64,000 nucleotides of DNA, from NCBI GenBank assembly GCA_007376295.1, contig VMGB01000001.1, positions 80,424 through 144,423 of the forward strand, read 5' to 3'. A model generated the notes under the pieces. The model ran no database searches and was not told where the DNA came from. It saw only the letters and a list, made by a program, of their open reading frames with translations. This DNA comes from Parcubacteria group bacterium Gr01-1014_13 (lineage in GTDB: Bacteria > Patescibacteriota > Patescibacteriia > Magasanikbacterales > GWA2-37-8). The translations under genes were made by a program, and so were the position numbers. Below are positions 1-64,000 of this stretch, in pieces (positions within the stretch are counted from its first letter, which is position 1; every line of letters starts with the position of its first letter).

Positions 1-1536
1 CAACTTAGAAATAAAGTAGGTGCGTTAGAAGCCCAGCTTAATGCCGATTCTGAAAAAGGCGCTCCTAGAGATCCGCTTCGGGAAACTGCTTTGCGTGATA
101 TTGAACAGTTGCGTGATGATCTTACCCAAGGTACAGAGCATTTTTTTCAATTTTCTTTTTATGTCACACTTTACGCTAAAACCAAAGAAGAGTTAGATCA
201 AACATCAGAGGATGTAGAAAATATATTTGGCTCCAAACTCATCAACAGCCGTAAAGTTTTGTATCAATCTGAACAAGGCTTTAATTCCACTTTGCCTTTG
301 GCCAATGACGAGCTAATGATAGCTTTCAATCTTAATTCGTCTCCGATTGCCGCATCGTTTCCCTTTATTTCCGCTGAACTCACATCGGATGATGGCATTT
401 TGTATGGTGTTAATCGCCACAACAACAGCTTGATTCTTTTTGATCGATTTTCTTTACAGAACGCCAACATGGCAGTGTTTGCTACCTCCGGTGCTGGTAA
501 GAGTTATGCAATCAAATTAGAGATTTTACGCACCATGATGATGGGCGTAGATGTGATTGTTATTGACCCAGAAATGGAATATAAACATTTGGCTGATGCT
601 GTGGGCGGAACGTATATAAATATCTCGCTTTCTTCTGAAAGCAAGGTGAATCCATTTGATTTGCCACGCCCTACCGGCGGCGAGGAGTTTTCTACCGAGG
701 ATATTATTCGTGGCGCGGTGATAACCGTAAAAGGATTGCTGCGAATCATGTTGGGTACTATGACCACTGAACAGGACTCGATCATAGACAGAGCTTTAAT
801 AGAAACTTATGCTAAAAAAGATATTACACCAGAAGCTGATCTAAATGTAGTACAACCGCCTATAATTCAGGACTTGCAAGAAATTTTGGAAGGCATGGAA
901 GGTTCTGGGGATTTAGTTTTGAGATTGCAGAAATATACCAATGGTACATTTAGCGGTTTGTTCAATTCACCAACCAATGTAGACATGAAAAATCAGTTAG
1001 TAGTGTTTAGTGTCCGCGATTTGGAAGATGAGCTGCGTCCAATGGCTATTTATGCCATTATCAACTATATTTGGAATGTGGTGCGATCCGAACGCAAAAG
1101 ACGTATTCTGGTAATCGATGAAGCTTGGTGGCTGATGCAACACGAAGACAGTGCCAGATTTATCTTTGCTTTAGTAAAACGTGCTCGTAAATATTATTTA
1201 GGAGTTACCACCATTACCCAAGACGTAAATGACTTCTTGCATTCACAATATGGCCAAGCTATTGTGACCAACTCGGCTTTGCAATTATTGCTTCGACAAT
1301 CTCCAGCAGCGATAGATTTGGTGCAAAAGGTCTTTATTTTAACAGAAGGTGAAAAATACTTGTTGCTTGGCAGTGGGGTAGGAGAAGGTATTTTCTTTGC
1401 GGGAAATAAGCACGCGGCTATAAAAGTGGTTGCTTCCTATACCGAGGATCAATTGGTAACCACTAATCCAGAACAACTTTTGGAAATCGAAAGGTCAAAA
1501 AAAGATTTTGAGAAACAGACTAGTGGACCTGCTTAA
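1..1536 (+). CDS. VirB4/TrbE-like type IV secretion/conjugation-family ATPase (5' end outside window)
   Basis: Frame is open from base 1, so the TTG at 91 is not the real start. Walker A 'ATSGAGKSYAIK' and Walker B 'ILVIDEAWWL' are present. The overall C-terminal half has VirB4/TraC-like architecture. Confidence 0.7.
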   Translation, partial: QLRNKVGALEAQLNADSEKGAPRDPLRETALRDIEQLRDDLTQGTEHFFQFSFYVTLYAKTKEELDQTSEDVENIFGSKLINSRKVLYQSEQGFNSTLPLANDELMIAFNLNSSPIAASFPFISAELTSDDGILYGVNRHNNSLILFDRFSLQNANMAVFATSGAGKSYAIKLEILRTMMMGVDVIVIDPEMEYKHLADAVGGTYINISLSSESKVNPFDLPRPTGGEEFSTEDIIRGAVITVKGLLRIMLGTMTTEQDSIIDRALIETYAKKDITPEADLNVVQPPIIQDLQEILEGMEGSGDLVLRLQKYTNGTFSGLFNSPTNVDMKNQLVVFSVRDLEDELRPMAIYAIINYIWNVVRSERKRRILVIDEAWWLMQHEDSARFIFALVKRARKYYLGVTTITQDVNDFLHSQYGQAIVTNSALQLLLRQSPAAIDLVQKVFILTEGEKYLLLGSGVGEGIFFAGNKHAAIKVVASYTEDQLVTTNPEQLLEIERSKKDFEKQTSGPA

Positions 1537-1551
1537 TTTTAAAATTTAAAA

Positions 1552-2148
1552 TTGAAATTTAATTTTATGTCCCTGCGCGCTCGCATTTTTATCATCATAA
1601 GTATAGTGGTATTTCTAATTTTAGGAATAAGCATATTTTTGATTGTTAGAAACAAAAATAAAAATGCCCAACCCCAGACTGGCGAGCCAAATACCACAGT
1701 CAACAGTAATGGCCAGCCTAATGACGGAACAACAGTTGGCGCTCAGGCTCCGGCCGGTCTCCCAGCCAAGACAGCCACTCCTTTGGAGGCTGAAAAAAAT
1801 AGCGTATCTCAACTGGCCAAGTTTTTTCTGGAACGTTACGGCACCTATTCATCGGACAATGATTTTCAGAATATAAAAGAAGTTGAAGTTTTTGTTACCG
1901 CAGCTCTATGGTCAAAGATTAGCGCGCCAATGAATTCTAAAACGACAACAAATGGCTTTGTGGGCATGACTACAAAAGTGATTAGCATGGAATTAACGGA
2001 TTGGTCTGATACCGCGGCCACAGTAGAGTTAAAAACAACCAGAACCGAAGAAAAAAATGGCGTAGTTTCTACGCGCTACCAAAATGCTACCGTGGAAATG
2101 GTAAAAGAAAATGGCGTTTGGTTGGCAGACAAATTGGTATGGAATTAG
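1552..2148 (+). CDS. hypothetical membrane-anchored protein (N-terminal TM helix, low-complexity linker, globular C-domain)
   Basis: Hydrophobic N-terminus 'IFIIISIVVFLILGISIFLIV', then a Pro/Thr/Gly-rich linker. It is coupled downstream of the ATPase gene. Confidence 0.4.
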   Translation: MKFNFMSLRARIFIIISIVVFLILGISIFLIVRNKNKNAQPQTGEPNTTVNSNGQPNDGTTVGAQAPAGLPAKTATPLEAEKNSVSQLAKFFLERYGTYSSDNDFQNIKEVEVFVTAALWSKISAPMNSKTTTNGFVGMTTKVISMELTDWSDTAATVELKTTRTEEKNGVVSTRYQNATVEMVKENGVWLADKLVWN

Positions 2149-2149
2149 T

Positions 2150-2776
2150 ATGATTCATCGGTTGATAAATAAAGTAAAAGATTTATTATTTCCAAAATTT
2201 TGCGTAAATTGTGAAAAAGAAGGAGTCTGGTTGTGTGAGGCGTGTCTTTCCTTAGAAAATTTAGCTCAAGAAGATAGAGCCGTGGCCAATTTAGATGGCA
2301 TAACGGCTTTATTTAATTACGGAGATAATACAATATCAAAATTAATTCAGATGTTTAAATATAATTATTTATTGGAGATTGCCGATATTTTTGAAAAAAT
2401 TATTACTGAAACTAAATTTAATAATACCTGGACTGATTTTGTCATTATTCCCGTACCGCTTCACGCCCGACGAGAGCGTGAAAGGGGATTGAACCAAGCC
2501 GAAGTTTTAGCCATGATGTTCGCCAAAAAATTTGGTTTAAGTATAAATAAAAATTTAAACCGCGTAGTTTATACCGTTCAGCAGGCAAAGTTATCTGGAG
2601 AAGAGAGGCGACAAAATTTAAAAGACGCCTTTGTTTTTAAAGGCGGTGCAGTACCAGAAAAAGTTTTATTAGTAGACGATGTATATACGACTGGCGCCAC
2701 TATGCAGGAATGTGCCAGAGTTTTAAAAAATAACGGGGTGAAAGTTGTTTGGGGTTTGGTGTTAGCAAAGGGTTAG
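2150..2776 (+). CDS. comF: ComF family protein (Zn-ribbon + phosphoribosyltransferase domain, ComFC-like)
   Basis: N-terminal Cys pairs 'CVNCEKEGVWLCEACL'. PRTase motif 'VLLVDDVYTTGATM'. First ATG at 2150; the ORF-track start at 2111 is an in-frame extension. Confidence 0.7.
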   Translation: MIHRLINKVKDLLFPKFCVNCEKEGVWLCEACLSLENLAQEDRAVANLDGITALFNYGDNTISKLIQMFKYNYLLEIADIFEKIITETKFNNTWTDFVIIPVPLHARRERERGLNQAEVLAMMFAKKFGLSINKNLNRVVYTVQQAKLSGEERRQNLKDAFVFKGGAVPEKVLLVDDVYTTGATMQECARVLKNNGVKVVWGLVLAKG

Positions 2777-3105
2777 ATAGCCAACATAGCCCGTACATCC
2801 GGGTTCATTCTGTCTGCAGTCCAGGCCGGTTCCCAAACGAGGTTTATGGATACTTTTTCTACATCAGGAATTTCTTCGGCAACTTCTTCTACCTGAGCGA
2901 TTATGCTAGGCCCGACTGGGCAGCCCATGCTAGTAAACGTCATAGTAATTTCGACGCAGCCGTCTTTAATATCTACATCATAAATTAATCCTAAATCCAC
3001 AATACCAACCCCTAATTCCGGGTCAATTACATTGTTAAGCAGCGCCCAATATGGTTGGGTGCGTTGTTCGGGAGGAACAGGAAATTGTTTAGCTTTTTTT
3101 GTCAT
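2773..3105 (-). CDS. DUF59/SufT-like Fe-S cluster assembly protein
   Basis: 'DPELGVGIVDLGLIYDV' is the DUF59 (MIP18/SufT) signature. It is the last gene of the suf operon. Confidence 0.6.
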   Translation of the reverse strand: MTKKAKQFPVPPEQRTQPYWALLNNVIDPELGVGIVDLGLIYDVDIKDGCVEITMTFTSMGCPVGPSIIAQVEEVAEEIPDVEKVSINLVWEPAWTADRMNPDVRAMLAI

Positions 3106-3463
3106 ACAAATTTAATGCTTTTTTTAAGGTAGATAATCCAAGTAATGCGCATTTTACCCGTCCTGGGCTGATAGGCACATGCAAAAGATCATATACTTTG
3201 GCCGCTTTTAATTTTTTTAGGCTAGAAATTTTTTTACCACCAATTTCGTCAGCCAGCAAAGACATAGCTGCTTGGCTAATAGCACAACCAGTGCCCACAA
3301 ATCCAAGATCTTCCACAACTCCATTTTTGATTGTTAGTTCAAGTGAAATTTTATCACCACAAAGAGGATTATCTTCGGTAACTTTTATTGTGGGATTGGA
3401 AATACTTCCGGCATGATGCGGATGTTGGTAATGGTCCAGAATTGTTTCGGAATAAATATCCAT
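3089..3463 (-). CDS. sufU: SufU/IscU-type Fe-S cluster scaffold protein
   Basis: 'NPLCGDKISLEL' and 'GTGCAISQA' are conserved scaffold Cys motifs. It sits immediately downstream of sufS. Confidence 0.75.
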   Translation of the reverse strand: MDIYSETILDHYQHPHHAGSISNPTIKVTEDNPLCGDKISLELTIKNGVVEDLGFVGTGCAISQAAMSLLADEIGGKKISSLKKLKAAKVYDLLHVPISPGRVKCALLGLSTLKKALNLYDKKS

Positions 3464-4684
3464 TTATTTAATTTTAAAAATTTTTAAGACTTTTTGCAGT
3501 GCTTTTTCAGCCATATCTATGTCTTTGGTTGTGTTGTATAAATAAAAACTCATTCGGGCAGTAGAGTTTACTCCTAAGCGGCCAACCAGTGGTTCGGCGC
3601 AGTGCAGACCTGAACGAATAGTCACACCTTCTTGGTTGAAAATTGTGGCAATATCATGCGGATGCACACCGGTAACGGTAAAAGAAAGAACGCCGCCGCA
3701 ATCAGTAATGTGAGAAGGGGAGAATAGTTTTACTGCAGGGTAGCGAGAAAATCTTTTTTTGGCATAGGCCAAAAGTTTTCGGTCGTGGGCGGCAATAGCA
3801 GCCAGACCGATATTTTCTAAATAGTCGATGGCAGCGCCAAAGGCAATTACATCGGCAATATTGGGTGTGCCAGCTTCGAATTTCCAGGGGCCAGTGCGAT
3901 AGGTGGCTGTTTGTTGTTGTACGCTCTCCACCATATCGCCTCCATACATATATGGAGTCATTTCAGCCATTATATTTTGTTTGACATATAAAACACCAAC
4001 TCCGGTTGGGCCTAGCATTTTATGGGCGGAGAAAGCAAAGAAATCACAATCAATATCGCGTACATTTATTTTGGCATGTCCGACCATCTGCGCGCCATCC
4101 ACTAGTACTTTAGCGCCAACAGCATGGGCCATGGCCGTTATTTTTTTAACCGGTACAATTGTTCCGGTAACATTTGACTGAGCGGTAACACATACCAGTT
4201 TTGTTTTTTCTGATAATAGTTTTTCATAGGCTTCTAGATCTAATAAATAATCAGAAGTTATCGGGATAATTTTTAAAATAGCACCTTTTTCTTTGGCTAG
4301 TTCTTGCCAGGGGACCAGATTGGCGTGGTGTTCTAGAGCGCTGACAATTATTTCATCACCTTTGGTAATATGTGTTTTTGCCCAAGAAAAAGAAACGCAG
4401 TTTATAGCTTCTGTGCAATTTTTGGTAAAAATTACCTCTTCTTCATTTTTTGCACCAATAAATTTGGCTACTTTTTTTCTTACATCCTCGTATTGAGCGG
4501 TAGCTTCTTCGGAAAGAGTGTGGATGCCGCGGTGGATATTGGCGTTGCTGGTTGTGTAATATTTTTGTAATGCCAAAAGTACAGCTGTAGGCTTTTGGCT
4601 GGTGGAAGCGCTGTCTAAATAAACCAACGGTTTGCCATTGATTTTACGTTTTAATATGGGAAATTGTTTTTGGATATTTTTCAT
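3464..4684 (-). CDS. sufS: cysteine desulfurase SufS (PLP-dependent)
   Basis: 'NIHRGIHTLSEEAT' and PLP-Lys motif 'SAHKMLGPTGVGVLY'. Class V aminotransferase fold length. Confidence 0.85.
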   Translation of the reverse strand: MKNIQKQFPILKRKINGKPLVYLDSASTSQKPTAVLLALQKYYTTSNANIHRGIHTLSEEATAQYEDVRKKVAKFIGAKNEEEVIFTKNCTEAINCVSFSWAKTHITKGDEIIVSALEHHANLVPWQELAKEKGAILKIIPITSDYLLDLEAYEKLLSEKTKLVCVTAQSNVTGTIVPVKKITAMAHAVGAKVLVDGAQMVGHAKINVRDIDCDFFAFSAHKMLGPTGVGVLYVKQNIMAEMTPYMYGGDMVESVQQQTATYRTGPWKFEAGTPNIADVIAFGAAIDYLENIGLAAIAAHDRKLLAYAKKRFSRYPAVKLFSPSHITDCGGVLSFTVTGVHPHDIATIFNQEGVTIRSGLHCAEPLVGRLGVNSTARMSFYLYNTTKDIDMAEKALQKVLKIFKIK

Positions 4685-4688
4685 GTAC

Positions 4689-5309
4689 TTAGCTTTTTGT
4701 TTGTGATAGAAATGTAGTAACAGCTTCGCGAATTTTATTTTTTATCTCTTCATCATCAATCGCTCCCAATTCAGTTTCAAAAAATCCCTGTACTAACAAA
4801 GCGCGAGCCTGCTGCTCAGAAAGACCTCGGGAGAGTAGGTAAAATAGCGCGTCTGCGTCTACTTTACCCACACTAGCTGCGTGGCCAGCTTTGACATCGT
4901 CAGTTTTAATTTCTAAAAATGGTGCAGTTTTGGCCGAGGCGTTCGCAGATAAAAGTAAGGTGTGGTGAGCAAAATATGTATCTGCTCCATGACCTTCTTT
5001 TTCAATACTCCAAGCGCCTTCAATGCTGCAAGTTGATTTATCAGTCAAAGCGCTACGAATACGAGCTTTGATTTGAGTTTTTGGGGCTGCGTGGATAGCC
5101 TGTATTTTGGCATCAAAGGAAGAGTTGTCTGTTCCGAGAATAAAAAATATACACATACAGCTGGCTCCACGCCCTTGAGCGTTGATAGTTAAATGTCGTA
5201 CACCAGGCCAGCCTGTGGTTATTAGGCCGACAATAACAATCTCCTCATCACTTTTTAAGGTAATTGTTTTGTCTGGAATAGTATCAATAAACAAAATCTT
5301 ATTTGGCAT
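4689..5309 (-). CDS. sufD: SufD-like Fe-S assembly protein (short form)
   Basis: C-terminal motif 'DALFYLLSRGLSEQQARALLVQGF' is shared with the SufB C-terminus. It lies between sufB and sufS. Confidence 0.6.
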   Translation of the reverse strand: MPNKILFIDTIPDKTITLKSDEEIVIVGLITTGWPGVRHLTINAQGRGASCMCIFFILGTDNSSFDAKIQAIHAAPKTQIKARIRSALTDKSTCSIEGAWSIEKEGHGADTYFAHHTLLLSANASAKTAPFLEIKTDDVKAGHAASVGKVDADALFYLLSRGLSEQQARALLVQGFFETELGAIDDEEIKNKIREAVTTFLSQTKS

Positions 5310-5313
5310 AAAT

Positions 5314-6732
5314 TTATCCTACTGATCCCGTCATCTCTAAAGCAAGTAGGCGATTGAGTTCCACCGCATATTCCATCGGCAATTTTCGGATAATTGGGTT
5401 GGCAAAACCATTTACAATTAAGGTGGCGGCTTGTTCTTCGCTAAGTCCGCGGCTCATTAAGTAGAAAAGTTCATCTTCACCAATACTGGCTACAGTCGCT
5501 TCATGGGCAATAGCGACATCTTCTTCCTTTATATCCATAGTTGGATAGGTATCGGAGCGAGAAGCTGGATCAAGCATTAGGGCATCACAAACTACACGCG
5601 TCTTTACGTTTTTTGCGCCTTTTATTACCTTTACTAATCCGCGATAGGTGGAGCGTCCACCATTTTTACTGATTGATTTGGAGATAATAGTAGAGCTGGT
5701 ATCTGGAGCTAGGTGCATTACTTTTCCGCCCGCATCTTGGTGCTGGCCTTTAGAAGCAAAAGCCAGGGATTGAATTTCTCCTTTGGCACCGCGTTCACGC
5801 AGAATAATGCTAGGATATTTCATGGTAACCTTTGATCCCAAATTGCAGTCTAGCCAAAACATTTCAGCGTTTTCGTAGGCCATAGCTCGTTTGGTCACGA
5901 GATTGTAAACATTCCCAGACCAGTTTTGAATAGTAGTGTATTGAACACGCGCGCCTTTTTTGACAATAATTTCTACTACAGCTGAGTGCAGAGAATCGCT
6001 GGAATAGGTAGGGGCGGTACAACCTTCTACATAGTGCACAGAGCTGCCTTCATCGGCAATAATTAGGGTGCGTTCAAATTGACCCATGTTTTCTATATTT
6101 ATACGGAAATATGCTTGGAGCGGTAACTCTATGTGCACACCTTTGGGCACATAAATAAACGATCCGCCAGACCAAACTGCAGAGTTTAAGGCGGAGAATT
6201 TGTTATCTCCAGGCGGCACAACAGTGCCAAAATGTTTTTTAAAAAGTTCGGGATGGTTTTTTAGAGCGTCGTCAGTGGATTCAAAAATAACACCTTGTTT
6301 GGCCAGATTTTCGGCTAGTGAATGATAAACCATTTCGGATTCAAATTGAGCGCCCGTTCCAGCCAAAAACTTTTTTTCCGCTTCGGGAATTCCTAATTTA
6401 TCAAAAGTGTCTTTAATTTCTTTGGGCACATCATCCCAGTTTCGTTTAGATTTATCTTGAGGGCGAACGTAGTAATGAATATTTTCAAAATCAATACCAG
6501 TAAGATCGGCTCCCCATTTTGGCATTTCTTTTCCTAAAAATACTTCGTAGGCATGCAAACGAAAATCAAGCATCCATTGCGGTTCGCCTTTTTGACGGGA
6601 AATTTCACGGATAATATCAGCATTCAATCCCTTTTTGGAAGCAAAAAAACTTTTAGTTTTGGTACGAAAACTAAAAGCGGAATTATCGCCGGTTTGAGTC
6701 AGCATCTTTTTTGTTTTGAGTGGAACCGGCAT
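5314..6732 (-). CDS. sufB: Fe-S cluster assembly protein SufB
   Basis: 472 aa with the conserved SufB C-terminal region '...[24 protein letters not shown]'. Confidence 0.85.
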
Positions 6733-6735
6733 AAA

Positions 6736-7497
6736 TTACTTTTTGATAAAAGAATCAAAACCGTCCTTCTCTATTTTCTTTACAATCTCTTTACCGCCTT
6801 GGGCAACAATTTTACCTTTGGACATGATATGAATTTTGTCTGGTTTGATAAAATCTAAAATTCTGGGATTGTGGCTGACAATTATTAATCCCATGCCTTG
6901 TTTTTTTTGCACAGCGCCAAGTTGTTTGGCGACAATTTTTAGAGCATCAATGTCTAAACCAGAATCTATTTCGTCCAAAAAAGCAAACGATGGTTCAAGC
7001 ACAGCCATCTGCAAAACTTCCGACTTTTTCTTTTCCCCGCCGGAAAACCCTTCGTTTATCGATCGGGACATAAAAGCCGGGTCTATCTTTAATTTTTCCA
7101 TCTCAGTACGCAAAATGGCAGCAAAAGGAGCTGGTCCAATTGCCGGGGTTTTGGATTTTTGGGCAGTGGCTATGGTATTTTTGGCTAAGCGTAAGAAGTT
7201 ACCCAAAGCCACGCCAGCTACTACCTGAGGGTGCTGGAAGCCCAAAAATAGGCCGTTTTGGGCCCGTTGGGTAGGGGAAAGCTCAAGTATGCCTTTCTTG
7301 TCTAGTATTACGGATCCAGCAGTTACGGTATATTTTGGGTTGCCCATTAAGACAGAGAGCAGGGTGCTTTTTCCAGAGCCATTTTGACCCATAATAATAT
7401 GGACTTCTCCCTGCGAAATATCCAAAGAAACACCGTTTAAAATCTTGGTGCTGCCAATAGCGGCATGTAAGTTTTTTATCTTTAAAGTTTTAAGCAT
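6736..7497 (-). CDS. sufC: Fe-S cluster assembly ATPase SufC
   Basis: Walker A 'GQNGSGKST', ABC signature 'FSGGEKKK', Walker B 'AFLDEIDSGLD'. Start moved to 'MLKTLKIKNL' by alignment logic with SufC N-termini; the ORF-track start is 7515. Confidence 0.85.
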   Translation of the reverse strand: MLKTLKIKNLHAAIGSTKILNGVSLDISQGEVHIIMGQNGSGKSTLLSVLMGNPKYTVTAGSVILDKKGILELSPTQRAQNGLFLGFQHPQVVAGVALGNFLRLAKNTIATAQKSKTPAIGPAPFAAILRTEMEKLKIDPAFMSRSINEGFSGGEKKKSEVLQMAVLEPSFAFLDEIDSGLDIDALKIVAKQLGAVQKKQGMGLIIVSHNPRILDFIKPDKIHIMSKGKIVAQGGKEIVKKIEKDGFDSFIKK

Positions 7498-7623
7498 AAA
7501 AGTGGTAATTTTCAAGCAATCTTTTCTCTCACTATATACGAAAATAACTCAGACGTCAATGGTATGAGTTAAAACAAAAAAGAACGGACAAGACCGCTCT
7601 TCTTTGTATTTTTACACTAAAAA

Positions 7624-7905
7624 TTACATTTTGTGCTCTGTTCCACAATTGCATCCGCCAGGACCGCAATTGCAACCGCTGCCGCTGCCATCTTTGGAGC
7701 ACATCTTGCATTTGCCCATGCATAGCATCATAAGGGCTGATAAGCCTACCAAAATGTAGACTACTCTCTCTACCATTGGCCAGTTGCCCAATAGAGCATT
7801 TACCAGATTCCAGTTAAAAGCGCCTACTAAACCCCAGTTTAATGCTCCAACGAGCACCAATAGCCAGGACACTTTGTGTCCGTGACACATTTTTTTCATC
7901 ATCAT
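7624..7905 (-). CDS. DUF378-family small membrane protein with Cys-rich (metallothionein-like) C-terminal tail
   Basis: 'LLVLVGALNWGLVGAFNWNLVNALLG' is the DUF378 core. The tail 'CMGKCKMCSKDGSGSGCNCGPGGCNCGTEHKM' has 8 Cys in 30 residues. Confidence 0.55.
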   Translation of the reverse strand: MMMKKMCHGHKVSWLLVLVGALNWGLVGAFNWNLVNALLGNWPMVERVVYILVGLSALMMLCMGKCKMCSKDGSGSGCNCGPGGCNCGTEHKM

Positions 7906-7960
7906 AAATGATGGTTAAGAATAAAAAGGTATTATACCACGTTTTTGGGTAGATAGGTAC

Positions 7961-8329
7961 TTAAGCCTTTTTTTCGGGGATGAATTTGAGAGAGACAGAA
8001 TTTACACAGTGGCGGGTATTTTTTGGAGTATAGCCCTCGCCAGTAAAGACATGCCCCAGATGAGCGTCACAAGTATTACAAGTAATTTCGGTGCGCGAGC
8101 CATCAGCATCGGGCGTCTTTTTTACAGCGCCGGGAATTTCTTGATCAAAGCTGGGCCAGCCGCAACCAGAATGAAATTTACTCGTAGAAGTATAGAGCGG
8201 AGTATTACAACGGCGGCAAACATAAGTTCCGGGTACAAAAAAATCATCGTATTCACCGGTAAAAGGTCGTTCAGTACCTTTGTGAACAATTACTTTTTCT
8301 TCTTCGGGGGTTAGGGGATTAAGTTGCAT
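7961..8329 (-). CDS. msrB: peptide-methionine (R)-S-oxide reductase MsrB
   Basis: Two CxxC pairs ('CRRCNTPL', '[12 protein letters not shown]') and 'CGWPSF'. Start taken at internal Met (8329), abutting the upstream gene stop. Confidence 0.85.
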
Positions 8330-8334
8330 ATAAA

Positions 8335-9234
8335 TTATCTGGCTGTAACCAGTAATCGTAGTTTGTGTTTGAGCGCGCATTTCCAAGAGCAGAATGGTTC
8401 TCCTTTTTTGTTTAGACAATTTTCGCAACAGATAAAATGATCATGGCAGGTAGGGAGCAAACAATTTACAAAATTTTCATTTGCAGTGTGGCATTTACGG
8501 CAGCGGCCAACAATTTCATGTTCTCTTTCTGGGCTGCTAAAGGCCATAGTAACGCGGCCGTCAAATACATATAGCTTACCGGCAAAATCTTCATCCGGAT
8601 ATTTTTCCATATACGAAACAATGCCATTATGTAATTGGTAGACATCATTGAAACCATTTGTGACCAAAAATCCAGACGCTTTTTCACAGCGCACACCGCC
8701 GGTGCAAACGGTAACTACAGTTTTGTTTTTTAGATGTTCAAGTTTAGGTAAAATTTTTGGCAGATCACGGAAGTTTTTTAGCGGCGGTAAAATTGAATTT
8801 TTAAAAAATCCGACCGAGTGTTCGTAGTCATTGCGCATGTCGACAATATAAAATTCTTTGCCGCTATGAATCCAATCATGGAGATTTTCCGGAGATAAAT
8901 ATTTTCCCGTGGTAACGGCCGGATTTACATCCGCGTCCCCCAAATGCGCGCTCACAATTTCTGATCGCGCTTTTACGGATAATTTAGGGAAAGCATCGCC
9001 TGTACCAACGCTACGTTTGAAGTTCATATCGTTAAAACGCGGGTCGCTGGCAGTTTCGTCTATATATTTTTGGGTATTTCCCACTAAGCCCTCTACAGTT
9101 CCGTTTATGCCTTCGGGAGCGATAATAATACGGCCTTTCAAGCCTAATTTTTCACAAAGCAATCTTTGAGTACGACAAAATTCGCTGGGGTCAGCGATGT
9201 GGGTATATTTGTAATATAAAAGTATTTCGTGCAT
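8335..9234 (-). CDS. trhO: tRNA uridine(34) hydroxylase TrhO (rhodanese-domain protein YceA family)
   Basis: '[13 protein letters not shown]' N-motif, rhodanese active-site loop '[14 protein letters not shown]', C-terminal Cys cluster. Start set at '[10 protein letters not shown]' (9234). Confidence 0.8.
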
Positions 9235-9287
9235 ATATTTTTCTTCTGCACAAAGTCTACCACTTAAATCAAAAAATTTCAATACTT

Positions 9288-10076
9288 CTACGCTAACCTC
9301 CCAAACATTACGCCAACAACATAGGCGGCCGCGGCGGCAAAACCTCCAAGCAGGAGCATTTCCATGCCAGCGCGATACCATGGCTGGCGAGTAAAATATA
9401 TTTTTAGAGTACCTAGGATAAATAGGGTAATGCCGGTAAGTGAGCAGGCGAGAACAAATGTGTGGGCGGCAAAAAATGGAATAAATTTGGCAATCACATA
9501 AATTAAAACCGGAATAGCGCCAAAGAAAACAAACGAACCAAAAGTAACCAAGGCATTTTTTAATGGTGATTCAGGATTTTCTACCAATCCTAATTCTTCG
9601 ACCATCATAATATCTACCCACGGTTTTTCTATCTTCGACAAGGCATCAACAGCAATTTTTGCATCTTCCGGGGCGATGCCTTTTTCTATATAAAGTTCTA
9701 TCATCTCTTTTTTTTCTCCTTCGGGATAGTTTTGTACTTCCCAGGTTTCGCGCACTCTTTCGGCGGCAGCATATTCATTTTCTGCTTTGGTACTTAAATA
9801 ATCTCCAAAGGCCATAGAAATGCCGTCGGCGATAAGATTGGCAACACCCAAAATTAAAACTATGCTGGCCGATAAATTAGCGCCAGCCACACCGGCGACC
9901 ACAGCAAAGGTGGTGACAATACCATCCAGCCCGCCATAGACAAAACTTTTTAGGTATTGGCCGTGGCCGGTTTGGTGTTCTTCGGGCGCGCCGCCATTGT
10001 CGTGCGCTCTTCGGCTTGCCTCTGGGTCGTTGCGACGAAAGGCGCTGCGGGCTTTTTCTAAATTACGACTTATCAT
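9288..10076 (-). CDS. VIT1/CCC1-family Fe/Mn transporter
   Basis: 'GGLDGIVTTFAVVAGVAG' signature. Cytoplasmic N-domain followed by 5 TM helices. Confidence 0.7.
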   Translation of the reverse strand: MISRNLEKARSAFRRNDPEASRRAHDNGGAPEEHQTGHGQYLKSFVYGGLDGIVTTFAVVAGVAGANLSASIVLILGVANLIADGISMAFGDYLSTKAENEYAAAERVRETWEVQNYPEGEKKEMIELYIEKGIAPEDAKIAVDALSKIEKPWVDIMMVEELGLVENPESPLKNALVTFGSFVFFGAIPVLIYVIAKFIPFFAAHTFVLACSLTGITLFILGTLKIYFTRQPWYRAGMEMLLLGGFAAAAAYVVGVMFGRLA

Positions 10077-10087
10077 AACGTATAATT

Positions 10088-11221
10088 TTATTCAGTAACC
10101 TTGAGCGTGCCCCACTGGCCATTTATTTTGTGGCCTGGTTTGGAACAGTAATAGACAAAATCTCCCGTTTTGTCTGCGGTAAATTCAACTATCACTTCCT
10201 GATTCAGAGGCAGCTCTTCAGTAACCCTAAATTCATTAATTAAAAAATCGTGTATACCCAGGGTGTTGGTGATCTTAATTCTAACCCTATCTCCTTTTTT
10301 TACAACCATTTCCGGCAGGGAAAAAGCTGGTTTTTTGAGCGTCGGATCATAGTAAGCGGTCATGGTAAATTCTTTTACCGATTCGTTTGGGGAATTTTTT
10401 TTGGAAGTTTGGCTATCGCCCTTTAAATTTTTATTTAAGAAATCAACGGTTTTTTTCCAAGCATCTTTTGTTTCATCTGCCGCGTAGTTCATTCCTGAAG
10501 GATTGGCAAAAGCGTGTCCTACGCCTGGGTAGATATGAATTTCATTTGGCGTGCCAAGTTTGTCCAGGGCGGCATCAAATTGGTTTACACTTTCCATGCT
10601 TATAGACGTGTCTTTATCTCCAAATATGCCAAGCACCGGCCATTTGATGGCTTTAAGTTTTTCGGTGGTAGTGGCCAAGCGTCCATAGTAAATAATGGTG
10701 GCATCCATCTTTTCACCGGAAAGCGCTAGCAACAAAGATTGTCCGCCGCCGAAACACCAACCAATAGAAGCGATTTTAGTAACCCCCTGATCTTTTAGAT
10801 ATTTTACTGCCGCCTTCATATTTTTAGTGCCCACTTCTTGGCTAAAATTTGCTGTAAGCGCGCGGGCTTCTTCTTGAGTTTCTACGGATTTACCCAAAAG
10901 GTCTACAGCCAAAACCATGTATCCTTCTCGAGCAAGTTGTTTGGCCATATTGCGAATATTGTCGTTAAGTCCGCGATTCTCATGGATCATAACAATACCC
11001 GGATATTCTCCAGCTTTTTCCGGTCTGGCCAAAAATCCTTTGGCTTGTTCAAAGTAATTTACATCGCTTGTAACTACAGCGTAGCTTCCTTCGCCAGATA
11101 GCATTTCTGAATTTTTTATATTTTTATCTGCGGGAGTAGCGGCTTGTTTTGATTTTGACATAAACAAACCGGCTCCGATAACTAGTATGACGGCCAAAAG
11201 AGGGAATAATAATTTACGCAT
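10088..11221 (-). CDS. secreted dienelactone-hydrolase-family esterase fused to a C-terminal cupredoxin-like domain
   Basis: Signal peptide 'LLAVILVIGAGLF'. DLH motifs 'GIVMIHENRGL' and nucleophile elbow 'IGWCFGG'. C-terminal ~95 aa has a cupredoxin ligand pattern 'GIHDF...YYCSKPGHKINGQWG'. Confidence 0.6.
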   Translation of the reverse strand: MRKLLFPLLAVILVIGAGLFMSKSKQAATPADKNIKNSEMLSGEGSYAVVTSDVNYFEQAKGFLARPEKAGEYPGIVMIHENRGLNDNIRNMAKQLAREGYMVLAVDLLGKSVETQEEARALTANFSQEVGTKNMKAAVKYLKDQGVTKIASIGWCFGGGQSLLLALSGEKMDATIIYYGRLATTTEKLKAIKWPVLGIFGDKDTSISMESVNQFDAALDKLGTPNEIHIYPGVGHAFANPSGMNYAADETKDAWKKTVDFLNKNLKGDSQTSKKNSPNESVKEFTMTAYYDPTLKKPAFSLPEMVVKKGDRVRIKITNTLGIHDFLINEFRVTEELPLNQEVIVEFTADKTGDFVYYCSKPGHKINGQWGTLKVTE

Positions 11222-11259
11222 ATAATTTAAAACTATTTAATAGGGTTAAGTATGATTAA

Positions 11260-11580
11260 TTATACCACAGCTTTTTCTATTTTTAATATCCTTCTTTTCA
11301 TCTCAGCACCTCGGTTGTATTCACCCAATTTTCCATCGGAACGGATTACGCGGTGGCAGGGGATGTCTGGCGCATAATTTTTCTTTAGAGCAGAGCCTAC
11401 GGCCCGATAAGCGTGTGGACGTCCCATTTTTTGCGCCACTTGTTTGTAGGTGAGGGTTTGGCCTTTGGGAATTTTTTTCACCACGGCGTAAACTTTTTCT
11501 TGGAATGGGGTCATAGGATAGCGGTGTGTGATTGATGTTGTCGGAATTACAACCAAGTTAGAAGCAAGAACGCGCCGCAA
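11260..11580 (-). CDS. ogt: methylated-DNA--protein-cysteine methyltransferase (Ogt/MGMT), C-terminal catalytic domain only
   Basis: Active-site 'IPCHRVIRSDGKLGEY'. Only ~106 aa; it lacks the usual N-terminal domain. Confidence 0.75.
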   Translation of the reverse strand: MRRVLASNLVVIPTTSITHRYPMTPFQEKVYAVVKKIPKGQTLTYKQVAQKMGRPHAYRAVGSALKKNYAPDIPCHRVIRSDGKLGEYNRGAEMKRRILKIEKAVV

Positions 11581-11926
11581 AATAGTCCGCTGCTGTTGGT
11601 TGGGCGCCAGCTTTAATTTCGTTGGCGCGTTTGTCTCCTAATTTAGCATAAAAACACTGTTTCATAGCTGGAGTAATGGTAGTTGGCAAGGTTGCAGGGT
11701 CAATACCAATTTTTTCTAGCGCTTTTTCTTGAGTAGGTGATAAAAGAGGATTTTTATCAGTAGTATTACCACTTTCTTTGGTTGTGGATGCGGGTTGGCC
11801 GGTTAAACTTTTGATAATAGGTTTTATTCCGTACGGATCAGTTATGTATAGGTACGCGCCAACAACTAAAAGTATAAAAAATATTACCCCGAGAGTAGTA
11901 AAAAATATTTGTAAAAATTTTTTCAT
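11558..11926 (-). CDS. hypothetical single-pass membrane protein
   Basis: Start set at 'MKKFLQIFFTTLGVIFFILLVVGAY' to avoid overlap with the upstream lipoprotein gene. Low-complexity extracellular region. Confidence 0.35.
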   Translation of the reverse strand: MKKFLQIFFTTLGVIFFILLVVGAYLYITDPYGIKPIIKSLTGQPASTTKESGNTTDKNPLLSPTQEKALEKIGIDPATLPTTITPAMKQCFYAKLGDKRANEIKAGAQPTAADYFAARSCF

Positions 11927-11963
11927 ATTTTTAATATCACAATGGATGAGAGAATAAGTTGAT

Positions 11964-12161
11964 TTAAGGACATTTTGCAAATTCGCATTTTGGGCCACTG
12001 CGGCCGACATAAGAACCGTCTGGGCATTGCTTAGCGTCCATAGTACACATTACTGGTTCGGTGGGCGAGGTGTTTTCTTCACTCCTATCATTTTTAGCAA
12101 CAACACATCCACCGCCGGTTAAAATTAACAAAGCCACTAGGCCTAGAAATACTTTTTTCAT
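11964..12161 (-). CDS. small secreted/lipoprotein-like Cys-rich protein (65 aa)
   Basis: Signal peptide plus lipobox-like 'LTGGGC'. 6 Cys in the mature region. Confidence 0.4.
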   Translation of the reverse strand: MKKVFLGLVALLILTGGGCVVAKNDRSEENTSPTEPVMCTMDAKQCPDGSYVGRSGPKCEFAKCP

Positions 12162-12221
12162 AAATTTTTGTATTTTATTATAATTCTTAATGTTACTATA
12201 TAACTTTTATATTATATGGGC

Positions 12222-12258
12222 AATAGGGTATTGACTATGCCATTAAATTGTGCTGTAA
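12222..12258 (+). promoter_or_regulatory. putative sigma70-type promoter for ridA (TTGACT ... TGTAATAAT)
   Basis: -35-like TTGACT followed ~17 nt later by a TG-extended AT-rich -10-like element. Confidence 0.3.
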
Positions 12259-12307
12259 TAATTGGAGATCTTTGAATATAGACTATAAAACAGAGAGGGG
12301 GGGTGCC

Positions 12308-12781
12308 ATGAGAACATATCTGTTTACGAAGAGAGCGCCAACGCCTGGCCCCTACAGTCAGGCAATTTGTGTCGAAGATGCTGGCAAAATGATTTTTTTG
12401 TCAGGTCAAACTGGAAATATTCCGGGAATCAAAGGTGAACCAGTTATTGCCGGTGGCCTTGGTCCTCAAACCACTCAGGCATTAAAGAATATTTTGGCTA
12501 TCGTTGAAACTGTTGGTGGTAAGATTCAGCATATTGTGGAATTAAAGATTTTTCTCAAGGATAGCGAGGCGTCCAAGGAAGAGAGGCCGCTGGCAAGAGC
12601 TGCTGCGAGAAAAACTCTTAATGAAGCCTATGAGGAGTTCTTTTTTCAGTATGGTCATTCCAGAGAAAGAAAAAATCTTCCTGCCAGAACCATGGTTTGG
12701 GTGTCGGAAGTGCCATTGGAATTTCCGGCCGAAGATACTTTGGTAGAGATAACCGCCATAGCGGTTATTCCAAAGCGTTGA
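12308..12781 (+). CDS. ridA: RidA/YjgF-family reactive-intermediate deaminase
   Basis: 'RTYLFTKRAPTPGPYSQAICVEDAGKMIFLSGQTG'. Start set at ATG 12308. Confidence 0.75.
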   Translation: MRTYLFTKRAPTPGPYSQAICVEDAGKMIFLSGQTGNIPGIKGEPVIAGGLGPQTTQALKNILAIVETVGGKIQHIVELKIFLKDSEASKEERPLARAAARKTLNEAYEEFFFQYGHSRERKNLPARTMVWVSEVPLEFPAEDTLVEITAIAVIPKR

Positions 12782-12832
12782 TTTTTTAAAAAGCAACGCA
12801 CAAATTTATAGGTCGCTTACTAGCGGCCTTTT

Positions 12833-13009
12833 TCATTTCTTAGGAGGAACTTTGGCGCCGCTTTTTCTAGCTTCGGACAAGCCGATAGCAATAGCCTGTT
12901 TCCTGCTAGTAACTTTTTTTCTACTTTTTCCGGATTTTAAAGTTCCGGTTTTGTATTCATGCATTACTTTTTTCATTTTTTTCTTTGTCTTTGGTCCATA
13001 TTTTGGCAT
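12833..13009 (-). CDS. small basic (Lys-rich) protein, unknown function
   Basis: 'MPKYGPKTKKKMKK...KQAIAIGLSEARKSGAKVPPKK'; start set at the internal Met. Confidence 0.4.
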   Translation of the reverse strand: MPKYGPKTKKKMKKVMHEYKTGTLKSGKSRKKVTSRKQAIAIGLSEARKSGAKVPPKK

Positions 13010-13138
13010 ATTTATTATTAAATGAATAAAAATAACCACTCAGGGTAAATTATCCCATATTATCTATGAAATAAGTATGAAGTATTTTTAAAGTAAAAGA
13101 TATTTAAAACCACTCTAATACATAGAGTGGTTGCTATT

Positions 13139-13648
13139 TTATAGCATTTCGGTTTTGATTTTTTCAATCAGTGGGCCGTGGGTGCAGCGGAAAATGAAAC
13201 CGTCGTCAAGTTTAATATCATGAGTCGTGTGATGCGGCCGTTCTACTTTTATCACACTCTCCGACCATTCTAGAATTGCGATCATTGCATGATACGTTAA
13301 AGAGGTAGGGAAAACTTCGACATGATCAAATCCATTTTTTTGAGAATTATCCGGTTTTTGATCGGAAAGTTCGAGGAAATTGATTTCTCCCAACGCTGTG
13401 TTGATGCCACGCTTTAATTTTATGTAAGCAATTCGGCGCCCAGAAATAATGCTTTGGTAGATATATTCACTTGTAGATTCTAGCAGAGTTCGTATAAAAT
13501 CAAATGATTCTTTTGATTCGCATTTATAACAAATATGATCTGCTCTAGTTTTTCCTTGAAGGTCGTATTTGTTTGCAAAATCGTTAAAAGAGCGCATTGA
13601 TTTTTCTGCTTCAATGTAAAATTCGTCGAGTGTTTTAATGATATCCAT
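13139..13648 (-). CDS. YecM-like VOC (glyoxalase-fold) family protein
   Basis: 'RADHICYKCES' and 'NGFDHVEVFP' resemble E. coli YecM motifs 'ADHISLRCH' and 'EGWEHIEIV' (from memory). Confidence 0.45.
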   Translation of the reverse strand: MDIIKTLDEFYIEAEKSMRSFNDFANKYDLQGKTRADHICYKCESKESFDFIRTLLESTSEYIYQSIISGRRIAYIKLKRGINTALGEINFLELSDQKPDNSQKNGFDHVEVFPTSLTYHAMIAILEWSESVIKVERPHHTTHDIKLDDGFIFRCTHGPLIEKIKTEML

Positions 13649-13692
13649 GAAATTATTATATATTAAAAATAACCCTATTGTATAGGGTTATC

Positions 13693-13783
13693 TGGCGGAG
13701 AGGGAGAGATTCGAACTCTCGAGGGATTTTACTCCCTGCCACGTTAGCAGTGTGGTGCCTTCAACCATCTCGGCCACCTCTCC
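13693..13783 (-). tRNA. tRNA-Ser (anticodon GCU), class II with long variable arm, CCA encoded
   Basis: Reverse complement folds as a cloverleaf. Perfect 7-bp acceptor stem GGAGAGG/CCTCTCC, discriminator G, encoded CCA. Anticodon loop CU-GCU-AA, long variable arm, T-loop GTTCGAATC. Confidence 0.85.
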
Positions 13784-13889
13784 ATATTGTTCCGATATTC
13801 TATCAGAAAATCGTATTTAGTCAATGGCTCTCGACAAATTATTAATATCAAGTTAAACTAAAAATAATCTAAAGATTAACTTTAATATT

Positions 13890-13997
13890 ATGCAAAATCA
13901 GGAAGAAGATATTGACGTATGGGACGAAGTGGTTGATTTTACAAAAATAAAAAAAGGAGGGATAAAGGTAGAAGAGATTCTATCTCGTTTGTAGAAT
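13890..13997 (+). CDS. possible small acidic ORF (35 aa, MQNQEEDIDVWDEVVDFTKIKKGGIKVEEILSRL)
   Basis: Short ATG-initiated ORF in the 350-bp gap between tRNA-Ser and the island genes. No homology recognised. Confidence 0.15.
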
Positions 13998-14131
13998 AAT
14001 TTATAGAGTAGAGTATAGCCAAGTTTATTTGTTGGCCATAGAGAAAAGGAGCGAAAATACATATAAAGATATTTAAAAAAATAGCGTGGCCAATGTGTTA
14101 GCCACGCTGAAAGGACAAATTTATTCTTTTT

Positions 14132-14617
14132 CTAGAAACGATGTTTGATGTAATACCAAACGTCACCATTGTCAATCCACTTGCATACCTCTTGAAGAAT
14201 TATGGTTTCGACAGATTCTGCCAGGTTTTCGGCAGAATACACGCGTTGGTTGGAGCAGCGCAGGCCACTATACCTCCAAAATAGGCCGCTTACAGAAATT
14301 CCGAGTGAAACTTTCTCCGTTCCCATTACCTGTCCGTTAAAGAAGCATAGGTCTGATCCATGCGACGCCTTCATCAATTCCTTACCATCGTCGCTTTCTC
14401 TTAGCTCTGTGGCCCAGAGAAAAATCTTGGTTGCGTACTCCAAGCCATTTTTTAGTCTGGCGATACGAAGATTTTTTTGTTTTGCTTCTCTTTTTTGTTT
14501 GATCAGCTTCTCCGATTTTTCTTTTTTCAATCTTTTCTTGTATAATCTTTGAGCAAGCTCGTGGATGTCTTTAGGAATGTTGAAGGCGGTTTTGTCTGTC
14601 GGGACCTTCTTGTTCAT
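14132..14617 (-). CDS. hypothetical protein with basic N-terminus; possibly a third diverged paralog of the two upstream genes
   Basis: K/R-rich N-terminus ('KKRLKKEKSEKLIKQKREAKQKN'). Shares weak 'LW..E', 'NGQ' and 'LGIS' spacing with the paralogs at 14617 and 15250. Start overlaps the stop of the upstream gene. Confidence 0.4.
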   Translation of the reverse strand: MNKKVPTDKTAFNIPKDIHELAQRLYKKRLKKEKSEKLIKQKREAKQKNLRIARLKNGLEYATKIFLWATELRESDDGKELMKASHGSDLCFFNGQVMGTEKVSLGISVSGLFWRYSGLRCSNQRVYSAENLAESVETIILQEVCKWIDNGDVWYYIKHRF

Positions 14618-15225
14618 TAGCTATTTCCTTTTGAGGAGGTGGTAACTTTGTTGATTTTCATCAACTCTTCCAGAGCTTTTTTGTCTCTGGCTTTGTCCAA
14701 ATCATTGGTGCGTTCCACCGGAATACCAATAACTTTAAAATCTTCGCGGCCGTGTTTGAGCACGGGGATATTGCATTTTTTGGCCGTCTCTATGGCCAAA
14801 TCTTTGGCCCATTTATACAAAAGATCTTCCGACAACCTAATCTGGCGGTATCTGCCTTGTTTGGCATTTTTGTCTTGCCAGTTTAGGTCTATGTGCCAGT
14901 TACGACTGCGGTGAGGATGATGTCTCGAAGACGGACCAGACTCCCAAAGAGCAAGATGTGGCATTACCAGCAAAGCATCTCGGATAGCTTCGTGTTCCGG
15001 ATATTTATCCATTTGCGTCGGTTTGCATTTTTCGCAAGGCCGGTAGCCGCATTTGATAGCGTCTTTCCAGCTGGCAAAGAAAACACGGTTTTCTTTGAGC
15101 ATACGTTTACCAGACTTACAATCCAGCCGGCCAAATATTTTGTGTGTGGTATTACCGGCGTAGACACCAGGGATAAGAGTGATTATTTGCTCACCCTGTT
15201 TGTTTAGCAACTTGTACTGCTTCAT
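14617..15225 (-). CDS. Ada-type Zn-binding (methylphosphotriester-DNA binding) domain fused to an unrecognised conserved domain
   Basis: 'NTTHKIFGRLDCKSGKRMLKENRVFFASWKDAIKCGYRPCEKCKP' matches E. coli N-Ada as I recall it, except the first (methyl-acceptor) Cys is Gly. C-terminal half is paralogous to gene 15250..15633. SD 'AAGGAG' lies 6 nt upstream of the ATG. Confidence 0.55.
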   Translation of the reverse strand: MKQYKLLNKQGEQIITLIPGVYAGNTTHKIFGRLDCKSGKRMLKENRVFFASWKDAIKCGYRPCEKCKPTQMDKYPEHEAIRDALLVMPHLALWESGPSSRHHPHRSRNWHIDLNWQDKNAKQGRYRQIRLSEDLLYKWAKDLAIETAKKCNIPVLKHGREDFKVIGIPVERTNDLDKARDKKALEELMKINKVTTSSKGNS

Positions 15226-15249
15226 CGCTAACTCCTTGTGTAGTTTTTT

Positions 15250-15633
15250 CTAAAACGCAGAAGTGAACCTGATAGCTTTTTTGCTAGTCTGTAACTCTGC
15301 GACAGATTTTTTCTTTTTCGCGCTGGATTTTTTTGTCGGTACCCACAACACAGTGAATCCCACAACATCGTGCTCTATCACCGGCAGGTTATATGAAATG
15401 CCAAGAGCGATCGCAACCGGTTTTGCTTTATCGTATACAAAGTGATTTGTCAAACTAAGACAGCAGTCTATTGTTTGGCCGTTATTTTTTTCTTGCCAGT
15501 TCAGAGCCATATACCAGGTGCAGTCTGGTTTGTTGCGATCTGGCGGCGGACCTGATTTCCACATAGCAATGTGTGGCTTCGCTTCCAACTTTAAATTCTT
15601 CAAAAACTTTTTTTGTTTTTCTTGTTGACCCAC
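15250..15633 (-). CDS. stand-alone paralog of the unrecognised domain ('PH[IL]A[ML]W[KE]SGP...LNWQ[ED]KN')
   Basis: Motif-for-motif match to the C-half of the gene at 14617. Start set at GTG 15633, preceded by AGGAGG and clear of the ABC-F stop. ORF-track start is 15711. Confidence 0.45.
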   Translation of the reverse strand: MGQQEKQKKFLKNLKLEAKPHIAMWKSGPPPDRNKPDCTWYMALNWQEKNNGQTIDCCLSLTNHFVYDKAKPVAIALGISYNLPVIEHDVVGFTVLWVPTKKSSAKKKKSVAELQTSKKAIRFTSAF

Positions 15634-15673
15634 GAGGCCTCCTGTTGATAAATAGCTGATGTTAATATACAGC

Positions 15674-17146
15674 TTAAAGTGTTTCCAAATCAAGAGTCTG
15701 GGTAATACCAATTTGATCCACGAATTCTGGTACGTGGCTAACGAGGATTATTGCGCCTTCAAATTCATCTAGGGCTTTGGCGATGATAGGTAAGTGGCGG
15801 AAGTTTATATGATTAGTCGGTTCGTCCATGATAAGAAGCCCAGGTTTTTGTAAAACAAATCTGGCATAGCAAAGCAAACCTTTTTGTCCTTCAGAAAGCG
15901 AACCGACTTTGTTTTTTAAAATTTCCGAAGACAGCAAAAACATGGCAGCAGTAGCGTAAATTTCTTGATTAAATGGATTTGGCATCATTTCTTCCAGCGC
16001 TTGATAAGCGGTTTTATCAAAATCTAATCCAGAAAAATCTTGGCGGTAGTAGCCAACACGCACATCGGGAGTAATTACCGCACCTTCATTGGTACCATCG
16101 GCGAGAGCTTGGAGAAGTGTGCTTTTGCCGATGCCGTTTGGGCCTTTGATAAGCAGACGTTGTCTTTTGCGCACAGTAATGGCTGGAGAAATATTTTTTT
16201 GCACCGGTTCATGATCTATCATTACACCCACGGAATTTATTTCCACCATCGGTCCGATAATTTCTGGTTGTGAAGGAATAGTAAATTCATTTATAGTTTT
16301 ATCTTCTCGGCGTTCATCTACCATATCTTCTTCGGCTTCTTCTACTTGGTCGCGTAGTTTGCTGGCCAAGGCGCGCATCTTACCGCCTTTGTTGGCGAAA
16401 AAGTTTATTTTATCTTTTCTATCCTGAATACTTTTGCGTAATTGGGCGTTTTTGGCGCGTTCGCGTTCAATGCGGGCTTCGATTTCTCCCAGTACGCTAT
16501 AGTAGTCGCCAACGTATTGTTCGATTTTATGTGTAAAGGAATCCAAATACAGCACGCCGTCGGTAAAAGAATTTAAAAAATTGGCGTCGTGGGAAATAAC
16601 CAGACAAGTTTTAGGGTAGGACATTAGAAAAGCAGTAAGGTGCTCTATTCCTTGAGTGTCCAAATTGTTGGTTGGTTCATCAAGAAGTAAAATATCCGGT
16701 TTTTGAATTAACGCATAAGCCAAAAGAAGTCTGGCCTGCTGTCCACCGGAAAACTGTTTAATTTTTTTATCCAGTGGTGCTTTGAGGTGCACGATATTTA
16801 AAACTTCGTTTATGCGTTTTGGTAAATCAAATATTTTTTTATCAAAGGTTTGGCCAAAAAATTCTTCCACAGTTTTTTCTAGGTTTTCTGGCTTCATGAC
16901 TTGGGTAGCAATGGCAATACTAGCTCCAAGACTGGTGTTGGCTTGGCCGTTTTCTGGTTTTAAATCTTTGGTGATTAATTTAAAAATGGTGCTTTTGCCA
17001 GCGCCGTTTTGGCCCATGATGGTGAATTTGGAATTTTCACGCACAGAAAAACTGGCCTCATCCAAAATGGGTTTATTCTCGTCGTAAGCAAATGATACTT
17101 CGTCGAAAGAGATAATTACGTTACCGTGACTAGACATAGTGGGCAT
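15674..17146 (-). CDS. ABC-F family ATPase (two tandem ABC domains, no TMD; EttA/Uup-like translation factor)
   Basis: Two Walker A motifs ('GQNGAGKST', 'GPNGIGKST'), two ABC signatures ('FSGGQQAR', 'LSEGQKG') and a linker between them. Confidence 0.85.
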   Translation of the reverse strand: MPTMSSHGNVIISFDEVSFAYDENKPILDEASFSVRENSKFTIMGQNGAGKSTIFKLITKDLKPENGQANTSLGASIAIATQVMKPENLEKTVEEFFGQTFDKKIFDLPKRINEVLNIVHLKAPLDKKIKQFSGGQQARLLLAYALIQKPDILLLDEPTNNLDTQGIEHLTAFLMSYPKTCLVISHDANFLNSFTDGVLYLDSFTHKIEQYVGDYYSVLGEIEARIERERAKNAQLRKSIQDRKDKINFFANKGGKMRALASKLRDQVEEAEEDMVDERREDKTINEFTIPSQPEIIGPMVEINSVGVMIDHEPVQKNISPAITVRKRQRLLIKGPNGIGKSTLLQALADGTNEGAVITPDVRVGYYRQDFSGLDFDKTAYQALEEMMPNPFNQEIYATAAMFLLSSEILKNKVGSLSEGQKGLLCYARFVLQKPGLLIMDEPTNHINFRHLPIIAKALDEFEGAIILVSHVPEFVDQIGITQTLDLETL

Positions 17147-17236
17147 ATACTAACAGAAAAAAAGGCCGCGGTCAACCAGTATGCTTGTATTTGTCTATGA
17201 TTTTATGGTAACCTAAGCCCACAGGAGGAAACAAAC

Positions 17237-17443
17237 ATGGTTGGACCAGTAGGACAAGCAGGGCCTTGGGGGCCGAACGGATTTTTCACCAGAGTAAAGC
17301 GCGGAACAAATTTTGCGCTTGTCGGTGTAGGCGTTGCTGCTATCGCAAGTTTTTTCATACCAATTGTTCCGCTCGTGGCAGTATTAAGCGCCGGCGGCGT
17401 TGGCGGCGCAGCAATCGCAAAGGCGACCGGAAAGAAAAAATAA
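17237..17443 (+). CDS. small hydrophobic Gly/Ala-rich membrane peptide (68 aa)
   Basis: Stand-alone unit: SD 'AGGAGG' upstream of the ATG and an intrinsic terminator immediately downstream. Two hydrophobic segments; ends KKK. Confidence 0.4.
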   Translation: MVGPVGQAGPWGPNGFFTRVKRGTNFALVGVGVAAIASFFIPIVPLVAVLSAGGVGGAAIAKATGKKK

Positions 17444-17461
17444 AGTAGGAGAAGTATTTAT

Positions 17462-17490
17462 GCCTCGCAAATGCGAGGCTTTATTTTTAA
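17462..17490 (+). terminator. rho-independent terminator (GCCTCGC-AAAT-GCGAGGC + T-tract)
   Basis: 7-bp GC-rich perfect stem followed by TTTATTTTT. Confidence 0.6.
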
Positions 17491-17605
17491 GTGAAATGAG
17501 AGTTGCCGTATTTATCCACAGCTGAAAATAAAAAAATGTGGTATAATTAATTTATCAAAGAGGGGAAAGCAATCTCGAAAAATTCGGGATTGTTTTTTTA
17601 TACAA

Positions 17606-19345
17606 TTATTTAACCTTTGATCCAAATTTTTGTCCGGAATCATCGGACCGAAGTGCGTTGTTTAAAGGCGCGTGAGAGAGATTGAATTTTTTACCGATAA
17701 ATTCATCGGTTGCCGAAAATTGCAACGAATTTGTCAGTAGAATGTTTTGTCCTATTTGCGCAACTGAAGGAGTAACAGAAACTTCAAAGTATAAACCCGT
17801 CTGGCTATTGGCTGGCAAAGTATTGTATCTCCAAGAAATGGTTCGGTCGGCATTGTTGTAATCTAATTGCGGACCTATAGAGGTGCTTTGTTTGCCGGTG
17901 AATTCTACACCCACTGGCAAGGAGGTGCTAAAAGTAGCTTCGTTAATCGCATTGGTAGTGTTGGTAATTTTTACAAGAATCCAGTATTTAGTCGTCTTTC
18001 CAACTCGCGGAGGCAATGGCCCGCGGCCCAGCTGGTCGCCTTCGGCAGTGTAATAGCGGGTTTCAATATCAAAATCAACTTCGGTAGCCAGTGGTATACG
18101 GGCACGTGAGCCGTCCTGGCTAAACTGTTGACCCGGAGCTTCGCTGACATGGCCTTTTACTGCAGGATATATTTCTAAATTGATTTTTTCTGCCTCGGAT
18201 AAATTAAAACTTGGTAATAAATAAATTTTTACAGTAAATGTATCGGCGCTTCCTGGGTTGCCGTTGCTAAGCTGGGTTCTGGAACTGCTATCAAAAAATA
18301 TCCCAGTTGTTTCTACCTTTGCGCCATTTTCTCTGGCTGTCTTTTTCCAATCGACTACGCTTTGTAAATTTGAAGACAAGTGAAGGGTGATGTTTTGTAA
18401 TTTAAAATCGCTTTTGTTCTGCCATTTTATTTCTATAGGTAAAGCTTGGCCCGGTTCGGCATATCCAGAATTCTCTAACGATCTGGCGTTAGAAATTACT
18501 TGCGGAGCAAAGACGCGCAATTCTTTGGTGGCCGGGGCCTGCGGCACAACATGATTATTGATTATAACTTGTGGGGTGACGCTAAAGGTAAAACTTCCGG
18601 ATTTATTTGGCGTTACAAATTGTCCTTCAATAACCTTGCTGCTGCCAGCCGAAAGCAAGATATTTTTGGTTTCTTTCTCACTCATTACATCCGCATTCCA
18701 ATTATTGATAACGGATATATTATTTACTTCACGGTTGCTGGAATTGGTAAGAGTGTAAGTAAATTTAATATTGGCATTAGGCAAAGTGGATGTAGTCATG
18801 GTTAATTTGCCGGCCAAAACACTGTCAGGCATGCGCGAAACAAAAGAAGACAACTTTTGTTCCCGGCCGGGATTGTTTTCCGGTTCATACGATAAGTTGG
18901 CAATTAACAACTCTTCTTTATTTGGTTCGCTCCAAAACCAGCCGTAAATTTCCGCTTGGCCAGTAGCACCAGCCTTTATTTCTTTGATAGCCGGGAAGAT
19001 AAAGTCATCAGAGAAAGTGTCTTTTGAAGTTTTGCTTCGGTCGATTATGAAGCCCTCTGGCAAATGTAGGGCCAAAGATACGTTGTTTAATTTAAATTTA
19101 CTTTTATTTTTATATTTTATTGTCAGATAAACTTCTTGTCCGCTTTTTATCCGTTCATTGCCCAGAGACATTGATACATCAATCGAGGTTGTGAGGCTTG
19201 GTTTCCAAAGCCACAAAAACATTGTGCTGCCAAGCAGGATTAGGGAAAAAGCAAACAGAGCCAAATCAAAAATGAATAGTTTTTTGGCGTGTTGGTAGTT
19301 ATTATGGTACCGTTTGCGGTAGTGACCTTTTAAAAATTTGAGCAT
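17606..19345 (-). CDS. large membrane-anchored extracellular protein with repeated beta-rich (DUF11/CARDB-like) domains
   Basis: N-terminal TM anchor 'LFIFDLALFAFSLILLGSTMFLWLW'. Long Ser/Thr/Asn-rich extracellular region with internal repetition. Confidence 0.45.
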   Translation of the reverse strand: MLKFLKGHYRKRYHNNYQHAKKLFIFDLALFAFSLILLGSTMFLWLWKPSLTTSIDVSMSLGNERIKSGQEVYLTIKYKNKSKFKLNNVSLALHLPEGFIIDRSKTSKDTFSDDFIFPAIKEIKAGATGQAEIYGWFWSEPNKEELLIANLSYEPENNPGREQKLSSFVSRMPDSVLAGKLTMTTSTLPNANIKFTYTLTNSSNREVNNISVINNWNADVMSEKETKNILLSAGSSKVIEGQFVTPNKSGSFTFSVTPQVIINNHVVPQAPATKELRVFAPQVISNARSLENSGYAEPGQALPIEIKWQNKSDFKLQNITLHLSSNLQSVVDWKKTARENGAKVETTGIFFDSSSRTQLSNGNPGSADTFTVKIYLLPSFNLSEAEKINLEIYPAVKGHVSEAPGQQFSQDGSRARIPLATEVDFDIETRYYTAEGDQLGRGPLPPRVGKTTKYWILVKITNTTNAINEATFSTSLPVGVEFTGKQSTSIGPQLDYNNADRTISWRYNTLPANSQTGLYFEVSVTPSVAQIGQNILLTNSLQFSATDEFIGKKFNLSHAPLNNALRSDDSGQKFGSKVK

Positions 19346-19384
19346 AATTCTAGACCGTATTATATAACTTTTGTTTGTTTTTTA

Positions 19385-19422
19385 CAAACCAAAACCCTCC
19401 GTTGAGGAGGAGGGTTTAAAAA
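19385..19422 (-). terminator. rho-independent terminator for the HTH gene (minus strand)
   Basis: Hairpin AACCCTCC...GGAGGGTT; the T-run is on the minus strand. Confidence 0.5.
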
Positions 19423-19423
19423 A

Positions 19424-19771
19424 TTATTTTTCAGGGTTTTCTTCATCCTCTGGTTCCTTTTCAGTTTCTTTAGTAACAACAATTTTTGGGTTAGGGGAGT
19501 AGAGAGGATTTTTTATTTTCCAGTTTCCTACAAATTGGCCAATACCTTTGTTTTCTAATTTGTTTTTTAAAGTTGTATGTCTTTGCGACCACTTCACCAA
19601 ACTCTCAAAGTTTAATTTGTATCTACCTGCAACAATTATATATGTAACTTCTTGAGCGGTAATGGCGCGTCTTATGGTTTGAGCATTAACACCAAAAAGC
19701 TTAGCCGCTTCTGATATAGATACACGTATTACTTCTTTTGGCTTTTCATTTGTGTCAGCTTGATCGATCAT
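19424..19771 (-). CDS. excisionase/MerR-superfamily helix-turn-helix DNA-binding protein
   Basis: 'ISEAAKLFGVNAQTIRRAITAQEVTYIIVAGRYKLNFESLVKW' fits the excisionase-family HTH. Start set at ATG 19771 ('MIDQ...'). ORF-track start 19801 and ATG 19789 lie inside operator copy 1. Confidence 0.55.
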   Translation of the reverse strand: MIDQADTNEKPKEVIRVSISEAAKLFGVNAQTIRRAITAQEVTYIIVAGRYKLNFESLVKWSQRHTTLKNKLENKGIGQFVGNWKIKNPLYSPNPKIVVTKETEKEPEDEENPEK

Positions 19772-19778
19772 AACGTTG

Positions 19779-19803
19779 TTTGTATACATTAGTGTATACA
19801 AAT
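19779..19803. promoter_or_regulatory. operator-like palindrome copy 1 (TTTGTATACAtTAGTGTATACAAAT, one central mismatch)
   Basis: First of three near-identical 25-26 bp inverted repeats. Abuts the HTH gene start. Confidence 0.55.
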
Positions 19804-19863
19804 ATTAACAAGCGCTAGTTTTTATGTCAAGAGTGAAGGTTATTTACCTGATAAATTATAGTT

Positions 19864-19889
19864 ATTTGTATACACTAGTGTATACAAAT
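19864..19889. promoter_or_regulatory. operator-like perfect palindrome copy 2 (ATTTGTATACACTAGTGTATACAAAT)
   Basis: Perfect 26-bp palindrome, 85 bp from copy 1. Confidence 0.55.
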
Positions 19890-19945
19890 ATACAGAAAAA
19901 AGCTGATAAACACTAGGGTTAGGCAAAATTGATCTACACTCAATC

Positions 19946-19971
19946 ATTTGTATACACTAGTGTATACAAAT
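19946..19971. promoter_or_regulatory. operator-like perfect palindrome copy 3 (ATTTGTATACACTAGTGTATACAAAT)
   Basis: Perfect 26-bp palindrome, 82 bp from copy 2. Confidence 0.55.
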
Positions 19972-20253
19972 TAAGTCGTATTTTAGTTTAAAAATGTTCG
20001 ACAAGTTAACAGGTTAAACCCTGCTTAAGTATCGGGGATCATTGTAGCTTAATCGGAAGTTCAAACACCCTCACTTTTGATAGGTATATTTAGGTACATA
20101 TATAATGTAATAAATTTGACCTAAATATGGGTTTCTGATAAACTGCTTATCACCCCGCTATGTACTGACTTATCGCTAGAAAAGGGCGAATTATGTGTAA
20201 TTAGGGTATATATAGGTAGGTGTAACATTATTGCTCACTTTACGTCTACTATA

Positions 20254-20835
20254 ATGTCCAGAAGCAACTTCAACGAAAAACTCCTACTTTTAAAGCTTCG
20301 TACGACAGAAGATCCTGAAGCTTTCGCTAAGTTATATGATATCTATGCAAAACGTATCTATAGCTTTGTTTTTTTTAAAGTTTCAAATCGTGAGGAAGCA
20401 GAGGATATAACATCGGAAGTTTTTCTAAAAGCTTGGCGGTATATAAATGAGAAAAAGAAAATAGAAAGTTTTAGCGGTCTGCTTTATAGATTAGCGCGCA
20501 ATTGCGTGATCGATCTATACCGATCAAGATCAAAACAAAAAGAAACCTTGTCGATTGATACGGAAATAACGATAGAAATTGGCGATGCTGGAAAATGGAA
20601 AGAAGATTTGGGAGAAGAGATAGTGAATAAGCTGGAGATGCAAAAAATAGTGGGAGCCTTACAAAAAATGAAACAAGAATACAGAGAAGTGGTAACCCTG
20701 AGATATGTAGATGAATTGGAAGTAAGCGAGATTGCCGAAATTACCGGCAAAGGACATATAGCAGTCAGAGTAACTTTGCACCGGGGTTTAAAAAAACTTA
20801 AAGAACTATTAAAAGAACAGCCAGCGGTTGAATAA
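20254..20835 (+). CDS. ECF-type RNA polymerase sigma factor (sigma-70 regions 2 and 4)
   Basis: Region 2 'LYRLARNCVIDLYRSR'. Region 4 HTH 'EYREVVTLRYVDELEVSEIAEITGKGHIAVRVTLHRGLKKLKE'. Confidence 0.8.
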   Translation: MSRSNFNEKLLLLKLRTTEDPEAFAKLYDIYAKRIYSFVFFKVSNREEAEDITSEVFLKAWRYINEKKKIESFSGLLYRLARNCVIDLYRSRSKQKETLSIDTEITIEIGDAGKWKEDLGEEIVNKLEMQKIVGALQKMKQEYREVVTLRYVDELEVSEIAEITGKGHIAVRVTLHRGLKKLKELLKEQPAVE

Positions 20836-20840
20836 AAATT

Positions 20841-22181
20841 ATGTCCCGTGACTTAATTAAACAACTTAAATCTCTGAAACAGGCAGAGGTAAGACCAAGC
20901 GAGAAGTGGTTGAAAAACAACCGCGAGCTTTTGTTGTCCCAAATTAAAAACACGGTTACTCCAAAAGAAAAAACTAAATTTAATTTTGAAACTGTCTGGC
21001 AAGCAATGTCCATATTTTTGCCATATTCATTTGTACACAAAGTTGTACGCCCAATAGTTGTGCTTTTGCTTGTAGTTGGTATGGGTATCAGCAGCTGGGT
21101 AGTAGCAGCTAGCGCCTCTTCCGAATCTTTGCCTGGCGAATGGCTTTATTCCGCCAAGAGAGTAGCAGAAAAAACTCAGGTCATAATGGCCGATGTGGTA
21201 GGGGATACAAATGGCTCCACAATGTTGCATGTTGAATTTGCTAAACGAAGAGCGGAAGAAACCAGAGACATTGTTTCTCAAAATGACCCGTCTAAAATTG
21301 AAATAGCCGCTCAAACAGTTAGTGATCTAAAAGAAGAGATGCGAACTGTCAGTACTAAATTGGAAGAAATAAAGACAACTCAGGATTCAAAAGCGGAAAT
21401 GGCTCAAAACATAAATCAAAATGCTCAAGAAATAAAGGATGTTTTAAAAGAAGTAAAAGTAAATCTTTTGACTAACTCTGACACTACTAGCAGCAGTGAT
21501 GATTTGTCTGCTCAAGTTTCTGAAGTAAAAAATTTAGCCAAAGATACTGCGGTAAGAGCTGTAGAAATTATGGTTGAAAAACATTTACAAGGAGATACAA
21601 CTGTTTCTAAAGACGATGTTAAACAAGCTATAAACGTTCAATTGCAATCTGCTATTAAAGATGCGAATGACTCCAAACAAAGCGTTGATGAAGTAAATAA
21701 AGTATTGGGTGTAGTAAAAACAGAAGTAGATGGTTTAGCCCATGATGCTAAGGGAACGGATTTAGTAAGCACTACCCAAGCATTGTCCGATAAAATTGAC
21801 GCTACTTCCAAACAGACTCAGGCCGCAGTTAGTAGTACCAAACAATTTAATGTTGTAGCCGGTAAAACAGTTGATGAAGGACAGATGTTGTTGTCTCAAG
21901 ATAATTTAACTTCGGCTGTGGATAAAATTAAAGAAGCAAACACTGCCACTACTCAATCCGAAAAAATTACCGATGATACTTTGAAAGCAGTGCAAAATGT
22001 TCTGCCAGTTGTAGCTGTGGCTACAGATGCGCCGATTGTTTCCACCACCGTTGTTCTTGCTACCACGACAAGCAGCAGTTTGAATATCATATTAAGCGTA
22101 TCTACAACTATAAAAATCACTACATCCACTCCGGCGATGGTGATTTCTAGTAGCACCGGTTTAACCACTACAAAAAAATAA
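20841..22181 (+). CDS. anti-sigma-factor-like single-pass membrane protein (DUF5667-like extracytoplasmic domain) with long coiled-coil C-terminal region
   Basis: Starts 5 nt after the sigma-gene stop. Short cytoplasmic N-domain, TM 'IVVLLLVVGMGISSWVVAA', then 'LPGEWLYSAKRVAEK' (resembles the DUF5667 N-motif, from memory). T/S-rich C-terminal tail. Confidence 0.5.
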   Translation: MSRDLIKQLKSLKQAEVRPSEKWLKNNRELLLSQIKNTVTPKEKTKFNFETVWQAMSIFLPYSFVHKVVRPIVVLLLVVGMGISSWVVAASASSESLPGEWLYSAKRVAEKTQVIMADVVGDTNGSTMLHVEFAKRRAEETRDIVSQNDPSKIEIAAQTVSDLKEEMRTVSTKLEEIKTTQDSKAEMAQNINQNAQEIKDVLKEVKVNLLTNSDTTSSSDDLSAQVSEVKNLAKDTAVRAVEIMVEKHLQGDTTVSKDDVKQAINVQLQSAIKDANDSKQSVDEVNKVLGVVKTEVDGLAHDAKGTDLVSTTQALSDKIDATSKQTQAAVSSTKQFNVVAGKTVDEGQMLLSQDNLTSAVDKIKEANTATTQSEKITDDTLKAVQNVLPVVAVATDAPIVSTTVVLATTTSSSLNIILSVSTTIKITTSTPAMVISSSTGLTTTKK

Positions 22182-22395
22182 AAAATAATTTTCTTTTTCT
22201 TTGGTATGGAATCCGGACTCAGTCGGGATTGCACACGAGAGAGAAAGGAAAAAAGTTAATCACGGTTTTTGCATCAGGTCGAGGGCTCATAAAGAGCTCG
22301 CAAAACCATTGTATCCCCACACGGGGAAAAACTTTGGTCTTAGTGACGTCATATTAAGTGATGCGCATAAGATCAAGGAATAAATAATTTAAATT

Positions 22396-25300
22396 ATGAG
22401 CGATGTATTAAAATTCGGGAAGAAAGTCTTCACGTCCAGTGTCGTCGGCGCCACTATGTTGTGGTCTGTCGGCGTTTCTGCATTGTTGCCAGCTGTTGCT
22501 AACGCTGCAGTTTGCCCAGCAATGAGTTCAGGAGACATGGTAAAGGTATCTGGAAAACCAGCTATCTATTCTGTGAACAACTCAATGAAGATTCTATATT
22601 TCCCTTCAGGTGATGAATTCAAGAGTTGGACTAGCCTTTCAGCAACTGCCCCTAATCAGTATGCTTCCCAAGGTTATCTAACAATCACTCAAGATTGTTT
22701 CGATTCTTTATCAGTTCCTAGCACATACCCAGGTGGCGTAAACTTCCGCCCAGGTTCATACGTTGTCAAGAGACCTTCTTCTGATCAATTGTATGTTGTA
22801 TTGCCAGGCAACAGTCTAGCTAAAATTAGCTCAACTGATGCTAAAGCTTTATACGGAACTAACTACAAAGTAATGACTGTTGCCGATGCTTTCTGGCCTC
22901 ACTATGTAAATAGAGGAGCCGATGTTGCTGGTACAGTTCATGAAGGTATGTTGGTAAGTAATGACGGCAAAACTTGGTATGTAGATGCTGGTATGAAATT
23001 ACGAGAAGTAACAGCTGCAGGCATGACCGCAAACAGATTCAAAGCTGGTTGGGTTCACGCTGTTCCAGCTTCTTACTTAGCAGGCACTTCAGTTGGTGCT
23101 ATGCTTGATTCAATGGAATCTACTTTAACTAACAGAACTCAGGACGGAGCTGTGACTCCAGGTCCAGCCCCAGTTGGCGGAAACCTAACTGTTTCTTTGG
23201 CCGCTGATAATCCAGCTGCTGCCAATTTAGCAGATGGTTCTGCTTACAACAGTGTCTTAAAATTAAACTTAAGAGCTGGTTCAGCAGCCACTAATGTTAC
23301 AGGAATTACTTTGACTAAGACTGGTTTAATTGCTAATACCAATATAACCGGCGTTAGTGTTTGGGATGCTCAAGGCAATCGCCATGGCGATGTTATGAGT
23401 TCTTTAACTTCTGACAACAAGGTAACTGTAAGTTTCGGCTCTTACCCAATCATGGTAGCCGCAGGTGGTTCTGAATCATTACTAGTTGCAGTAAATATCG
23501 CCACCACTGCTAACTCCGGTTTAGTTGGCTTCAATGTGAATGCTGCTACCGATATTATGAGTAATGGCACTGCTGGCGGATCATTCCCAATCGTTGGTAA
23601 CCAGATGTCTATCATTGACGGCAATGCCTCTTTGGGCGCTTTCACCGTTACTGGTCAGTCCGTTGGTGGTTCTGCCAACCAACCAGCTAGCACTGCTGCT
23701 GGAAACTTAAATATTGGTGACTTACAAAAAGAAGTTGCTAAATTTAGATTTACCGAAACTAGCGGCAATGAAGATCTGACAGTTTCCCGGTTGACTTTCT
23801 ATGCAGCTGGTACTATCCAAGACAGCGACTTAGCTAACATCAGCGTATACGGACCGGATGGCGCTTTGCTTGGCAATGGCGGTAGTTTGAGTAACCGTTA
23901 TGTAACGGTTAAATTCGCTACTTCATACGTTGTGCCAAAGAGCACCAACCGAGATCTCTCTGTAAAAGTTGACGTTATAAACGGTTCAACCCGCAATTTC
24001 AATATCCACTTACAGAGCGACTACGACATGCTAGTAAAAGGCAATACTACCGGATTCTTCATCTTACCTACCAGCTTTACCGATACAACCAGCACTAGCG
24101 CTTGGTTTAATATGGGTTCTGGTACCTTGACTGTAAACAAGACCCCAAGTTCTCCAGCTGGAAACATTTCCTCTGGCGCATCAAATGTTGTTTTGGCTAG
24201 ATTCGATGTTAAAGCCACTGGCGAAAACATGGAATTACGCAAGATGGGTCTTGGTATCAACAGAGGTAATGGATCTGTGTTAGCCTTAACAGGTAATGTT
24301 ACTGTTCGTGACGCTTCAGACGGAACTGTATATTTGACAGTTGCTGCGTCAACTGCGGATCTATACACTCCAGCCGCAGCTCAGCGTAACTTATCAAGCT
24401 ACATTAACCTTACTGCTAATCAGACAAAGACATTGGAAGTAATTGGTAGTGTTAACACAACCGCAACTTCTGGAAACAGCTATATAGTAGGAGTTGGTAA
24501 TTTCTATGCGAAGAGAGCTTCGACATTAGACTTTGCTGATAACCTGCCAAACAGCACTAACACCAGCACAGCTGCCAACCAATTAACAGTTAGCGCAACT
24601 TCGCTAACCTGCAACAGAGACACAGCTATGGGTAGCGTTACCCGCGCTGCTGGTACTACTTCAGTTATCGCTCAGTACATTTGTACAGCCGGTACCTCCG
24701 AAGATGTTCGCTTGAGCAATACCAATATTAACTTTGGTCCAGTTTCAGGCGGAACTGCTGCTAGCACATTCCAAAACATGTCGCTTTGGAACGGATCTAC
24801 TCAATTGGGTACAACTATAAGCACCGTTGCTTCCTCTTCTAACTCTTATAGTTTTGATCTTACTGTTCCAAAGAACGGAACTGTAATGTTACAGGTAAAG
24901 GCGTTGATTGTTTCCGGAGCAACCGCAGTAGTAACCACTTCCTTTGGAAGTTATAACTTTAACGGTAAAGATAGTGGAACTGCCGGAACTGGTAACCCAG
25001 TAGCCGGTCAGCAAGTCACTGTTGGATCCGGTAACTTATATATTACTGCTGTATCCGATGCTACAACCATTGGAAAGATTTACGGTCCTTCTCAAGCAAG
25101 TGTACAGTTAGGCAAGTGGAAATTCACCGCTACTAACGATGACATTACTTTGAAAAAGTTGACCTTAACCTCTCGCAATGCGCACGTTACCGGCGGAGAC
25201 CAGACTGCGTTGGGTACATTTGGCACACTATCCTTATACGATGGTTCAACCAAATTAGCTGATGCTAGTTATGTCACCGGTGACGTAGTATTTACTGGCT

Positions 25301-26157
25301 TTAGCGCTTCCATCCCAATGGATAGTTATAAAGTCTTTACACTAAAAGGCGGTACAACTGCTTCTGGTGTAATCTCCAGTAACACCACTACGGTCTTCGT
25401 TGTGAAGAGCGACAGCAATACAGATATGGAAGCCATGTCTTCCGCTGGTTCATTGTTGGGAACTGCAGATATTTCTGCAACTTCCTCTACAAGCAACAGT
25501 CTTGCTGAAACCAGATTTGCCACATCCACCCAGTACTTCTTCCATGATGCTTACCCAACTATGGTAGCCACATCACTTGGAAGCTCGCTAGGTTTGGATA
25601 CTACAGCTCAAATCCTTAAATTCACCATTACCAATTCCGGTACTCGTGACTTAAGATTTGGTTCAAGTACAATCGCAGTCAGCGTATCTGGCTTGCAAGG
25701 CAATTCAGGTCCTACCGCATCTAGTGGTACGATCAGAGGCTTCAGATTGTATGAAGAGGGCGCCCCTGGTACATTGGGAACACGTCTCGCCGGTGGTACT
25801 GCTAACGATTCCGCTGATGTGGTAATCGCTTCAAGCACTGCCAGCCCTTCAAACGTAACCTTTGACCCGACCAATGATGTAAACAGCCTGTTGGATAACT
25901 TTGTTATCTCTCCAGGTTCTAGCAGAACATTGATCGTTACTGCCGACACCTCCAATATGGGTACTACAAAGACAGCGGGAACTTCTGTGACCGTGTCTGC
26001 GAAGATCTCCGGTTCAACCGGTTGGAGCGGCACAGCTTGGAACACAGGTAACTTGTTCTACTACTACACTGCAGTAGGTGGTACTGAGAACACAGTTCCT
26101 TTCACTCACTCAGATTCTTACGATGTACAAGGTTCAACAATGAGCCGGTCCTTCTAA
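22396..26157 (+). CDS. giant (1253 aa) secreted cell-surface protein, Cys-free, Thr/Ser/Gly/Ala/Asn-rich with repeated Ig-like segments (S-layer/adhesin-like)
   Basis: Signal peptide 'VVGATMLWSVGVSALLPAVANA'. Extreme compositional bias, no Cys, recurring 'LT..T..GT' beta-strand-like repeats. Strong terminator follows. Confidence 0.6.
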   Translation: MSDVLKFGKKVFTSSVVGATMLWSVGVSALLPAVANAAVCPAMSSGDMVKVSGKPAIYSVNNSMKILYFPSGDEFKSWTSLSATAPNQYASQGYLTITQDCFDSLSVPSTYPGGVNFRPGSYVVKRPSSDQLYVVLPGNSLAKISSTDAKALYGTNYKVMTVADAFWPHYVNRGADVAGTVHEGMLVSNDGKTWYVDAGMKLREVTAAGMTANRFKAGWVHAVPASYLAGTSVGAMLDSMESTLTNRTQDGAVTPGPAPVGGNLTVSLAADNPAAANLADGSAYNSVLKLNLRAGSAATNVTGITLTKTGLIANTNITGVSVWDAQGNRHGDVMSSLTSDNKVTVSFGSYPIMVAAGGSESLLVAVNIATTANSGLVGFNVNAATDIMSNGTAGGSFPIVGNQMSIIDGNASLGAFTVTGQSVGGSANQPASTAAGNLNIGDLQKEVAKFRFTETSGNEDLTVSRLTFYAAGTIQDSDLANISVYGPDGALLGNGGSLSNRYVTVKFATSYVVPKSTNRDLSVKVDVINGSTRNFNIHLQSDYDMLVKGNTTGFFILPTSFTDTTSTSAWFNMGSGTLTVNKTPSSPAGNISSGASNVVLARFDVKATGENMELRKMGLGINRGNGSVLALTGNVTVRDASDGTVYLTVAASTADLYTPAAAQRNLSSYINLTANQTKTLEVIGSVNTTATSGNSYIVGVGNFYAKRASTLDFADNLPNSTNTSTAANQLTVSATSLTCNRDTAMGSVTRAAGTTSVIAQYICTAGTSEDVRLSNTNINFGPVSGGTAASTFQNMSLWNGSTQLGTTISTVASSSNSYSFDLTVPKNGTVMLQVKALIVSGATAVVTTSFGSYNFNGKDSGTAGTGNPVAGQQVTVGSGNLYITAVSDATTIGKIYGPSQASVQLGKWKFTATNDDITLKKLTLTSRNAHVTGGDQTALGTFGTLSLYDGSTKLADASYVTGDVVFTGFSASIPMDSYKVFTLKGGTTASGVISSNTTTVFVVKSDSNTDMEAMSSAGSLLGTADISATSSTSNSLAETRFATSTQYFFHDAYPTMVATSLGSSLGLDTTAQILKFTITNSGTRDLRFGSSTIAVSVSGLQGNSGPTASSGTIRGFRLYEEGAPGTLGTRLAGGTANDSADVVIASSTASPSNVTFDPTNDVNSLLDNFVISPGSSRTLIVTADTSNMGTTKTAGTSVTVSAKISGSTGWSGTAWNTGNLFYYYTAVGGTENTVPFTHSDSYDVQGSTMSRSF

Positions 26158-26205
26158 TGAGTTTGTTAGAGAAGAAAGAGTGCTAATGAGCAATTGTTAG
26201 TACGA

Positions 26206-26247
26206 CCAAACAACCCCTCGCCAATTTGGCGGGGGGTTTTGGTTTGG
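26206..26247 (+). terminator. rho-independent terminator (CCCCTCGCC-AATTT-GGCGGGGGG + TTTTGGTTTGG)
   Basis: 9-bp G/C stem plus T-tract. The upstream A-tract 'CCAAACAA' mirrors it (bidirectional potential). Confidence 0.7.
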
Positions 26248-26338
26248 CTGGTTGGCTATGAAACTTGACAATTTAGCTAATTTATAGTATAGTTTCAACA
26301 CTTTCTGCCCCAGTTAGGCAGATTTTTAAATTATATTT

Positions 26339-28144
26339 ATGCAAATCAGAAACGTCGCAATTATCGCCCACGTAGACCACGGCAAAACCACGCTCGTGGA
26401 TGCTTTGTTGCGTCAATCCAAAACTAAATTGGGTAAAGAACTGGTTGATCAAGAGACTATCATGGATAGCAATGATTTAGAACGTGAACGCGGTATCACT
26501 ATTTTTTCTAAAAACGCTTCTATAGAATGGCAGGATACCAAGATAAATATTATTGATACTCCTGGCCACGCCGATTTTGGCGGTGAAGTAGAAAGAGTTC
26601 TCAAGTTAGCCGATGGTTGTTTGCTTTTGGTTGATGCCAAAGAAGGCCCGATGCCGCAGACTAGATTTGTGCTTAAAAAAGCTTTGCAGATGGGGCACAA
26701 AATTATTGTGGTGATAAATAAGATAGATAAACCAGGTGCTAGACCAGCTTGGGTTTTGGATAAAACCTTTGATTTATTCGTCGATTTGGGCGCTAGTGAT
26801 GAGGTGGCTGATTTTCCAGTTATCTATGCTTCAGCCAAACAAGGCAAAGCTGGGCTTACTCCGGATTTAGAAGCGATGACCGACATCACTCCGATTTTTG
26901 ATACTGTTTTGAAATTTATTCCGGAACCAAAAGTAGATCCAAATGCGCCGCTACAAATTTTGATTACCACTATTACCGGTGATGATTTTAAAGGCAGAAT
27001 TGCTACTGGCAGAATATATAACGGTGTAATAAAAACCGGCCAAGATATAATGCATATCAATCGCGAAGGCAAAATGACAAAATGCCGCGTGATGGCGCTC
27101 ATGACTTTTTTTGGCTTGGAAAGAATAGAAGTTAAAGAAGCGGTAGCCGGAGATGTGGTGGCGATTGCCGGAATTCCGGAAATAAATATTGGTGAAACAA
27201 TTGCGGATTTAAATAACCCGATTGCTTTGCCATTGTTAAATGTGGAAGAACCGACTGTAAAAATGACTTTTTCCGTGAATGATTCTCCGTTTGCCGGCAA
27301 GGAAGGTCAGTTCACAACTTCCAGACAAATTAGAGAAAGATTATATAAGGAATTGGAAACAGACATGGCGCTGAAAGTAGAAGATGGTCTTGATGGTGGC
27401 TGGATAGTTTCTGGCCGCGGTGAATTGCATTTGGCCATTCTTATTGAACGTCTGCGCCGCGAAGGTTATGAATTACAGGTTTCTCGTCCGCAAGTAATTG
27501 TGAAAGAAATTGATGGCAAGAAAATGACTCCTTATGAACAGGTATTTATTGAAGTACCAGAAGCAAGTTCTGGATCTGTAATTCAAAAATTGGGCAGCCG
27601 ACATGGCGAGATGCGGGAAATGCGAACGGAAAATGGAATTGTTTTCTTGGAATTTATTATCCCTACCCGTGGATTGTTTGGTTATCGTACTGAATTTCTT
27701 ACTGACACACGCGGTTTGGGACTTATTAACACTATTTTCTATCAGTACATGCCAGATCCGGGCAGTTGGCGCGAACGCGAACAAGGTTCGCTAGTGGCGC
27801 ATGAAACCGGTACAAGTAATTTGTACGGTTTGCTTAACATTCAAGATAGGGGACAGTTATTTATTGGTCCGGGCTCAGCGGTATACAAAGGCCAAGTTGT
27901 TGGTCAAAACGCGCGCAGTGAAGATATTCGCGTAAATGTTTGTAAAGAAAAACAACTTTCCAATATGCGTTCCAAAGGTGATGGTGTTTCTGAACACTTT
28001 AATGCTCCAAAAACTATGGGGCTAGAGGACGCGTTGGAATATATCGGTGATGATGAACTAGTTGAAATAACTCCAAAAAATGTTAGAATTAGAAAGGTGA
28101 TCTTGGACGAAAATGAAGCCAAAAGAAAAGCGAGAGGAATGTAA
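26339..28144 (+). CDS. typA: translational GTPase TypA/BipA
   Basis: G1 'AIIAHVDHGKTTL', G3 'DTPGHADF', G4 'NKID'. ~600 aa with EF-G-like domains but short. Confidence 0.9.
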   Translation: MQIRNVAIIAHVDHGKTTLVDALLRQSKTKLGKELVDQETIMDSNDLERERGITIFSKNASIEWQDTKINIIDTPGHADFGGEVERVLKLADGCLLLVDAKEGPMPQTRFVLKKALQMGHKIIVVINKIDKPGARPAWVLDKTFDLFVDLGASDEVADFPVIYASAKQGKAGLTPDLEAMTDITPIFDTVLKFIPEPKVDPNAPLQILITTITGDDFKGRIATGRIYNGVIKTGQDIMHINREGKMTKCRVMALMTFFGLERIEVKEAVAGDVVAIAGIPEINIGETIADLNNPIALPLLNVEEPTVKMTFSVNDSPFAGKEGQFTTSRQIRERLYKELETDMALKVEDGLDGGWIVSGRGELHLAILIERLRREGYELQVSRPQVIVKEIDGKKMTPYEQVFIEVPEASSGSVIQKLGSRHGEMREMRTENGIVFLEFIIPTRGLFGYRTEFLTDTRGLGLINTIFYQYMPDPGSWREREQGSLVAHETGTSNLYGLLNIQDRGQLFIGPGSAVYKGQVVGQNARSEDIRVNVCKEKQLSNMRSKGDGVSEHFNAPKTMGLEDALEYIGDDELVEITPKNVRIRKVILDENEAKRKARGM

Positions 28145-28149
28145 TTGGC

Positions 28150-28221
28150 GGCCCCATCGTCTATCAGTTAGGACACGACCTTCTCAAGGTTGAGAGACGG
28201 GTGCGATTCCCGTTGGGGCTA
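28150..28221 (+). tRNA. tRNA-Glu-like (anticodon CUC), atypical T-loop
   Basis: Cloverleaf: acceptor GGCCCCA/TGGGGCT (G-U at 1:72), D-stem GTCT/GGAC, anticodon stem CGACC/GGTTG with loop UU-CUC-AA, T-stem ACGGG/CCCGT. T-loop is TGCGATT, with G where the universal U55 is expected. CCA not encoded. Confidence 0.5.
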
Positions 28222-28235
28222 CTAAGACTGCTGAT

Positions 28236-28544
28236 ATGGAAAAAATGTTAGAAAATTTAAAGTTTTTTGGCACCTACATAGGCATGCCAGATACTGATCC
28301 GAGACTTATACTCGCCAGACTCATTCATATGGCGCTAGGTTTTGTCGGTATTGTCTTGTTGCTCATGATTCTATCCAGCGGTTTTTCATTTATGGTTTCA
28401 GGCGGAGATGAAGAAAAAACTGCCAGCGCTAAAAGAACTTTAATCAATGCCATTATTGGCGTAATAATTATCCTCTCTGCTTATAGCATCGTAAACTTTG
28501 TGATGAATGGTCTGACTGCGGCCACTACCACTTCCGGGGTTTAA
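28236..28544 (+). CDS. small two-TM membrane protein, possibly pilin-like (VirB2/TrbC-like topology)
   Basis: Two hydrophobic helices separated by a short charged loop 'SGGDEEKTASAKRT'. Thr-rich C-terminal tail. Weak topology-only call. Confidence 0.35.
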   Translation: MEKMLENLKFFGTYIGMPDTDPRLILARLIHMALGFVGIVLLLMILSSGFSFMVSGGDEEKTASAKRTLINAIIGVIIILSAYSIVNFVMNGLTAATTTSGV

Positions 28545-28644
28545 ACTTTAAATCAGCTTCGGCTGATTTTTTGTTTGTTTTAAATTTTGACAACTAATGA
28601 AAAAATTGTTACGTTAAGTTTGGCAAATTTACAAAAACAAGGAG

Positions 28645-29526
28645 TTGCCAATGCGGTTCACTGTCGGCAGGGTGGGAAGCCTGATCAGTGGTCGTTATGA
28701 ACTCAAGGAACATATTTATACAAGCAACATGAGTAGCGTGCTCAAAGCTTGGGATTATAAAGAAGATCGCTTCGTGGTTGTCAAGATTTCTACAGATACT
28801 GTCCAATACTCCAATTTGGTAGAGTGTCTAAAGCGTGAAGCCGGGGCGCTTAGCAGGATTGATCATCCACGCGTTGTACGTGTATTCGATTCTGGAAATA
28901 TTGGACCGTCACATTTTATAGTGTTGGAATATATACACGGCACAAATCTCGCTAATTATATTCACAGACACGGTCGTTTGTTTCTGGATGCTGCCATTTC
29001 GGTAGGCATAGACCTGCTTGAAGGTTTAGAAGCTATACATAAAGAGGGGATCGTTCACCGCGATCTCAAACCAGAGAATTTGATTACTACTCGTATCGGA
29101 GTCAAAATTATCGATCTCGGTTTGGCTGTATCTACGCCCGCAGCAGAGCAAAAGATGGATCCATTAGATAGTCCTGGAATGGTAAGTGGCACACCCCCAT
29201 ATCTTTCGCCTGAGCAAGCTCAGGGATCCGAAGATTTGGACGCTCGGTCCGATCTGTATGCTTGCGGCGTTATATTATATGAACTGTTAACTGGAGCTCT
29301 TCCTTTTTATAACTTTAAAAAGGACGGGCAGATATTTAAATATTGGCAAGGACGATTGCGTCCGTTTTGGGAAGTATCGCCTGCTGTAGACGTTCCAGAC
29401 AAAGTCCAAGCCGTTGTTTGGAAGGCGCTGGCAGTTGACCCCAAGGATCGTTATCAAACTGCCGAAGAAATGCGGATGGCTTTGCTAGAGGTAATGGAAA
29501 AATATGTCACAATTCCGTTGCCGTGA
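28645..29526 (+). CDS. Ser/Thr protein kinase (catalytic domain only)
   Basis: Catalytic loop 'HRDLKPENL', 'DLGLA' (DFG-equivalent), 'GTPPYLSPE' (APE motif). No TM or PASTA domain. Confidence 0.8.
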   Translation: MPMRFTVGRVGSLISGRYELKEHIYTSNMSSVLKAWDYKEDRFVVVKISTDTVQYSNLVECLKREAGALSRIDHPRVVRVFDSGNIGPSHFIVLEYIHGTNLANYIHRHGRLFLDAAISVGIDLLEGLEAIHKEGIVHRDLKPENLITTRIGVKIIDLGLAVSTPAAEQKMDPLDSPGMVSGTPPYLSPEQAQGSEDLDARSDLYACGVILYELLTGALPFYNFKKDGQIFKYWQGRLRPFWEVSPAVDVPDKVQAVVWKALAVDPKDRYQTAEEMRMALLEVMEKYVTIPLP

Positions 29527-29571
29527 AAAAGTGCACCGTCCCGCAATTGCGTGGGCGGTTTTTATTTTAGT

Positions 29572-29601
29572 TTGACAGTATTTAAAAATACGTGCTATAG
29601 T
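29572..29601 (+). promoter_or_regulatory. putative sigma70-type promoter (TTGACA-18-TATAGT) for the MntR/DtxR operon
   Basis: Consensus -35 and near-consensus -10, directly upstream of the operator palindrome. Confidence 0.45.
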
Positions 29602-29604
29602 TAT

Positions 29605-29620
29605 GTTCGTATATACGAAC
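29605..29620. promoter_or_regulatory. perfect 16-bp palindrome GTTCGTATATACGAAC; candidate MntR/DtxR operator
   Basis: Sits between the -10 and the ATG (29629) of the metalloregulator gene, the classic autoregulatory operator position. Confidence 0.5.
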
Positions 29621-29628
29621 AAATTAGT

Positions 29629-30039
29629 ATGTCACGAATTACTCCTACTCGAGAAGATTATCTCCGGGCCATATACCGTTTTTCCCAAAAAGATACCCGC
29701 GTTCGTATTATTGACATCGCGCGTAATTTGAATTTGGCTCGTTCCACAGTTTCCGAAAGAGTTCAAGATTTAAAGAATGCAAATTTTATAAAATCCGGCC
29801 AAAATGAAGAGGGGATTGTCCTGAGCAAAAAAGGATTGCTATTGGCCCGGCAACTCACCTACAAACACCGTTTGATTGAAGTTTTTCTCCACAAAGTTTT
29901 GCATATGGATGCCAAAAAAGTCCATGCGGAAGCGCATAAACTAGAACATGCGTTTTCCGATGAAGTGATTGCTCGTTTGGCCAAGTTTCTAGGCAACCCT
30001 AAAAAAGATCCGCACGGAGAAAAAATTACTAAAGTTTAA
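29629..30039 (+). CDS. DtxR/MntR-family metal-dependent transcriptional repressor
   Basis: 'TREDYLRAIYRF' N-terminal helix and 'ARNLNLARSTVSERVQDL' HTH, a classic DtxR-family N-domain. Start set at ATG 29629. Confidence 0.8.
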   Translation: MSRITPTREDYLRAIYRFSQKDTRVRIIDIARNLNLARSTVSERVQDLKNANFIKSGQNEEGIVLSKKGLLLARQLTYKHRLIEVFLHKVLHMDAKKVHAEAHKLEHAFSDEVIARLAKFLGNPKKDPHGEKITKV

Positions 30040-30053
30040 ATTTTTTAAAAAAT

Positions 30054-31088
30054 ATGTCTCAGAAAAAATTTATCACACTTATTACTGTAATATTGGTTGC
30101 CGTGGCAGCAGTAGTTTTTGGCGGCTATAAATTTAACAAGAAAAATAGCGGTCACGACTATGTTAAATTACATCAGGAGGCCCAAAAAAATATAGGTCCT
30201 ACCGGACAGTATCAGACCGATGATTTTGATCCTACGGAATTTTTGACAACCTGGAATTTCAACAATCTTCCTGAAAAAGAGCGCGCCAAATTTTATAAAG
30301 AAACAGCTCTTGCCGACGGGACTTTATTGCGTGAGTATAATTTTTTTATAGAAGACAAAGAAATTGAAGTTGCTCCCGGAGTCTTTTTTCCGGCCTGGGC
30401 ATATAATGGCCAGGTACCTGGCCCAACTATCCGCGCCACCGAAGGTGATACGGTTAAAATAACCCTTATAAATGGCGGTTCAAAACCTCATTCGGCTCAT
30501 TTTCACGGTTTTCATTCCGCAGAAATGGATGGTTCGGCTCCCGAGGACATGGTTTTACCGGGAGAAAATTTTACCTATGAATTCAAAGCGGGTCCATTTG
30601 GCACTCATGTTTATCATTGTCACAGTTATCCAGTTTCCCAACATATAACGAAGGGGTTATATGGTGCTTATATTGTGGATCCAAAAAATGATACTAGACC
30701 AAAAGCGGACAAGGAATTAGTAATGGTGATGAATGGTTTTGATACTGATTTTGATGGCGCTAACGATATTTATGCTGTCAATACTATGGCCTTTGCTTAT
30801 AACTATAAACCAATAATGGTTAAGAAAGGCGAGTTAGTGCGTATTCATTTGAGTAATATGCTTCAGTTTGATCTGGTTAACTCATTTCATTTGCACGCCA
30901 ATTTTTTTAACGAATATAAGACCGGTACAAGTTTAAAACCCGATAATTTTACGGACACAATTACTTTGGGGCCGGCGGAAAGATCGGTTTTAGATGTCAG
31001 ATTTAGAGAACCGGGCATGTTTATGTTCCACGCTCATGTGCAGGAATTTGCTGAGTTGGGTTGGACCGGTATGTTTATGGTGGAATAA
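30054..31088 (+). CDS. two-domain cupredoxin-fold multicopper-oxidase/NirK-like protein, membrane-anchored
   Basis: N-terminal TM. Cu-ligand motifs 'HSAHFHGFH' (HxH), 'HVYHCHSYPVSQH' (HCH + distal His) and 'FHAHV'. Confidence 0.6.
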   Translation: MSQKKFITLITVILVAVAAVVFGGYKFNKKNSGHDYVKLHQEAQKNIGPTGQYQTDDFDPTEFLTTWNFNNLPEKERAKFYKETALADGTLLREYNFFIEDKEIEVAPGVFFPAWAYNGQVPGPTIRATEGDTVKITLINGGSKPHSAHFHGFHSAEMDGSAPEDMVLPGENFTYEFKAGPFGTHVYHCHSYPVSQHITKGLYGAYIVDPKNDTRPKADKELVMVMNGFDTDFDGANDIYAVNTMAFAYNYKPIMVKKGELVRIHLSNMLQFDLVNSFHLHANFFNEYKTGTSLKPDNFTDTITLGPAERSVLDVRFREPGMFMFHAHVQEFAELGWTGMFMVE

Positions 31089-31107
31089 ATATTTTAAAAC
31101 TATTATT

Positions 31108-32316
31108 ATGTCTCAAATATCAGAAACAAATAGGGGGTTAAAAACATGGATTAGTTTTTTGTTGCCGCTCATTTTGTTAGCGGGGCTTCTCTGGGGTTTT
31201 ATAAAATACGGTCCTCTGGGAGTATTTAAAGCAGAATTTCCTCCTGTCGAAAAACTTGTTATCCAGAGAGTGAATTTCATGCCCGAACGTATTGATCTTG
31301 AAGTTTTTAATGATGGGCCGGAATCTGTGACTGTTGCCCAGTTGGTAGTCAATGAAGTTATCTGGCAATTCAAAATGCAGCCTGATAATAATACCTTGAA
31401 GCCTTTGGAAGGCGGAGTAGTATCATTGGCTTATCCTTGGACTGAAGGCGATCCGATTGCTTTTACATTAATATCCAGCGATGGTGTTACTTTTGGAAAA
31501 GAAGTTGATGTAGCTTTTTTGACCCCAACCATTGATGCAACATACTTACGAACCTTTATTCTGCTTGGTTTGTATGTCGGTGTTGTTCCGGTGCTACTCG
31601 GTCTGCTTTGGTTTCCGTTTTTACGCAGGCTTAAAGGCAAAGGATATCTGTTTTTGCTATCTTTGACCATCGGTCTTCTGTTATTTTTAGGATTTTCTAC
31701 TTTGGCTGAATCTATAGAACTAATTGGCGAGTTGCCAAGCGCCTTTAATGGCGTCGGACTGCTTGTTATTGGATTTGTTTCAGCAATTTTAATTCTTGGC
31801 GCAGTGACTTATAAAACAGAATTTAGTTTGGCTAATAAGAGTGATCATTCCAAAGCTTTAATATGGTCATACTTAATAGCTTTGGGTATTGGATTGCATA
31901 ATCTGGGCGAGGGTCTGGCTATAGGTAGCGCTTATACTTTAGGTGAGATTGCTTTAGGATCTACTCTGGTTATTGGTTTTATGGTGCATAATGTTACCGA
32001 AGGGGTGGCGATTATTTCTCCGCTGACTCATGGTGAAGTTAAAATAAAAAGATTTTTTAAACATCTTTTGTTAATGGGACTACTAGCTGGCGCGCCGACT
32101 ATTCTAGGAAGTTTAATTGGTGGGTTCGCTTACTCTCCTGTTTATGGCGTCCTCTTTTTGGCTATTGGCGCCGGAGCTATCTTTGATGTTACTTTTGATA
32201 TTCTTCATCATATGGCCAAAGGACGTTGGAATTCTTTGTTTACCACCACCAATGTCTTTGGGTTTTTAGCAGGCTTATTTCTTATGTACGTAACTGGATT
32301 TCTGGTTTTGGGCTAA
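31108..32316 (+). CDS. ZIP-family (ZupT-like) divalent metal permease with N-terminal extracytoplasmic domain
   Basis: 'LGIGLHNLGEGLAIGSAY' and 'FMVHNVTEGVAII' are ZIP signature His/Glu helices. Start set at ATG 31108. Confidence 0.7.
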   Translation: MSQISETNRGLKTWISFLLPLILLAGLLWGFIKYGPLGVFKAEFPPVEKLVIQRVNFMPERIDLEVFNDGPESVTVAQLVVNEVIWQFKMQPDNNTLKPLEGGVVSLAYPWTEGDPIAFTLISSDGVTFGKEVDVAFLTPTIDATYLRTFILLGLYVGVVPVLLGLLWFPFLRRLKGKGYLFLLSLTIGLLLFLGFSTLAESIELIGELPSAFNGVGLLVIGFVSAILILGAVTYKTEFSLANKSDHSKALIWSYLIALGIGLHNLGEGLAIGSAYTLGEIALGSTLVIGFMVHNVTEGVAIISPLTHGEVKIKRFFKHLLLMGLLAGAPTILGSLIGGFAYSPVYGVLFLAIGAGAIFDVTFDILHHMAKGRWNSLFTTTNVFGFLAGLFLMYVTGFLVLG

Positions 32317-32401
32317 TTGACAAGCAGCTTCTTCTATAGTACTATCTTCATGCCAAGACAAAAATTGGAGTAGAGCCTTTTGGTTCTAAAGAAAGGAAAC
32401 G

Positions 32402-33352
32402 ATGACCAGATCTTTCAAACAGCAGTGTGAGAAGCCGTGGGCAATGGGTAAGTATGTCTGTGTCGGGCTCGACCCGGACTTCAACAGGCTTCCCACCCAT
32501 CTAAAAGACCTCCGTAGTCCAGAGAAATGGATCTTTGATTTTTTGAAAGCGATTGTTGATTCGACGGTAAAAGTCGCCGCGGCTTTCAAACCAAACTATG
32601 CTTTTTTCGAGAAGTATGGTGATCTGGGTGTTAAAGTCTACGTGATGATTTGTCAATATATCAAGGCATTTCATAAGGATGTTGTCCTTATCTGTGATTC
32701 CAAGCGCGGGGATATCGGTGATACGAACGTCGGTTCGGCAGACTTCTTTTTCGAGCGGTGCAATGCTGATGCGGTTACGGTCAATGGTTATCTCGGGCCA
32801 GAAGCTCTGGAGCCGTTCCTCAATCGTGAGGATAAAGGTGTGTTCATTTTGTGTCGTACTTCTAACTCCGGATCTGGAGAGCTCCAAAATCTACAGGTTC
32901 AGGTTTCTGCAGAAGAAGCCGAGATGTTTCGTCTGCCTTCCGCACTACCTTCCCAAGAGATGACCTGGGAAGAATCTCAGAGGTACCATAAGGAGAAAAA
33001 GCTTACTTATCATATGCCACTTTACCAGTACGTGGCCGCTCGGGTCAGCCATTCTTGGAACAAGAAAAACAACAATTGCGGTTTGGTAACTGGCGCTACC
33101 TACGCAGAAGACATCTACAATGTTCGTCATGTTGCGCCCGATTTACCTCTTCTTATCCCAGGTATCGGCAAGCAGGGTGGCGATCTCGAAAAGTCGGTGA
33201 GGGCGGCGAGCAGTCGATTTTTCGTCAATTCATCGAGCGCTATTCTGTATGCGTCACAGGGCGAAGATTTTGCCGAAGCAGCTTTGGCCAAGACCTTTGA
33301 ACTGGATAGCCAAATCCGCGCTCTGGTAGAGCAACAGCGCTGGGAGTTTTAA
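32402..33352 (+). CDS. pyrF: orotidine-5'-phosphate decarboxylase, type 2
   Basis: 'KYVCVGLDPD' and 'FKPNYAFFEKYG', then 'DSKRGDIGDT' (Lys-Asp active-site region). Length fits type-2 enzymes. Confidence 0.6.
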   Translation: MTRSFKQQCEKPWAMGKYVCVGLDPDFNRLPTHLKDLRSPEKWIFDFLKAIVDSTVKVAAAFKPNYAFFEKYGDLGVKVYVMICQYIKAFHKDVVLICDSKRGDIGDTNVGSADFFFERCNADAVTVNGYLGPEALEPFLNREDKGVFILCRTSNSGSGELQNLQVQVSAEEAEMFRLPSALPSQEMTWEESQRYHKEKKLTYHMPLYQYVAARVSHSWNKKNNNCGLVTGATYAEDIYNVRHVAPDLPLLIPGIGKQGGDLEKSVRAASSRFFVNSSSAILYASQGEDFAEAALAKTFELDSQIRALVEQQRWEF

Positions 33353-33369
33353 CCAAAATTATTTCCGCC

Positions 33370-33400
33370 AGCACTCCAAATGGAGTGCTTTTATATTTTT
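33370..33400 (+). terminator. rho-independent terminator (AGCACTCCA..TGGAGTGCT + T-rich)
   Basis: 9-bp inverted repeat followed by TTTTATATTTTT. Confidence 0.5.
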
Positions 33401-33486
33401 ATTATCACGGTTTTATGATTTTGACACAACCGTAATTTAATGATTAGATGTTTAGTAGAACACATTCTTAACAATGGGGGAATGTA

Positions 33487-33969
33487 ATGTATTCTTGGAG
33501 TACGAAGAGGAAAATAGCGATTGAAATGGGTGTTCTTTTTTTGCTTTATACCGCTTTGGGAATTTCTGTCGAAGCAATTTTTACCGGGATTGGCGACATA
33601 ATTCGGAATGAGTTGGCTGGAAATTCTTTCGATCCCATCCTTCCTTGCCGGGTTAGCTTGTGGATCATCCCGGTCTATGGTTTGTCAGCTACAATTGCCT
33701 TCGCAATTATCGATGCATATTTACCAAGACTTTTTTCTTGGCCATGGTGGATTCGCGGCCTTATCTATATGGTCGTAATTTACAGCTTTGAGTTTGTGTG
33801 GGCATTGGCGCTTGAAAGTCTGCTTGGTATTCAGGTATGGAACTATGAAGATTCAGAATACCGCATCTGGCGGTATATAAATCCGTATTTCTGCGTTGTT
33901 TGGTTCGTGTTTGGTTTTGCTTTGGAAAAAGTAAAAGTTTATATTCTCCCGCGTCTTCTCAAGTCTTGA
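33487..33969 (+). CDS. hypothetical polytopic membrane protein (4 TM)
   Basis: Four hydrophobic helices, Trp-rich ('WPWWIRGLIYMVVIYSFEFVWALAL'). Family not recognised. Confidence 0.4.
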   Translation: MYSWSTKRKIAIEMGVLFLLYTALGISVEAIFTGIGDIIRNELAGNSFDPILPCRVSLWIIPVYGLSATIAFAIIDAYLPRLFSWPWWIRGLIYMVVIYSFEFVWALALESLLGIQVWNYEDSEYRIWRYINPYFCVVWFVFGFALEKVKVYILPRLLKS

Positions 33970-34069
33970 GGCGCGGGTTTGTTATTTTCAAGGTCATTAC
34001 ATTGACAAAACCGCGATTTAATGTTTAAATGGCGGAGCGAAATAGGTTCGTAAACAACAGGAGAGAGCA

Positions 34070-34852
34070 ATGAAGCAAGATTTGACGCAGTGCAGCCTTC
34101 AGGGAGTTTTTGATTTTGTTTATGCGCAAAATCAAGAGCCGCACAATAGTTTGCTCATTCTGAGTGAAAAAGAAGTTAAGCATATCATTGGTCTTGCTGG
34201 GGGATTTTGGCATCACAACGGTGATCCAAAAGCCCCGCATGCAGTGATGCGGTCAGGCAAACATACCGATGGTTTTGTGTCTTTGCCTGAAGCGCTAAAA
34301 TATGTTGCGATTAACAATTTGTTTGCCGCAACATTGGCAAAGAAAATTCACCGAAGCTCATATCATAATCAGCGGATTGATTGGGTGATTGGATCAGATC
34401 ATGCTGCCGGCACGTTTTCCTACGCTGTCGCAGACGAGCTAAGAAAGTGTAATTTTCTTTGGCGCGGAATCAAACAAGATTTCACTGAAAAAGCCATGGT
34501 AAATGGCGAGGAGATCCAAAAATGGTCTCGTCATGTCATTAAGAAGGAAGAATTCGTTTTGCAGGTTGAAGAACTTTGTTCCACCAACCTGACGATTGGG
34601 CGCGTGTATGAAGGCGTTAATAACGCCCATCCAGATTACACGATTTCTTATGTGCCGATTGTTGGTATGGCAGTAAACAGGACTGGAAGGGATTTGTTCC
34701 ATGGAAGGAAGGTCGTCTCGCTCCTTAACATCAAGTTCAAGGAATGGGATGTCCGGAAGCGTGAAGAGTGCAGTCTTTGCAAAGGCGGCTCCGAACCGCT
34801 CGAAGACGTCAAGAAGTCCGCGGCTACGTGGGCCAAGCTAAATTGTCATTAG
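34070..34852 (+). CDS. type-I phosphoribosyltransferase-like protein (possibly divergent orotate PRTase)
   Basis: PRPP-binding-like motif 'FVLQVEELCSTNLTIG' (compare VLLVDDVxTTGxT). Located between pyrF and dus. Confidence 0.3.
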   Translation: MKQDLTQCSLQGVFDFVYAQNQEPHNSLLILSEKEVKHIIGLAGGFWHHNGDPKAPHAVMRSGKHTDGFVSLPEALKYVAINNLFAATLAKKIHRSSYHNQRIDWVIGSDHAAGTFSYAVADELRKCNFLWRGIKQDFTEKAMVNGEEIQKWSRHVIKKEEFVLQVEELCSTNLTIGRVYEGVNNAHPDYTISYVPIVGMAVNRTGRDLFHGRKVVSLLNIKFKEWDVRKREECSLCKGGSEPLEDVKKSAATWAKLNCH

Positions 34853-34929
34853 CAACCAAAAGAGAAATAATCTGTAAAATTCGCCTCTCCAATTGACTGG
34901 AGAGGCTTTTTCATATATAATGATTTACT

Positions 34930-35901
34930 ATGATTACCGGATTTTGGAAAAAATTAAAAAAACCAATAATGGTTCTGGCGCCGATGGCTAATGTCACCGA
35001 CGCTGCTTTTCGGCAGGTTATTGCCAAATATGGCAAGCCAGACGTGATGTTTACTGAATTTGTTTCTTGCGACGGACTGGTGTCTGCCGGGCAGAAAAAG
35101 TTATTGGTAGATTTTATGTACACCGAATCCGAACGTCCGATTGTGGCGCAGATTTTTGGTTCCAAGCCGGAAAATTTTTATAAAACCGCCCTGCTTATTC
35201 AAGAACTGGGATTTGATGGTATTGATATAAATATGGGTTGTCCGGATAGAAATATAGAAAAACAAGGCGCCGGAGCTTGCTTGATGAAAAATCCAAAATT
35301 AGCCCAAGAAATTATTCGCGAAACTAAACGCGGCGCTGGCAAATTACCGGTGTCAGTAAAAACTCGTATTGGCTACAACAAAAATGAACTTAGCCAGTGG
35401 CTGCCAGCCTTGCTTGAAGCCGAACCAGCTGCCATTACTATTCATGCCCGTACGCGCAAAGAAATGTCTTTGGTGCCAGCGCGTTGGGATACAATTGCCG
35501 AGGCCGTGCGTATCCGCGATCAGTATGGTAGTAAAACTTTAATTTTGGGTAATGGAGATGTAAAAGATCTTGCTGATGCTGAGCAAAAAATAAAAGCGAC
35601 TGGTGCCGACGGAGTAATGATTGGACGCGGAATTTTTGGTAATCCGTGGTTATTTGATAAAAAAATTGATTATGCCAAAATGCCGGTCGCGGAAAAATTA
35701 CGGGTAATGGTGGAGCATACATACTTGTTTGAGAAAGTTCTGGGTGAACACAAAAATTTTGCTATTATGAAAAAACATTACAAAGCCTATGTTAATGGCT
35801 TTGATGGTGCCAAAGAACTTCGAATCAAGCTGATGGAAGGAGCGGAAACGGCAGCGGATGTAGAAAGAATAGTGGCTGATTTTTTACGGACCTTAAATTG
35901 A
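34930..35901 (+). CDS. dus: tRNA-dihydrouridine synthase (Dus family)
   Basis: 'MVLAPMANVTDAAFRQ' FMN-binding N-motif, catalytic 'GCPDRNIEKQGAGACLM', 'IGRGIFGNPWLF'. Confidence 0.85.
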   Translation: MITGFWKKLKKPIMVLAPMANVTDAAFRQVIAKYGKPDVMFTEFVSCDGLVSAGQKKLLVDFMYTESERPIVAQIFGSKPENFYKTALLIQELGFDGIDINMGCPDRNIEKQGAGACLMKNPKLAQEIIRETKRGAGKLPVSVKTRIGYNKNELSQWLPALLEAEPAAITIHARTRKEMSLVPARWDTIAEAVRIRDQYGSKTLILGNGDVKDLADAEQKIKATGADGVMIGRGIFGNPWLFDKKIDYAKMPVAEKLRVMVEHTYLFEKVLGEHKNFAIMKKHYKAYVNGFDGAKELRIKLMEGAETAADVERIVADFLRTLN

Positions 35902-35932
35902 TTTTTTAGCCTAGAAAGGCTATTATTAAAGC

Positions 35933-37036
35933 ATGGAATTCACATATAAATTCTACAATACTACTGCTTTAGCCTGGGAGGGGATGCGCCAGGCAATTTT
36001 GGCTGCAAAAACCTCCATTTATTGGGAAATTTTTACGCTAAGAGATGATTCGGTCGGTAAGCCATTTATAGATCTATTGTGTGAAAAATCCCGAGGCGGC
36101 CTAGACGTTAAATTAATCGCCGATGCTATCGGTAGCTTTTATTTATCCAAAGAGGCTATTTCCCGTTTGAAAAATTCCGGTGTTAAGTTTTTAATGTTCA
36201 ATCATCTGCGACCCGAGTTCGTTTTGCAGAATTGGTGGCGCCGGGCTTGGCACCGCACCCATCGCAAGGTTTTGGTTATAGACAGAGAAGCGGCATTTAT
36301 TGGTGGTGTAAACGTGGCTGAGCATGCCGCTAATTGGCAGGATCTGCATTTGCGGCTCACTGGTAAAATAGTATTACCAATTTTGTTTAATTTTGCCAAA
36401 TCATATGTTATGGCTGGTGGAGACAAAAAAGATGTCGTTGATTTATTGCGGCCGAAATTACTTCCAGATATTAATGAAATTAAAGAAAAAATAAATTTTA
36501 TTTTTCATTCGCCGTTGCGCGGTACTGTTCGGTCACCGTTTAAAAATTTTTATAAACAGGCTTTAGGTAATGCCAAAGACAAATTTAATTTGCTGACTCC
36601 ATATTATGTGCCCGACAAACATTTTTTGGAGCTGGTATCTCGGGCCAAAAATCGGGGAGTAGATATTAATATTATTTTACCTTGGCGGACAGATGAGCGT
36701 GTCATGCAATATTTTGCCCGGATGTTGTACGGAATTTCTTCCAAAGCTGGGGCAGCCTTTCATTTCTTGAAAAAAATGAACCACGGCAAAGCCGTGAGTG
36801 TGGATAATAAATTGGGTATGGTCGGCAGCGCCAACCTAACTCCCCGCAGTTTCTACATCAACCACGAAGCGGGGGTAACTTTTTCCGATCAGCAAATGGT
36901 AGCTGACCTAAATCAAATTTTAGATGACTGGAAAACAGAAGCCATACCTTTGGCTGATTTTGGGTTTGGCAACAAAGTTGGTTGGTATAGAAAATTCAAA
37001 GATTGGTGGATGAATAAATTGCGTGATTACGTTTAA
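35933..37036 (+). CDS. phospholipase D-family protein (two HKD motifs; cardiolipin synthase-like, no TM)
   Basis: HKD1 'HRKVLVIDREAAFIGGVNV'. HKD2 'HGKAVSVDNKLGMVGSANL'. Confidence 0.75.
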   Translation: MEFTYKFYNTTALAWEGMRQAILAAKTSIYWEIFTLRDDSVGKPFIDLLCEKSRGGLDVKLIADAIGSFYLSKEAISRLKNSGVKFLMFNHLRPEFVLQNWWRRAWHRTHRKVLVIDREAAFIGGVNVAEHAANWQDLHLRLTGKIVLPILFNFAKSYVMAGGDKKDVVDLLRPKLLPDINEIKEKINFIFHSPLRGTVRSPFKNFYKQALGNAKDKFNLLTPYYVPDKHFLELVSRAKNRGVDINIILPWRTDERVMQYFARMLYGISSKAGAAFHFLKKMNHGKAVSVDNKLGMVGSANLTPRSFYINHEAGVTFSDQQMVADLNQILDDWKTEAIPLADFGFGNKVGWYRKFKDWWMNKLRDYV

Positions 37037-37047
37037 TTTTATATAGT

Positions 37048-37788
37048 ATGAAGTTGACATTTTTAGGTACAAACGGTTGGTTTGATTCTGCCACCGGCAA
37101 TACGCCTTCGGCCGTGTTAGAAACAGAGAATTACAATATTATTTTCGATGCTGGATTTGGTTTGGCCAAAGCTGATACCTGTCTAAATCCGGACAAACCC
37201 ACCTTTTTATTTATCAGCCATTTTCATATCGATCATATTTGCGGGCTGCACGCTTTGCCAAAACTTAATTTTAAACAGCCTCTCACTATTTTTGGACGCA
37301 AAGACTTAAAAAAACTTTTTAAAACAGTAATTAATTATCCCTACGGAGCCCCTGTATCTTTTTTGAATTATAAAGTAAATCTGGTGCCTCTAAAAGAGGG
37401 GAGTTACAACAAACCTTTTAGTTTTGTCTGTAAACAATTAAAACACACCAATGGTGCCATGGGTTACCGCATCCAGGTAAACAACAAAGTTGTGGTGTAT
37501 TGTTCCGATACGGCTATTTGTGAAAATGATGCGCTTTTAGCCCAGGATGCTGATTTACTTATCCACGAGTGTGCTTTTGTGCCCGGTGAAGTTTCCGATT
37601 GGGGTCATTCCAATCCGGAACAAGTGGCGACTATGGCTAAACAGGTAAATGTAAAAAAACTAGCACTCACTCATTTTGGCGCGGCCAGGTACCATAATTT
37701 GGAAATTAGAAAGAATGCTGAAAACGTGGCCAAAGCCATTTTCCCAAACACTATCGCCGCTACCGACGGGCTCGTTCTTATGGTATAA
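37048..37788 (+). CDS. MBL-fold metallo-hydrolase (RNase Z/BN-like)
   Basis: 'FISHFHIDHICGL' (HxHxDH), 'HECAF' and 'THFG' downstream metal ligands. Confidence 0.65.
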   Translation: MKLTFLGTNGWFDSATGNTPSAVLETENYNIIFDAGFGLAKADTCLNPDKPTFLFISHFHIDHICGLHALPKLNFKQPLTIFGRKDLKKLFKTVINYPYGAPVSFLNYKVNLVPLKEGSYNKPFSFVCKQLKHTNGAMGYRIQVNNKVVVYCSDTAICENDALLAQDADLLIHECAFVPGEVSDWGHSNPEQVATMAKQVNVKKLALTHFGAARYHNLEIRKNAENVAKAIFPNTIAATDGLVLMV

Positions 37789-37798
37789 TAGATCTCGT

Positions 37799-38533
37799 AT
37801 GTTAAGTTATTTTTGGTATACATTTCTCTACCAGCCCCTTTTCAACGCTCTAATCTGGATATATCTAAATATTGCTGACAGAAATTTGGGCTGGGCCGTA
37901 ATTTGGCTCACTATTTTTTTGCGTATTATTCTTTTACCCCTTACCATCATTTCCGAACGCGATGCAGCTAAACAAAAAAATGTTGAAGAAGAAGCCAGGC
38001 ATGCGGCTAAAGCTTTCAAAAATGATGCCGTAGCCCAAAAAGAAGAAATCAGAAAAATTATGAGGAAAAACAGGGTTTCTCCTTGGGCCAAAGTGATGAC
38101 CCTGGGATTCCAGTTGTTGGTATTGATACTTTTGTATCAGGTTTTTTTACGCGGTATTACCGGCGAGCGGGTTATAAAACTTCTTTATCCTTGGATTGAT
38201 TTCCCTGGCAAGATTAATACAATTTTTTATGGGTTTGATATCGGTCAACCTCACAGCACTTTTTGGGCTGGTTTAACCGCGTTATATCTTTTTATTTCGA
38301 TATTTTTGAGCGAAAGATCAGGCGGCAGAAAAAAACGTTCCAAAACCACTTTTTTGTTTCTCTTCCCACTATTTACTTTTGCCGCTCTTTGGTTTTTGCC
38401 GATGGTAAAAGCACTTTTCATTTTGACAACCATGATTTTCTCTGATATCATTACCATGATCAGAAAGACTCTCATGCCTGAAAAGACAGAAAAGAAAGAA
38501 GAAGGAAAACCAAAGACAGCTACAAAAAAATAA
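37799..38533 (+). CDS. yidC: YidC/Oxa1-family membrane protein insertase (short form)
   Basis: 'GWAVIWLTIFLRIILLPLTIIS' conserved TM2 region and a C-terminal basic tail. Start set at ATG 37799 to clear the upstream gene. Confidence 0.8.
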   Translation: MLSYFWYTFLYQPLFNALIWIYLNIADRNLGWAVIWLTIFLRIILLPLTIISERDAAKQKNVEEEARHAAKAFKNDAVAQKEEIRKIMRKNRVSPWAKVMTLGFQLLVLILLYQVFLRGITGERVIKLLYPWIDFPGKINTIFYGFDIGQPHSTFWAGLTALYLFISIFLSERSGGRKKRSKTTFLFLFPLFTFAALWFLPMVKALFILTTMIFSDIITMIRKTLMPEKTEKKEEGKPKTATKK

Positions 38534-38568
38534 TCTCTTAATTTTTAATTCGTAATTCACAAGTTAAT

Positions 38569-39135
38569 ATGTCCGACGATTCATTGGATAAATTAATGTA
38601 TTCCTTCGTGATGGACGATGTCTTAAAAGGCGTTTTTATCAGCGTCCCACCAGGATACGTAGCCTGTGTTTACGATTTGGGCAGGGGAGTATTAAAAAAA
38701 GTTCTCACACCCGGTTTACATTTGAAAATTCCTTTTTGGCAAAAGGCCAAGCTGTTTAATACTCAAACTTTGGAATATAGTATTTCCCGACAGTTTAATC
38801 CTGAACATGAAAAGTCATTGGGCGACATCCCGATCGCTGCCGGCACCAAAGATGGCCAACGAGTTGGGGTAGAAGGTACAATCTTATTACGCCTCGATGT
38901 TCATCAGGTACCATCTATCTGGCAAACTATCGGCGAGGACTTTGTGGCCAAGATTGTCCGTCCTACTATCCGTAGCCGCATACGCATGGTATTTAGCAAA
39001 TTTGATTACCAAGATATAGTTGGGGCTAAGCGAGATTCGGTAGAGATGGAGTTGAAAAATGAATTGGAACGAATCTTCTATGCTCGCGGAATATATGTAG
39101 AAAATGTGTTGCTTAGCGAAATAGCCAAGATCTAG
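38569..39135 (+). CDS. SPFH/band-7 (prohibitin-like) domain protein
   Basis: 'SVPPGYVACVYDLGRG...LTPGLHLKIPFWQK' and the downstream SPFH core pattern. Confidence 0.7.
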   Translation: MSDDSLDKLMYSFVMDDVLKGVFISVPPGYVACVYDLGRGVLKKVLTPGLHLKIPFWQKAKLFNTQTLEYSISRQFNPEHEKSLGDIPIAAGTKDGQRVGVEGTILLRLDVHQVPSIWQTIGEDFVAKIVRPTIRSRIRMVFSKFDYQDIVGAKRDSVEMELKNELERIFYARGIYVENVLLSEIAKI

Positions 39136-39159
39136 GCTAAAAATACGAAATATATTAAA

Positions 39160-39196
39160 AAACCGACCCTGTGGATAACTCGGTCGGTTTTTGTAT
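39160..39196 (+). terminator. rho-independent terminator (AACCGACC ... GGTCGGTT + TTTTG)
   Basis: 8-bp stem, T-tract. Confidence 0.6.
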
Positions 39197-39240
39197 TGGG
39201 TATATTTTGGCTAACCTATCACATTATTTGCCCAAAGCCC

Positions 39241-39268
39241 TTGACAAAACAATCAAAATGTGATAAAC
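39241..39268 (+). promoter_or_regulatory. putative promoter (TTGACA-16-TGTG-ATAAAC) for the high-GC gene
   Basis: Consensus -35 and a TG-extended -10-like element about 60 nt upstream of the GTG start. Confidence 0.35.
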
Positions 39269-39329
39269 TGCGACCTCAAGCTAGGGATTTACCCAAAGGC
39301 TTGAGATAACCCCGTTTCGGAGGATAACT

Positions 39330-39752
39330 GTGAAGAATTTGCTCATTTCTCTACTCATCTTGACCGTCACGATCTCGTTCCAACCGGCTTACGCCGACGG
39401 GTATGGGCTCGGGCGGGCCGAACTAAACAAGGTTCTCGAGCCTCTCCGGTCCAGCATCAACCGTTGCTACCTCGCCAATGCAGGTGAGCGCGGCGGTCGT
39501 CTGGATCTCACGCTCGAAATCAGCCGCTACGGCTCGGTGTACACTACTGATGTTTCTACACCAGATCTGCGCAACAAGTTCGTCGCGCGCAAGATCAGCG
39601 CCTGCGTTCGAGGTATCGTCAAGGACTTGGCGTTCCCGACACGCAAAGCAGCGACTACATCCAAGTTCTCGTACATCTTTCATAAGGCACGCTCCCCAGG
39701 CGATGGCCCGCAGCTAAGCTGCTGGAATCCCCGCGGTTGTCCGGGTAAGTAG
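39330..39752 (+). CDS. high-GC secreted protein with AgmX/PglI-C (TonB-C-like) domain; probable horizontally acquired gene
   Basis: G+C is conspicuously higher than flanks (by eye, not computed). GTG start with SD GGAGG. Signal peptide 'LLISLLILTVTISFQPAYA'. Pattern 'INRCY..G.LDLTLEIS..GSV...VS....FV..ISACV..V.DLAFP' recalls the Myxococcota-type AgmX/PglI C-terminal domain (from memory). Own promoter and terminator. Confidence 0.55.
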   Translation: MKNLLISLLILTVTISFQPAYADGYGLGRAELNKVLEPLRSSINRCYLANAGERGGRLDLTLEISRYGSVYTTDVSTPDLRNKFVARKISACVRGIVKDLAFPTRKAATTSKFSYIFHKARSPGDGPQLSCWNPRGCPGK

Positions 39753-39779
39753 CCAATATAACAAGTTGGCCACGACCCA

Positions 39780-39807
39780 AGGCTCCTTAACCAGGAGCCT
39801 ATTTTTT
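39780..39807 (+). terminator. rho-independent terminator (GGCTCCT-TAACC-AGGAGCC + T7)
   Basis: Perfect 7-bp stem followed by TATTTTTTT. Confidence 0.7.
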
Positions 39808-39849
39808 TGTCTAATACACTTCTTGACGCGTCTTTTGGGTTATGATATA

Positions 39850-39876
39850 TTATCACTCGTAAGGTTTGAGTGATAA
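39850..39876. promoter_or_regulatory. CIRCE-like HrcA operator (TTATCACTC-N9-GAGTGATAA)
   Basis: 9-bp inverted repeat with 9-nt spacer, one position off the canonical TTAGCACTC-N9-GAGTGCTAA in each arm. Ends 6 nt before the hrcA ATG. Confidence 0.75.
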
Positions 39877-39881
39877 TTTGT

Positions 39882-40562
39882 ATGGATAGCCGTAAAGAAA
39901 AAATTTTAAATTTAGTTATAGAAAATTATATCGCCAATGCTGAGCCGGTTGGCTCCAAATTTTTGGTATCAATCGGAGATTTAGATCTTAGCGAAGCTAC
40001 TGTGCGCAATGAACTGCGCGCTTTAGAAGAAGAAGGCTATCTTACTCATCCGCATACTTCAGCTGGCCGTATCCCGACAGAAAAGGGCTATAGATATTAT
40101 ATTAAAAACCTCAATTTGGCTAAAAGCCAGATTTCCAAAAATGATAGCAAAGTTTTAGAAAATTCTTTGGACAAAGCTACTGATCAAGAATTGGCTTTTA
40201 AAAATATGGCTAGGACAATGGTAGAGTTGTCTAATGAAACAGTAGTCATTGCTTTTTCTCCGGAAAATATATACTATACTGGCTTGTCTAATCTTTTTAA
40301 CAAACCAGAATTTGATCGGTTAAGTCTGATAGCGGACATTTCCGAAGTTTTCGACAACTTTGAAGATTCTTTGGAAGGTTTTTTTGAAAAAGTAGATAGT
40401 AATCCACAGTATTTTATCGGTGATGAACATCCGTTTGGAGAAATGCTTAGTGTTTTATCTATGCGGTTTGGTAAGGATGGTTTGGTAGCGATTTTGGGAC
40501 CTAAGAGAATGGATTACAGATACAATTTTGGTTTGATGAAAAAATTATTGGAATTAATTTAA
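39882..40562 (+). CDS. hrcA: heat-inducible transcription repressor HrcA (short form)
   Basis: 'REKILNLVIENYIANAEPVGSKFL' winged-helix N-terminus and 'GYLTHPHTSAGRIPTEKGYRYY'. Start set at ATG 39882; the GTG at 39870 lies inside CIRCE. Confidence 0.8.
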   Translation: MDSRKEKILNLVIENYIANAEPVGSKFLVSIGDLDLSEATVRNELRALEEEGYLTHPHTSAGRIPTEKGYRYYIKNLNLAKSQISKNDSKVLENSLDKATDQELAFKNMARTMVELSNETVVIAFSPENIYYTGLSNLFNKPEFDRLSLIADISEVFDNFEDSLEGFFEKVDSNPQYFIGDEHPFGEMLSVLSMRFGKDGLVAILGPKRMDYRYNFGLMKKLLELI

Positions 40563-40566
40563 AATT

Positions 40567-41058
40567 ATGTCTGACGAACAAGAAAAAATTAACGAAGAGT
40601 TGCCAGGCGAACTTGATATCGCCAAGGCACAAGCTGAGGAATACAAAGCTAATTGGCAACGGGCTTTGGCTGATTACCGAAATTTACAAAAAGAAACAGC
40701 AGCCATGCGATCCCAGTGGGCGCAGATGAGTGAAGAGCAGATTTTACAGAATTTTATTCCGGTTTACGAAAATTTTAAAAAAGCGTTTAGCGCTAATCTG
40801 CCAACAGGCGATAACGAAAAGCAGTGGCAAAGCTGGAAACAGGGAATAGAATATATAATGAAGCAATTTCGTGATGTGCTGAAAGGTTATAATGTACAGG
40901 AGATAAAAACAGTGGGAGAAAAATTTGACCCACGTCTACATGAAGCGATTAGTGAAGAGGATGGCGCTGACGCGGGGGTTATTATAAAAGAAGTAGAGGG
41001 TGGATATAAAATGGGGGACAAGGTTATTAAACCGGCACGGGTGGTTATTAGTAAATAG
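40567..41058 (+). CDS. grpE: nucleotide exchange factor GrpE
   Basis: Coiled-coil N-half 'YRNLQKETAAMR...' and beta-domain C-half. Position is between hrcA and dnaK. Confidence 0.85.
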   Translation: MSDEQEKINEELPGELDIAKAQAEEYKANWQRALADYRNLQKETAAMRSQWAQMSEEQILQNFIPVYENFKKAFSANLPTGDNEKQWQSWKQGIEYIMKQFRDVLKGYNVQEIKTVGEKFDPRLHEAISEEDGADAGVIIKEVEGGYKMGDKVIKPARVVISK

Positions 41059-41076
41059 TCTAATTAAAAATTAAAT

Positions 41077-41553
41077 ATGGAAAAATATCAAAAATATAAT
41101 TTAAGTTTACAGCTAGTAGTTTGGATTAGCGCTATAGTAATTGGTGCTTTTCAAATTAGTATAAATAACCGATTAAAAAATTTGCAAGATGTTGTAGCTA
41201 TTTTTGCTGTACCAGATGATGGGGCAATCCAAATTCACAATGTCGGTAAGGTTAATTTATATTTACACAAATTTGAGTTACCGGGTAAGGTGCATAATTT
41301 TGAAAGACCGAGGCTGTTGCCAGCCGGGACAGGTAATAGCGCATATAATTGGGTTCCTTTGCCCACAGGTTTAAAGGATGGCGAGGAGTTTGATTTTAAA
41401 CTTTATCTGACTGACAATTTTAATAATAAATGGATTGCAGAAATGGGTGGAAAAATGGGGATGAAAACGTCTGTTATTAATGGAAAGGAACAAAAATTAC
41501 CTATATTTATCGTATGGTCTTATCAAACTTATAAAAAAGACTGGAATTTCTAA
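41077..41553 (+). CDS. hypothetical membrane-anchored protein inserted between grpE and dnaK
   Basis: N-terminal TM 'LQLVVWISAIVIGAF'. No recognisable family. Confidence 0.4.
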   Translation: MEKYQKYNLSLQLVVWISAIVIGAFQISINNRLKNLQDVVAIFAVPDDGAIQIHNVGKVNLYLHKFELPGKVHNFERPRLLPAGTGNSAYNWVPLPTGLKDGEEFDFKLYLTDNFNNKWIAEMGGKMGMKTSVINGKEQKLPIFIVWSYQTYKKDWNF

Positions 41554-41576
41554 GTAATTAATAAATAAATATTCAT

Positions 41577-43472
41577 ATGGCAAAAGTTCTAGGAATCGAT
41601 CTAGGTACAACCAACTCCTGCATGGCCGTTATCGAAAGCGGACAGCCAAGAGTAATAGAAAATAAAGAAGGCGCTCGCACTACCCCCTCCATTGTCGCTA
41701 TTTCCAAAACTGGCGAACGTTTGGTTGGTCAGTTGGCTAAGCGTCAATCTATAACTAACCCGCAAAATACTTTATATTCCATCAAACGTTTAATCGGCCG
41801 ACGTTTTGAAGACCAAGAAGTCCAGCGCGACTTGGCGCTTTTGCCATATAAAATAGTAAAGAGCGGCGACGGAGTAAAAATAGAAATGCAAGGCAAGGAA
41901 TATACACCCCAAGAAATTTCGGCCATGATTTTAGGGAAAATGAAAGCTGATGCCGAAGAAAAATTGGGTGAAACTATTACCGAAGCAGTTATTACCGTAC
42001 CGGCTTATTTTGATGACGCGCAACGTCAGGCTACCAAAGATGCTGGCGCTATTGCGGGATTAAATGTACTTCGTATTATCAACGAACCAACTGCTGCCGC
42101 CCTGGCTTATGGTTTCGATAAAAAGAAAGATCAAAAAATTGCTGTCTACGATTTGGGCGGCGGAACTTTTGATATCTCTATTTTAGAAGTAAGCGCCGAC
42201 ACCGTGCAGGTTTTGTCTACTAATGGTGATACTCACTTGGGCGGAGATGACTTTGATAATATTATTATCAATTGGATTAATGATGAATTTAAGAAAGATA
42301 GCGGTATTGATTTAAGTAAAGATCTTTTATCAAAACAACGCATAAAAGAAGCGGCTGAAAAAGCTAAGATAGAGTTGTCCACAGCCCAAGAAACCGAAAT
42401 TAACCAGCCGTTTATAACTTCCGACTCTACCGGACCAAAACATTTGGTAATGAAATTAACTAGAGCTAAATTGGAAGAATTGGTAGGGGATTTGGTAGAT
42501 AAAACTATGGCTCCAGTACGCAAAGCTTTGGAAGATGCCAAGCTTTCGGCTGGTGATTTAAATGAAGTGGTAATGGTTGGTGGTATGACCCGCATGCCTT
42601 TAGTACTGCAAACTGTAGAAAAATTCTTCAACAAAAAACCAAATATCAGTGTGAATCCGGATGAAGTGGTAGCTGTAGGCGCAGCTGTACAAGCCGGTGT
42701 ATTAAAAGGTGAAGTGCATGATGTTTTGCTTCTTGATGTTATTCCTTTGTCATTTGGTTTAGAGACCATGGGTGGAGTAATGACCAAACTTATTGAACGC
42801 AACACTACTATACCTACTTCCAAAACCCAGGTATTTTCTACTGCGGCCGATAATCAGCCAGCTGTAGAAATTAATGTTTTGCAAGGTGAACGCCCTATGG
42901 CTGCAGACAACAAAAATCTAGGCAGATTTATTTTAGACGGTATTCCACCAGCTCCGCGCGGAGTTCCTCAAGTTGAAGTTACTTTTGATATCGATGCCAA
43001 TGGTATCTTGAATGTTAAAGCCAAAGATAAAGCCACTAACAAAGAGCAATCAATTCGCATTGAAGCCTCTACCGGTTTATCTAAAGAAGAGGTAGAGAAA
43101 ATGAAAAAAGATGCTGAGACTCATGCTGAAGAAGACAAGAAAAAACAAGAATTGATTGAAACAAAAAATATTGCCGATACGATGGTATATACTACCGAAA
43201 AAATGATGAAAGAAGTGGAAGAAAAGAAAGTTGATGTTAGCGAGGATGAGAAAAGTAAAGTAAATGAAGCCGTAAAGGCCTTGAAAGAAGTAAAGGACAA
43301 AGATAATGTAGAAGCAATTAAAAAAGCTTCGGAAGAATTATCTAAAGTTGCCCAGGCTGTGGGTACAAAAATGTACCAGGCCCAGCAAGCTGCTCAGCCT
43401 TCTGCAGAAAAGAAAGATGAAAAAGGTAACGAAGGCCCAATAGAAGGCGAAGTTGTTGATGAGAATAAATAA
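41577..43472 (+). CDS. dnaK: chaperone DnaK (Hsp70)
   Basis: '[10 protein letters not shown]', 'DLGGGTFD', '[10 protein letters not shown]', C-terminal lid with acidic tail. Confidence 0.95.
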
Positions 43473-43478
43473 AATTTA

Positions 43479-44567
43479 ATGTCCAAAGACTATTACAAAA
43501 TTCTTGGCGTAGACAAGAACGCTTCGGCCGATGATATCAAAAAGGCTTTTAAGAAGTCTGCTATGCAGCATCATCCGGATAGGCCAGGCGGAGACGAAGC
43601 CAAGTTCAAAGAGGTAAATGAAGCCTACCAGGTCTTAAGCGATGCGGAAAAACGCAAACGCTATGATCAGTTTGGCTCTGATTTTGAACAACAGGGTGGA
43701 TTTGGCGGGGGAATGAATTGGGAAGATTTTATGAGCCAAGCCAGAAGTGGTGGCGCATCTAGTTTTGGTGGAGATTTTGGTGATCTTGGGGATATCTTTG
43801 GTAGTTTTTTTGGTGGGGGCCGAAGTCAAAGCAGAGGACCGGCCAGAGGCAGGGATATTCAAGTAGATGTAGAGATTGATTTTAAAGAAGCTGCTTTTGG
43901 AGTAGAAAGAGAAATGTCTTTACGCAAGCAAGATAAATGTGATGTTTGTAACGGTACGGGTGGCGAGCCAGATAGCAAGATGGAAAAATGTTCTACTTGC
44001 AAAGGCCAAGGCCAAGTAGTGCAAACTCAAAGAACTATTTTGGGGGCTATGCAAACAGTGGCAACTTGTCCGGATTGCCATGGGCGAGGCGAAAGAGCGG
44101 CTAAAAAATGTAAACATTGTGGCGGCGATGGTATTTTGGCAAAAACTTCTAATGTTAAAATTAAAATTCCTGGTGGCATAGACAATGGCCAGTCTATTCG
44201 TTTGGAGGGTTATGGCGAAACTGCTCCGCACGGCGGCGGAAGCGGCGATCTTTATGTGCGCGTACACGTCAAACCATCAAAAGTTTTCCAGCGTGAAGGC
44301 TATGATGTTTATACGCAGGCCGAGATCAGTTATCCGCAGGCAGTTTTGGGTGACCATATTGAAGTAGAAACTTTAGATGGTATAATAAAAATAGCTGTGC
44401 CCGAAGGCACAGAGTCTGGTCAGCTGATACGAATCAAAGGAAAGGGGATTCAACACCTGCAAAGAAACAACCGAGGCGATCACTATGTGAAAGTTAAAAT
44501 TAAAGTCCCTAAAAAATTAAGCAAAGAAGCAAGAAAGAAATTAGAAGAATTGAAAACAGAATTGTAA
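43479..44567 (+). CDS. dnaJ: chaperone DnaJ (J-domain, G/F region, four CxxCxGxG zinc-finger repeats)
   Basis: '[19 protein letters not shown]' HPD motif. 'CDVCNGTG', 'CSTCKGQG', 'CPDCHGRG', 'CKHCGGDG'. Confidence 0.9.
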
Positions 44568-44583
44568 ATAATGTTTCTGCCGT

Positions 44584-45081
44584 ATGAATAAGAAAGCAGA
44601 ATTTGAAAAATTTTATAGTACACATGTAGACAAGGTTTATCGCTTTGTCTATTTTCGTATCGGCGCAGACAAAATGTTAGCTCAGGATTTAGTATCGGAA
44701 ATCTTTATTAAAGCACTGGAACATTTTGTGGATTATGATGAGAAAAAAAGTCATTCGGCTTGGATCTTCACTATTGCCAGGAACCACTTGGCAAACCATT
44801 GGCGGGATAAAAAACCTACCAGCCCCTTGCCCGAAGACGAAAACAACTCAAATGAGGATTTTTGGCTAAAATCAGCCATTAATTCGGGTAAAAAAGATAT
44901 GGCAAAGCATCAAATTAGGGAGTTGCTCGAAAAACTCGATGAGAATAGCCGAGAAATTGTAACTTTTCACTATCTTTTGGGGTATAGTTATGCAGAGATA
45001 GCAGATATGAAGGATATGTCTGAAACTGCTATAAAAGTAGCCGCGCACAGGGCTCTTAAAAAATTATCCGAAATTGTATGA
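44584..45081 (+). CDS. ECF-type RNA polymerase sigma factor (second copy)
   Basis: Region 2 'IFTIARNHLANHWRDKK'. Region 4 'REIVTFHYLLGYSYAEIADMKDMSETAIKVAAHRALKKL'. Confidence 0.75.
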   Translation: MNKKAEFEKFYSTHVDKVYRFVYFRIGADKMLAQDLVSEIFIKALEHFVDYDEKKSHSAWIFTIARNHLANHWRDKKPTSPLPEDENNSNEDFWLKSAINSGKKDMAKHQIRELLEKLDENSREIVTFHYLLGYSYAEIADMKDMSETAIKVAAHRALKKLSEIV

Positions 45082-45890
45082 ATTTAAGAACTAGAATTAA
45101 TTTGTGGAAATTGAAGAAAAGCATGAGTCCGAGCAGGGATTTCAAAGCGAATTTGCGTAAAAATTTGGCCATATCTTGGGACGCCAAGCATGGTAAGGCA
45201 CCGTGGTATCAGTTAGGCATGCGCCACGCAGCTGCAAGTTTTTCCGTAATAACTTTGCTTTTGTCAGGCGGAGGCGCAGTCTATGCTTATAACAGCCCCG
45301 AAGTCACAGAGGGCACAACGTTTTATCCCATCAAACAAGTTATTGAGACAGTTGAGGAAGTTGTCCAAATAACTCCGGAAGCAAAAGCTAAATTCTATCT
45401 TAAAAAGATAGAACGCCGCGAGGCCGAACGAAAAGTATTGGAGAAAAATAATCCTCTAATAGTAGAGTTAAAATTAGAAGTAGAAGGCGAAGACGCTGAT
45501 GAAAACGTGGAAGAGGATAAAAAAGAAGTGAAAGAAAAAAATAAAGACGAAGAAAAAGATGAGGTTGTTCTGCGCAAAATAAAAAGAACGCAGCAGTCTA
45601 TAGAGAAAGCCGAAGAAGAATTGGAGAAAACCCGACAACTTATCGAGAAGGATGGCTTCCAAGATATTAAATTGCGTGAGGAGTTAAGAAAGAGAATGGA
45701 ACGGAGGCTAGAGAAAAGAAAAAAACAATTGGAAATTAAAATTGAAAATCGCCAAGAAATAAAGGTGAATTTACAGGGAAAAATAGAAAATGGAAACAGT
45801 GGTCAAAGTAATGACGAAAATAGAAGTGAAAATCAAACCGAAGAAAAGTCACGAATAAGAGTTGAAGAATTAATTAAGTTAAATAATTAA
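45078..45890 (+). CDS. anti-sigma-factor-like single-pass membrane protein (DUF5667-like start, K/E-rich coiled-coil tail)
   Basis: Overlaps the sigma stop by 4 nt. TM 'ASFSVITLLLSGGGAVYAY' followed by 'TTFYPIKQVIETVEEV', then highly charged KE-repeat region. Confidence 0.45.
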   Translation: MNLRTRINLWKLKKSMSPSRDFKANLRKNLAISWDAKHGKAPWYQLGMRHAAASFSVITLLLSGGGAVYAYNSPEVTEGTTFYPIKQVIETVEEVVQITPEAKAKFYLKKIERREAERKVLEKNNPLIVELKLEVEGEDADENVEEDKKEVKEKNKDEEKDEVVLRKIKRTQQSIEKAEEELEKTRQLIEKDGFQDIKLREELRKRMERRLEKRKKQLEIKIENRQEIKVNLQGKIENGNSGQSNDENRSENQTEEKSRIRVEELIKLNN

Positions 45891-45894
45891 TCGT

Positions 45895-46680
45895 ATGAAA
45901 AAATATCTTATACTATCTTTAGTCGCGGTTATGTCATTGGCTTCTTTTGCGCCGGCTTTAGCTCATGAAAATAGAGGTAATGGGGATAATGAAGGTAACC
46001 ATGGCAAAGGTAAAAAGAATGAAATCAGACTAAGTGTTGAAGCTAAGAAAGAGCTTAAATTAGAACTAAGGGAAGAAAGAAAAGAAATTAAGGATCGTAT
46101 AAAAGAGTTGACAGAGTCACTACGTTTTGCTCCACGAGCCTTAAATTTCGCAGGTAAATTAGTAAGCGTAAATAGCACTAGCACATCTTCTACTGAAATC
46201 ACTGTTAATGTGACCAGAGTTTCACCAAACAAACCAAAAAGATTATCAACTTCCACAGTATCCTATCCGGAAGTAGGAACAAATATAAAACTTAAAATTA
46301 CCGACAAAACTTTATTGATTAGAGCCTTTGGCGGTAAAATGAAAGTTTCGGAAATGAGTGTTGGCGACAATCTTCGAATTACGGCTAAGTTTAATCGGGA
46401 CGGCTCATTGGATGTTCGGGTTGTTAAAGATAATTCCTTGCACGTCTTGCGTCATAAAAAAGGTGTTGTAGAAAGTATTAACGCCAGCCTAAAGTCCTTT
46501 GTTCTAAAGCAGGAAAATAGAAACTTGACTGTGAATACTAATTCCAGCACAAAGTTCCATGCCAGAGGCAATACCACAACTTCTTTTGCCGATCTAAAAG
46601 TTGGCGGCAAAGTAATGGTAACAGGAATCGTAAATACTAATATCGGTATCGTTAATGCCGCTTCTGTAATTATCAAATAA
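45895..46680 (+). CDS. secreted protein (signal peptide; possibly DUF5666-type partner of the anti-sigma-like protein)
   Basis: Signal peptide 'LSLVAVMSLASFAPALAHE'. Coupled 5 nt after the upstream gene. Charged N-region then beta-rich domain. Confidence 0.4.
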   Translation: MKKYLILSLVAVMSLASFAPALAHENRGNGDNEGNHGKGKKNEIRLSVEAKKELKLELREERKEIKDRIKELTESLRFAPRALNFAGKLVSVNSTSTSSTEITVNVTRVSPNKPKRLSTSTVSYPEVGTNIKLKITDKTLLIRAFGGKMKVSEMSVGDNLRITAKFNRDGSLDVRVVKDNSLHVLRHKKGVVESINASLKSFVLKQENRNLTVNTNSSTKFHARGNTTTSFADLKVGGKVMVTGIVNTNIGIVNAASVIIK

Positions 46681-46687
46681 ATTTAAA

Positions 46688-46730
46688 AAACAAAAAACCA
46701 CTTACTTTAAATGAGTGGTTTTTTGTTTGT
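46688..46730. terminator. bidirectional rho-independent terminator between convergent genes
   Basis: AACCACT...AGTGGTT hairpin flanked by an A-tract upstream and T-tract downstream. Confidence 0.6.
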
Positions 46731-46736
46731 TTATTT

Positions 46737-47138
46737 TTAACGCTGATTATCTAGAGTTTTGTTTACCCAGGCATCTGCTTCTTTATTTTTTTCACGTAGT
46801 ACGTGCCGGTAAGAAACCTTTTTAAAACCACTTGCGAGATTAAATACTTGAATAAATAATTTTTGCAGACTAGGTTCTTTTACTTTGTATTCTCGCTTCA
46901 TTTGTTTTGTCACTAGTTCGCTATCCAAAATACATTCTACTTCAGTAGCCCCTAATTCTTGGGCTTTTTTTAAAGCCGAAATTAATGCGGCATATTCGGC
47001 ATAGTTGTTGGTTTGCCGGCCCAAATATTCTCCATATCCGGCAATTGTTTTGCCAGTTACGTCCTTTATAACAATACCGGCAGCTGCTGGGCCCGGGTTG
47101 CCGCGTGCGCCACCATCAGTGTAAGTAATGAGTTTCAT
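46737..47138 (-). CDS. rnhA: ribonuclease HI
   Basis: 'ITYTDGGARGNPGPAAAGIVI' (catalytic Asp), 'NNYAEYAALISAL' (catalytic Glu), C-terminal 'HVLREKNKEAD'. Confidence 0.85.
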   Translation of the reverse strand: MKLITYTDGGARGNPGPAAAGIVIKDVTGKTIAGYGEYLGRQTNNYAEYAALISALKKAQELGATEVECILDSELVTKQMKREYKVKEPSLQKLFIQVFNLASGFKKVSYRHVLREKNKEADAWVNKTLDNQR

Positions 47139-47148
47139 GTGATTAAAT

Positions 47149-48513
47149 TTAATAATTTAATTTCCAAATTCCTTCTTTGTTTTTGGTTTGATTAATATAA
47201 TACAGAATTTTATTATCGGTATCTGCAATGGCATTTATATTTTTTTCTTCAAGCAAATCGTGAGTGGCCAGATAGTAGGGGAAAAGCACCGTAGTTTTAT
47301 TGGCCCAAACCAGTCCCAAGGTATTATATTGGTCAAGAGGCATTACTTTTTGTAAGTATTCTCCCGATCGGTTTAAAAGATATGGCTCTTGGCCTTCGCT
47401 GTATGTCCATAGCTCCCACTGTGACCAAAGTAGCCACCAATTATTATATTTTGAAATTAGAAATTTGTCTGCTGATATTTTATAGGTATTGGAATTTGTT
47501 AGCAAAATCATCTGTAAACTTTTTTTATTTTGCAGTAATACTGTATTTTGTCGGGCTGCCAGAATTTGCAAATTTTCTTTTTCGGTTTGGCCGGTAGCCA
47601 AATTTATATCAGTGGAATCCAGACGGTTGAAGACAGAATTAAACCCAAGAGTATCTCGAGTAATATCGTATTGTTTGGTGGTGGTGTTTATCTGCATTGT
47701 CCACAACTGCCCATCTTCCATATACCAATCAAGGTAGTTATTTTTAGTTATAACCTGGAATTTTGCAGTGATTGGAGAATATAAAAATATACTGTCTTTA
47801 GTGCTGTAGTACAATTGCGGTTCAGTTGAGTTTCCCCACTGAAACTTTCTTATTGGTGAATTGGTTTTAGCCACGTCTATTTGTTTAAGCGGATTTTCGG
47901 CGTTTATTACCAGTAAGCGCGAGTAGGGGACGTTAGCATCAGCGATTAAGGCGTAATTATTTTTTTCCGCCCAAAGTATAGTTGCTGGTTCCGTGTCTAG
48001 GCTGGATAAAAGTGTAGATTGTTTAGCGGTATTATCCCAGAGGAAAACTTCAGTGGCGTTATTTTTTTTGATGCTATAAATTATAAATCTGCCATCATAT
48101 GAGATAGCCACATTGTCAATTTTTCCATTTACCAAAATTTCCGGTTTATTTTTTTTGATCAGACTAATCTCTTTTGTATAGTTGGTTTGTTTGTTTTTTA
48201 CTTCAATTTCTTTTTGCCAATCAAAGTATTCCGGCGCGGTAATGCGTAAATTATACTTGGCCGGAGCAATATTGTTTAGCCGAATCGGCATCCTGTCCTG
48301 TAGTTTAATGCCGTTTAAATAGACAGTGGCATTTCTTGGTTCAACATCCACGCTAATGGCGCCGGTTTCTTTGAGCAAGCCATTTTCCCAATCATAGTGG
48401 TAGCCGGCAGTATACATTATAATAACCGGTGAAATTACAAAAAAAGCAATGATAAATATGATTAGCATTGATAGGCGTACGCCGCGTGAAAATTTTGTAT
48501 TTGGATATTCCAT
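47149..48513 (-). CDS. membrane-anchored PEGA-domain protein with beta-propeller-like C-terminal region
   Basis: N-terminal TM. 'ISVDVEPRNATVYLNGIKL...YNLRITAPEYFDWQKEIEV' PEGA-like beta-sandwich. Confidence 0.45.
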   Translation of the reverse strand: MEYPNTKFSRGVRLSMLIIFIIAFFVISPVIIMYTAGYHYDWENGLLKETGAISVDVEPRNATVYLNGIKLQDRMPIRLNNIAPAKYNLRITAPEYFDWQKEIEVKNKQTNYTKEISLIKKNKPEILVNGKIDNVAISYDGRFIIYSIKKNNATEVFLWDNTAKQSTLLSSLDTEPATILWAEKNNYALIADANVPYSRLLVINAENPLKQIDVAKTNSPIRKFQWGNSTEPQLYYSTKDSIFLYSPITAKFQVITKNNYLDWYMEDGQLWTMQINTTTKQYDITRDTLGFNSVFNRLDSTDINLATGQTEKENLQILAARQNTVLLQNKKSLQMILLTNSNTYKISADKFLISKYNNWWLLWSQWELWTYSEGQEPYLLNRSGEYLQKVMPLDQYNTLGLVWANKTTVLFPYYLATHDLLEEKNINAIADTDNKILYYINQTKNKEGIWKLNY

Positions 48514-48584
48514 GACAGCTTTGACTAAATGATTATTTTATAATATACTTAATACTAACCAAAAAGCAGTTAATAGTCAAAGAT

Positions 48585-49880
48585 ATGACCTATTTAGTGG
48601 TCAATGGAGGCAAAAAATTACATGGAGAAATAATGAACCAACCGGCCAAAAATTCGGCCGTGTCAATTTTATGTGCCTCAATAATGATACCGGGTAAGAC
48701 TATTTTGTCGGACGTGCCGCAAATTGAAGAAGTAAATCGGATTTTGGAATTGCTGACCAGTCTGGGTGTAAAAGTAGAAAAACTGGGACCAGGCAAATTA
48801 AGTTTGGAATCTGGCAAAAATTTAAATTTGGGTAATATCGACAAACACGCTTCGGAAGTTACTAGATCATCCCTTCTTTTATTGGGTGCGCTTTCATCTC
48901 GTCCGGTTAGTTACAAGATTTATAAATCAGGTGGATGCCGATTGGGAGAAAGGACTGTTCGCCCCCATTTATACGCGCTCCAAAGTTTTGGGGTTAGTGT
49001 AATTTCCAAGCAAAAATTTTATGAAGTTAAAAACAGTCCGCTTCGTGCGGCGCAGATAGTAATGTATGAATCCGGTGACACTCCTACCGAAAATGCTATT
49101 ATGGCAGCAGTGCTGGCGCCGGGTAAAAGTATTATTCGTATGGCATCGGCAAATTATATGGTGCAGGACCTTTGTTATTTTTTGCGCCAAGCCGGAGCTA
49201 AAATAGAAGGTATCGGTACAACTACTCTCACCATAGAAGGTGTTAAAGAACTAAAAACTTCCGTAAGTTACTCCATAATGCCGGATCCAATCGCAGCCAT
49301 GACATTTTTGTCCGCCGCCATAGTTACTGGATCTCATCTTACTATAAAAAATTGCCCGATGGATTTTTTGGATTTGGAACTATGTAAGTTAGAAAAAATG
49401 GGGCAGAAATTACAAGTAAAAAATGAACGAGACGGAAAATTTCGCATGGCCGATATAGAAGTTTGGCCTTCTGCTTTAAAGGCTTTGCCGGATAAAATTT
49501 ACGGCCGGCCATTTCCCGGTTTAAATATCGACAATTTGCCGTTATTTATTCCTGTTTTGGCCAAAGCTAAAGGCAGAACGTTAGTTCATGACTGGGCTTA
49601 TGAAAATAGATCTGTATACTCTATGGAATTACAAAAACTAGGAGCAAAAATTAATTTACTTGATCTGCATAGAGCTTGGGTAGAAGGACCTACTCAGTTT
49701 AAAGCCAATGAAGTAGTTTGTCCGCCAGCCCTGCGACCGGCTGTAAATGTGCTTATCTGTATGTTGGCCGCCAAAGGCAAATCAATTTTGCGTAATACCT
49801 ATGTGATTGATCGCGGCTACGAAAACTTGTATGATATATTGAATAGTGCCGGCGCCGATATTAAAATAGTAAAAGAATAG
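48585..49880 (+). CDS. murA: UDP-N-acetylglucosamine 1-carboxyvinyltransferase MurA
   Basis: 'LVVNGGKKLHGEI...AKNSAVSILCASIM' N-terminus parallels MurA. Catalytic Cys loop region 'YKSGGCRLGERTVRPH'. Confidence 0.85.
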   Translation: MTYLVVNGGKKLHGEIMNQPAKNSAVSILCASIMIPGKTILSDVPQIEEVNRILELLTSLGVKVEKLGPGKLSLESGKNLNLGNIDKHASEVTRSSLLLLGALSSRPVSYKIYKSGGCRLGERTVRPHLYALQSFGVSVISKQKFYEVKNSPLRAAQIVMYESGDTPTENAIMAAVLAPGKSIIRMASANYMVQDLCYFLRQAGAKIEGIGTTTLTIEGVKELKTSVSYSIMPDPIAAMTFLSAAIVTGSHLTIKNCPMDFLDLELCKLEKMGQKLQVKNERDGKFRMADIEVWPSALKALPDKIYGRPFPGLNIDNLPLFIPVLAKAKGRTLVHDWAYENRSVYSMELQKLGAKINLLDLHRAWVEGPTQFKANEVVCPPALRPAVNVLICMLAAKGKSILRNTYVIDRGYENLYDILNSAGADIKIVKE

Positions 49881-49881
49881 T

Positions 49882-51144
49882 ATGATGATGCAAACATCGC
49901 CTATAAAACTTAGAGCCAAAAAATACGCAGGAGTTTATTTGTCGGTAATACTATTTATCATATCCTTTGGTATGGGTATTATTGTTGGCAAAACTTGGTA
50001 TGTAAAAAAGCAGATTACCGGTGATGATGGCAGTATCCAGCTAGACAAAGTGCTGAATCTAAACCGTTCATTAAATCGTTCAAGTTTAGATTTTAGTCAG
50101 TTTTGGGATGTTTGGGATAAAGTAAAGGCCAAATATGTAAAAAATGAAATTGCTGAGGAAGATATGTTCTACGGAGCGATTCAGGGGATGGTAGCATCTT
50201 TAGGAGATCCGTATTCTTTATATTTTGCTCCCAAGGCAGCCGAAGAATTTGCTAAAGATTTATCCGGAGAACTAGAGGGTATTGGCGCTGAAATTGGTGT
50301 AAAAAATAATCAGTTAGTGGTAGTATCGCCGTTGCCGGATTCACCTGCTGAAAAAGCCGGGTTACGGCCAGGTGATAAAATTTTGGATATAGATAAGGAG
50401 AGTACGTTCGGTATGGATGTAAACACAGCTGTCGGTAAAATACGTGGTAAAGCCAATACGAAAGTAGTTCTTACTATTACTAGAAATGGTCTGGATAAAG
50501 CCAATGAAATTACGATTACTCGAGCAAAGATAAATGTTCCTTCAATATTATTCTCGGTCAAGCCCGGCAATATTGCCTATCTTCGGGTAATGCAATTTAA
50601 CGCCGATACCAACGCGCAGCTGGATAAAGCTATAAAACAGATTAAGTCGCGCGGCAGCAAAGGAATAATTTTGGATCTAAGAAACAATCCTGGAGGTTAT
50701 TTGACCTCCGCAATTTATATGGCCAGTGAGTGGGTTACCGATGGGGTGGTAGTAAGTGAAAAAGGTAAAGACGGAGAAGGCAATGATCACAATACTGAAG
50801 GTCAGCATCGTTTGGCTGGAATTAAGACGGTAGTACTGATAAACAAAGGTTCGGCTTCAGCTTCGGAAATTGTGGCCGGCGCTTTGCAGGATACTAAAAA
50901 TGCGACTTTAATCGGTGAACAAACTTTTGGTAAAGGTTCAGTGCAGGATTTTGAGACTTTCCCGGATGGTTCCGCTCTTAAAATTACTGTGGCCGAATGG
51001 TTTACCCCTAGTGGCAGAAATATAAATAAAGAAGGAGTTAAACCAGATATAGAAATAAAACAAGATTGGCAGAATGAAAAAATAGGCGAAGACATAGTTT
51101 TAAGTAAAGCTCTGGAATTTATCGCTTCATCTACCAAAAAATAA
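49882..51144 (+). CDS. ctpA: carboxy-terminal processing protease (S41 family, PDZ domain)
   Basis: PDZ 'VVSPLPDSPAEKAGLRPGDKILDID'. S41 motifs 'GIILDLRNNPGGYL' and 'VLINKGSASASEIVAGALQD'. Confidence 0.85.
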   Translation: MMMQTSPIKLRAKKYAGVYLSVILFIISFGMGIIVGKTWYVKKQITGDDGSIQLDKVLNLNRSLNRSSLDFSQFWDVWDKVKAKYVKNEIAEEDMFYGAIQGMVASLGDPYSLYFAPKAAEEFAKDLSGELEGIGAEIGVKNNQLVVVSPLPDSPAEKAGLRPGDKILDIDKESTFGMDVNTAVGKIRGKANTKVVLTITRNGLDKANEITITRAKINVPSILFSVKPGNIAYLRVMQFNADTNAQLDKAIKQIKSRGSKGIILDLRNNPGGYLTSAIYMASEWVTDGVVVSEKGKDGEGNDHNTEGQHRLAGIKTVVLINKGSASASEIVAGALQDTKNATLIGEQTFGKGSVQDFETFPDGSALKITVAEWFTPSGRNINKEGVKPDIEIKQDWQNEKIGEDIVLSKALEFIASSTKK

Positions 51145-51150
51145 CTTCCT

Positions 51151-51190
51151 AAATCAAAAAAACACCAGAGATGGTGTTTTTTTGATTTAG
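51151..51190. terminator. bidirectional rho-independent terminator (AAATCAAAAAA-ACACCA-GAGA-TGGTGT-TTTTTTGATTT)
   Basis: Near-perfect extended palindrome with A-tract/T-tract arms. Confidence 0.65.
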
Positions 51191-51215
51191 CCCCAGGTTT
51201 ATCTGAGGCATAAGT

Positions 51216-51515
51216 TTATATTTTGGCGCTATAGCTTTGTTTTAACAAAATAAGCGTTATGAGTGGGTGTTGCTTGTGGTCTTCAGAATCCCAATACATT
51301 TTTAGAAGCTTATCTTGTTCCTCTGGATGTATATAGCGAAGAATTTCATCTGCTGCCAGGTCCTTTACAGACCATACTTCCAGCGGAAGCTGAAAGAGAA
51401 GCGATAAAAAAGCGTCATGGTGAAGTGTTTTACGGTATCTTTGCACCATCTTGCATATTTCTAAAGTGTCTGCATTTTCAAGGAGCTCTGCTGTCGGTTT
51501 ACTGACTTCGTGCAC
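51216..51515 (-). CDS. hypothetical protein (99 aa), weak call
   Basis: Only ORF filling the gap between ctpA and era. No homology recognised. Confidence 0.25.
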   Translation of the reverse strand: MHEVSKPTAELLENADTLEICKMVQRYRKTLHHDAFLSLLFQLPLEVWSVKDLAADEILRYIHPEEQDKLLKMYWDSEDHKQHPLITLILLKQSYSAKI

Positions 51516-51604
51516 GTATTCTCCCCCCGAAGAACGTGTTTAGAAACAACCACTTACCCTTAAGTTCTATCATAGATAACGAGAAGCGTCAATCCTACTG
51601 TCGG

Positions 51605-52486
51605 TTAAATTCGCTCTTCCCAGCGGCGGTCGGTTTCTACTTCAAGTTGTAGGAATATTTTTTTATTCAGCGCCGCTTCCAGTTCTTTACGTGCGGCAAT
51701 GCCGATTTCCTTTATGGATCGTCCGCCTTTACCGATAATCATTTTTTTGTAGCGGCTGTCGTATGTATAAACAATAGCGTTGATTACAAAAAGATCTGGT
51801 TTTTCTTCAATATTTTCTACCTCAACATGAGTAGTGTATGGTACTTCTTGGCGCAAAGCTTTAAAAATTTTTTCTCTGATAAGTTCTGATATCCAGAATT
51901 TTTCATCCATGTTTGTCAGTTGGGTGGGCGGGTAGTTTGGCTCGCCTTCAGGCAGAAGTTCAAACACTTTATCTCGTAGTGGCTGCACATCTCTATTTTG
52001 TTCCGCGGATAATTCAAAAACAGCAGTAAACTGATCGGCCAGTGCCAGGTAGTCATCCAAAAAAACTTTTTCTTTCATCGGCAGATCTGATTTATTTATT
52101 ACCAACAATTTTGGTATTTCCAAATTTCTGACCATGGCCAGAGTGGCGCGTTCTTCAGCACCCAAAGATTTGGTTGGGTCAGCAACATAAAGAATTATAT
52201 CAATCCCTTGTAGGGCGTCTTGCGCGCGCTGAGTTAATTTACCTGAAAGTGGATTGCCCTTATCTTTAAAAATTCCCGGGGTATCTATAAATACCACCTG
52301 CCCTTGCGCGGTGTTTAGTACTCCATGTATAATGTTTCTGGTAGTTTGAGGTTTATCAGTGACGGCCGCAATTTTGGTGCCGATAAGGGTGTTGAGCAGC
52401 GCAGACTTTCCTACGTTGGAACGTCCGATCAAAGTCACAAAACCGCTTTTAAATTCACCTTTTAATTCCTCTTTAGGCTTAACCAT
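51605..52486 (-). CDS. era: GTPase Era
   Basis: G1 'GRSNVGKSALLN', G3 'DTPG', G4 'NKSD', C-terminal KH domain 'VEVETDRRW'. Confidence 0.9.
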   Translation of the reverse strand: MVKPKEELKGEFKSGFVTLIGRSNVGKSALLNTLIGTKIAAVTDKPQTTRNIIHGVLNTAQGQVVFIDTPGIFKDKGNPLSGKLTQRAQDALQGIDIILYVADPTKSLGAEERATLAMVRNLEIPKLLVINKSDLPMKEKVFLDDYLALADQFTAVFELSAEQNRDVQPLRDKVFELLPEGEPNYPPTQLTNMDEKFWISELIREKIFKALRQEVPYTTHVEVENIEEKPDLFVINAIVYTYDSRYKKMIIGKGGRSIKEIGIAARKELEAALNKKIFLQLEVETDRRWEERI

Positions 52487-52557
52487 ACAATTTGCCTTAG
52501 GCGTTAAATTGATAGTATAATATACATGCTTTTACCAATAAAAGCAAGACTGAGCGT

Positions 52558-52998
52558 ATGAAAGTGATTTTAATCCAAAATGTAGCTGGAATTGGTAAAA
52601 TTGATGATATAAAAGAAGTTAGCGAAGGCTATGCCCGCAACTTTTTATTTGCCAAAAATTTGGCCCAGCCAGCCACCAAACAGGTGCTGGAAGACTTAAA
52701 AGCGCGTAAAAATAAACAAGTCAAAGACAGAGATGCCCAATTGCGCTATGAGCAGAGTCTGGCCGACAAGTTGTATGGGTATGAGTTAGTTTTAAAAGAA
52801 AAAGTCAGTGGCGGCGGAGCGCTTTATGCAGCTGTTGGTCCGCAAAAAGTATCCGAAGCGTTGGCGAATAAGGGTTTTAAAATAAATAAAGACCAGGTTA
52901 TATTTAAACCAATAAAAGAAATAGGGGAGTACAAAGCAAAAATTAAATTCCAACATGGGTTGGAAACGGAAATATCAATAACTGTTTCAAAAATTTAA
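52558..52998 (+). CDS. rplI: 50S ribosomal protein L9
   Basis: 'MKVILIQNVAGIGKIDDIKEVSEGYARNFL' canonical L9 N-domain. Confidence 0.85.
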   Translation: MKVILIQNVAGIGKIDDIKEVSEGYARNFLFAKNLAQPATKQVLEDLKARKNKQVKDRDAQLRYEQSLADKLYGYELVLKEKVSGGGALYAAVGPQKVSEALANKGFKINKDQVIFKPIKEIGEYKAKIKFQHGLETEISITVSKI

Positions 52999-53000
52999 TT

Positions 53001-54632
53001 ATGTCTAAAACCAAATATATTTTCGTCATTGGCGGCGTGCTTAGTGGAGTGGGTAAAGGCGTCACCGCGGCTTCCATCGGCAGGATTTTAAAAAACCGAG
53101 GCTTTAATGTCTCGGTTATTAAAATAGATCCATATATAAATATCGATGCTGGTACCATGAATCCGCTCGAACATGGCGAAGTTTTTGTAACCGAAGATGG
53201 CGACGAAACGGATCAGGATTTGGGAAACTATGAAAGATTTTTGGAAACAAATATTTATTCTTACAATTACATGACTACCGGCCGGGTGTATATGAATGTT
53301 ATTGAAAAAGAACGCAGCATGTTCTATAAGGGACGTTGTGTGCAGGTGGTGCCACATATCCCTATGGAAGTTATTTCACGCATAAAAACTGCCGCGCAAA
53401 AAACTAAAGCAGAAATAATGATAATAGAAATTGGCGGTACAGTGGGTGAGTACGAAAACATTTTATTTTTGGAAGCGGCGCGCATGATGAAATTGGATGC
53501 TCCAGACGATGTAGCTTTCGTTTTGGTAAGTTATATGCCTGTGCCAAGCCATTTGGGAGAAATGAAGACTAAGCCAACCCAGCATGCTGCCCGTACATTA
53601 AACAATAGCGGTATTCAAGCTGATTTTATTGTCGCCAGAGGCAAAGATGAACTAGACAAGCCTAGACGAGAAAAATTAGCCTTTTTTTGCTGGTTACGAT
53701 CACAAGACGATGTAATCGCCGCGCCAGACGTGCCTAGTATTTATGAGATTCCTCTTGTTTTGGAAAAACAAAAATTTGCCGGTTTGTTGATGAAGCGATT
53801 AAAGATTCGACCACGACAGTTGATAGACAAGCGTTGGGATAATTTTGTGGCCAAGATGAAAAAGGTTAAGAAATCCGTAAAGATTGCTGTGGTCGGTAAA
53901 TATTTTGCTACTGGTGAGTATACTTTGTCTGATTCATATATATCTGTAATTAACGCCGTCAAACATGCAGCCTGGCATAATGGTGTAAATGCAGAAATGA
54001 CTTGGCTGGATTCTGAAGATTATGAAAAAAATCCAGAAAAAGTGAAAGAGCTTGGTGGCTATGATGCCCTGATTGTTCCAGGCGGTTTTGGTACCAGAGG
54101 AATTGAGGGTATAATCGCAGCCATTAAATATGTACGCGAGAATGATTTGCCGTATCTGGGATTATGCTATGGAATGCAACTAGCCACCATAGAATTCGCG
54201 CGTCATGTTTTAAAACTCAAAGACGCACATACCGTGGAGTGCGATCCAAAAAGTAAAAATTTAATAATCAATATTAACAATACTCAGGCAGATAATATAA
54301 AAAACGAACGCTATGGCGGTACTATGCGTCTGGGGGCGTATGATTGCGACCTTACTCCGGGTAGCATAGCCCACCAACTTTATGGTGCAGATAAAATTAG
54401 TGAACGCCACCGCCATCGTTATGAATTTGATAATAAATATAAAGCCGAGATGGAAAAGAAAGACATGGTATTTTCTGGTATAAATCCTCAATCCGATTTG
54501 GTGGAAATTATAGAATTAAAAAAACATCCGTATTTTGTCGGTGTACAATTTCATCCAGAATTTAAATCCAGATTTTTAGAACCACATCCATTGTTTGTCG
54601 GGTTGGTAAAAGCCGCGATTAAAAATAAATAA
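53001..54632 (+). CDS. pyrG: CTP synthase
   Basis: 'KYIFVIGGVLSGVGKGVTAAS' N-terminus. Glutaminase domain 'GLCYGMQ' and 'HRYEF'. Confidence 0.95.
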   Translation: MSKTKYIFVIGGVLSGVGKGVTAASIGRILKNRGFNVSVIKIDPYINIDAGTMNPLEHGEVFVTEDGDETDQDLGNYERFLETNIYSYNYMTTGRVYMNVIEKERSMFYKGRCVQVVPHIPMEVISRIKTAAQKTKAEIMIIEIGGTVGEYENILFLEAARMMKLDAPDDVAFVLVSYMPVPSHLGEMKTKPTQHAARTLNNSGIQADFIVARGKDELDKPRREKLAFFCWLRSQDDVIAAPDVPSIYEIPLVLEKQKFAGLLMKRLKIRPRQLIDKRWDNFVAKMKKVKKSVKIAVVGKYFATGEYTLSDSYISVINAVKHAAWHNGVNAEMTWLDSEDYEKNPEKVKELGGYDALIVPGGFGTRGIEGIIAAIKYVRENDLPYLGLCYGMQLATIEFARHVLKLKDAHTVECDPKSKNLIININNTQADNIKNERYGGTMRLGAYDCDLTPGSIAHQLYGADKISERHRHRYEFDNKYKAEMEKKDMVFSGINPQSDLVEIIELKKHPYFVGVQFHPEFKSRFLEPHPLFVGLVKAAIKNK

Positions 54633-54695
54633 TAAGGTCCCGGGTATAATTGACTACCATCTATATAGATGGTAGTCTTTTGTTTAGGAGGAAGT

Positions 54696-55817
54696 ATGAA
54701 GGACCAAAAAGAATTGATCGTCGATCTGGAGCCTTATCTAGACGGTAGTGTTGAAGGAACCAGACATGCTTGTCGTCGTTTGGTAAACATTTTGCACAAA
54801 CAGTCATTTGTCATTGTGTATGATCCGCGCGTTTCTAATGTTGATAATGACCGGTATCTAGACATGATGGAGCGATACTTTTCCCAGTCGGAAAAACAGC
54901 TACGGAAAGACGAGCGCCCCAAATTGCATTATCAAGTTGGCGTTTCCAAGGGTCAGGAAAAGCCTCGTGATCATCGCGCGTATATTTCAACTATGCGGCC
55001 TGAGCACTGGCCGCATATTACGCCGCCTAATTACAAAGGTGATCCGCGTTGGCGATTCTTCCGAAATTTAGGCAAGCCGCCATCGAAGACCAAATTTCCC
55101 AAGCTTAACGCTCAGCGCACACCTGTAATTCCGAAGGGGTTTGAAGGTGAATGGGCAAAGACCATGGACACTTGGGGCGAGAAGATGTTGGCAAGCGTTT
55201 TCACGATTGCTGAGATGATGGCGGAAGCGTTCGGACTGCCAAAGAGTACTTTTACCAAAAAGTTCGCTCATGCTCCACATCTAATTGCTCCCAACGGAGT
55301 GAATTTGCTGGACTATCCCGAAGGGACTGTTTTCAATGGTTTTCACTATGATCTGAATTGGGGCACCATTCATGGCCGTTCTCGTTTTCCTGGTCTTAGG
55401 GTCTGGCCGCGTGATGGGGCACCGTTTACGGTGCGTGTTCCAAAAGGGGCTTTGCTTTTCCAAGTAGCCAAACAGTTGGAATGGCAAACTGGCGGATATT
55501 TCCGCGCTGGGTTCCATGAAGTAGTGAATTTGCCCGACACTGTGAAGGCTGCGCAAGAAGCTGCGCGTACCGGACGTCCGCCAATCAGAGTTTCTTCAAC
55601 TGTTTTTGCTCACGTGGCGAGCGATCTGACTTTGCGGGTAGAAAAAAAAGTTTTGGAAAATGATCTTGGTAGCATAGATCATGCCTCTGAAGTTTTGGAT
55701 CTGCCGGCGGGTGAATCTGCCAAGCATCTTGCCAAGATTTTGCAGATGTATCCGCCCACCAAAGCGGGAGATCAGGTGCTTGGCGAACTAAAGGCGCTTG
55801 GTCTTAAGAAAGACTAA
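54696..55817 (+). CDS. 2OG-Fe(II)-oxygenase-superfamily-like protein (HxD...H), compositionally foreign
   Basis: 'FHYDLN' (HxD) and distal 'FHEV' about 55 aa later. Higher G+C than neighbours by eye. Strong SD 'AGGAGG' 4 nt before ATG 54696. Confidence 0.45.
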   Translation: MKDQKELIVDLEPYLDGSVEGTRHACRRLVNILHKQSFVIVYDPRVSNVDNDRYLDMMERYFSQSEKQLRKDERPKLHYQVGVSKGQEKPRDHRAYISTMRPEHWPHITPPNYKGDPRWRFFRNLGKPPSKTKFPKLNAQRTPVIPKGFEGEWAKTMDTWGEKMLASVFTIAEMMAEAFGLPKSTFTKKFAHAPHLIAPNGVNLLDYPEGTVFNGFHYDLNWGTIHGRSRFPGLRVWPRDGAPFTVRVPKGALLFQVAKQLEWQTGGYFRAGFHEVVNLPDTVKAAQEAARTGRPPIRVSSTVFAHVASDLTLRVEKKVLENDLGSIDHASEVLDLPAGESAKHLAKILQMYPPTKAGDQVLGELKALGLKKD

Positions 55818-55819
55818 TC

Positions 55820-56065
55820 ATGCCCAAGGAGGAAACCATGGTTATTACTGATCGCGACCCTGGAGATGAGGATATGAATACTGAAGATTCGGAATTGCTT
55901 CGGGCTATAGCCCGGTTCGAGAATGGCGATTTTACTCCCGAGGAAGAAGCTGAGATGAAAAAGTGGGAGGCCGAGGTTAATGCAAAATTAAGAGAAGGTG
56001 CCAGAGAACACGATTTGATCCTGGCTTGGTCAAAAGTGCACGGAGCAAACAAAGTTTATAAATAG
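55820..56065 (+). CDS. small acidic protein (81 aa) translationally coupled to the oxygenase-like gene
   Basis: Starts 3 nt after the upstream stop. Same elevated G+C. Followed by a GC-rich terminator. Confidence 0.35.
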   Translation: MPKEETMVITDRDPGDEDMNTEDSELLRAIARFENGDFTPEEEAEMKKWEAEVNAKLREGAREHDLILAWSKVHGANKVYK

Positions 56066-56078
56066 AGAGATTGGTTTA

Positions 56079-56108
56079 GGCGCGCTGGTGTGAGGCGCGC
56101 TTTTTTTA
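56079..56108 (+). terminator. rho-independent terminator (GCGCGC-loop-GCGCGC + T7)
   Basis: GC-only stem, TTTTTTTA tail. Confidence 0.65.
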
Positions 56109-57467
56109 TCTTCCTGCCAATCGAAGAATAGTATTGATGGTTCTAAGGATGATGGAAATATCTAAAGTGAAGTTGCGGTTTTTAATATAGTATAAATCGT
56201 ATTCCAGTTTTTGCAGGTTTTCCTCAATTGTACCGTAATAAGCGTTATTGATTTGCGCCCAGCCAGTAAGTCCTGGTTTTATTAGGTGTCGTAAAGAATA
56301 GTAGGGCATTTTTTCTGTAAGTTGTTGGACAAATTCTGGACGTTCGGGTCGAGGACCAATTACAGACATCTGGCCTTTTAGAATATTTATAAATTGCGGT
56401 ATTTCGTCCAGTCTGGTGCGGCGTAAAATTTTTCCAACCGTTGTAATGCGGACATCTTTGTCAGCCGCATACTGCGGCCCGCCGGTTTCGGCGCTTCCGT
56501 CAGCAGCTAAAGTCTTCATGGTCCGATATTTGTAAACTTTAAAAATTAATCCTTGTCTGCCAACGCGATTTTGGGAGAAAAATATTTTGCCTTTGGAGTT
56601 TAATTTTATAATCAAGGCGATAATCGGGAAAGTGACAATAAAAAATATACCAATTATTACGGCTAAAATATAATCCGTTAAAATACGGAAACGATCATAG
56701 ATTTTTTTCTGTTGTTCGTGCAGGTTGGCCACGAACCAGTTTTCAGAAAAAGTAAACGGGGGAATACGGTGCATTACTGTTTCATAAAAATCAGAAAGAT
56801 TTACGATGCTCACCTGCTGAAATAAACTTTGGTATAATTCTTTGAGCAGATTTGAATCGGCAGTCATCTGTGGTGAGAGAACGATAATATTCGCGTAATT
56901 TTTTGTTTGATTATTTATCTCGGCAATAGTTTTGCCATACGCTATATTCGGTAAAGAAGATTCTTGTTCACCGATTACACCAAGAACTAAGTAACCCAAA
57001 CGCGGATTGTTTTGAATATTATTTATCAGCTCTTTAACTTCAGCTGTAACTCCGGCAAAAATTATATTATATTTTAAAGTTGTAGAAATAAATTTGTTAT
57101 AAAAAAATCTCCACAAAGAGACGAGTCCAAAACCGATTATGGCTGTAAGTAATAAAATTGTTTTTGGGGTGATGGCGGTTTTTGGATTTATATAAAAATA
57201 GATTATCCCAAGAACTGTCCAAGCCAAAGCGCTAAGAATAATTTTTTGATAAAAAGCCCAAGAATTTTTGGTTTTGCTGATGTCGTAAAGACCGGCGATA
57301 AATAAAATAACCGCGGCTAGGAAGAATAGCTGGGTCATGGGTGACAACAGATCTTGTAAGTTTTGGCCGGGAATTTTTAGATAGCGAAAATAGAGAGCAA
57401 AATATAGGCCTATATATAAGGTCATTATGTCTCCAGTCAGAAGGGTGAGTTGTTTTAAACGAAGCAT
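56106..57467 (-). CDS. polyprenyl-phosphate hexose-1-phosphate transferase (WbaP/CpsE-type bacterial sugar transferase)
   Basis: Multi-TM N-half. C-terminal 'bacterial sugar transferase' domain '...DEIPQFINILKGQMSVIGPRPERPEF...KPGLTGWAQ'. Confidence 0.8.
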   Translation of the reverse strand: MLRLKQLTLLTGDIMTLYIGLYFALYFRYLKIPGQNLQDLLSPMTQLFFLAAVILFIAGLYDISKTKNSWAFYQKIILSALAWTVLGIIYFYINPKTAITPKTILLLTAIIGFGLVSLWRFFYNKFISTTLKYNIIFAGVTAEVKELINNIQNNPRLGYLVLGVIGEQESSLPNIAYGKTIAEINNQTKNYANIIVLSPQMTADSNLLKELYQSLFQQVSIVNLSDFYETVMHRIPPFTFSENWFVANLHEQQKKIYDRFRILTDYILAVIIGIFFIVTFPIIALIIKLNSKGKIFFSQNRVGRQGLIFKVYKYRTMKTLAADGSAETGGPQYAADKDVRITTVGKILRRTRLDEIPQFINILKGQMSVIGPRPERPEFVQQLTEKMPYYSLRHLIKPGLTGWAQINNAYYGTIEENLQKLEYDLYYIKNRNFTLDISIILRTINTILRLAGR

Positions 57468-57491
57468 ATGCTACAATAGCAAGCAAATAAT

Positions 57492-59015
57492 ATGCCTCAA
57501 TCCTACCTTAAAATTAAGCAAAAAGCAAGCATTGCAGCGGTTTTTTTGGCTGCTATGGTTTTGGTCTATCCAAATGCCTTGGTTTTAGCAAAAGTACCCA
57601 ATGATCCAAAATATACGCTTCAGGAGGCCGTTTATAAGCAAATTGGGGCACCGGCGGCCTGGGATTATACTACCGGTACCAACAGTGTGGTGGTAGCGGT
57701 GATAGATGTGGGTGTAGACATTAATAATACAGATTTAAAAGAAAATATTTGGCAAAACTCAAAAGAATTGCCGGATAATGGCATTGACGATGATCGCAAT
57801 GGCTTTATAGATGATATACATGGGTGGAATTTTGTAGAGAACAATAATGATATGGCAATTTCGGTAATACAAGACTCTGATGATTCCGGCGCTGTGAGCC
57901 ACGGTACTATTTTGGCGGGGCTTATCGGTGCCAGAGGCGACAATAACTTGTCTGGTACAGGATTAAATTGGCAGATAAAAATTATGCCTCTGCGCGCCAT
58001 AAATAGCAATGGAGACGGATCTTTAAAAGAAGTAGCCAAAGCGATTAATTACGCGGTAAGTAATGGAGCCGATATAATAAGCACAAGTTTTGTTGGCGAC
58101 AGGAACAGTTTTGCCTTACAAGAAAGCTTATTTAATGCCCGGAAATATGGAATAATAGTAGTAGCGGCAGCGGGAAATAACAGAAACGACGGAACCGGAT
58201 ATTATAATTTGTCTAAAAACAAACAATATCCTATTTGCGTGGATTTTGAAAATTCGGAAAATTGGATTTTGGGCGTAACTTCGGTAGATAAAAATGATAA
58301 GTTGAGCGATTTTGCCAATTTTGGGGCATGCGTAGATATTTCCGCTCCTGGTGAAAATATTTACAGCACGCAAAAATATGCTCCGCAGTATGGAAGTAGT
58401 TATAACCAAAATTTTGGCGGCCCTTGGTTCGGGTCTTCCTTTGCGGTTCCGTTAGTGGCAGGCAGTGCGGCGTTGGTAAAATCAGTTCGTCCGGATTGGG
58501 GAGCGCAAGAAATAATTTTGGATTTACTGGCTACTGCCGATGATATAGACGGTTTAAATCCTGGTTTTGCCGGACAGAGCGGTTATGGCCGTTTAAATGT
58601 TGGCCGGGCTGTGGCTAGGGCGATAGAATTCAAGTCGGTAGCATTAGTTTTTGAATCAAAATTAATCAAGAAAAACAAGCAGTATTTTGTTCGTATTACC
58701 TCGGACGGCAAAGTTTTGCATGATTTGTCTTTGCCTGGATACATAGATAAAAATACCAAATGGGCAGTAGTAGAAAATTTGTTGGTCTCTGCTAATTCGA
58801 GTAAAGGAAAAATAACAGTAAATGCTTGGGATTGGGACGGTAATAAAAAATTAACAAATTTTGTTTTGCCAGGAATGACAAAATTGTCTGATTTAAAAAT
58901 TGATAAAGTATGGGGGGATAGTCCCAATGCTATTTTATTTGTGAAGCAAGCAGGGGATAGTCGGCGAGTAATTATAGATTTACCCAGCCAGAGCTGGAAG
59001 ACAGAAGGTGTTTAG
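57492..59015 (+). CDS. secreted S8-family subtilisin-like serine peptidase with C-terminal extension
   Basis: Catalytic triad contexts 'VAVIDVGVD' (Asp), 'HGTILAGLIG' (His), 'GSSFAVPLVAG' (Ser). Signal peptide. Confidence 0.85.
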   Translation: MPQSYLKIKQKASIAAVFLAAMVLVYPNALVLAKVPNDPKYTLQEAVYKQIGAPAAWDYTTGTNSVVVAVIDVGVDINNTDLKENIWQNSKELPDNGIDDDRNGFIDDIHGWNFVENNNDMAISVIQDSDDSGAVSHGTILAGLIGARGDNNLSGTGLNWQIKIMPLRAINSNGDGSLKEVAKAINYAVSNGADIISTSFVGDRNSFALQESLFNARKYGIIVVAAAGNNRNDGTGYYNLSKNKQYPICVDFENSENWILGVTSVDKNDKLSDFANFGACVDISAPGENIYSTQKYAPQYGSSYNQNFGGPWFGSSFAVPLVAGSAALVKSVRPDWGAQEIILDLLATADDIDGLNPGFAGQSGYGRLNVGRAVARAIEFKSVALVFESKLIKKNKQYFVRITSDGKVLHDLSLPGYIDKNTKWAVVENLLVSANSSKGKITVNAWDWDGNKKLTNFVLPGMTKLSDLKIDKVWGDSPNAILFVKQAGDSRRVIIDLPSQSWKTEGV

Positions 59016-59091
59016 AATTATATTGTCAACAGTAGTGGTTAATGGTACAATTTAGACATTAATAGTTAGTAATTAGTGATTATCAAATTTT

Positions 59092-60102
59092 ATGGATACC
59101 CCTATTTTTGAGAAAAAAAACGTGTTGGTCACCGGCGGCGCCGGTTTTATCGGTTCGCATCTTTGTGAGCGTTTGCTAAAAGAAGCCAAAGTAATTTGTC
59201 TGGATGATTTCTCCAATTCTTCTCCGGCCAACATCCAGCATTTATTGCAGTATCCAGATTTTGAATTTATAAAATACGACGTTAATCAGCCAATTGATTT
59301 GGATAAATTTGAAGAATTAGATAAATTCAAAGTTAAATTCCAAGGTATTCAAGAGATTTATCATTTGGCTTGTCCTACCAGTCCGCATGATTTTGAAAAA
59401 TTAAAAATGAAATCATTGTGGGCTAATTCCTCTTCGATGATAAATACTTTGGATTTGGCTGTAAAATACAAAGCCAAATATATATTTACCTCCAGTTCGG
59501 TTGTTTATGGTAATTCCACCGAAGAAAAATCTGTTTTTAAAGAAAGCGATCATGGCATTGTCGACCATCTTTCTCCGCGTGCCTGCTATGACGAAGGCAA
59601 ACGTTTTGCAGAAACCTGCGTGGCTACTTACCGTCAAGTATATGGCATAGATGCCAAAGTTGCCCGTGTATTTACCACCTATGGTCCACACATGAAATTA
59701 TTTGAAGGTCAGATGATTCCGGATTTTATTATCAATGCTTTGGAAGGAAAAAATATTACTATAAATGGCGATGAAACATTTTCTACTTCGCTTTGTTATG
59801 TTACCGACTTGATAGATGGTTTGGTGCGGCTTATGGCCAGCTCACCGGAAGTAGAAATTGTTAACCTGGGTGATGATAAAATAGTAAAAATAGTTGATGT
59901 AGCAAACACAATAATCAAATTAACGAATTCTTCTTCTCAGGTTGTATTTGAGAAGCCATTATTGTTTTTGACCAAAAAAGGAGCTCCAGATTTGTCTTAT
60001 GTTAGAGATGTCTTGGGTTGGATGCCTTTAGTAAGATTGCAAGATGGCCTTGAAAAAACAATCGACTATACTATTGCCAACAAAGAGGCATTGATGTTTT
60101 GA
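59092..60102 (+). CDS. UDP-glucuronate decarboxylase (UDP-xylose synthase)-like SDR epimerase/dehydratase
   Basis: 'VLVTGGAGFIGSHLCERL' Rossmann motif, 'SPRACYDEGKRFAE' (YxxxK), overall collinearity with UXS. Confidence 0.8.
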   Translation: MDTPIFEKKNVLVTGGAGFIGSHLCERLLKEAKVICLDDFSNSSPANIQHLLQYPDFEFIKYDVNQPIDLDKFEELDKFKVKFQGIQEIYHLACPTSPHDFEKLKMKSLWANSSSMINTLDLAVKYKAKYIFTSSSVVYGNSTEEKSVFKESDHGIVDHLSPRACYDEGKRFAETCVATYRQVYGIDAKVARVFTTYGPHMKLFEGQMIPDFIINALEGKNITINGDETFSTSLCYVTDLIDGLVRLMASSPEVEIVNLGDDKIVKIVDVANTIIKLTNSSSQVVFEKPLLFLTKKGAPDLSYVRDVLGWMPLVRLQDGLEKTIDYTIANKEALMF

Positions 60103-60782
60103 TCATGGATATTAAAGGTATGTTGTTTGTAATTGTTCCCGCCTACAACGAAGCTAAAAACATCGGTCGCGTCATTAGCGGCCTTTTTAGTCAGGGACTG
60201 CAAAATATTATTGTGGTCGATGATGGTTCTACGGACGAAACAGCTCAAATAGCTGAAGCAGCCGGAACTAAAGTTTTACGTCATGAAGTAAATAGAGGGC
60301 AGGGAGCATCGCTCCAAACTGGCAATGATTATGCATTGGCCCATGATGCGGACACCGTAATTCATTTTGATGCCGATGGCCAGTTTAATCCGGCTGATAT
60401 TGCTAAAGCGTTAGTAGTAATGAAAGAGAAAAACGTAGATGTGCTACTTGGTTCACGTTTTTTAGACAATCGTTCCCAGATGCCTTGGACAAAAAAATAT
60501 TTAATTTTGCCAACTGCCAGACTGATAAATCATTTTTTGACCGGCTTAAAACTTACTGATGCGCACAATGGTTTCCGTATTTTGTCCCGCAGGGCTTTGG
60601 AGGCAATAAATATCTCCCAAGACCGCATGGCCCATAATTCCGAAATTATTAGTCAAATTAGGCAAAAAAACCTATCCTATCTTGAATATCCGGTAGAGGT
60701 TACATATAATGAATATGGCCAGGGAGTAGGGGGAGGCTTAAAGATAATTTGGGAAGTTTTACAAGGACGTTTAATTAAATAG
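60099..60782 (+). CDS. GT2-family glycosyltransferase (polyprenol-phosphate sugar synthase-like)
   Basis: 'VIVPAYNEAKNI' and 'VVDDGSTDET' (DxD-type) motifs. Confidence 0.75.
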   Translation: MIMDIKGMLFVIVPAYNEAKNIGRVISGLFSQGLQNIIVVDDGSTDETAQIAEAAGTKVLRHEVNRGQGASLQTGNDYALAHDADTVIHFDADGQFNPADIAKALVVMKEKNVDVLLGSRFLDNRSQMPWTKKYLILPTARLINHFLTGLKLTDAHNGFRILSRRALEAINISQDRMAHNSEIISQIRQKNLSYLEYPVEVTYNEYGQGVGGGLKIIWEVLQGRLIK

Positions 60783-60786
60783 TCTT

Positions 60787-61122
60787 ATGATGGTAATCCA
60801 AACTTTATTAATAGTTTTTTTCTTGTTTGCCTTGGTAAAGGTTATTGGCCGTTGGCGTGCCGGTGATTTGACTAAAATGGGCCTAATTTGGTGGTCACTA
60901 TTTTGGGTTGCGGCAGCCGTGGTGGTGCTACTACCAAATTCCACCGCTTACTTTGCAAAATTAGTAGGTATTGGCCGTGGCGCGGATTTGGTGGTGTATC
61001 TGTCTTTGGCCGCGATATTTTTTATAATATTTCGATTGATGATCAGGATAGAATCACTAAATAAAGATATTACCAAACTTACCAGAAAAGTTGCTTTGCA
61101 GGACGATAAAGATAGCGTATGA
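60787..61122 (+). CDS. DUF2304-like small membrane protein (GT2-associated)
   Basis: Three hydrophobic helices. Typical position immediately after a polyprenol-phosphate GT2 gene. Confidence 0.45.
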   Translation: MMVIQTLLIVFFLFALVKVIGRWRAGDLTKMGLIWWSLFWVAAAVVVLLPNSTAYFAKLVGIGRGADLVVYLSLAAIFFIIFRLMIRIESLNKDITKLTRKVALQDDKDSV

Positions 61123-62213
61123 AGATAGCTCATGTTGTTTCCACTTTTTTTCCTCATGTGGGCGGGATGGGGACTGTTTGCTATAACGAAGTAAAACGGT
61201 TGGCAGAAAATGGACATGACGTAACAGTTTTCACCTTAAAGTATCCAGACACAACATACGAGGATACAAAATTTCCTTTTAAAGTAGTGCGTTTAAAACC
61301 CCTGATAAAGCTAGGAGATGCTGGGCTGGTGCCACAGATATTAAATCAACTCACAGGTTTTGATCTAGTTCATTTGCATTATCCATTTTATGGCGGCGCG
61401 GAATGGCTCTGCTTTTCTAGTGTGCCAACAGTCATTACTTATCATATGGATGCGCAGGCCGAGGGAATAAAAGGCCTAATTTCGAAAATATATGATTTGC
61501 TTTGGCCAAGAATTTTGTTTTCCCAAGCCAAAAAGATTGTGGCGGTTAATGCGGAACATTTTAAGAATACAAAATTTGGCAAGGGTTTTGCCGATAAAAC
61601 TATTGAAATTCAAAATGGAGTGGATATGGAAATTTTTAATCCCCACGAGGTTAATTTGGAGGCTCTTGGTTTAGTTCATTTAAAAGACAAGAAAATTATT
61701 CTTTTTGTAGGTAATTTGATGCCGGTGAAGCGTCTGGATATGGTCTTAGATTCAATTAAACTATTAGGCGATGATAATTTGGCTTTGGTGGTGGTCGGAG
61801 GGGGGTACGAGTTAGATAAATACAAAGAGCTAGCCAAGGATTTAAATAATGTATATTTTGTGGGTCAGTGTGATGATCAGAAAAAATTATCTGATTATTA
61901 TAACGCAGCGGCGTGCGTGGTTGTACCATCTGATTATGAATCGTTTTCTTTAGTAGCAATAGAAGCGGGTGCGTGTGGTATTCCAGTAGTTGCCAGTAAT
62001 ATCCCAGCTATGGCTGAAAGAATTAATAATGGAGTAAATGGATTTTTGTTTGAGAAAGGTTCGGTGGAAAGTTTAACGGCTGCGTTTAGAAAAATTATGT
62101 CTATGAGCGCAGAAGAAAGAAAAGTTATTGGTCAGCAGGGGAGAGTGGGAGTAGAAAATAAATATTCTTGGAAAAAGCATATGGAAAAATTAATTAATTT
62201 ATATGGCGTTTGA
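61119..62213 (+). CDS. GT4-family glycosyltransferase
   Basis: N-terminal 'MKIAHVVSTFFPHVGGMG'. C-terminal 'E..FSLVAIEAGACGIPVVAS' EX7E-like motif. Confidence 0.75.
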   Translation: MKIAHVVSTFFPHVGGMGTVCYNEVKRLAENGHDVTVFTLKYPDTTYEDTKFPFKVVRLKPLIKLGDAGLVPQILNQLTGFDLVHLHYPFYGGAEWLCFSSVPTVITYHMDAQAEGIKGLISKIYDLLWPRILFSQAKKIVAVNAEHFKNTKFGKGFADKTIEIQNGVDMEIFNPHEVNLEALGLVHLKDKKIILFVGNLMPVKRLDMVLDSIKLLGDDNLALVVVGGGYELDKYKELAKDLNNVYFVGQCDDQKKLSDYYNAAACVVVPSDYESFSLVAIEAGACGIPVVASNIPAMAERINNGVNGFLFEKGSVESLTAAFRKIMSMSAEERKVIGQQGRVGVENKYSWKKHMEKLINLYGV

Positions 62214-63021
62214 TTACGAGAAATCAATTTGGGGACACGGTAATGCCAGTTTGAGTTTAAGCTCTCCGACTAGTTTTCGTTTGCGCCAAAGCCTACAATC
62301 TCTTTCTGAGTTAAAATCCGGAGCCAAAGTTTTGGAGTTAGGTTGCGGAGCCGGCCAATTTATTCGTGAAATCAAGAAAATCCGGCCAGAATTGGATTGT
62401 TACGGCTGTGATATTAGCCAGCACGCTATCGCCATAGCTAAACAAGCAAACGATGGGGTGAATTATGATTTGAGTACCGAAAATAGATCTGTGTACGGGG
62501 ATAATTTTTTTGACGCGGTACTTATTTTCGATGTACTCGAGCATGTAGAAAACCCAGATTTAATTTTGTCTGAAATACATCGAGTTCTAAAAAGTGGGGG
62601 AGTATTTTATTCTTTTGTACCATGTGAAGGCGATTCGTTATCTTTTTGGAATTTATTGCATAAGCTTGGCTTGAAACGAGAGCTTACCAAAATGTATGCC
62701 GGTCATATAAATAAATTTTCTCGCCCGAGTTTGATAAACCTAGTTCAATCGCATGGTTTTGTTACAAAACGTATTCGATACAGCGAGCAAGTTCTGGGTC
62801 AGCTTCTCGGCTTGGCCGCCTTTTTTTCTATGGATCATTTTGCCAAAAAGAGTAATTTGCATCAAGTAAATAATGAGCAGTATTTTTATAATTTAGATCA
62901 AAAAGGCGGGGGAGTATTAAAAATATTAAAAAATATTGTAAATAGTCTGGTTGCTATAGAATCAATTACTTTTTCCAGAGTTCCATCGCCAAATGTGCAT
63001 CTGACGGTGATTAAAAAGTAA
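62203..63021 (+). CDS. class I SAM-dependent methyltransferase
   Basis: Motif I 'VLELGCGAGQF', motif II-III 'FDAVLIFDVLEHV'. Confidence 0.75.
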   Translation: MAFDYEKSIWGHGNASLSLSSPTSFRLRQSLQSLSELKSGAKVLELGCGAGQFIREIKKIRPELDCYGCDISQHAIAIAKQANDGVNYDLSTENRSVYGDNFFDAVLIFDVLEHVENPDLILSEIHRVLKSGGVFYSFVPCEGDSLSFWNLLHKLGLKRELTKMYAGHINKFSRPSLINLVQSHGFVTKRIRYSEQVLGQLLGLAAFFSMDHFAKKSNLHQVNNEQYFYNLDQKGGGVLKILKNIVNSLVAIESITFSRVPSPNVHLTVIKK

Positions 63022-63022
63022 T

Positions 63023-63541
63023 ATGCGCGTCATCCACGTTATCCCATCTGCTTTTGAATATTTTGACGATATCAGATCGCGCGCTTTTAAGTTATTGGAC
63101 GGGCTACATAAATTAGGTGTAGAGACAGAGGCGTTTACCTTGCAATACGGAACGCCCAATAAAGCAGAGAAATCCAGTATCAAACAGGCTTCACCATCTA
63201 TCCATAATTTTATTGGTAGTTTTGATATTAACAGCGCTATAGAGAATTTTTCTGATTTTGATATCGTTCATTTACATTGTCCATTTTTTGGCGCAGCCGG
63301 CAAGATTCTGCGTTGGAAAAAACTTCATCCCGACACCCCTTTGGTACTTACGTATTATCGCGATGTTCGGATAGTCGATCTGATGAGCTTTTTTATCAAG
63401 CTTTATAACGGATATTATTTACCCAAATTTTTTAAGTTGGCTGATGCAGTTGACCAGTTTAAAGCGGATGATCGGTCTTTAGAGTCTATTGCGGCCGATA
63501 CCATCTTGGTGTATAATAGCTTTTGGTCACAAAAGACCTAA
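63023..63541 (+). CDS. hypothetical protein resembling a GT4 N-terminal (sugar-acceptor) half-domain
   Basis: 'MRVIHVIPSAF...' and 'DIVHLHCPFFGAAG' echo the N-half of the GT4 gene at 61119. No C-terminal catalytic half. Confidence 0.3.
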   Translation: MRVIHVIPSAFEYFDDIRSRAFKLLDGLHKLGVETEAFTLQYGTPNKAEKSSIKQASPSIHNFIGSFDINSAIENFSDFDIVHLHCPFFGAAGKILRWKKLHPDTPLVLTYYRDVRIVDLMSFFIKLYNGYYLPKFFKLADAVDQFKADDRSLESIAADTILVYNSFWSQKT

Positions 63542-63569
63542 TCTAAGCAATTTTAAAGATAATCATTAT

Positions 63570-63878
63570 ATGGGAATGTTTAAAAAAGGACTTTTTTTAG
63601 GCGGTTTAATAGGAGCGGCGGCAATGTGGCTCAACGCTACCCCAAAGGGTAAAGAAATGCGAGCCAAATTGATGGGCCAGGCCAATGATTTGTATGCGCA
63701 ACTTAAAGAAAGTATCAAACAGTTAGAGGGTCCTACCAAAGAAATGTATGACGCGTTGGTAGAAAGAGCGGTAGAAGAATATGCCGCCAAAGTAGAAATG
63801 GCTATGGATATGAAAAATCAGTTAGTGCGGGAATTAAAGAAGAGATGGAAAGATCTGGAGAAAGAAATTAAAAAATAA
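63570..63878 (+). CDS. YtxH-like (DUF948) protein
   Basis: 'KGLFLGGLIGAAAMWLNATPKGKEMRAKL' matches the YtxH N-motif; the rest is coiled-coil. Start set at ATG 63570. Confidence 0.5.
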   Translation: MGMFKKGLFLGGLIGAAAMWLNATPKGKEMRAKLMGQANDLYAQLKESIKQLEGPTKEMYDALVERAVEEYAAKVEMAMDMKNQLVRELKKRWKDLEKEIKK

Positions 63879-63889
63879 CCAGGTAAACG

Positions 63890-63916
63890 AAAATCACCCG
63901 TAAGGGTGATTTTTAG
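63890..63916 (+). terminator. rho-independent terminator (AAATCACCC-GTAA-GGGTGATTT + T)
   Basis: 9-bp stem, GNRA-like loop, T-run. Confidence 0.6.
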
Positions 63917-64000
63917 TATTTATGCTTGACCAAATTTATTTTTATGGTACAATTATTTTGCCAACTGAGTTTGGTAAGGAGAGTAGCGTGAAGAGAGTTC

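Follow-up and report, generated by a model that had tools for sequence, protein, structure and literature searches.

What does a copper domain do at the end of a hydrolase, and how did it come to be there? The question is raised by an open reading frame in the DNA analyzed here, a 64,000-nucleotide stretch that we refer to as the window. Its 377-residue product is identical to the NCBI entry [quoted passage not shown]. Reading from the N terminus, the protein comprises a transmembrane anchor (residues 5–23), a hydrolase of the dienelactone hydrolase (DLH) family, a disordered linker of 12 residues (GDSQTSKKNSPN), and a cupredoxin domain (residues 280–377) (Table 1). The DLH annotation conceals a predicted copper center that is itself unannotated. 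The whole protein contains two cysteines only, Cys156 and Cys359, one in each active center.

Table 1. Positions of the fusion gene, its parts and predicted active-site codons, and neighboring or partner genes in the window.
Feature	Position (nt)	Strand	Basis or remark
Whole ORF with stop, 377 residues (TM anchor, DLH module, linker, cupredoxin)	10088..11221	-	codons checked
Upstream leader, start codon, and signal anchor, residues 1–27	11142..11242	-	orthologous to the start of the gene for stand-alone cupredoxins, 5' end
Inserted segment, ~757 nt, residues ~28–279 (mature DLH module and linker)	10385..11141	-	blastn
DLH domain (PF01738), residues 61–264	10430..11041	-	Pfam E 2e-51
Cys156 codon, predicted nucleophile in GWCFGG	10754..10756	-	invariant; codon checked
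Asp204 codon, predicted triad acid	10610..10612	-	invariant; Asp in 4zv9 and 9bld; codon checked
His236 codon, predicted triad base	10514..10516	-	invariant; His in 4zv9 and 9bld; codon checked
Interdomain linker, residues 268–279, predicted disordered	10385..10420	-	pLDDT <50
Cupredoxin domain, residues 280–377	10091..10384	-	Pfam PF13473, AF2, Foldseek
His324 codon, predicted first Cu ligand (GIHDF)	10250..10252	-	121/121; His of QHD in 6tfd
Cys359 codon, predicted Cu thiolate ligand (YYCS), sole Cys of the domain	10145..10147	-	121/121
His364 codon, predicted second His ligand (PGH)	10130..10132	-	120/121; His of LPGH in 6tfd
Gln369 codon, predicted axial ligand (GQWG)	10115..10117	-	axial Met of GMQG in 6tfd
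Gene of a VIT1-family metal transporter, next downstream of the fusion	9288..10076	-	Pfam VIT1 E 1e-69
DNA_binding_1 (MGMT-like) gene, upstream synteny anchor	11260..11580	-	Pfam E 1e-31
Membrane-anchored two-domain multicopper oxidase	30054..31088	+	Pfam Cu-oxidase_3 and Cu-oxidase_2; PDB 3gdc E 4e-95

The source is a metagenome-assembled genome from groundwater and the exact protein occurs in one 90% cluster only, so we considered whether two separate genes might have been joined by chimeric assembly or by a frameshift in sequencing. A Logan contig from an independent assembly by another assembler (SRR8863434), however, is 100% identical to the window over 7,647 bp, both junctions included, and neither misassembly nor a frameshift therefore accounts for the fusion. 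The two junctions keep the reading frame and coincide with domain boundaries, the anchor lies upstream and the cupredoxin downstream of the DLH domain, an order that read-through of adjacent genes cannot give, and comparable fusions are present in other genomes. We regard an artefact as extremely unlikely.

The hydrolase module scores 175 bits on PF01738 (cut-off 21), covering profile positions 2–215 of 217, and its matches in the Protein Data Bank include 4zv9 (E 1e-27) and 1din (E 4e-15). In the full-length AlphaFold2 (AF2) model, pLDDT exceeds 90 over residues 49–267, where strands and helices alternate as in an alpha/beta hydrolase fold. Cys156 falls in the same alignment column as the Cys of GFCYGGG in 4zv9 and of GFCCGG in 9bld, and the predicted triad together with Glu81, from an upstream HE motif, aligns with its equivalents in the solved DLH-family proteins 4zv9, 9bld, and 1din. 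All four residues are invariant in alignments A1 and A5 (77 homologues). The profile match and the alignment to solved DLHs bear out the original prediction of a DLH-family hydrolase at the N terminus and show its Cys nucleophile to be intact, and the module is most likely a surface esterase or lactonase using a putative Cys156-His236-Asp204 triad.

This module has in common with the DLH family (PF01738; ClcD, 1din; 4zv9; the carboxymethylenebutenolidase 9bld; the Escherichia coli YghX type) the fold, the elbow Cys of G-x-C-x-G-G, both other triad residues (Asp and His), and the HE-motif Glu. Characterized DLHs, however, act in chlorocatechol catabolism as soluble enzymes of the cytoplasm, whereas the DLH of the window is predicted to be extracytoplasmic, is tethered to the membrane, and is fused to a copper domain. 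The window protein scores 120 bits on the NCBIfam YghX model, whose cut-off is 460. Because of the extracytoplasmic site and the lack of catechol-pathway genes among the neighbors, we doubt that dienelactone hydrolysis, the carboxymethylenebutenolidase activity that gives the protein its name, is the reaction of this module.

The C-terminal domain reaches the cut-off of Pfam Cupredoxin_1 (PF13473; 27 bits) with 27.3 bits within the full protein and 29.0 bits on its own. Its AF2 model has a pLDDT of 91.5 and nine beta strands, and all 50 top matches listed by Foldseek against the PDB are cupredoxin copper domains (TM 0.68–0.78, probability 1.00). The best of them are 6tfo and 6tfd, at TM 0.76–0.78 and an rmsd of 2.2–2.4 Å (over 111 columns for the superposition on 6tfo). 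The ~95 C-terminal residues had been proposed to form a blue-copper domain, and both the model, whose fold could have argued otherwise, and the Foldseek matches agree with that proposal. The motif on which it was built is also present: His324 in GIHDF is followed 35 residues on by Cys359-x4-His364-x4-Gln369 in YYCSKPGHKINGQWG. In the sequence alignment these four residues are in register with the His, Cys, His, and Met of 6tfd, which, taken with the superposition on 6tfo, suggests that they would cluster around one metal site. Of 121 family members, 115 have Gln at position 369 and 5 have His. We therefore assign the cupredoxin module as a predicted type-1 copper center with Gln369 as axial ligand. 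Both modules are intact and under constraint, which has been shown for the cupredoxin domain; its dN/dS against stand-alone orthologues is 0.06–0.11, beside 0.06 for VIT1.

Among solved structures, the domain is closest to the extra, N-terminal T1Cu domain of three-domain NirK, to nitrosocyanin, and to the CuA domain of NosZ. The first of these, the T1Cu domain of the three-domain copper nitrite reductase (NiR) of Hyphomicrobium denitrificans (6tfd/6tfo, 2dv6), is the best match in both sequence (6tfd, E 7e-12) and fold. The two domains agree in His...Cys-x4-His-x4-axial spacing and are nearly identical in YYCSxPGH, but the axial ligand of the NiR domain is Met where the window domain has Gln, and the NiR domain sits on a nitrite reductase rather than on a hydrolase and a membrane anchor. 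Nitrosocyanin (1iby), a red copper protein and small single-domain cupredoxin, is also close (E 6.5e-7; Foldseek E 1.8e-8). It ligates copper by one Cys, two His, and one Glu. His324 aligns with nitrosocyanin ISE, the Glu of which we take to be its copper ligand, and the window loop reads C-x4-H-x4-Q. Nitrosocyanin identity was rejected, as the ligand content differs and TIGR03096 gives 29.1 bits against a cut-off of 142.85. The CuA site of NosZ and cytochrome oxidase subunit II is binuclear, bridged by a pair of Cys (C-x3-C) and further ligated by two His and a Met; the window domain has a single Cys and scores 15–34 bits on the NosZ and CoxB models (cut-offs 148–700), which excludes a CuA identity.

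Phytocyanins have a conserved disulfide beside their copper site; a domain with a single Cys cannot form one. For this reason, and since no phytocyanin occurs among the 60 sequence matches and 50 fold matches listed, phytocyanin identity was likewise rejected. An axial Gln on a His-Cys-His site is nonetheless common to the window domain, stellacyanin and other phytocyanins, and auracyanin D, the last being a bacterial precedent for axial-Gln type-1 copper (PMC10804444); neither auracyanin D nor the phytocyanins appear among the best sequence and fold matches listed. The description of the site as stellacyanin-like thus holds for its ligand chemistry and not for its kinship: the resemblance is one of ligands, not of descent.

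The full-length AF2 model has a pLDDT of 93 and a helix at residues 5–23. Its pTM, an indirect gauge of interdomain flexibility, is 0.69. pLDDT falls below 50 in both linkers, at residues 273–277 in the case of the interdomain linker and at the equivalent residues 6–11 of the domain model, and the model contains no confident interface between the DLH and cupredoxin modules. The hydrolase had been described as secreted; we find the DLH assignment sound, but the N-terminal helix looks uncleaved, which points to a membrane-anchored protein. As modeled, the fusion is a two-module ectoprotein held by this single helix on the outside of the cytoplasmic membrane.

The history of the gene can be read from sister loci. 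The order DNA_binding_1, cupredoxin, VIT1, TrhO, MsrB, DUF378, SUF is common to the window and its sisters and recurs in L002, L003, L005, and L006, with VIT1 in the same position in each; the usual place of the resident cupredoxin gene is between DNA_binding_1/Glyoxalase and VIT1/SUF. In the sister genomes that gene encodes a stand-alone protein of 134–141 residues. Such anchored Patescibacteria cupredoxins (e.g., P0121 and P0122; annotated as "cupredoxin domain-containing protein", some as plastocyanin or "pcy") have a domain 76–84% identical to that of the window protein, the same signal anchor, and the same ligands including the axial Gln, but they are without the 252-residue DLH insertion in the linker. 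Compared with L002 by blastn, the window yields three blocks: the DNA_binding_1 gene (84% identity, L002 7197..7454), the leader and anchor (82%, E 1e-23, L002 7982..8080), and the cupredoxin and VIT1 (81%), with the cupredoxin domain itself 81% identical from L002 8130 onward. The intervening 757 nt have no blastn counterpart in L002, L003, L004, or L005, whereas both flanks match at 76–84%. Local blastn was chosen over MAFFT for locus DNA because MAFFT misaligned the 5' part owing to the glyoxalase gene.

The protein sequences lead to the same picture. The N-terminal 40 residues score 125–129 against the anchors of the stand-alone cupredoxins P0121, P0137, and P0122, and at most 76 against any stand-alone DLH, so that by sequence the anchor is evolutionarily that of the cupredoxin and not of the hydrolase. 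The nearest relatives of the DLH module are stand-alone DLHs at 61–70% identity; the other fusions rank 112–119 of 119 among its relatives. In the neighbor-joining trees of both domains, which were built without bootstrap from a similarity-biased sample and used only for this separation and for the monophyly of the Met-type fusions (see below), the window protein stands apart from all other fusions. The insert bears no compositional sign of recent transfer (GC 0.42, against 0.40 for the window). Comparison with the sister loci shows an in-frame insertion of the mature DLH module into the linker between anchor and copper domain of a resident cupredoxin gene. In this Parcubacteria lineage, the mature part of a gene for a DLH-family cysteine hydrolase entered that flexible linker.

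Comparing two loci does not by itself tell an insertion from a deletion, and the window and the sister loci, with dS of ~0.8–1.2 between them, are not very close, so the fused state might instead be ancestral and the stand-alone sisters the products of precise DLH deletion. We consider this very unlikely: the anchor-linker-domain layout is common to more than 100 stand-alone members from many lineages, this anchor is combined with a DLH only in the window protein, the DLH module nests among stand-alone DLHs, and L002, L004, L005, and L011 would each have needed an identical clean deletion. The insertion also alters how the surroundings are to be read. The original prediction pointed to a neighborhood rich in metal and redox genes; the neighborhood is there, as the ancestral locus of the cupredoxin, and because the hydrolase is a newcomer to it, it is uninformative on the hydrolase.

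The same reader had not known of a hydrolase-cupredoxin fusion. The architecture is indeed rare, with ~14 clusters beside the 6,000-plus hits to stand-alone DLHs, but it is not unique. We found at least 14 protein clusters in three to four separate classes with axial Gln, His, or Met: the insertion in the window, a clade comprising P0002–P0007, a clade of axial-Met lipoproteins, and P0418, whose axial ligand is His. The six Met-type fusions are monophyletic in the neighbor-joining tree (no bootstrap, similarity-biased sample). The classes differ in cupredoxin subtype and signal peptide, and catalytic and ligand residues are kept in all of them. The DLH-cupredoxin architecture is accordingly rare but recurrent, and the pairing, as judged by sequence, arose several times.

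What the copper domain does is suggested by its family. Distant members are the N-terminal domains of multicopper oxidase (MCO) and NirK proteins, as is the best PDB match of the window domain, and the family is also fused to cytochrome b5 and to a thioredoxin-like domain; DLH is the sole non-redox partner found. Around the stand-alone genes, 13 of 63 loci have a NOX/FRE-like gene (Ferric_reduct, FAD_binding_8, and NAD_binding_1) near the cupredoxin; in 7 of the 13 it follows the cupredoxin gene directly, on the same strand, after a gap of 10–64 nt. By analogy with relatives that adjoin NOX/FRE-like transmembrane reductases or form part of multicopper enzymes, the cupredoxin probably carries electrons outside the cytoplasm. 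Single-domain Patescibacteria cupredoxins have been proposed as electron carriers to NirK (PMC12931201). This "pcy"-to-NirK proposal and the auracyanin D precedent were all that a literature search for DLH-cupredoxin fusions turned up, and a search on cupredoxins and ferric-reductase-like proteins of the CPR returned the same two items.

The module in the window most likely keeps this ancestral one-electron carrier job outside the membrane. In relatives, an adjacent transmembrane NAD(P)H reductase of the NOX/FRE type would supply the electrons; no NOX/FRE-like gene lies within the 64-kb window. In this genome, the anchored two-domain multicopper oxidase encoded 19 kb from the fusion, in which an HCH motif was seen by eye, is a likely candidate redox partner by analogy, as acceptor or donor. 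The oxidase is closest to the two-domain multicopper oxidase (2dMCO) 3gdc, and NirK identity was rejected for it (TIGR02376, 105 bits against a cut-off of 296).

The copper domain could also be a binding, buffering, or sensing module, chaperone-like in the manner of CupA, that guards or regulates Cys156, a nucleophile sensitive to copper and oxidation, or takes part in metal homeostasis by VIT1/SUF. CupA (4f2e/2mry) is among the sequence and fold matches, the nearest relatives adjoin VIT1 and the SUF operon, and each active center holds one of the two cysteines of the protein. Yet the two-Cys and Met ligands of CupA are missing from the window domain, which rules out a CupA identity, and C-x4-H-x4-Q together with the upstream His makes up the canonical motif for type-1 electron transfer and lines up with the T1Cu domain of 6tfd. 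The operonic NOX/FRE-like partners and the fusions to MCO, cytochrome b5, and thioredoxin-like domains also favor electron transfer, and we give this alternative a slim chance. An iron-related role for the cupredoxin, instead of electron transfer, could be indicated by the SUF/VIT1 synteny seen in its nearest relatives.

Do the two modules work as a couple? The pTM of the model, the low-confidence linkers, the lack of a shared DLH-cupredoxin neighborhood, and the joining of DLH domains elsewhere to META, Gmad2, and YceI domains together argue that they are independent. Among ~75 loci of stand-alone cupredoxins from GTDB species representatives, a DLH gene was found by HMM within 10 kb at L030 only, 6 kb away on the opposite strand, and DLH and cupredoxin genes being so rarely neighbors, conserved neighborhoods lend no "Rosetta stone" support to a link. 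Two stand-alone DLH loci (P0009 and P0011) and three further fusions (P0003, P0004, and P0005) have unrelated contexts in which no copper or redox genes were found. The esterase is probably an independent passenger on the cupredoxin's anchor, and the two modules would then have the anchor and their location alone in common. Recurrence in at least 14 clusters and three to four classes, on the other hand, exceeds what would be expected of a pairing without selective value and counts against a passenger role.

A functional couple would account for that recurrence. Here the DLH would cleave an ester or lactone at the surface and so free a redox-active product, such as a hydroquinone, a catechol, or an enediol, and the tethered copper would oxidize it and pass the electron to a multicopper oxidase, or would reduce the substrate or product, the fusion being selected for proximity. 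The independent recurrence of the pairing, the retention of catalytic and ligand residues in every class, the conspicuousness of a hydrolase among partners that are otherwise all redox modules, and the two-domain MCO encoded in the window fit such a scheme. It is opposed by the disordered linker without a confident interface, the stand-alone genes without a conserved neighborhood, the non-redox domains that DLH also joins, and the tiny minority that the fusions represent, and we consider it rather unlikely. With somewhat better than even confidence, we favor as the best overall explanation an anchored protein born by insertion, in which an electron-carrier cupredoxin and an independent surface esterase share one chain.

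A broader form of the coupled scheme would make the DLH-cupredoxin protein a module selected for at the surface of ultra-small episymbionts (CPR, with some DPANN going by source labels) that frees a redox-active compound from esters while its copper harvests or delivers the electron, within a minimal chain of NOX/FRE-like NAD(P)H reductase, anchored cupredoxins, and two-domain multicopper oxidase. We think this distinctly unlikely. If the coupled reading were true, the esters would come from the host or the environment, and the extracytoplasmic electron chain would be one previously undescribed.

Patescibacteria are thought to be nearly devoid of respiratory machinery. They nevertheless encode anchored type-1 copper proteins widely, and a cupredoxin family operonic with NOX/FRE-like reductases may offer CPR cells an exit for cytoplasmic reducing equivalents. 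The locus itself is an unusually clean case, visible in the DNA, of a new multidomain surface protein made when an enzyme module landed in a disordered linker. If the pairing is functional, it would represent a new kind of hydrolysis-linked redox chemistry on the episymbiont surface; if it is not, the linker-rich anchored ectoproteins of these reduced genomes would be hot spots of neutral domain accretion.

The fusion gene lies where the original prediction placed it, on the minus strand at 10088..11221, and its re-derived codon positions give a 377-residue protein identical to the NCBI MAG protein [quoted passage not shown] (495-kb contig). The surrounding region (window 6073..13719) is 100% identical in an independently assembled Logan contig (run SRR8863434). 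Two assemblers thus agree on the reading frame and on both junctions between the domains, and an artefact is an extremely improbable explanation of the fusion.

The N-terminal module is, by sequence, a complete DLH-type cysteine hydrolase. Pfam DLH (PF01738) covers residues 61–264 (E 2e-51; 175 bits, where 21 would suffice), and the matching solved structures include 4zv9 (E 1e-27), the carboxymethylenebutenolidase 9bld, 3f67, and Pseudomonas DLH 1din (E 4e-15). Cys156 of the GWCFGG elbow, Asp204, His236, and Glu81 of the IHE motif align with the equivalent residues of solved DLH-family structures and are invariant in alignments of 10 and 77 sequences, bearing out the earlier assignment to this family. 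The NCBIfam YghX model gives only 120 bits (cut-off 460), and there are no catechol-pathway genes beside the gene. The CPR-type DLH module is also found fused to META (P0050), Gmad2 Ig-like (P0293), and YceI-like lipid/isoprenoid-binding (P0312) domains, which makes it a promiscuous partner in fusions with extracytoplasmic domains; another DLH relative, P0268, carries an N-terminal membrane extension.

The last ≈98 residues just reach the curated Pfam Cupredoxin_1 cut-off of 27 bits (27.3 in context, 29.0 alone). With phmmer, this module matches three-domain nitrite reductases in their extra N-terminal type-1 copper domain (6tfd, E 7e-12; 2dv6), as well as nitrosocyanin (6.5e-7) and NosZ CuA domains. 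An AlphaFold2 model of the domain (121 homologues as input) has nine β strands and a mean pLDDT of 91.5, and the top Foldseek PDB matches listed are all cupredoxin copper domains, with 6tfo/6tfd first (TM 0.76–0.78, rmsd 2.2–2.4 Å) and nitrosocyanin, NosZ, Fet3p, and CupA following. The suspected cupredoxin fold is thus upheld. In the HMMER alignment to 6tfd, His324 (GIHDF) is opposite the ligand histidine of QHD, and YYCSKPGH is opposite YYCSLPGH; the YYCSxPGH motif is nearly the same in both, but Gln369 (GQWG) replaces the axial methionine of GMQG. Among the 121 members of the family compared, His324 and Cys359 never vary, His364 is present in 120, and the axial position is glutamine in 115 and histidine in 5. 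Fold, ligand alignment, and conservation together support the predicted type-1 copper site with glutamine in place of methionine, and the in-register superposition suggests that the ligands cluster at one site. The description "stellacyanin-like" holds for the site chemistry (axial glutamine) but not beyond it; such a type-1 site has a bacterial precedent in auracyanin D (PMC10804444). Cys156 and Cys359 are the only cysteines in the protein, which rules out a CuA site as well as a disulfide of the phytocyanin type. Both modules belong to well-known families by every membership test that could be applied.

A search with just the copper domain gave 365 relatives; the best 120, those listed, are small proteins (about 89–168 aa) with source names, where present, mostly from Patescibacteria; the top stand-alone cupredoxins are 76–84% identical to the window domain. 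Their N-termini account for that of the fusion: the stand-alone P0121 starts with MRKLLFPILVVVVVIGAGLFMSKSKQTEAPTDTN..., the fusion protein with MRKLLFPLLAVILVIGAGLFMSKSKQAATPADKN..., and its residues 1–40 score 125–129 against the anchors of stand-alone P0121, P0137, and P0122 versus at most 76 against 113 stand-alone DLHs. The gene order DNA_binding_1 – Glyoxalase – cupredoxin – VIT1 – TrhO (rhodanese) – SelR/MsrB – DUF378 – SufC-SufB is common to the window and the sister loci L002, L003, L005, and L006, except that Glyoxalase is missing in the window; a fifth, L004, has cupredoxin – SUF. When the window is compared with L002 by local blastn, three collinear blocks result (see table), and window 11141..10385 (757 nt, residues ≈28–279) stands where L002 has 49 nt of linker. 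This segment has no counterpart in any sister locus, and a fusion ancestral at the locus is very unlikely. In the protein, the residues derived from a DLH extend from about Ile35/Lys36 (KNSEML, with which mature DLHs conservedly begin) to Lys267 (FLNKNLK), followed by the linker GDSQTSKKNSP and then NESVKEF, where the cupredoxin module starts in P0124 and P0137. Most simply, an anchor-less DLH module was inserted in frame into the disordered linker of a resident cupredoxin gene. The insert is compositionally ordinary (GC 0.42 vs 0.40), and dS between the window and sister loci, about 0.8–1.2, is too high for the insertion to count as very recent. The dN/dS of the cupredoxin module against stand-alone orthologues is 0.06–0.11, like that of the adjacent VIT1 gene (0.06), and the copper module is therefore still under purifying selection. 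The Glyoxalase/VOC gene missing from the window encodes 131 residues; at window 11243-11258, the DNA_binding_1 and fusion ORFs are just about 38 nt apart.

Features of the window and of loci encoding relatives
Feature	Location	Strand	Remarks
blastn block 1	window 11516..11259		DNA_binding_1; 84% to L002
blastn block 2	window 11242..11142		leader and first ~27 codons of cupredoxin gene; 82%, E 1e-23 to L002
blastn block 3	window 10384..9289		cupredoxin domain and VIT1; 81% to L002
Glyoxalase/VOC gene	L002:7574-7969, L005:3452-3847		between DNA_binding_1 and cupredoxin in sister loci
DUF378 membrane protein	window 7624-7905	-	Cys/Gly-rich C-terminal tail
Small anchored protein	window 11558-12010	-	~123-150 aa; no Pfam match
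DtxR-type iron-dependent repressor	window 29551-30039	+	adjoins multicopper oxidase
Anchored two-domain multicopper oxidase	window 30054..31088	+	Pfam Cu-oxidase_3 and Cu-oxidase_2; PDB 3gdc E 4e-95
Membrane protein, weak ZIP match	window 30994-32316	+	440 aa; 31.7 bits vs cut-off 35.1
Cupredoxin and NOX/FRE-type gene pair	L031:5223-7259, L029:2898-4748, L038:9740-11567, L057:9710-11633, L021:9893-11614, L017:9842-11635, L066:2586-4516		
Fusion and tandem-array proteins of the cupredoxin family	P0376, P0382, P0338-P0341, P0347, P0379, P0390		

The combination had been considered unfamiliar, and our literature search found no description of a DLH-cupredoxin protein, but other fusions exist. A full-length search of more than 6,000 DLH relatives identified six further two-domain proteins (P0002-P0007; 49–63% identity to the window protein) in unrelated genomic contexts. 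A profile of seven fusions recovered a second class (P0253, P0289, P0297, P0311, P0320, and P0328) whose signal peptides are of the lipoprotein type and whose cupredoxin has the classical Cys-x4-His-x4-Met pattern; P0311 comes from a MAG labeled DPANN archaea. An exhaustive scan with HMMER, covering 1.84 billion representatives, added P0418, a divergent DLH keeping Cys, Asp, and His with an axial-His cupredoxin. At least 111 stand-alone DLHs are closer to the window DLH module than any other fusion is, and the closest relatives of its copper module are likewise stand-alone. In neighbor-joining trees of both domains (no bootstrap, biased sampling), the window protein never joins another fusion, whereas the six Met-type fusions are monophyletic for both. 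These class differences, relatives, and placements indicate that the pairing arose repeatedly, at least three times and probably four. The window protein and both its Pfam hits are already public, yet under a hydrolase-only name; what is new is the combination of domains and the documented way in which it arose, not the chemistry of each part.

At E ≤ 1e-10, the cupredoxin family falls into 423 representative clusters (50% identity). Unbiased neighbor clustering of 63 stand-alone loci gave one clearly recurrent partner (13 loci), a membrane protein of ≈440 residues with Ferric_reduct (di-haem transmembrane), FAD_binding_8, and NAD_binding_1 domains, by its domain content a NOX/FRE-type transmembrane NAD(P)H oxidoreductase. 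At the tabulated loci, labeled Patescibacteria/DPANN, its gene follows the cupredoxin gene on the same strand after a gap of 10–64 nt, in what looks like a two-gene operon that could hand electrons drawn from NAD(P)H in the cytoplasm to an external copper carrier. The literature searched holds no description of this pair, and no NOX/FRE-like gene occurs within the 64-kb window. In more distant members (L062, L070, L077, L079, L085, L088, L089), the cupredoxin forms the N-terminal domain of a multicopper oxidase/NirK protein; in L061, a two-domain MCO lies 1.5 kb upstream, and cytochrome b5 (P0376) and a thioredoxin-like domain (P0382) are further fusion partners, both with axial histidine. The ligand set, the NOX/FRE partner, and these fusions support a role as a one-electron carrier on the outer face of the membrane, a role that one recent paper likewise assumes for Patescibacteria "pcy" proteins feeding NirK (PMC12931201), and a copper-buffering or regulatory role appears improbable. 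Tandem arrays of 2–6 cupredoxin domains also occur, in proteins of up to 787 aa. Close homologues (up to 65% identity) are present in DPANN-labeled MAGs (L012, L014, L021, L043, L049, L058, L061, L072, L078, L081; Aenigmatarchaeota, Woesearchaeota, Pacearchaeota, Micrarchaeota, "Nanoarchaeia"), which, with the one fusion so labeled, implies CPR-DPANN gene exchange or mis-binning.

The metal/redox neighborhood originally noted (VIT1, TrhO, MsrB, DUF378, and SUF, in that order) recurs in the sister loci, but SufC lies within 6 kb of the cupredoxin in only 8 of 85 loci (VIT1 in 4 of 85), mostly among the closest relatives, and the iron-related synteny is therefore largely a feature of the clade, not of the family. 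In L002, L003, and L005, the DUF378 gene is likewise flanked by MsrB and SufC; the tail of its product (…CKMCSKDGSGSGCNCGPGGCNCG…) looks like a metal-binding motif. The small anchored protein recurs near the cupredoxin in L004, L005, L011, and L053, with the motif MKKFLQIFF…PLLSP.QEKALEKIGIDPA.LP…CF.AKLG..RA.EI. The window multicopper oxidase, below the NirK cut-off and 19 kb from the fusion gene, belongs to a three-gene cluster (29551-32316, plus strand) that may be a metal-regulated oxidase/transporter unit and may be a candidate partner of the cupredoxin.

In the full-length AlphaFold2 model (pLDDT 93, pTM only 0.69), the transmembrane helix (5–23), DLH, and cupredoxin domains are arranged as beads on a string, segments 25–28 and 273–277 fall below pLDDT 50, and no confident interface joins the two domains. 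Of ≈75 stand-alone cupredoxin loci, essentially one has a DLH gene within 10 kb. The missing interface and gene linkage favor modules that most likely act independently on a shared anchor. Mechanistic coupling of hydrolase and copper center is kept alive by the recurrence of the pairing, but the same model and loci, together with the META, Gmad2, and YceI fusions of DLH, make it unlikely. We consider the whole account, in which a DLH passenger entered the gene of an electron-carrying cupredoxin and the modules work independently, moderately probable. Interest in the protein would rise substantially if the hydrolase and copper center prove mechanistically coupled, or if the cupredoxin, NOX-like, and MCO set turns out to serve CPR bacteria as a minimal electron chain outside the cytoplasm.

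Follow-up and report, generated by a model that had tools for sequence, protein, structure and literature searches.

Ada is the textbook zinc-thiolate methyl acceptor that works as an electrostatic switch, and the Cys38Gly mutant of its N-terminal domain (N-Ada) from the Verdine lab was reportedly rescued by exogenous thiols. Methylation of C38 leaves less negative charge at the zinc site and greatly increases the affinity for DNA (PMC10779285; PMC10814553), and in Cada2 replacing the acceptor cysteine of the Ogt domain by glycine yields a constitutively ON regulator (PMC10957082). Our literature search on Ada C38G returned nothing relevant.

In split adaptive-response regulators, such as Caulobacter Cada1/Cada2 or the Bacteroidota pairs of a zinc-domain gene and an AraC-HTH-Ogt gene, Ada modules are spread over separate or recombined proteins, and the Bacteroidota loci hold a zinc gene with glycine at the Cys38 position (Gly38) beside Cada2-like, AlkA-like and oxygenase genes. 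ADA_N-like zinc fingers (ECOD X-group; RplD, ArfC, Cwp27, ComEC) have been recruited into non-Ada architectures, where the zinc site has sometimes deteriorated (PMC12353581).

Here we describe a three-gene locus in a 64,000-nucleotide stretch of a Parcubacteria genome (hereafter the window), in which a Gly38 zinc domain is combined with a domain not represented in any of the family and structure libraries searched, an architecture that is new. The locus resembles the split-Ada systems in its recombined modules but has neither an HTH partner nor repair genes; the partner is an unclassified domain and the upstream gene encodes an ABC-F ATPase. With the fingers of RplD, ArfC, Cwp27 and ComEC it shares an Ada-type finger in a non-Ada architecture; those, however, are remote homologs and usually C-terminal, whereas the finger described here lies at the N-terminus and scores above the Pfam threshold in a direct search.

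Results

Three co-directional genes downstream of an ABC-F gene

An earlier note on this DNA had placed three co-directional genes between an ABC-F gene and tRNA-Ser, and both the ORF list and the sequence bear out their coordinates on the minus strand. The first, g1 (15250..15633, GTG start at 15633), encodes a stand-alone copy of an unclassified alpha/beta domain (127 aa, pI 9.7) and is identical to database protein P0001. The second, g2 (14617..15225, ATG start at 15225), encodes a Gly38-type Ada zinc domain fused to the same unclassified alpha/beta domain (202 aa, pI 9.7) and is recorded at NCBI as hypothetical protein G01um101413_88 of Parcubacteria group bacterium Gr01-1014_13. The third, g3 (14132..14617), encodes an orphan basic protein of 161 aa with a Lys/Arg-rich N-terminal helix. 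A gap of 24 nt separates g1 from g2; g2 runs into g3 through a TAATG overlap at 14617, and the two are translationally coupled. The canonical Shine-Dalgarno (SD) sequences noted previously are present in the sequence and in the SD scan, on the minus strand: AGGAGG at 15638..15643, with a 4-nt spacer to the GTG start of g1, and AAGGAG at 15232..15237, with a 6-nt spacer to the ATG start of g2. The proteins are basic and cytoplasmic (pI 9.6-9.7, net charge +11 to +16), with no transmembrane segment.

The ABC-F ATPase gene (15674..17146, minus strand) encodes 490 aa with two Pfam ABC_tran domains; its best NCBIfam match is a ribosomal-protection-like ABC-F (308 bits, under the cut-off of 380). 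It is probably the first gene of an operon, whose putative promoter, a pattern match found by consensus scan, lies immediately 5' of it (17147..17175, minus strand; TTGACC-17-TAGTAT, TG-extended). The operon is predicted to end at an intrinsic-terminator-like hairpin (14083..14108, minus strand; 11-bp stem with 6 GC pairs, then a T-run), 24 nt past the g3 stop. Going by consensus scans only, g1-g3 may be co-transcribed with ABC-F. Downstream of the locus lies a conserved landmark, tRNA-Ser(GCU) (13693..13783, minus strand; ARAGORN; Rfam 52.6 bits), with a promoter-like site of its own at 13797-13824. An Rfam scan of 13500-17400 found nothing besides this tRNA.

The zinc domain of g2 has glycine in place of the methyl-acceptor cysteine

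At its N-terminus g2 carries a genuine Ada-type zinc domain, in line with the earlier reading: residues 22-69 (15019..15162, minus strand) match the PF02805 Ada_Zn_binding profile with 42.8 bits, above the Pfam gathering threshold of 23, and phmmer matches the domain to the solved N-Ada sequence 1ADN/1EYF with E=1.9e-6. Some 48 residues resemble the E. coli domain (N-Ada10; PF02805; PDB 1ADN, 1EYF, 1U8B), and these contain both the RENxxF core and the G[FY]RPCxxC motif; the domain is basic in both proteins, and three of the four zinc-ligand cysteines are shared (GRLDC and PCEKC in g2 against CRPSC and PCKRC in E. coli). Alignment to 1ADN/1EYF pairs the positions as G32/C38, C36/C42, C64/C69 and C67/C72 (g2/Ada). 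The nucleophilic methyl acceptor and fourth ligand of Ada, Cys38, is thus absent, with Gly32 (GGC codon at 15130..15132, minus strand) at the equivalent site, and C36, C64 and C67 are retained as ligands, as had been proposed. Unlike E. coli Ada, g2 has no AraC-type HTH (no HTH_18 or HTH_AraC match in Pfam or NCBIfam) and no Ogt domain after the zinc domain, and its N-terminal segment differs, with a beta-hairpin-like KLYKLL..IPGxYAGN. AF2 modelled this part of the protein with low confidence (pLDDT below 50).

Glycine occupies this position in 12 of 13 fusions of the close clade and, farther afield, in fusions P0017, P0032 and P0035; it is not obligatory, since P0016, alone, has cysteine there. 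A conserved replacement ligand was not found among the fusions and the stand-alone Gly38 proteins. His29 occurs in most close-clade fusions but is absent from P0014, P0016, P0017, P0032, P0035 and the stand-alone family, an extra Cys59 (IKCGY) is confined to one sub-clade, and Asp35, invariant in the CPR type, varies in Bacteroidota. Because this is a true Ada-type domain that lacks the Cys38 acceptor, the earlier suggestion of a binder or sensor rather than a suicide enzyme acting via Cys38 is reasonable. Alkylation of the three-cysteine site could fall on another cysteine.

An unclassified domain shared by g1 and g2

The g1 protein is a paralog of the C-terminal region of g2 (residues 75-190; 14656..15003, minus strand), with 34% identity over 103 aa (BLASTP, E=5e-18). 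The AF2 model of this C-domain (pLDDT 84.8, pTM 0.76) gives the order alpha-beta-beta-beta-alpha-beta-beta-alpha, and alignment A4 displays the motifs PH[IL]ALW, W[YH].xLNWQ and NxPV[IL]xH, invariant or near-invariant H16, W42, A66, A70 and P80, and conserved tryptophans and tyrosines. Neither a conserved Asp or Glu nor an acidic catalytic set was found in the alignment; the conserved His of the PH motif and Gln could be catalytic in some unfamiliar chemistry.

The earlier note had been unable to place this domain, and it is indeed without a match in Pfam, NCBIfam, PHROGs and PADLOC. Structure searches gave no convincing neighbour (best BFVD Foldseek E 0.03, TM below 0.4). Its resemblance to the beta-beta-beta-alpha-beta subdomain of RNase H-like/ASKHA proteins is topological only, short of a significant structural match combined with a conserved acidic catalytic set (DEDD) or phosphate-binding motifs. 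GTDB species representatives, scanned for the C-domain, yielded no match; alignment A4 was too diverse for a locus scan, and the large CUB/PKD repeat proteins returned by an exhaustive search were spurious.

The shared domain is unclassified and very rare, and is present here in two old copies. The g1 protein forms a lineage of its own together with P0006, P0007 and P0018, and fusions of the zinc domain and C-domain occur in the Parcubacteria clade and in P0032, P0035 and P0024. At locus L013 the two domains are encoded by adjacent separate genes, which argues for a common function. The suggestion that g3 may be a diverged paralog of the shared domain is rejected (BLASTP E 0.1 or worse; two profile comparisons negative, with 0.1% probability). 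This protein has five confirmed family members plus tblastn matches and no match in PDB, Pfam, NCBIfam, PHROG or PADLOC; its homologs come after the C-domain gene in L001/L002, L007, L014, L016, L017 and L019.

Synteny, selection and composition of the locus

Wherever a close-clade contig is long enough, a family gene follows ABC-F, and tRNA-Ser comes further downstream on those contigs that extend to it; the family gene is present after ABC-F in L001-L008 and L014-L021. The distance from ABC-F to the family gene is 40-80 nt in all close relatives, and no terminator is predicted between the two in the window. ABC-F is 86-98% identical across these loci, which represent one narrow clade, and the identity of g2 parallels that of a 579-aa neighbour. 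All three genes are under purifying selection, with dN/dS of 0.15 for g1, 0.12-0.21 for g2 and 0.22-0.30 for g3, and the presence of g1 and g3 varies among relatives. Separately, L019 carries a Phd/YefM-like ORF inserted at the same locus, and L004 a 127-aa ORF between two tRNA-Ser genes.

Genes of the window are nearly SD-free, as previously noted: an SD of at least 5 nt precedes the longest-ORF start in 6 of 64 genes, or 13 of 64 when any candidate start is allowed, and the trio has SDs of 6, 6 and 5 nt (g1, g2 and g3). The "visibly higher" G+C reported for the trio is raised only mildly, at 0.433 as compared with 0.406 for the average gene (z=0.7), a value at the 87th percentile of 1.5-kb windows; GC3 is 0.46-0.49 against 0.376 (z=1.2-1.7). 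Neither three adjacent SD-bearing genes (p=0.33) nor three adjacent high-GC3 genes (p=0.08) are improbable by chance. Both the SD-like sequences and the raised GC3 are kept in homologs despite dS ~1, and are therefore not a sign of recency.

A widespread Gly38 sub-family, and a neighbouring Ogt gene

The Gly38 state marks a sub-family of stand-alone zinc proteins of ~75 aa (range about 70-100 aa), named "Ada metal-binding domain-containing" or "metal-binding" proteins and found in at least 248 species, chiefly CPR bacteria and DPANN archaea, with Bacteroidota and others as well. Its signature, KIFGRLDC, KKENRVFF and GYRPCxxC, is represented in g2 by KIFGRLDC, LKENRVFF and GYRPCEKC, which makes g2 a member, and residues 1-75 of g2 share 55-70% identity with the stand-alone proteins over their full length; the closest relatives, at this identity, are CPR/DPANN proteins. 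Likeness to g2 includes KIFGRLDCKSG, KKENRVFF, GYRPCxxCKP and Gly38, but the stand-alone proteins are single-domain or have a short ..FERIKHLVPYKTLEEFY tail, whereas g2 has an extra 125-aa unclassified domain. Co-occurrence of Ada Cys38-to-Gly variants with the C-domain, a check proposed in the earlier note, is seen in 12 of 13 close-clade fusions and in P0017, P0032 and P0035, but Gly38 is not fusion-specific. The sub-family itself is uncharacterised.

In Bacteroidota, Gly38 genes sit within split-Ada alkylation-repair clusters, beside genes for AraC-HTH-Ogt and for a PF09859 DNA-damage oxygenase (7 loci each) and, at 4 loci, one for an AlkA-like glycosylase. Among CPR/DPANN loci, no recurrent repair neighbour of the stand-alone gene was found. 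The neighbourhood of one stand-alone protein, P0068, was uninformative, and the 222-aa gene upstream of it proved unrelated to the C-domain. The link to alkylation drawn previously is thereby supported indirectly, through Bacteroidota members of the same sub-family, but not by repair genes in the operon of the window.

The earlier note had also proposed a nearby minimal Ogt (11260..11580, minus strand) as a module partner. The gene, which lies outside the operon, is a genuine Ogt/MGMT, consisting of the alkyltransferase C-domain only (PF01035, 108.7 bits; TIGR00589, 95.8 bits against a cut-off of 46.4; IPCHRVI, containing the PCHR motif, present), with its true start probably at an internal ATG giving 84 aa. 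It is also syntenic: by tblastn, an Ogt with the PCHR motif lies 2-6 kb away in close relatives whose contigs reach that far downstream. However, it stands 5-8 unrelated genes away from g2 and belongs to a different predicted transcription unit, and its proximity carries little information because the whole region is syntenic.

Discussion

The product of g2 is most likely a methylation-independent nucleic-acid-binding adaptor or regulator. The full account that we favour, a vertically inherited operon with a constitutive binder at its core, is put forward tentatively, at somewhat short of even confidence. The trio would form the distal part of an operon running from the promoter-like site through ABC-F, g1, g2 and g3 to the terminator; the locus keeps a constant place beside tRNA-Ser in a narrow groundwater Parcubacteria clade. 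The first module of g2, a Gly38-type Ada "A-box" with three Cys ligands, lacks the methyl-acceptor thiolate and so cannot take methyl groups from methylphosphotriesters in a suicide reaction at Cys38. With one fewer negative charge, its metal site would most likely behave like that of "switched-on" Ada, as a constitutive binder of the nucleic-acid backbone. We infer that the C-domain most likely serves partner or nucleic-acid interactions, catalysis being unlikely, and that g1, as an old stand-alone paralog, probably pairs or competes with g2; g3 would be a frequent lineage-specific accessory, coupled to g2 in translation.

Two other functional explanations draw on the neighbourhoods of these genes. 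In one, the locus is a DNA-alkylation sensing or repair module, whose zinc domain reads alkylated backbone or bases, perhaps with the acceptor role taken by a different cysteine or by an exogenous thiol, whose aromatic-rich C-domain reads or processes the lesion, and with which Ogt cooperates. The Bacteroidota clusters speak for it, as do the natural splitting of Ada functions among proteins in other bacteria (PMC10957082), the conserved Trp and Tyr of the C-domain and the PCHR-bearing Ogt of close relatives; yet Cys38 is gone, the CPR/DPANN stand-alone gene has no recurrent repair neighbour, Ogt is cut off from g2 by a terminator as well as several unrelated genes within a syntenic region, and the distant fusion P0032 has no nearby Ogt, all of which leaves this possibility rather unlikely. 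Still less likely, in our estimate, is a role of the trio as translation or ribosome accessory factors of the ABC-F ATPase, binding rRNA or tRNA instead of DNA. Such a role fits the close spacing behind ABC-F with no predicted terminator in the window, the very basic character of all three proteins, their strong SDs in an SD-poor genome and the C-terminal ADA_N-like domain of Cutibacterium ribosomal protein L4 (PMC12353581). The adjacency may nevertheless be simple synteny, because the loci come from one narrow clade with ABC-F at 86-98% identity; moreover, neither the distant fusion P0032 nor any stand-alone member adjoins an ABC-F gene, and the Bacteroidota context indicates DNA repair.

The recurrent synteny, the co-divergence of g2 with its neighbour, the conservation of SD and GC3 at dS ~1 and the CPR/DPANN relatives of the zinc domain all contradict the claim that the trio was acquired recently from a non-CPR donor; these genes have passed down with the genome and did not arrive as a recent island. 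Integration at tRNA-Ser of a recently acquired mobile mini-island, a toxin-antitoxin unit or a defence cassette could draw on the adjoining tRNA, on SD and GC3 values unlike those of most window genes, and on the variable presence of g1 and g3 together with the other inserts in L019 and L004. But the trio lies on the 5' side of the tRNA, no direct repeat involving 13693-13783 and no integrase among the window ORFs was found, the trio matched no PADLOC or PHROG profile and had no relatives on viral contigs, and the family genes occupy the same place in all relatives, so that this explanation is largely refuted and its probability very small. Improbable too, if a little less so, is a bolder proposal: that the Gly38 domain is a natural "pre-switched" Ada sensor whose open fourth site binds a backbone phosphate or captures a small thiol or lesion, that the C-domain is a fold of a new kind serving as effector or reader of damaged nucleic acid, and that the ABC-F operon would thereby link nucleic-acid (possibly RNA) alkylation to translation control in ultra-small bacteria.

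On present evidence this is a rare, lineage-restricted family with a mechanism that is only proposed, so that its worth is that of a lead rather than a discovery. The locus points to a natural sub-family, large and uncharacterised, whose acceptor cysteine has become glycine. If characterised, it would show what role an Ada zinc finger takes on after losing its chemistry, and would give a new fold a function.

A gene trio in one predicted transcription unit

Three co-directional genes lie between an ABC-F gene (15674-17146, minus strand) and tRNA-Ser(GCU) (13693-13783). All are on the minus strand: g1 (15250-15633, 127 aa) starts at GTG, 4 nt after an AGGAGG; g2 (14617-15225, 202 aa) starts at ATG, 6 nt after an AAGGAG; and g3 (14132-14617, 161 aa) has its own ATG, which overlaps the g2 stop as TAATG. 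Both g1 and g2 have identical matches among database proteins, g2 being listed at NCBI as 'hypothetical protein G01um101413_88' of Parcubacteria group bacterium Gr01-1014_13. Comparison with orthologs gave dN/dS values of 0.15 (g1), 0.12-0.21 (g2) and 0.22-0.30 (g3), a sign of purifying selection on all three; these are therefore real genes. The encoded proteins are strongly basic, and no transmembrane or signal segments were found in them.

Consensus scans predict one unit running from a promoter-like site at 17147-17175 through ABC-F, g1, g2 and g3 to a terminator at 14083-14108, where a strong hairpin is followed by a T-run. tRNA-Ser has a promoter-like site of its own, separated from the terminator by a 300-nt AT-rich spacer (13784-14082, G+C ~0.3) with no Rfam match and a sole, probably spurious ORF of 54 aa. 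Beyond the tRNA, relatives carry other genes, such as one for an M23 peptidase. Elsewhere in the window, the Ogt ORF at 11260-11580 encodes the alkyltransferase C-domain alone with its PCHR motif intact; listed with a TTG start and 106 aa, it probably begins at an internal ATG (MTPFQEKVY...), because relatives encode 84-93 aa.

A rare domain shared by g1 and g2

The earlier note had proposed that g1 and the C-terminal part of g2 are paralogs and that g3 might be a diverged third copy. The first proposal is borne out (34% identity over 103 aa, E=5e-18) and the second is not, with BLASTP E values of 0.1 or worse and 0.1% probability in profile-sequence and profile-profile tests. The g1 protein, identical to database entry P0001, forms a stand-alone lineage of its own with P0006, P0007 and P0018, and is 45-47% identical to C-domains of the P0010/P0011 type versus 30-34% to neighbouring g2, so the duplication is old.

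This shared C-domain (g2 residues 75-190) is extremely rare and absent from every library searched; as the first, sequence-only reading had it, the domain could not be placed, no member matching Pfam, NCBIfam, PHROGs or PADLOC. Querying 5.8 billion proteins with the two copies in a word-indexed search returned 16 proteins, 13 of them fusions to an Ada-type zinc domain and 3 stand-alone. A profile search run exhaustively over 1.84 billion cluster representatives gave 21 matches, from which four CUB/PKD or other repeat proteins were discarded as spurious; the rest are small proteins of 100-145 aa or further Ada fusions (P0016, P0017, P0032, P0035). One homolog, P0024, is a fusion whose 5' end is missing because the contig stops there. 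The distant members P0032 (fusion; contig L009, 4047-4952) and P0028 (stand-alone; L012, 3-158) both adjoin a Peptidase_M10 (matrixin) gene. A confident domain-only AF2 model (pLDDT 84.8, pTM 0.76) has the order alpha-beta-beta-beta-alpha-beta-beta-alpha. Foldseek against BFVD yielded nothing below E=0.03, and the best PDB sequence-profile match, to Cas12j-SF05, was sub-threshold (E ~0.1). Conserved positions comprise a His (PH motif), several Trp/Tyr, a Gln, small residues of the long helix and NLPV[IL]xH; no conserved acidic residue was found in the alignment.

The zinc domain belongs to a widespread Gly38 sub-family

Residues 22-69 of g2 match the Ada zinc-binding family PF02805 at 42.8 bits (cut-off 23). 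A phmmer alignment with the sequence of structurally solved N-Ada (1ADN/1EYF, E=1.9e-6) places Gly32 (codon GGC, 15130-15132) opposite the methyl-acceptor Cys38, and Cys36, Cys64 and Cys67 opposite the remaining ligands Cys42, Cys69 and Cys72, just as had been read from the sequence by eye. In Ada, the ligands sit in CRPSC and PCKRC motifs (PMC10779285; PMC10814553). No conserved candidate for a replacement fourth ligand was found across fusions and stand-alone proteins.

With g2 residues 1-75 as query, we recovered 43 clusters of stand-alone proteins of 70-100 aa, 55-70% identical over their full length and annotated 'metal-binding protein' or 'Ada metal-binding domain-containing protein'. 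Gly occupies the Cys38 position in 43/43, inside the signature KIFGRLDCKSGKRMKKENRVFF...GYRPCKKCKP. In a pattern scan that took a single genome from each species, at least 248 species encode the sub-family, including many Patescibacteria/CPR lineages, DPANN archaea (Woesearchaeota, Nanoarchaeota, Micrarchaeota) and some Melainabacteria, Elusimicrobia, Bacteroidota and Proteobacteria. Gly38 is thus a trait of the sub-family rather than of g2, whose closest zinc-domain relatives are, by sequence, typical of CPR and DPANN organisms. Across CPR and DPANN contigs (L025-L090, genome-contig scan) the protein is ~55-85% identical between the two groups, many copies ending in a conserved ~25-aa tail (..DEEDFERIKHLVPYKTLEEFYNR); no recurrent neighbour of the stand-alone gene was found at these loci. 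Cys occupies the Cys38 position in just one family member, the divergent fusion P0016 (L004, 2673-3296; KINKIFCRLDC), which is also without the upstream His of most close-clade fusions (TTHKIFGRLDC).

Co-occurrence of the two domains in other genomes, a check put forward in the earlier note, was also found. They are fused in several divergent lineages, and in L013 (361-1051) the fusion is split: an 81-84-aa Gly38 zinc ORF runs to 615, and the gene of the stand-alone C-domain protein P0020 follows from 617/623, within 10 nt on the same strand. This Rosetta-stone-type evidence points to a shared function.

The locus is inherited with its neighbours

Homologs of g2 turned up in only a few metagenomic and MAG contigs, most of them groundwater-derived. 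Every long-enough close-clade contig (L001-L008, L014-L021) has this ABC-F gene with a family gene 40-80 nt downstream, followed by tRNA-Ser where the contig reaches that far; upstream, synteny extends to a 579-aa gene, a sigma-70 gene and a DUF5667 gene. Divergence of g2 tracks that of the 579-aa neighbour, with paired identities (neighbour/g2) of 78/80, 78/76, 72/75, 71/66 and 69/62%. The trio is on the 5' side of tRNA-Ser; no direct repeat with this tRNA and no integrase among the window ORFs were found. The recurring gene order, the co-divergence and the lack of repeat or integrase contradict the recent acquisition from a non-CPR donor envisaged in the earlier note.

Composition had contributed to that idea. 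Shine-Dalgarno sequences (SD) of at least 5 nt are indeed scarce, preceding 6/64 window genes at the longest-ORF start (13/64 at any candidate start), and those of the trio are 6, 6 and 5 nt long. The raised G+C is a weak signal (0.433 vs a gene mean of 0.406, z=0.7; GC3 0.46-0.49 vs 0.376, z=1.2-1.7), and a chance run of three adjacent SD-bearing (p=0.33) or high-GC3 (p=0.08) genes is not improbable. Homologs likewise have SD-like AAAGGGGTGA, GGAAAGGAGGG or AAAGGAG and G+C above their locus average; kept despite a synonymous divergence of ~1, these are maintained gene traits rather than a fading trace of import. Across window genes, SD of at least 5 nt and GC3 of at least 0.45 coincide (Fisher p=2e-5; 0.002 without the trio). 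The other genes with both are 28645-29526, 32402-33352, 34070-34852, 39330-39752 and 54669-55817: a Ser/Thr kinase, an OMP-decarboxylase-like gene and three without a Pfam match, among them 39330-39752 (G+C 0.57). These may be genes of a distinct expression class or ones acquired longer ago.

Content of the slot varies. Besides the window, g1 is present in L007 and L014, and g3 in L001/L002, L007, L014, L016, L017 and L019; in L019 and L021 a C-domain-only gene takes the same place. L019 has an inserted 94-aa ORF (1899-2183, minus strand; Phd/YefM-type-antitoxin-like by eye) between ABC-F and this gene, so the slot tolerates insertions. In L004, where the most divergent fusion (P0016) is encoded, a 127-aa ORF (3608-3991) lies between two tRNA-Ser genes and a 161-aa ORF (4387-4872) follows, equal in length to g1 and g3 with no sequence similarity to them. 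Several relatives carry an extra tRNA-Ser with anticodon ACT (ACU; ARAGORN), unusual in bacteria, which directly follows the g2 homolog and precedes tRNA-Ser(GCU): L004 3396-3483, L005 1202-1289, L008 5062-5151, L014 2686-2775 and L020 1112-1199. The window has the GCU gene only.

Possible roles of the fusion protein

In Bacteroidota (L091-L104; for example L094 2980-5161 and L099 1221-3222), the stand-alone Gly38 gene adjoins genes for an AraC-HTH-Ogt (Cada2-like) protein (7 loci), PF09859 'Oxygenase-NA' (7 loci) and an AlkA-like HhH-GPD glycosylase (4 loci); a metallo-beta-lactamase-fold gene also occurs beside it. The cluster resembles an Ada regulon in which the zinc domain stands apart as a protein without the acceptor Cys. 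In Caulobacter, too, the modules of Ada are naturally split; there, exchanging the acceptor Cys in the Ogt domain of Cada2 for Gly leaves the response constitutively on, and exchanging it for Ala inactivates it (PMC10957082). The Bacteroidota context, together with the syntenic Ogt, supports a rival reading of g2 in alkylation sensing or repair. Operon position and protein charge support another possible role, associated with ABC-F or the ribosome, although all these loci belong to a single narrow clade. The idea of a mobile or defence cassette is largely refuted; searches of viral contigs found neither the zinc-domain nor the C-domain family.

The best-supported reading is that g2 encodes a putative small nucleic-acid-binding adaptor or regulator. 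Methylation of C38 lowers the negative charge of the Ada zinc site and greatly raises DNA affinity (PMC10779285; PMC10814553). The g2 zinc domain is unable to act as a suicide acceptor through Cys38 and, because one thiolate is lost, probably resembles this charge-reduced, DNA-binding state. Its C-domain would serve as a rare binding or partner module, g1, the old paralog, may pair or compete with g2, and g3 would be a lineage-specific accessory.

Fingers of the ADA_N-like type are found in a wide range of architectures, and in some of them the zinc site has decayed (PMC12353581). The finger of g2 belongs to a known type, and databases already list its sub-family by generic names; the fusion of Ada-type zinc domain and C-domain is a new architecture. 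The Gly38 feature is common to a wide sub-family and is not specific to g2.

Follow-up and report, generated by a model that had tools for sequence, protein, structure and literature searches.

The 214-nt gap in front of a gene for a 1253-aa surface protein contains a structured RNA that is undescribed and has no known family. It was found in Parcubacteria group bacterium Gr01-1014_13, a Magasanikbacteria-type CPR genome, in a window (the whole stretch of DNA that was analysed) of 64 kb, and it is kept in about 60 related genomes with six covarying helices. We hold with moderate confidence that the gap acts in cis as a structured RNA, namely a 5' leader or, if the locus yields one transcript, an intercistronic segment, with its first hairpin, P1, marking an end and with recognition by a factor. 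The leader RNA probably sets the amount of surface protein made. The original prediction is partly confirmed as an observation and partly supported in its interpretation: a riboregulator is plausible, given a conserved structured RNA with covariation, while the promoter and attenuator roles suggested for the same region did not hold.

The locus and its proteins

The locus comprises three co-directional genes on the + strand, as had been predicted. The sigma gene (20254–20835, 193 aa) is followed after 5 nt by the DUF5667 gene (20841–22181, 446 aa) and, after the gap of 214 nt (22182–22395), by the surface-protein gene (22396–26157, 1253 aa); both gap sizes agree with the earlier values. The sigma / DUF5667 / giant-protein architecture is kept in more than 45 loci, and the DUF5667 gene adjoins the sigma gene in all loci whose upstream region is included. 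An intrinsic-terminator-like hairpin followed by a T-run (26212–26238, + strand) is the probable 3' end of the surface-protein transcript, and it accounts for the end coordinate of 26247 given originally. After it, a promoter candidate TTGACA-17-TATAGT (26265–26293) may serve typA/bipA (26339–28144).

The 193-aa protein contains Sigma70_r2 and Sigma70_r4_2 only, according to Pfam, and matches TIGR02937, the ECF superfamily model of NCBIfam, with 84.3 bits at a cut-off of 42.9. None of the ECF subfamily models reaches its own cut-off, and the nearest solved relative is SigW of B. subtilis (5wuq, E 7e-20). Judged by its domains, it is an ECF (group IV) sigma-70 family factor, and the earlier ECF call stands.

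The sigma gene is preceded by an ECF-type promoter TGTAAC-N16-CGTC (20221–20246, + strand), whose 3' end lies 7 nt upstream of the ATG. It is the sole match in the window, with 0.12 expected, and in 35 loci it occurs once per locus, upstream of sigma. The distance to the sigma ATG is identical in 33 of these 35, and in L012 and L022 the promoter lies about 100 nt farther upstream. As the promoter ends so close to the ATG, the sigma mRNA probably has little or no leader, and it is probably autoregulated: we infer that the sigma factor itself uses this promoter, with its AAC-type −35 and CGT-type −10 elements. Farther upstream are two overlapping candidate promoters of the housekeeping type, TTGATA-18-TATAAT and TTGACC-17-TAAACT (20077–20144, + strand); many related loci have, by eye, TTGAC-N17-TAnnAT at a comparable distance 5' of sigma. 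The search for a conserved ECF promoter in the locus was thus successful, but in front of sigma only and never in the leader, near which even relaxed patterns give nothing, so that the leader does not appear as an ECF target promoter.

The 446-aa protein carries a DUF5667 domain (Pfam, 33.3 bits at a cut-off of 27) and one hydrophobic segment at about aa 63–93, in agreement with the predicted membrane-anchored, DUF5667-like partner. Its layout is a short cytoplasmic N-terminus, the transmembrane segment and, outside the cytoplasm, the DUF5667 domain, followed by a helical region and a tail rich in Thr and Ser. The anti-sigma label given to it comes from context alone: Pfam finds DUF5667 and detects no anti-sigma domain of the class I ASD / zf-HC2 type, NCBIfam yields no match, and there are no PDB relatives at E≤10. 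Its putative role as an anti-sigma or sensor partner is based on the 5-nt gap, the conserved adjacency and the single transmembrane segment.

The 1253-aa protein has a signal-peptide-like N-terminus ending in ANA, consistent with the predicted secretion. At about aa 45–250 there are three PlyCB/EccB-like beta-beta-beta-alpha repeats, putatively binding the cell wall, followed by tandem beta-sandwich (cohesin/Ig-like) domains. The protein is a candidate for an S-layer or cell-wall-anchored type. The protein had been described as Cys-free, but it has four cysteines, C40, C101, C739 and C763, the first two being at least 90% conserved across the family.

The second sigma/partner pair noted originally (44584–45890) is indeed present, appended to the hrcA-grpE-dnaK-dnaJ operon. 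It has neither a long leader nor a copy of the leader RNA. Hence the module is recurrent at the protein level, but not at the RNA level.

Fold and conservation of the leader RNA

The leader (22182–22395) has a minimum free energy of −74.8 kcal/mol on the + strand, compared to −42.2 ± 4.2 kcal/mol in 200 dinucleotide shuffles (z −7.83); for the reverse strand z is only −2.89. This is the most extreme folding among the 13 long intergenic regions of the window, and the remark that there is more structure here than a plain promoter needs is well founded. Other leaders of this genome are mostly short, this one being among the few long ones. The fold spans about 190 nt: P1 comes first, then P2/P3 with an invariant bulge, then P4, and last P5/P6, whose internal loop is conserved. 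All four hairpins quoted in the original prediction are present, each inside a larger element.

P1 is a hairpin of 63 nt (22189–22251, + strand), its 5' arm, UUUUCUUUUUCUUU, being rich in pyrimidines and its 3' arm, GAGAGAGAAAGGAAA, in purines. The quoted hairpin AATCCGGAC..GTCGGGATT (22210–22230) exists, but is merely its tip. The upper stem and the loop vary among relatives, and conserved U-G pairs are compatible only with RNA of the + strand. In most loci P1 starts 0–17 nt past the DUF5667 stop codon. Downstream of it there is a run of A instead of U, and 22252–22263 is a single-stranded A/U-rich linker with a conserved GUUAAU/GUUUAU motif at 22255–22260.

The core module consists of P2 (22264–22272 with 22300–22307), which encloses a 10-nt asymmetric bulge, AUCAGGUCGA (22273–22282), and P3 (22283–22299, loop nAUAn), the latter being the quoted element GAGGGCTC..GAGCTCGC. 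In the bulge, all 38 sequences of alignment A4 share A-GUCGA (consensus A(A/G)GUCGA). A AAAGGCCGAG variant of the core is seen in L053, L054 and L082.

The core is followed by a conserved junction AUUGUA (22308–22313) and by P4 (22314–22327), a variable hairpin UCCCC-ACAC-GGGGA that corresponds to the CCCC-ACAC-GGGG hairpin noticed earlier and reaches about 90 nt in some relatives. The outer helix P5, CUUUGGUCUUA / UAAGAUCAAGG (within 22332–22378), encloses P6 (22348–22362), and the internal loop between them is conserved as YGA(C) (22344–22347) and (G)CGCA (22363–22367). GAC and GCGCA are joined by a pair between the C of the former and the first G of the latter, as CG in 25 sequences and UA in four. 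The sequence TGACGTCA (22344–22351), listed originally as a palindrome, is there, but it is not a site of its own, as it covers the internal loop and the start of P6. All these elements are on the + strand, as is the final unstructured A/U-rich stretch AAUAAAUAAUUUAAAUU (22379–22395) just before the start codon. This is likely the ribosome landing site; Shine-Dalgarno sequences are scarce in this genome, with any such motif seen in 11 of 65 genes. No conserved pairing between the linker and this stretch was found, duplexes in cis being weaker than those of mismatched pairs (−1.5 versus −2.15 kcal/mol).

Covariation across relatives, proposed earlier as a check, is strongly positive. Compensatory changes in P1, P3 and P6 are visible already in alignments made by MAFFT only. 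With the covariance model R1, 92.3% of the cells in 59 distinct sequences are paired, as against 67.1% in shuffles and 45–54% in slid controls, these pair counts being biased towards the structure because the alignment was fitted to it. None of 500 shuffles is as paired as the observed alignment. Double (compensatory) changes are found in 40 of the 41 modelled pairs: in P1 in all 12 (about 92% of cells paired), in P4 in all four (93.5%), and many in both P2 (88–98%) and P3 (98.6%); P5 and P6 are paired in 84.8% and 95.4% of cells. In addition, about 30 unpaired nucleotides are conserved across several junctions.

Each locus has exactly one leader RNA, always abutting the start of the orthologous surface-protein gene, and in about 60 loci its structure ends at a fixed position, 17–22 nt upstream of the AUG. 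It is still present where the proteins encoded downstream share only about 31% identity. Of 41 genome loci with a measured gap, 40 have 148–365 nt, and L039 has 840 nt. In L002, L053, L054 and L062, inserted genes or MITEs separate the leader from DUF5667, and hence the leader does not need to be tightly coupled to the gene upstream. There are no copies elsewhere in the window or at the 10+ paralogue loci. At gathering thresholds, Rfam 15 identifies two tRNAs in the window and nothing for the leader; at E≤10 the leader yields chance-level matches (at most 18 bits against thresholds of 34–171), and leaders of distant loci have no match.

Ends of the message and function of the leader

No terminator-like stem with a T-run occurs in 22182–22395, such sites being found at 26212–26238 and elsewhere, and the suggested attenuator, lacking a G+C-rich hairpin with a U-run, is not borne out. 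There is neither a conserved −35 element upstream of P1 nor a conserved sigma-70 promoter motif inside the leader. A/T-rich −10-like hexamers often precede P1.

Single-gene contigs with the surface-protein gene recur in several assemblies, a hint that its product may be abundant. Independent short contigs contain only this gene and the leader. Contig L057 begins at the 5' foot of P1, L074 begins in the P1 loop, and L058, L059–61 and L068 begin 0–18 nt past P1. The ends of L059–61, from three assemblies, are ragged, with 3' ends at the terminator hairpin. Such starts may possibly be the 5' ends of the surface-protein mRNA. Some contig breaks have other causes, since L062–66 end in a repeated MITE-like element and L020, a genome-bin contig, ends 21 nt upstream of P1.

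In the mechanism that we propose, the ECF sigma factor would transcribe its own operon from TGTAAC-N16-CGTC, and the surface-protein message would arise by read-through from the sigma transcript and a cut near P1 or, alternatively, from a weak A/T-rich promoter ending at the P1 foot. The mature mRNA would carry P1 at its 5' end as a mark or a protection, so that the surface protein could be made at a high and stable level independently of the low output needed for sigma and its membrane partner, as in operons of the papBA type. A putative trans-acting factor, most likely a protein, would recognise the A(A/G)GUCGA bulge as well as the YGA/CGCA internal loop and tune stability or translation, and the 17 A/U-rich nucleotides before the AUG would stay open for ribosome loading.

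The conserved unpaired nucleotides exceed the need of a simple stabiliser, and a ligand-binding aptamer would also fit. Tentatively, and with much less confidence, the leader could represent a new RNA class that senses a ligand or a signal, either as a riboswitch or as a switch that depends on a factor; it would be restricted to Magasanikbacteria-type CPR and gate their major surface protein. If so, the RNA would act downstream of the ECF sigma / DUF5667 sensor, and minimal, host-dependent cells would have a two-layer control of the envelope, transcriptional and at the RNA level. In a bolder variant, the invariant GUCGA core would direct site-specific cleavage, freeing the surface-protein mRNA from the regulatory operon.

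Among the alternatives, a riboswitch controlling the surface protein fares best, although we consider it unlikely. The P2-bulge-P3 core would be the aptamer for a metabolite, an ion or a second messenger, with P4–P6 accessory. Many invariant unpaired nucleotides in bulges and junctions, with covarying helices of variable length on their flanks, are consistent with that, and so are the restriction of the element to the leader of a single gene class and its length in a genome of mostly short leaders. However, covarying helices with invariant junction nucleotides are equally expected of protein-binding RNAs, and no expression platform is seen, neither a terminator nor a conserved helix sequestering the start. 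Further, P5/P6 is missing in a minority of relatives (L019, L052, L028, L055), where the core survives in reduced forms and the gene context is unchanged. Finally, there is no match to Rfam riboswitches and no association with metabolic genes that would indicate a ligand.

It is improbable that the element is an independent small RNA gene, acting in trans or sequestering a protein and merely located between the genes. Its size of about 190 nt, multiple helices and conserved loops do resemble stand-alone bacterial RNAs, and P1 often has the A/T-rich −10-like hexamers upstream. On the other hand, its 3' end before the AUG has no terminator-like hairpin with a T-run, it keeps its position relative to the start codon throughout about 60 loci, it is never found apart from the surface-protein gene, and short contigs carry it together with the coding region.

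Little probability is also left for P1 being a 3' stabiliser, a pause site or a weak terminator of the sigma-DUF5667 message, with P2–P6 alone forming the leader. The proximity of P1 to the DUF5667 stop codon, the five short contigs starting right after it, and an additional terminator-like hairpin upstream of it in L004 and L007 would agree with this. However, P1 is followed by an A-run, it keeps to P2 rather than to the stop codon despite insertions (L002, L049, L062), the interval from P1 to P2 has no conserved promoter, and the whole of P1 is inside contig L057.

A self-cleaving or RNase-guiding element, the core of which would catalyse or direct cleavage of the linker after P1, is very improbable. 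Invariant nucleotides in the core and the clustering of contig 5' ends in the P1–P2 linker, seen in at least three unrelated data sets, speak for it. These ends, however, are ragged and follow the boundary of P1 instead of keeping a set distance to the core; drop-off of reverse transcriptase or coverage at a stable hairpin fits them too, and no known ribozyme family is matched. Lastly, a promoter region with chance hairpins or an inverted-repeat DNA operator, for which only the A/T-rich composition and the −10-like hexamers speak, has a negligible chance, as the folding signal is strong and strand-specific, G-U pairs are conserved, no sigma-70 or ECF motif is conserved in the leader, and the compensatory changes in nearly all modelled pairs contradict it.

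Comparison with known systems

EAR (eps-associated RNA) and kindred operon-internal RNA elements act on RNA polymerase. The leader RNA resembles EAR in being a structured RNA within an envelope-component operon with a long transcription unit downstream, but it has no Rfam match, and the 3.8-kb gene shows no sign of terminators to be bypassed.

The c-di-GMP riboswitches control adhesins and large surface proteins. With c-di-GMP-I and -II the leader shares a structured covarying fold, conserved junction nucleotides and a large secreted surface protein encoded downstream. It differs in having no Rfam match (E≤10), no terminator and no start-sequestering platform, and a single aptamer would not usually lose a module such as P5/P6.

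SigW-RsiW and FecI-FecR-FecA offer a parallel for the genes: a group IV sigma factor followed directly by a single-pass membrane protein, an autoregulatory promoter of the AAC...CGT type, and the order of sigma, membrane partner and surface protein. In contrast, the partner here is a DUF5667 protein with no detectable anti-sigma domain, the promoter lies right next to the ATG, which points to an mRNA without a leader, and the structured RNA before the third gene has no counterpart there.

The ompA 5' UTR is the long leader of an abundant envelope-protein mRNA and has a 5'-terminal hairpin. The ompA and slpA leaders are stabilisers conserved over a short range and are not known to have deep covariation or invariant bulges, whereas the RNA described here is kept in highly diverged loci, and the high abundance of its protein is putative. 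Common to all three are a 5'-terminal hairpin, a long leader, a secreted envelope-protein gene and an open ribosome-binding region. The slpA S-layer leader of Lactobacillus is cited in PMC3666127.

The P-pilus operon papBA of E. coli, an example of differential decay within an operon, is unrelated in sequence and structure: it has a single hairpin, where the present leader has six helices as well as some 30 unpaired nucleotides that are conserved, and processing of this leader is putative. The papBA transcript is cut upstream of a hairpin between the cistrons, which stabilises the mRNA of the major pilin (PMC5927463). Both loci have one or more regulator genes upstream, a major surface subunit downstream and a long intercistronic region with a stable hairpin, and a similar outcome is expected here, that is, a stable, abundant downstream mRNA with a structure at its 5' end and a terminator at its 3' end (PMC5927463).

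Organization of the three-gene unit

The ORF map agrees with the original prediction of three co-directional genes. The sigma gene (20254–20835, + strand, 193 aa) is followed, after 5 nt, by the gene encoding the DUF5667 protein (20841–22181, +, 446 aa) and, after a gap of 214 nt, by the gene encoding the giant protein (22396–26157, +, 1253 aa). A terminator-like hairpin at 26212–26238 closes the unit.

The 193-aa product contains the Sigma70_r2 and Sigma70_r4_2 domains, scores 84.3 bits on TIGR02937 (cut-off 42.9) and has SigW as its closest solved relative; judged by its domains, it is an ordinary ECF-type sigma factor. The 446-aa product features the DUF5667 domain and one hydrophobic segment (about aa 63–93). 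No anti-sigma domain was detected in it by domain and profile searches or by comparison with solved structures, and by these criteria it cannot be filed under any known anti-sigma class.

The giant protein has a signal-peptide-like N-terminus, 25% of its residues are Ser or Thr, and a pI of 5.75 is calculated for its mature form. It is probably a secreted surface protein, putatively wall-anchored. The earlier description of it as Cys-free is wrong, since it has four cysteines, two of which are nearly invariant across the family. Its sequence is identical to that of a hypothetical protein from Parcubacteria group bacterium Gr01-1014_13, which places the window in a CPR (Patescibacteria) genome. 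There are 194 detectable homologues, the relatives being mostly labelled Magasanikbacteria, and nearly all of the 120 homologues listed are about 1190–1310 aa long (range 784–1356).

A scan of genomes with this protein family yielded 52 loci. The gene order is identical in every locus with enough upstream sequence: a DUF11 protein (−), a small HTH protein (−), sigma (+), the DUF5667 protein (+), the gap and the giant protein (+), often followed by typA. Of the 41 genome loci measured, all but L039 (840 nt) have a gap of 148–365 nt between the last two genes of the unit. In the window, the genes encoding the DUF11-repeat surface protein (579 aa) and the excisionase-like HTH protein (125 aa) occupy 17606–19801 (−), divergent from sigma. 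The HTH gene lies at 19424–19801. Both genes keep synteny with the sigma module in almost every related locus, possibly as parts of one functional unit.

Structure and conservation of the leader RNA

The gap (22182–22395) is structured beyond chance. The folding energy of the + strand is −74.8 kcal/mol, compared to −42.2 ± 4.2 for dinucleotide shuffles (z = −7.83), whereas z of the reverse complement is merely −2.89. It is the most extreme of the 13 long intergenic regions in the window (recomputed z = −7.1, the next being −5.2). Two other such regions have above-average predicted structure, 39136–39329 (z = −5.2 on the + strand) and 7516–7960 (z = −3.6 on both strands); neither has an Rfam match.

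On the + strand the leader comprises hairpin P1 (22189–22251), P2/P3 with a 10-nt bulge (22264–22307), P4 (22314–22327), P5/P6 (22332–22378) and, after the latter, 17 unstructured A/U-rich nucleotides preceding the AUG. The hairpins pointed out originally are all real, but they are only fragments of these larger elements. The arrangement common to the related gaps, as seen by eye, is P1, a single-stranded linker, the P2–bulge–P3 core, AUUGUA, a variable P4 and P5/P6. In the relatives P1 is a long hairpin with a pyrimidine-rich 5′ arm and a GGAGAGAGAAA-like 3′ arm, and the linker carries GUUAAU or GUUUAU. P2 encloses the hairpin P3 and the bulge A(A/G)GUCGA, invariant in a 38-sequence alignment (A4), and the internal loop of P5/P6 is conserved as YGA(C)/(G)CGCA.

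It had been proposed to check the leader by covariation across related genomes, and compensatory changes were indeed found. In alignments made by MAFFT without structure information and then submitted to RNAalifold, double changes occur in five of the six pairs of P3, and in 18 of the 23 pairs of P1, P3 and P6 taken together. The covariance model of the full leader, R1, yields exactly one + strand match in each locus, and the match invariably ends at the start codon of the orthologous gene; this search took in the window and 52 genome loci, 33 additional loci from metagenomes or contigs, and the distant homologues L055 and L056. Among 59 distinct leader sequences, 92.3% of cells are standard pairs vs. 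67.1% in column shuffles (none of the 500 shuffles reaches the observed value), the pairing being inflated by the fact that this alignment was fitted to R1. When the 3′ partner is slid by 1–3 columns, 44.6–54.3% are paired. Double changes are seen in 40 of the 41 modelled pairs, and each of the eight helix segments has support. That the covariation signal is genuine is indicated by the MAFFT-only results as well as by the slid controls. Further, U-G and G-U pairs are conserved (at one position of P3, in 44 of the 59 sequences), and hence the signal fits a + strand RNA, not a DNA inverted repeat.

Neither R1 nor R2, the model of the core alone, finds a second copy in the 64-kb window, other copies in the flanks (about 1 Mb in total), or any copy at ten or more paralogue loci. 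What the paralogues (L040–L048, L051, L104–L112) have in common with the giant protein is confined to its N-terminal PlyCB-like repeats (aa ~40–250, 53–68% identity), to which other C-terminal parts are fused; the leader RNA is absent from all of them. The conserved + strand RNA structure is unique to the start of the surface-protein gene and contiguous with it; in the sequences compared, the motif is restricted to a CPR lineage.

P5/P6 is missing in L019, L052, L028 and L055, which keep P1 and the core. In two distant loci, the Kerfeldbacteria-labelled L053 and L054, inserted mobile genes separate the DUF5667 gene from the giant gene, and a core variant with AAAGGCCGAG is retained approximately 100–250 nt upstream of the ATG. 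Since the core survives both the loss of P5/P6 and the insertions, it appears to be the essential part, travelling with the giant gene.

Upstream of this core variant, L053 (~2400–2790) and L054 (~2790–3110) share a conserved non-coding block of about 350 nt, adjoining the inserted 23S_rRNA_IVP and GIY-YIG genes. It contains compensatory hairpins, e.g. CCACGAACGC..GCGTTCGTGG vs. CCGCCAATG..CATCGGCGG, has no Rfam match, and is perhaps an enlarged leader or else an additional structured RNA. Another feature scattered across the related genomes is a MITE-like repeat, GTCATTCTGAGCG[A/T]AGCGAAGAATC ... GGATGACA, seen in L002 (4705–4800), L025, L054 (2180–2760) and at both ends of L062–L066; it also ends several Logan contigs. 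It is inserted beside P1 and once, in L025, inside the P1 loop, the stem being intact.

The second sigma gene of the window (44584–45081) overlaps the gene of a 270-aa partner with a charged, helical-looking region and one hydrophobic stretch, which was identified by reading the sequence and lies below the hydropathy threshold of the scan; a secreted DUF5666 protein comes next. Thus the suggested recurrence of the module holds for the protein-level architecture but does not extend to the leader, as the second pair has neither a long gap nor a match to R1 or R2. This pair is appended to the heat-shock operon hrcA-grpE-(158-aa ORF)-dnaK-dnaJ (operon, sigma pair and DUF5666 gene together span 39870–46680), which ties an envelope-type sigma factor to a chaperone operon. 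Just upstream of hrcA there is a 140-aa ORF (39330–39752) with a signal-peptide-like N-terminus, its own TTGACA-type promoter and a G+C content of 57% (40% in the window), bracketed by terminator-like hairpins (flanks 39163–39195 and 39776–39806). This may be a cassette gained by horizontal transfer.

Promoters, transcript ends and the translation start

A near-perfect ECF-type promoter, TGTAAC-N16-CGTC(T)ACTATA, is situated at 20221–20246, directly before the sigma ATG. TGTAAC-N16-CGTC has no other match in the window (0.12 expected). Each of 35 loci has it once, before the sigma gene, and 33 of these loci have it at the same distance from the ATG; in L012 and L022 it lies about 100 nt further upstream. 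As CGTC ends 7 nt before the ATG (20221–20256), the autoregulated sigma mRNA is probably leaderless or nearly so. The motif never occurs in the leader in the loci compared, and relaxed patterns give nothing near 22182–22395. An ECF target promoter inside the leader is ruled out, the conserved motif being confined to the front of the sigma gene, and so is an attenuator or terminator, as no terminator-like site was found in 22182–22395. Hence the leader is not the ECF target promoter plus attenuator of the original prediction; the ECF promoter heads the three-gene unit.

P1 begins 0–17 nt past the DUF5667 stop codon in most loci. There is no conserved −35 box upstream of it, and A/T-rich −10-like hexamers have a mean score of 7.0 vs. 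5.8–6.4 at control offsets, bar one truncated offset. This weak, A/T-driven enrichment and the lack of a conserved −35 speak against a conserved sigma-70 promoter just before P1.

Several independent assemblies contain contigs of 3.9–4.0 kb with the leader and the gene only. Their 5′ ends fall 1 nt before the P1 foot (L057, L069), in the P1 loop (L074), or in the linker, 0–18 nt after P1 (L058, L068 and L059–61, the last from three assemblies with ragged ends). The 3′ ends are 30–85 nt past the stop codon and, in L059–61, at the start of the terminator hairpin. Such ends would be expected of contigs assembled from a metatranscriptome in which an abundant mRNA runs from P1 to the terminator; we take them as suggestive only. 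Other contig breaks have trivial causes, L062–66 ending in the MITE-like repeat; L020, a contig from a genome bin, breaks off 21 nt upstream of P1.

An SD-like motif precedes only 11 of the 65 genes in the window; for most genes the leader is short and A/U-rich sequence precedes the start. Promoter-like −10 boxes at 7–20 nt from the ATG are numerous, e.g. at 17606–19345 (−), 34930 and 54669. Given the few SD motifs and the proximity of these boxes to the ATG, genes of this genome would seem as a rule to have A/U-rich start regions and a short leader or none. Hence the 17 A/U-rich nucleotides before the giant gene are a normal start site; the exceptional part of its start context is the long structured leader. 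No conserved pairing occludes the start region of the giant gene; an estimate of RBS accessibility (0.46 vs. 0.32) is uninformative.

Three further readings were considered and rejected. The SD/anti-SD reading of the P1 arms was set aside, SD sequences being scarcely used in this genome. A helix between the linker GUUAAU and the pre-AUG stretch, predicted by the window MFE, is ruled out, as the cis duplexes are weaker than mismatched ones. A pseudoknot joining the bulge (GGUCGA) to the YGAC loop is contradicted by three observations: the C of GAC has a covarying partner in the first G of GCGCA, the GGCCGA variant of L053 retains UUGAC with no compensation, and the bulge is retained in lineages without P5/P6.

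Possible role of the leader

The likeliest reading, which we hold at about even odds, is that the gap encodes a cis-acting leader or intercistronic RNA setting the surface-protein output post-transcriptionally. P1 would define or protect the mature 5′ end of the surface-protein mRNA, which may arise by processing of the sigma–DUF5667–surface-protein transcript or from a weak promoter at the P1 foot. The abundant structural product would thereby be uncoupled from the low-level regulators, as described for papBA (PMC5927463). The invariant bulge and the internal loop may be recognition sites for a factor.

A riboswitch, which the conserved junctions would fit, is an unlikely alternative in view of the missing expression platform and the loss of P5/P6 in some lineages. 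We assign still lower, and equal, probability to two other readings: an independent small RNA, at odds with the absence of a terminator and the fixed distance to the AUG, and the assignment of P1 to the upstream message as a 3′ element, at odds with P1 staying with P2 when insertions occur. The clustering of contig 5′ ends in the linker might indicate a self-cleaving or processing element, but these ends are ragged, and we deem this quite improbable. Chance or a DNA operator, contradicted by the covariation, hardly deserves consideration.

The leader RNA is tied to what looks like the main envelope protein of these CPR bacteria. The CPR (Patescibacteria) are uncultivated and have tiny genomes; to our knowledge, their gene regulation is almost uncharacterised, and we know of few deeply conserved structured RNAs of ~190 nt in such genomes. 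The leader provides a testable handle on cell-surface control in episymbiotic bacteria, on what the ECF sigma/DUF5667 module regulates, and on RNA action via processing or ligand sensing. Few promoter/sigma assignments can be put forward in the lineage, and TGTAAC-N16-CGTC, conserved and abutting the ATG, provides one of them.

The leader has no match in Rfam 15, even at E ≤ 10, which rules out known RNA families as its identity; by this search it is outside every Rfam family and the motif is new. The literature on DUF5667, Magasanikbacteria S-layers and CPR structured RNAs yielded nothing, and no publication on the leader RNA was found. The motif could join RNA family databases and so allow annotation of the locus in metagenomes. 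A structured mRNA leader within an operon of a regulator and a major surface protein is a known type of arrangement; compared with known stabiliser hairpins, however, this RNA is far more elaborate.
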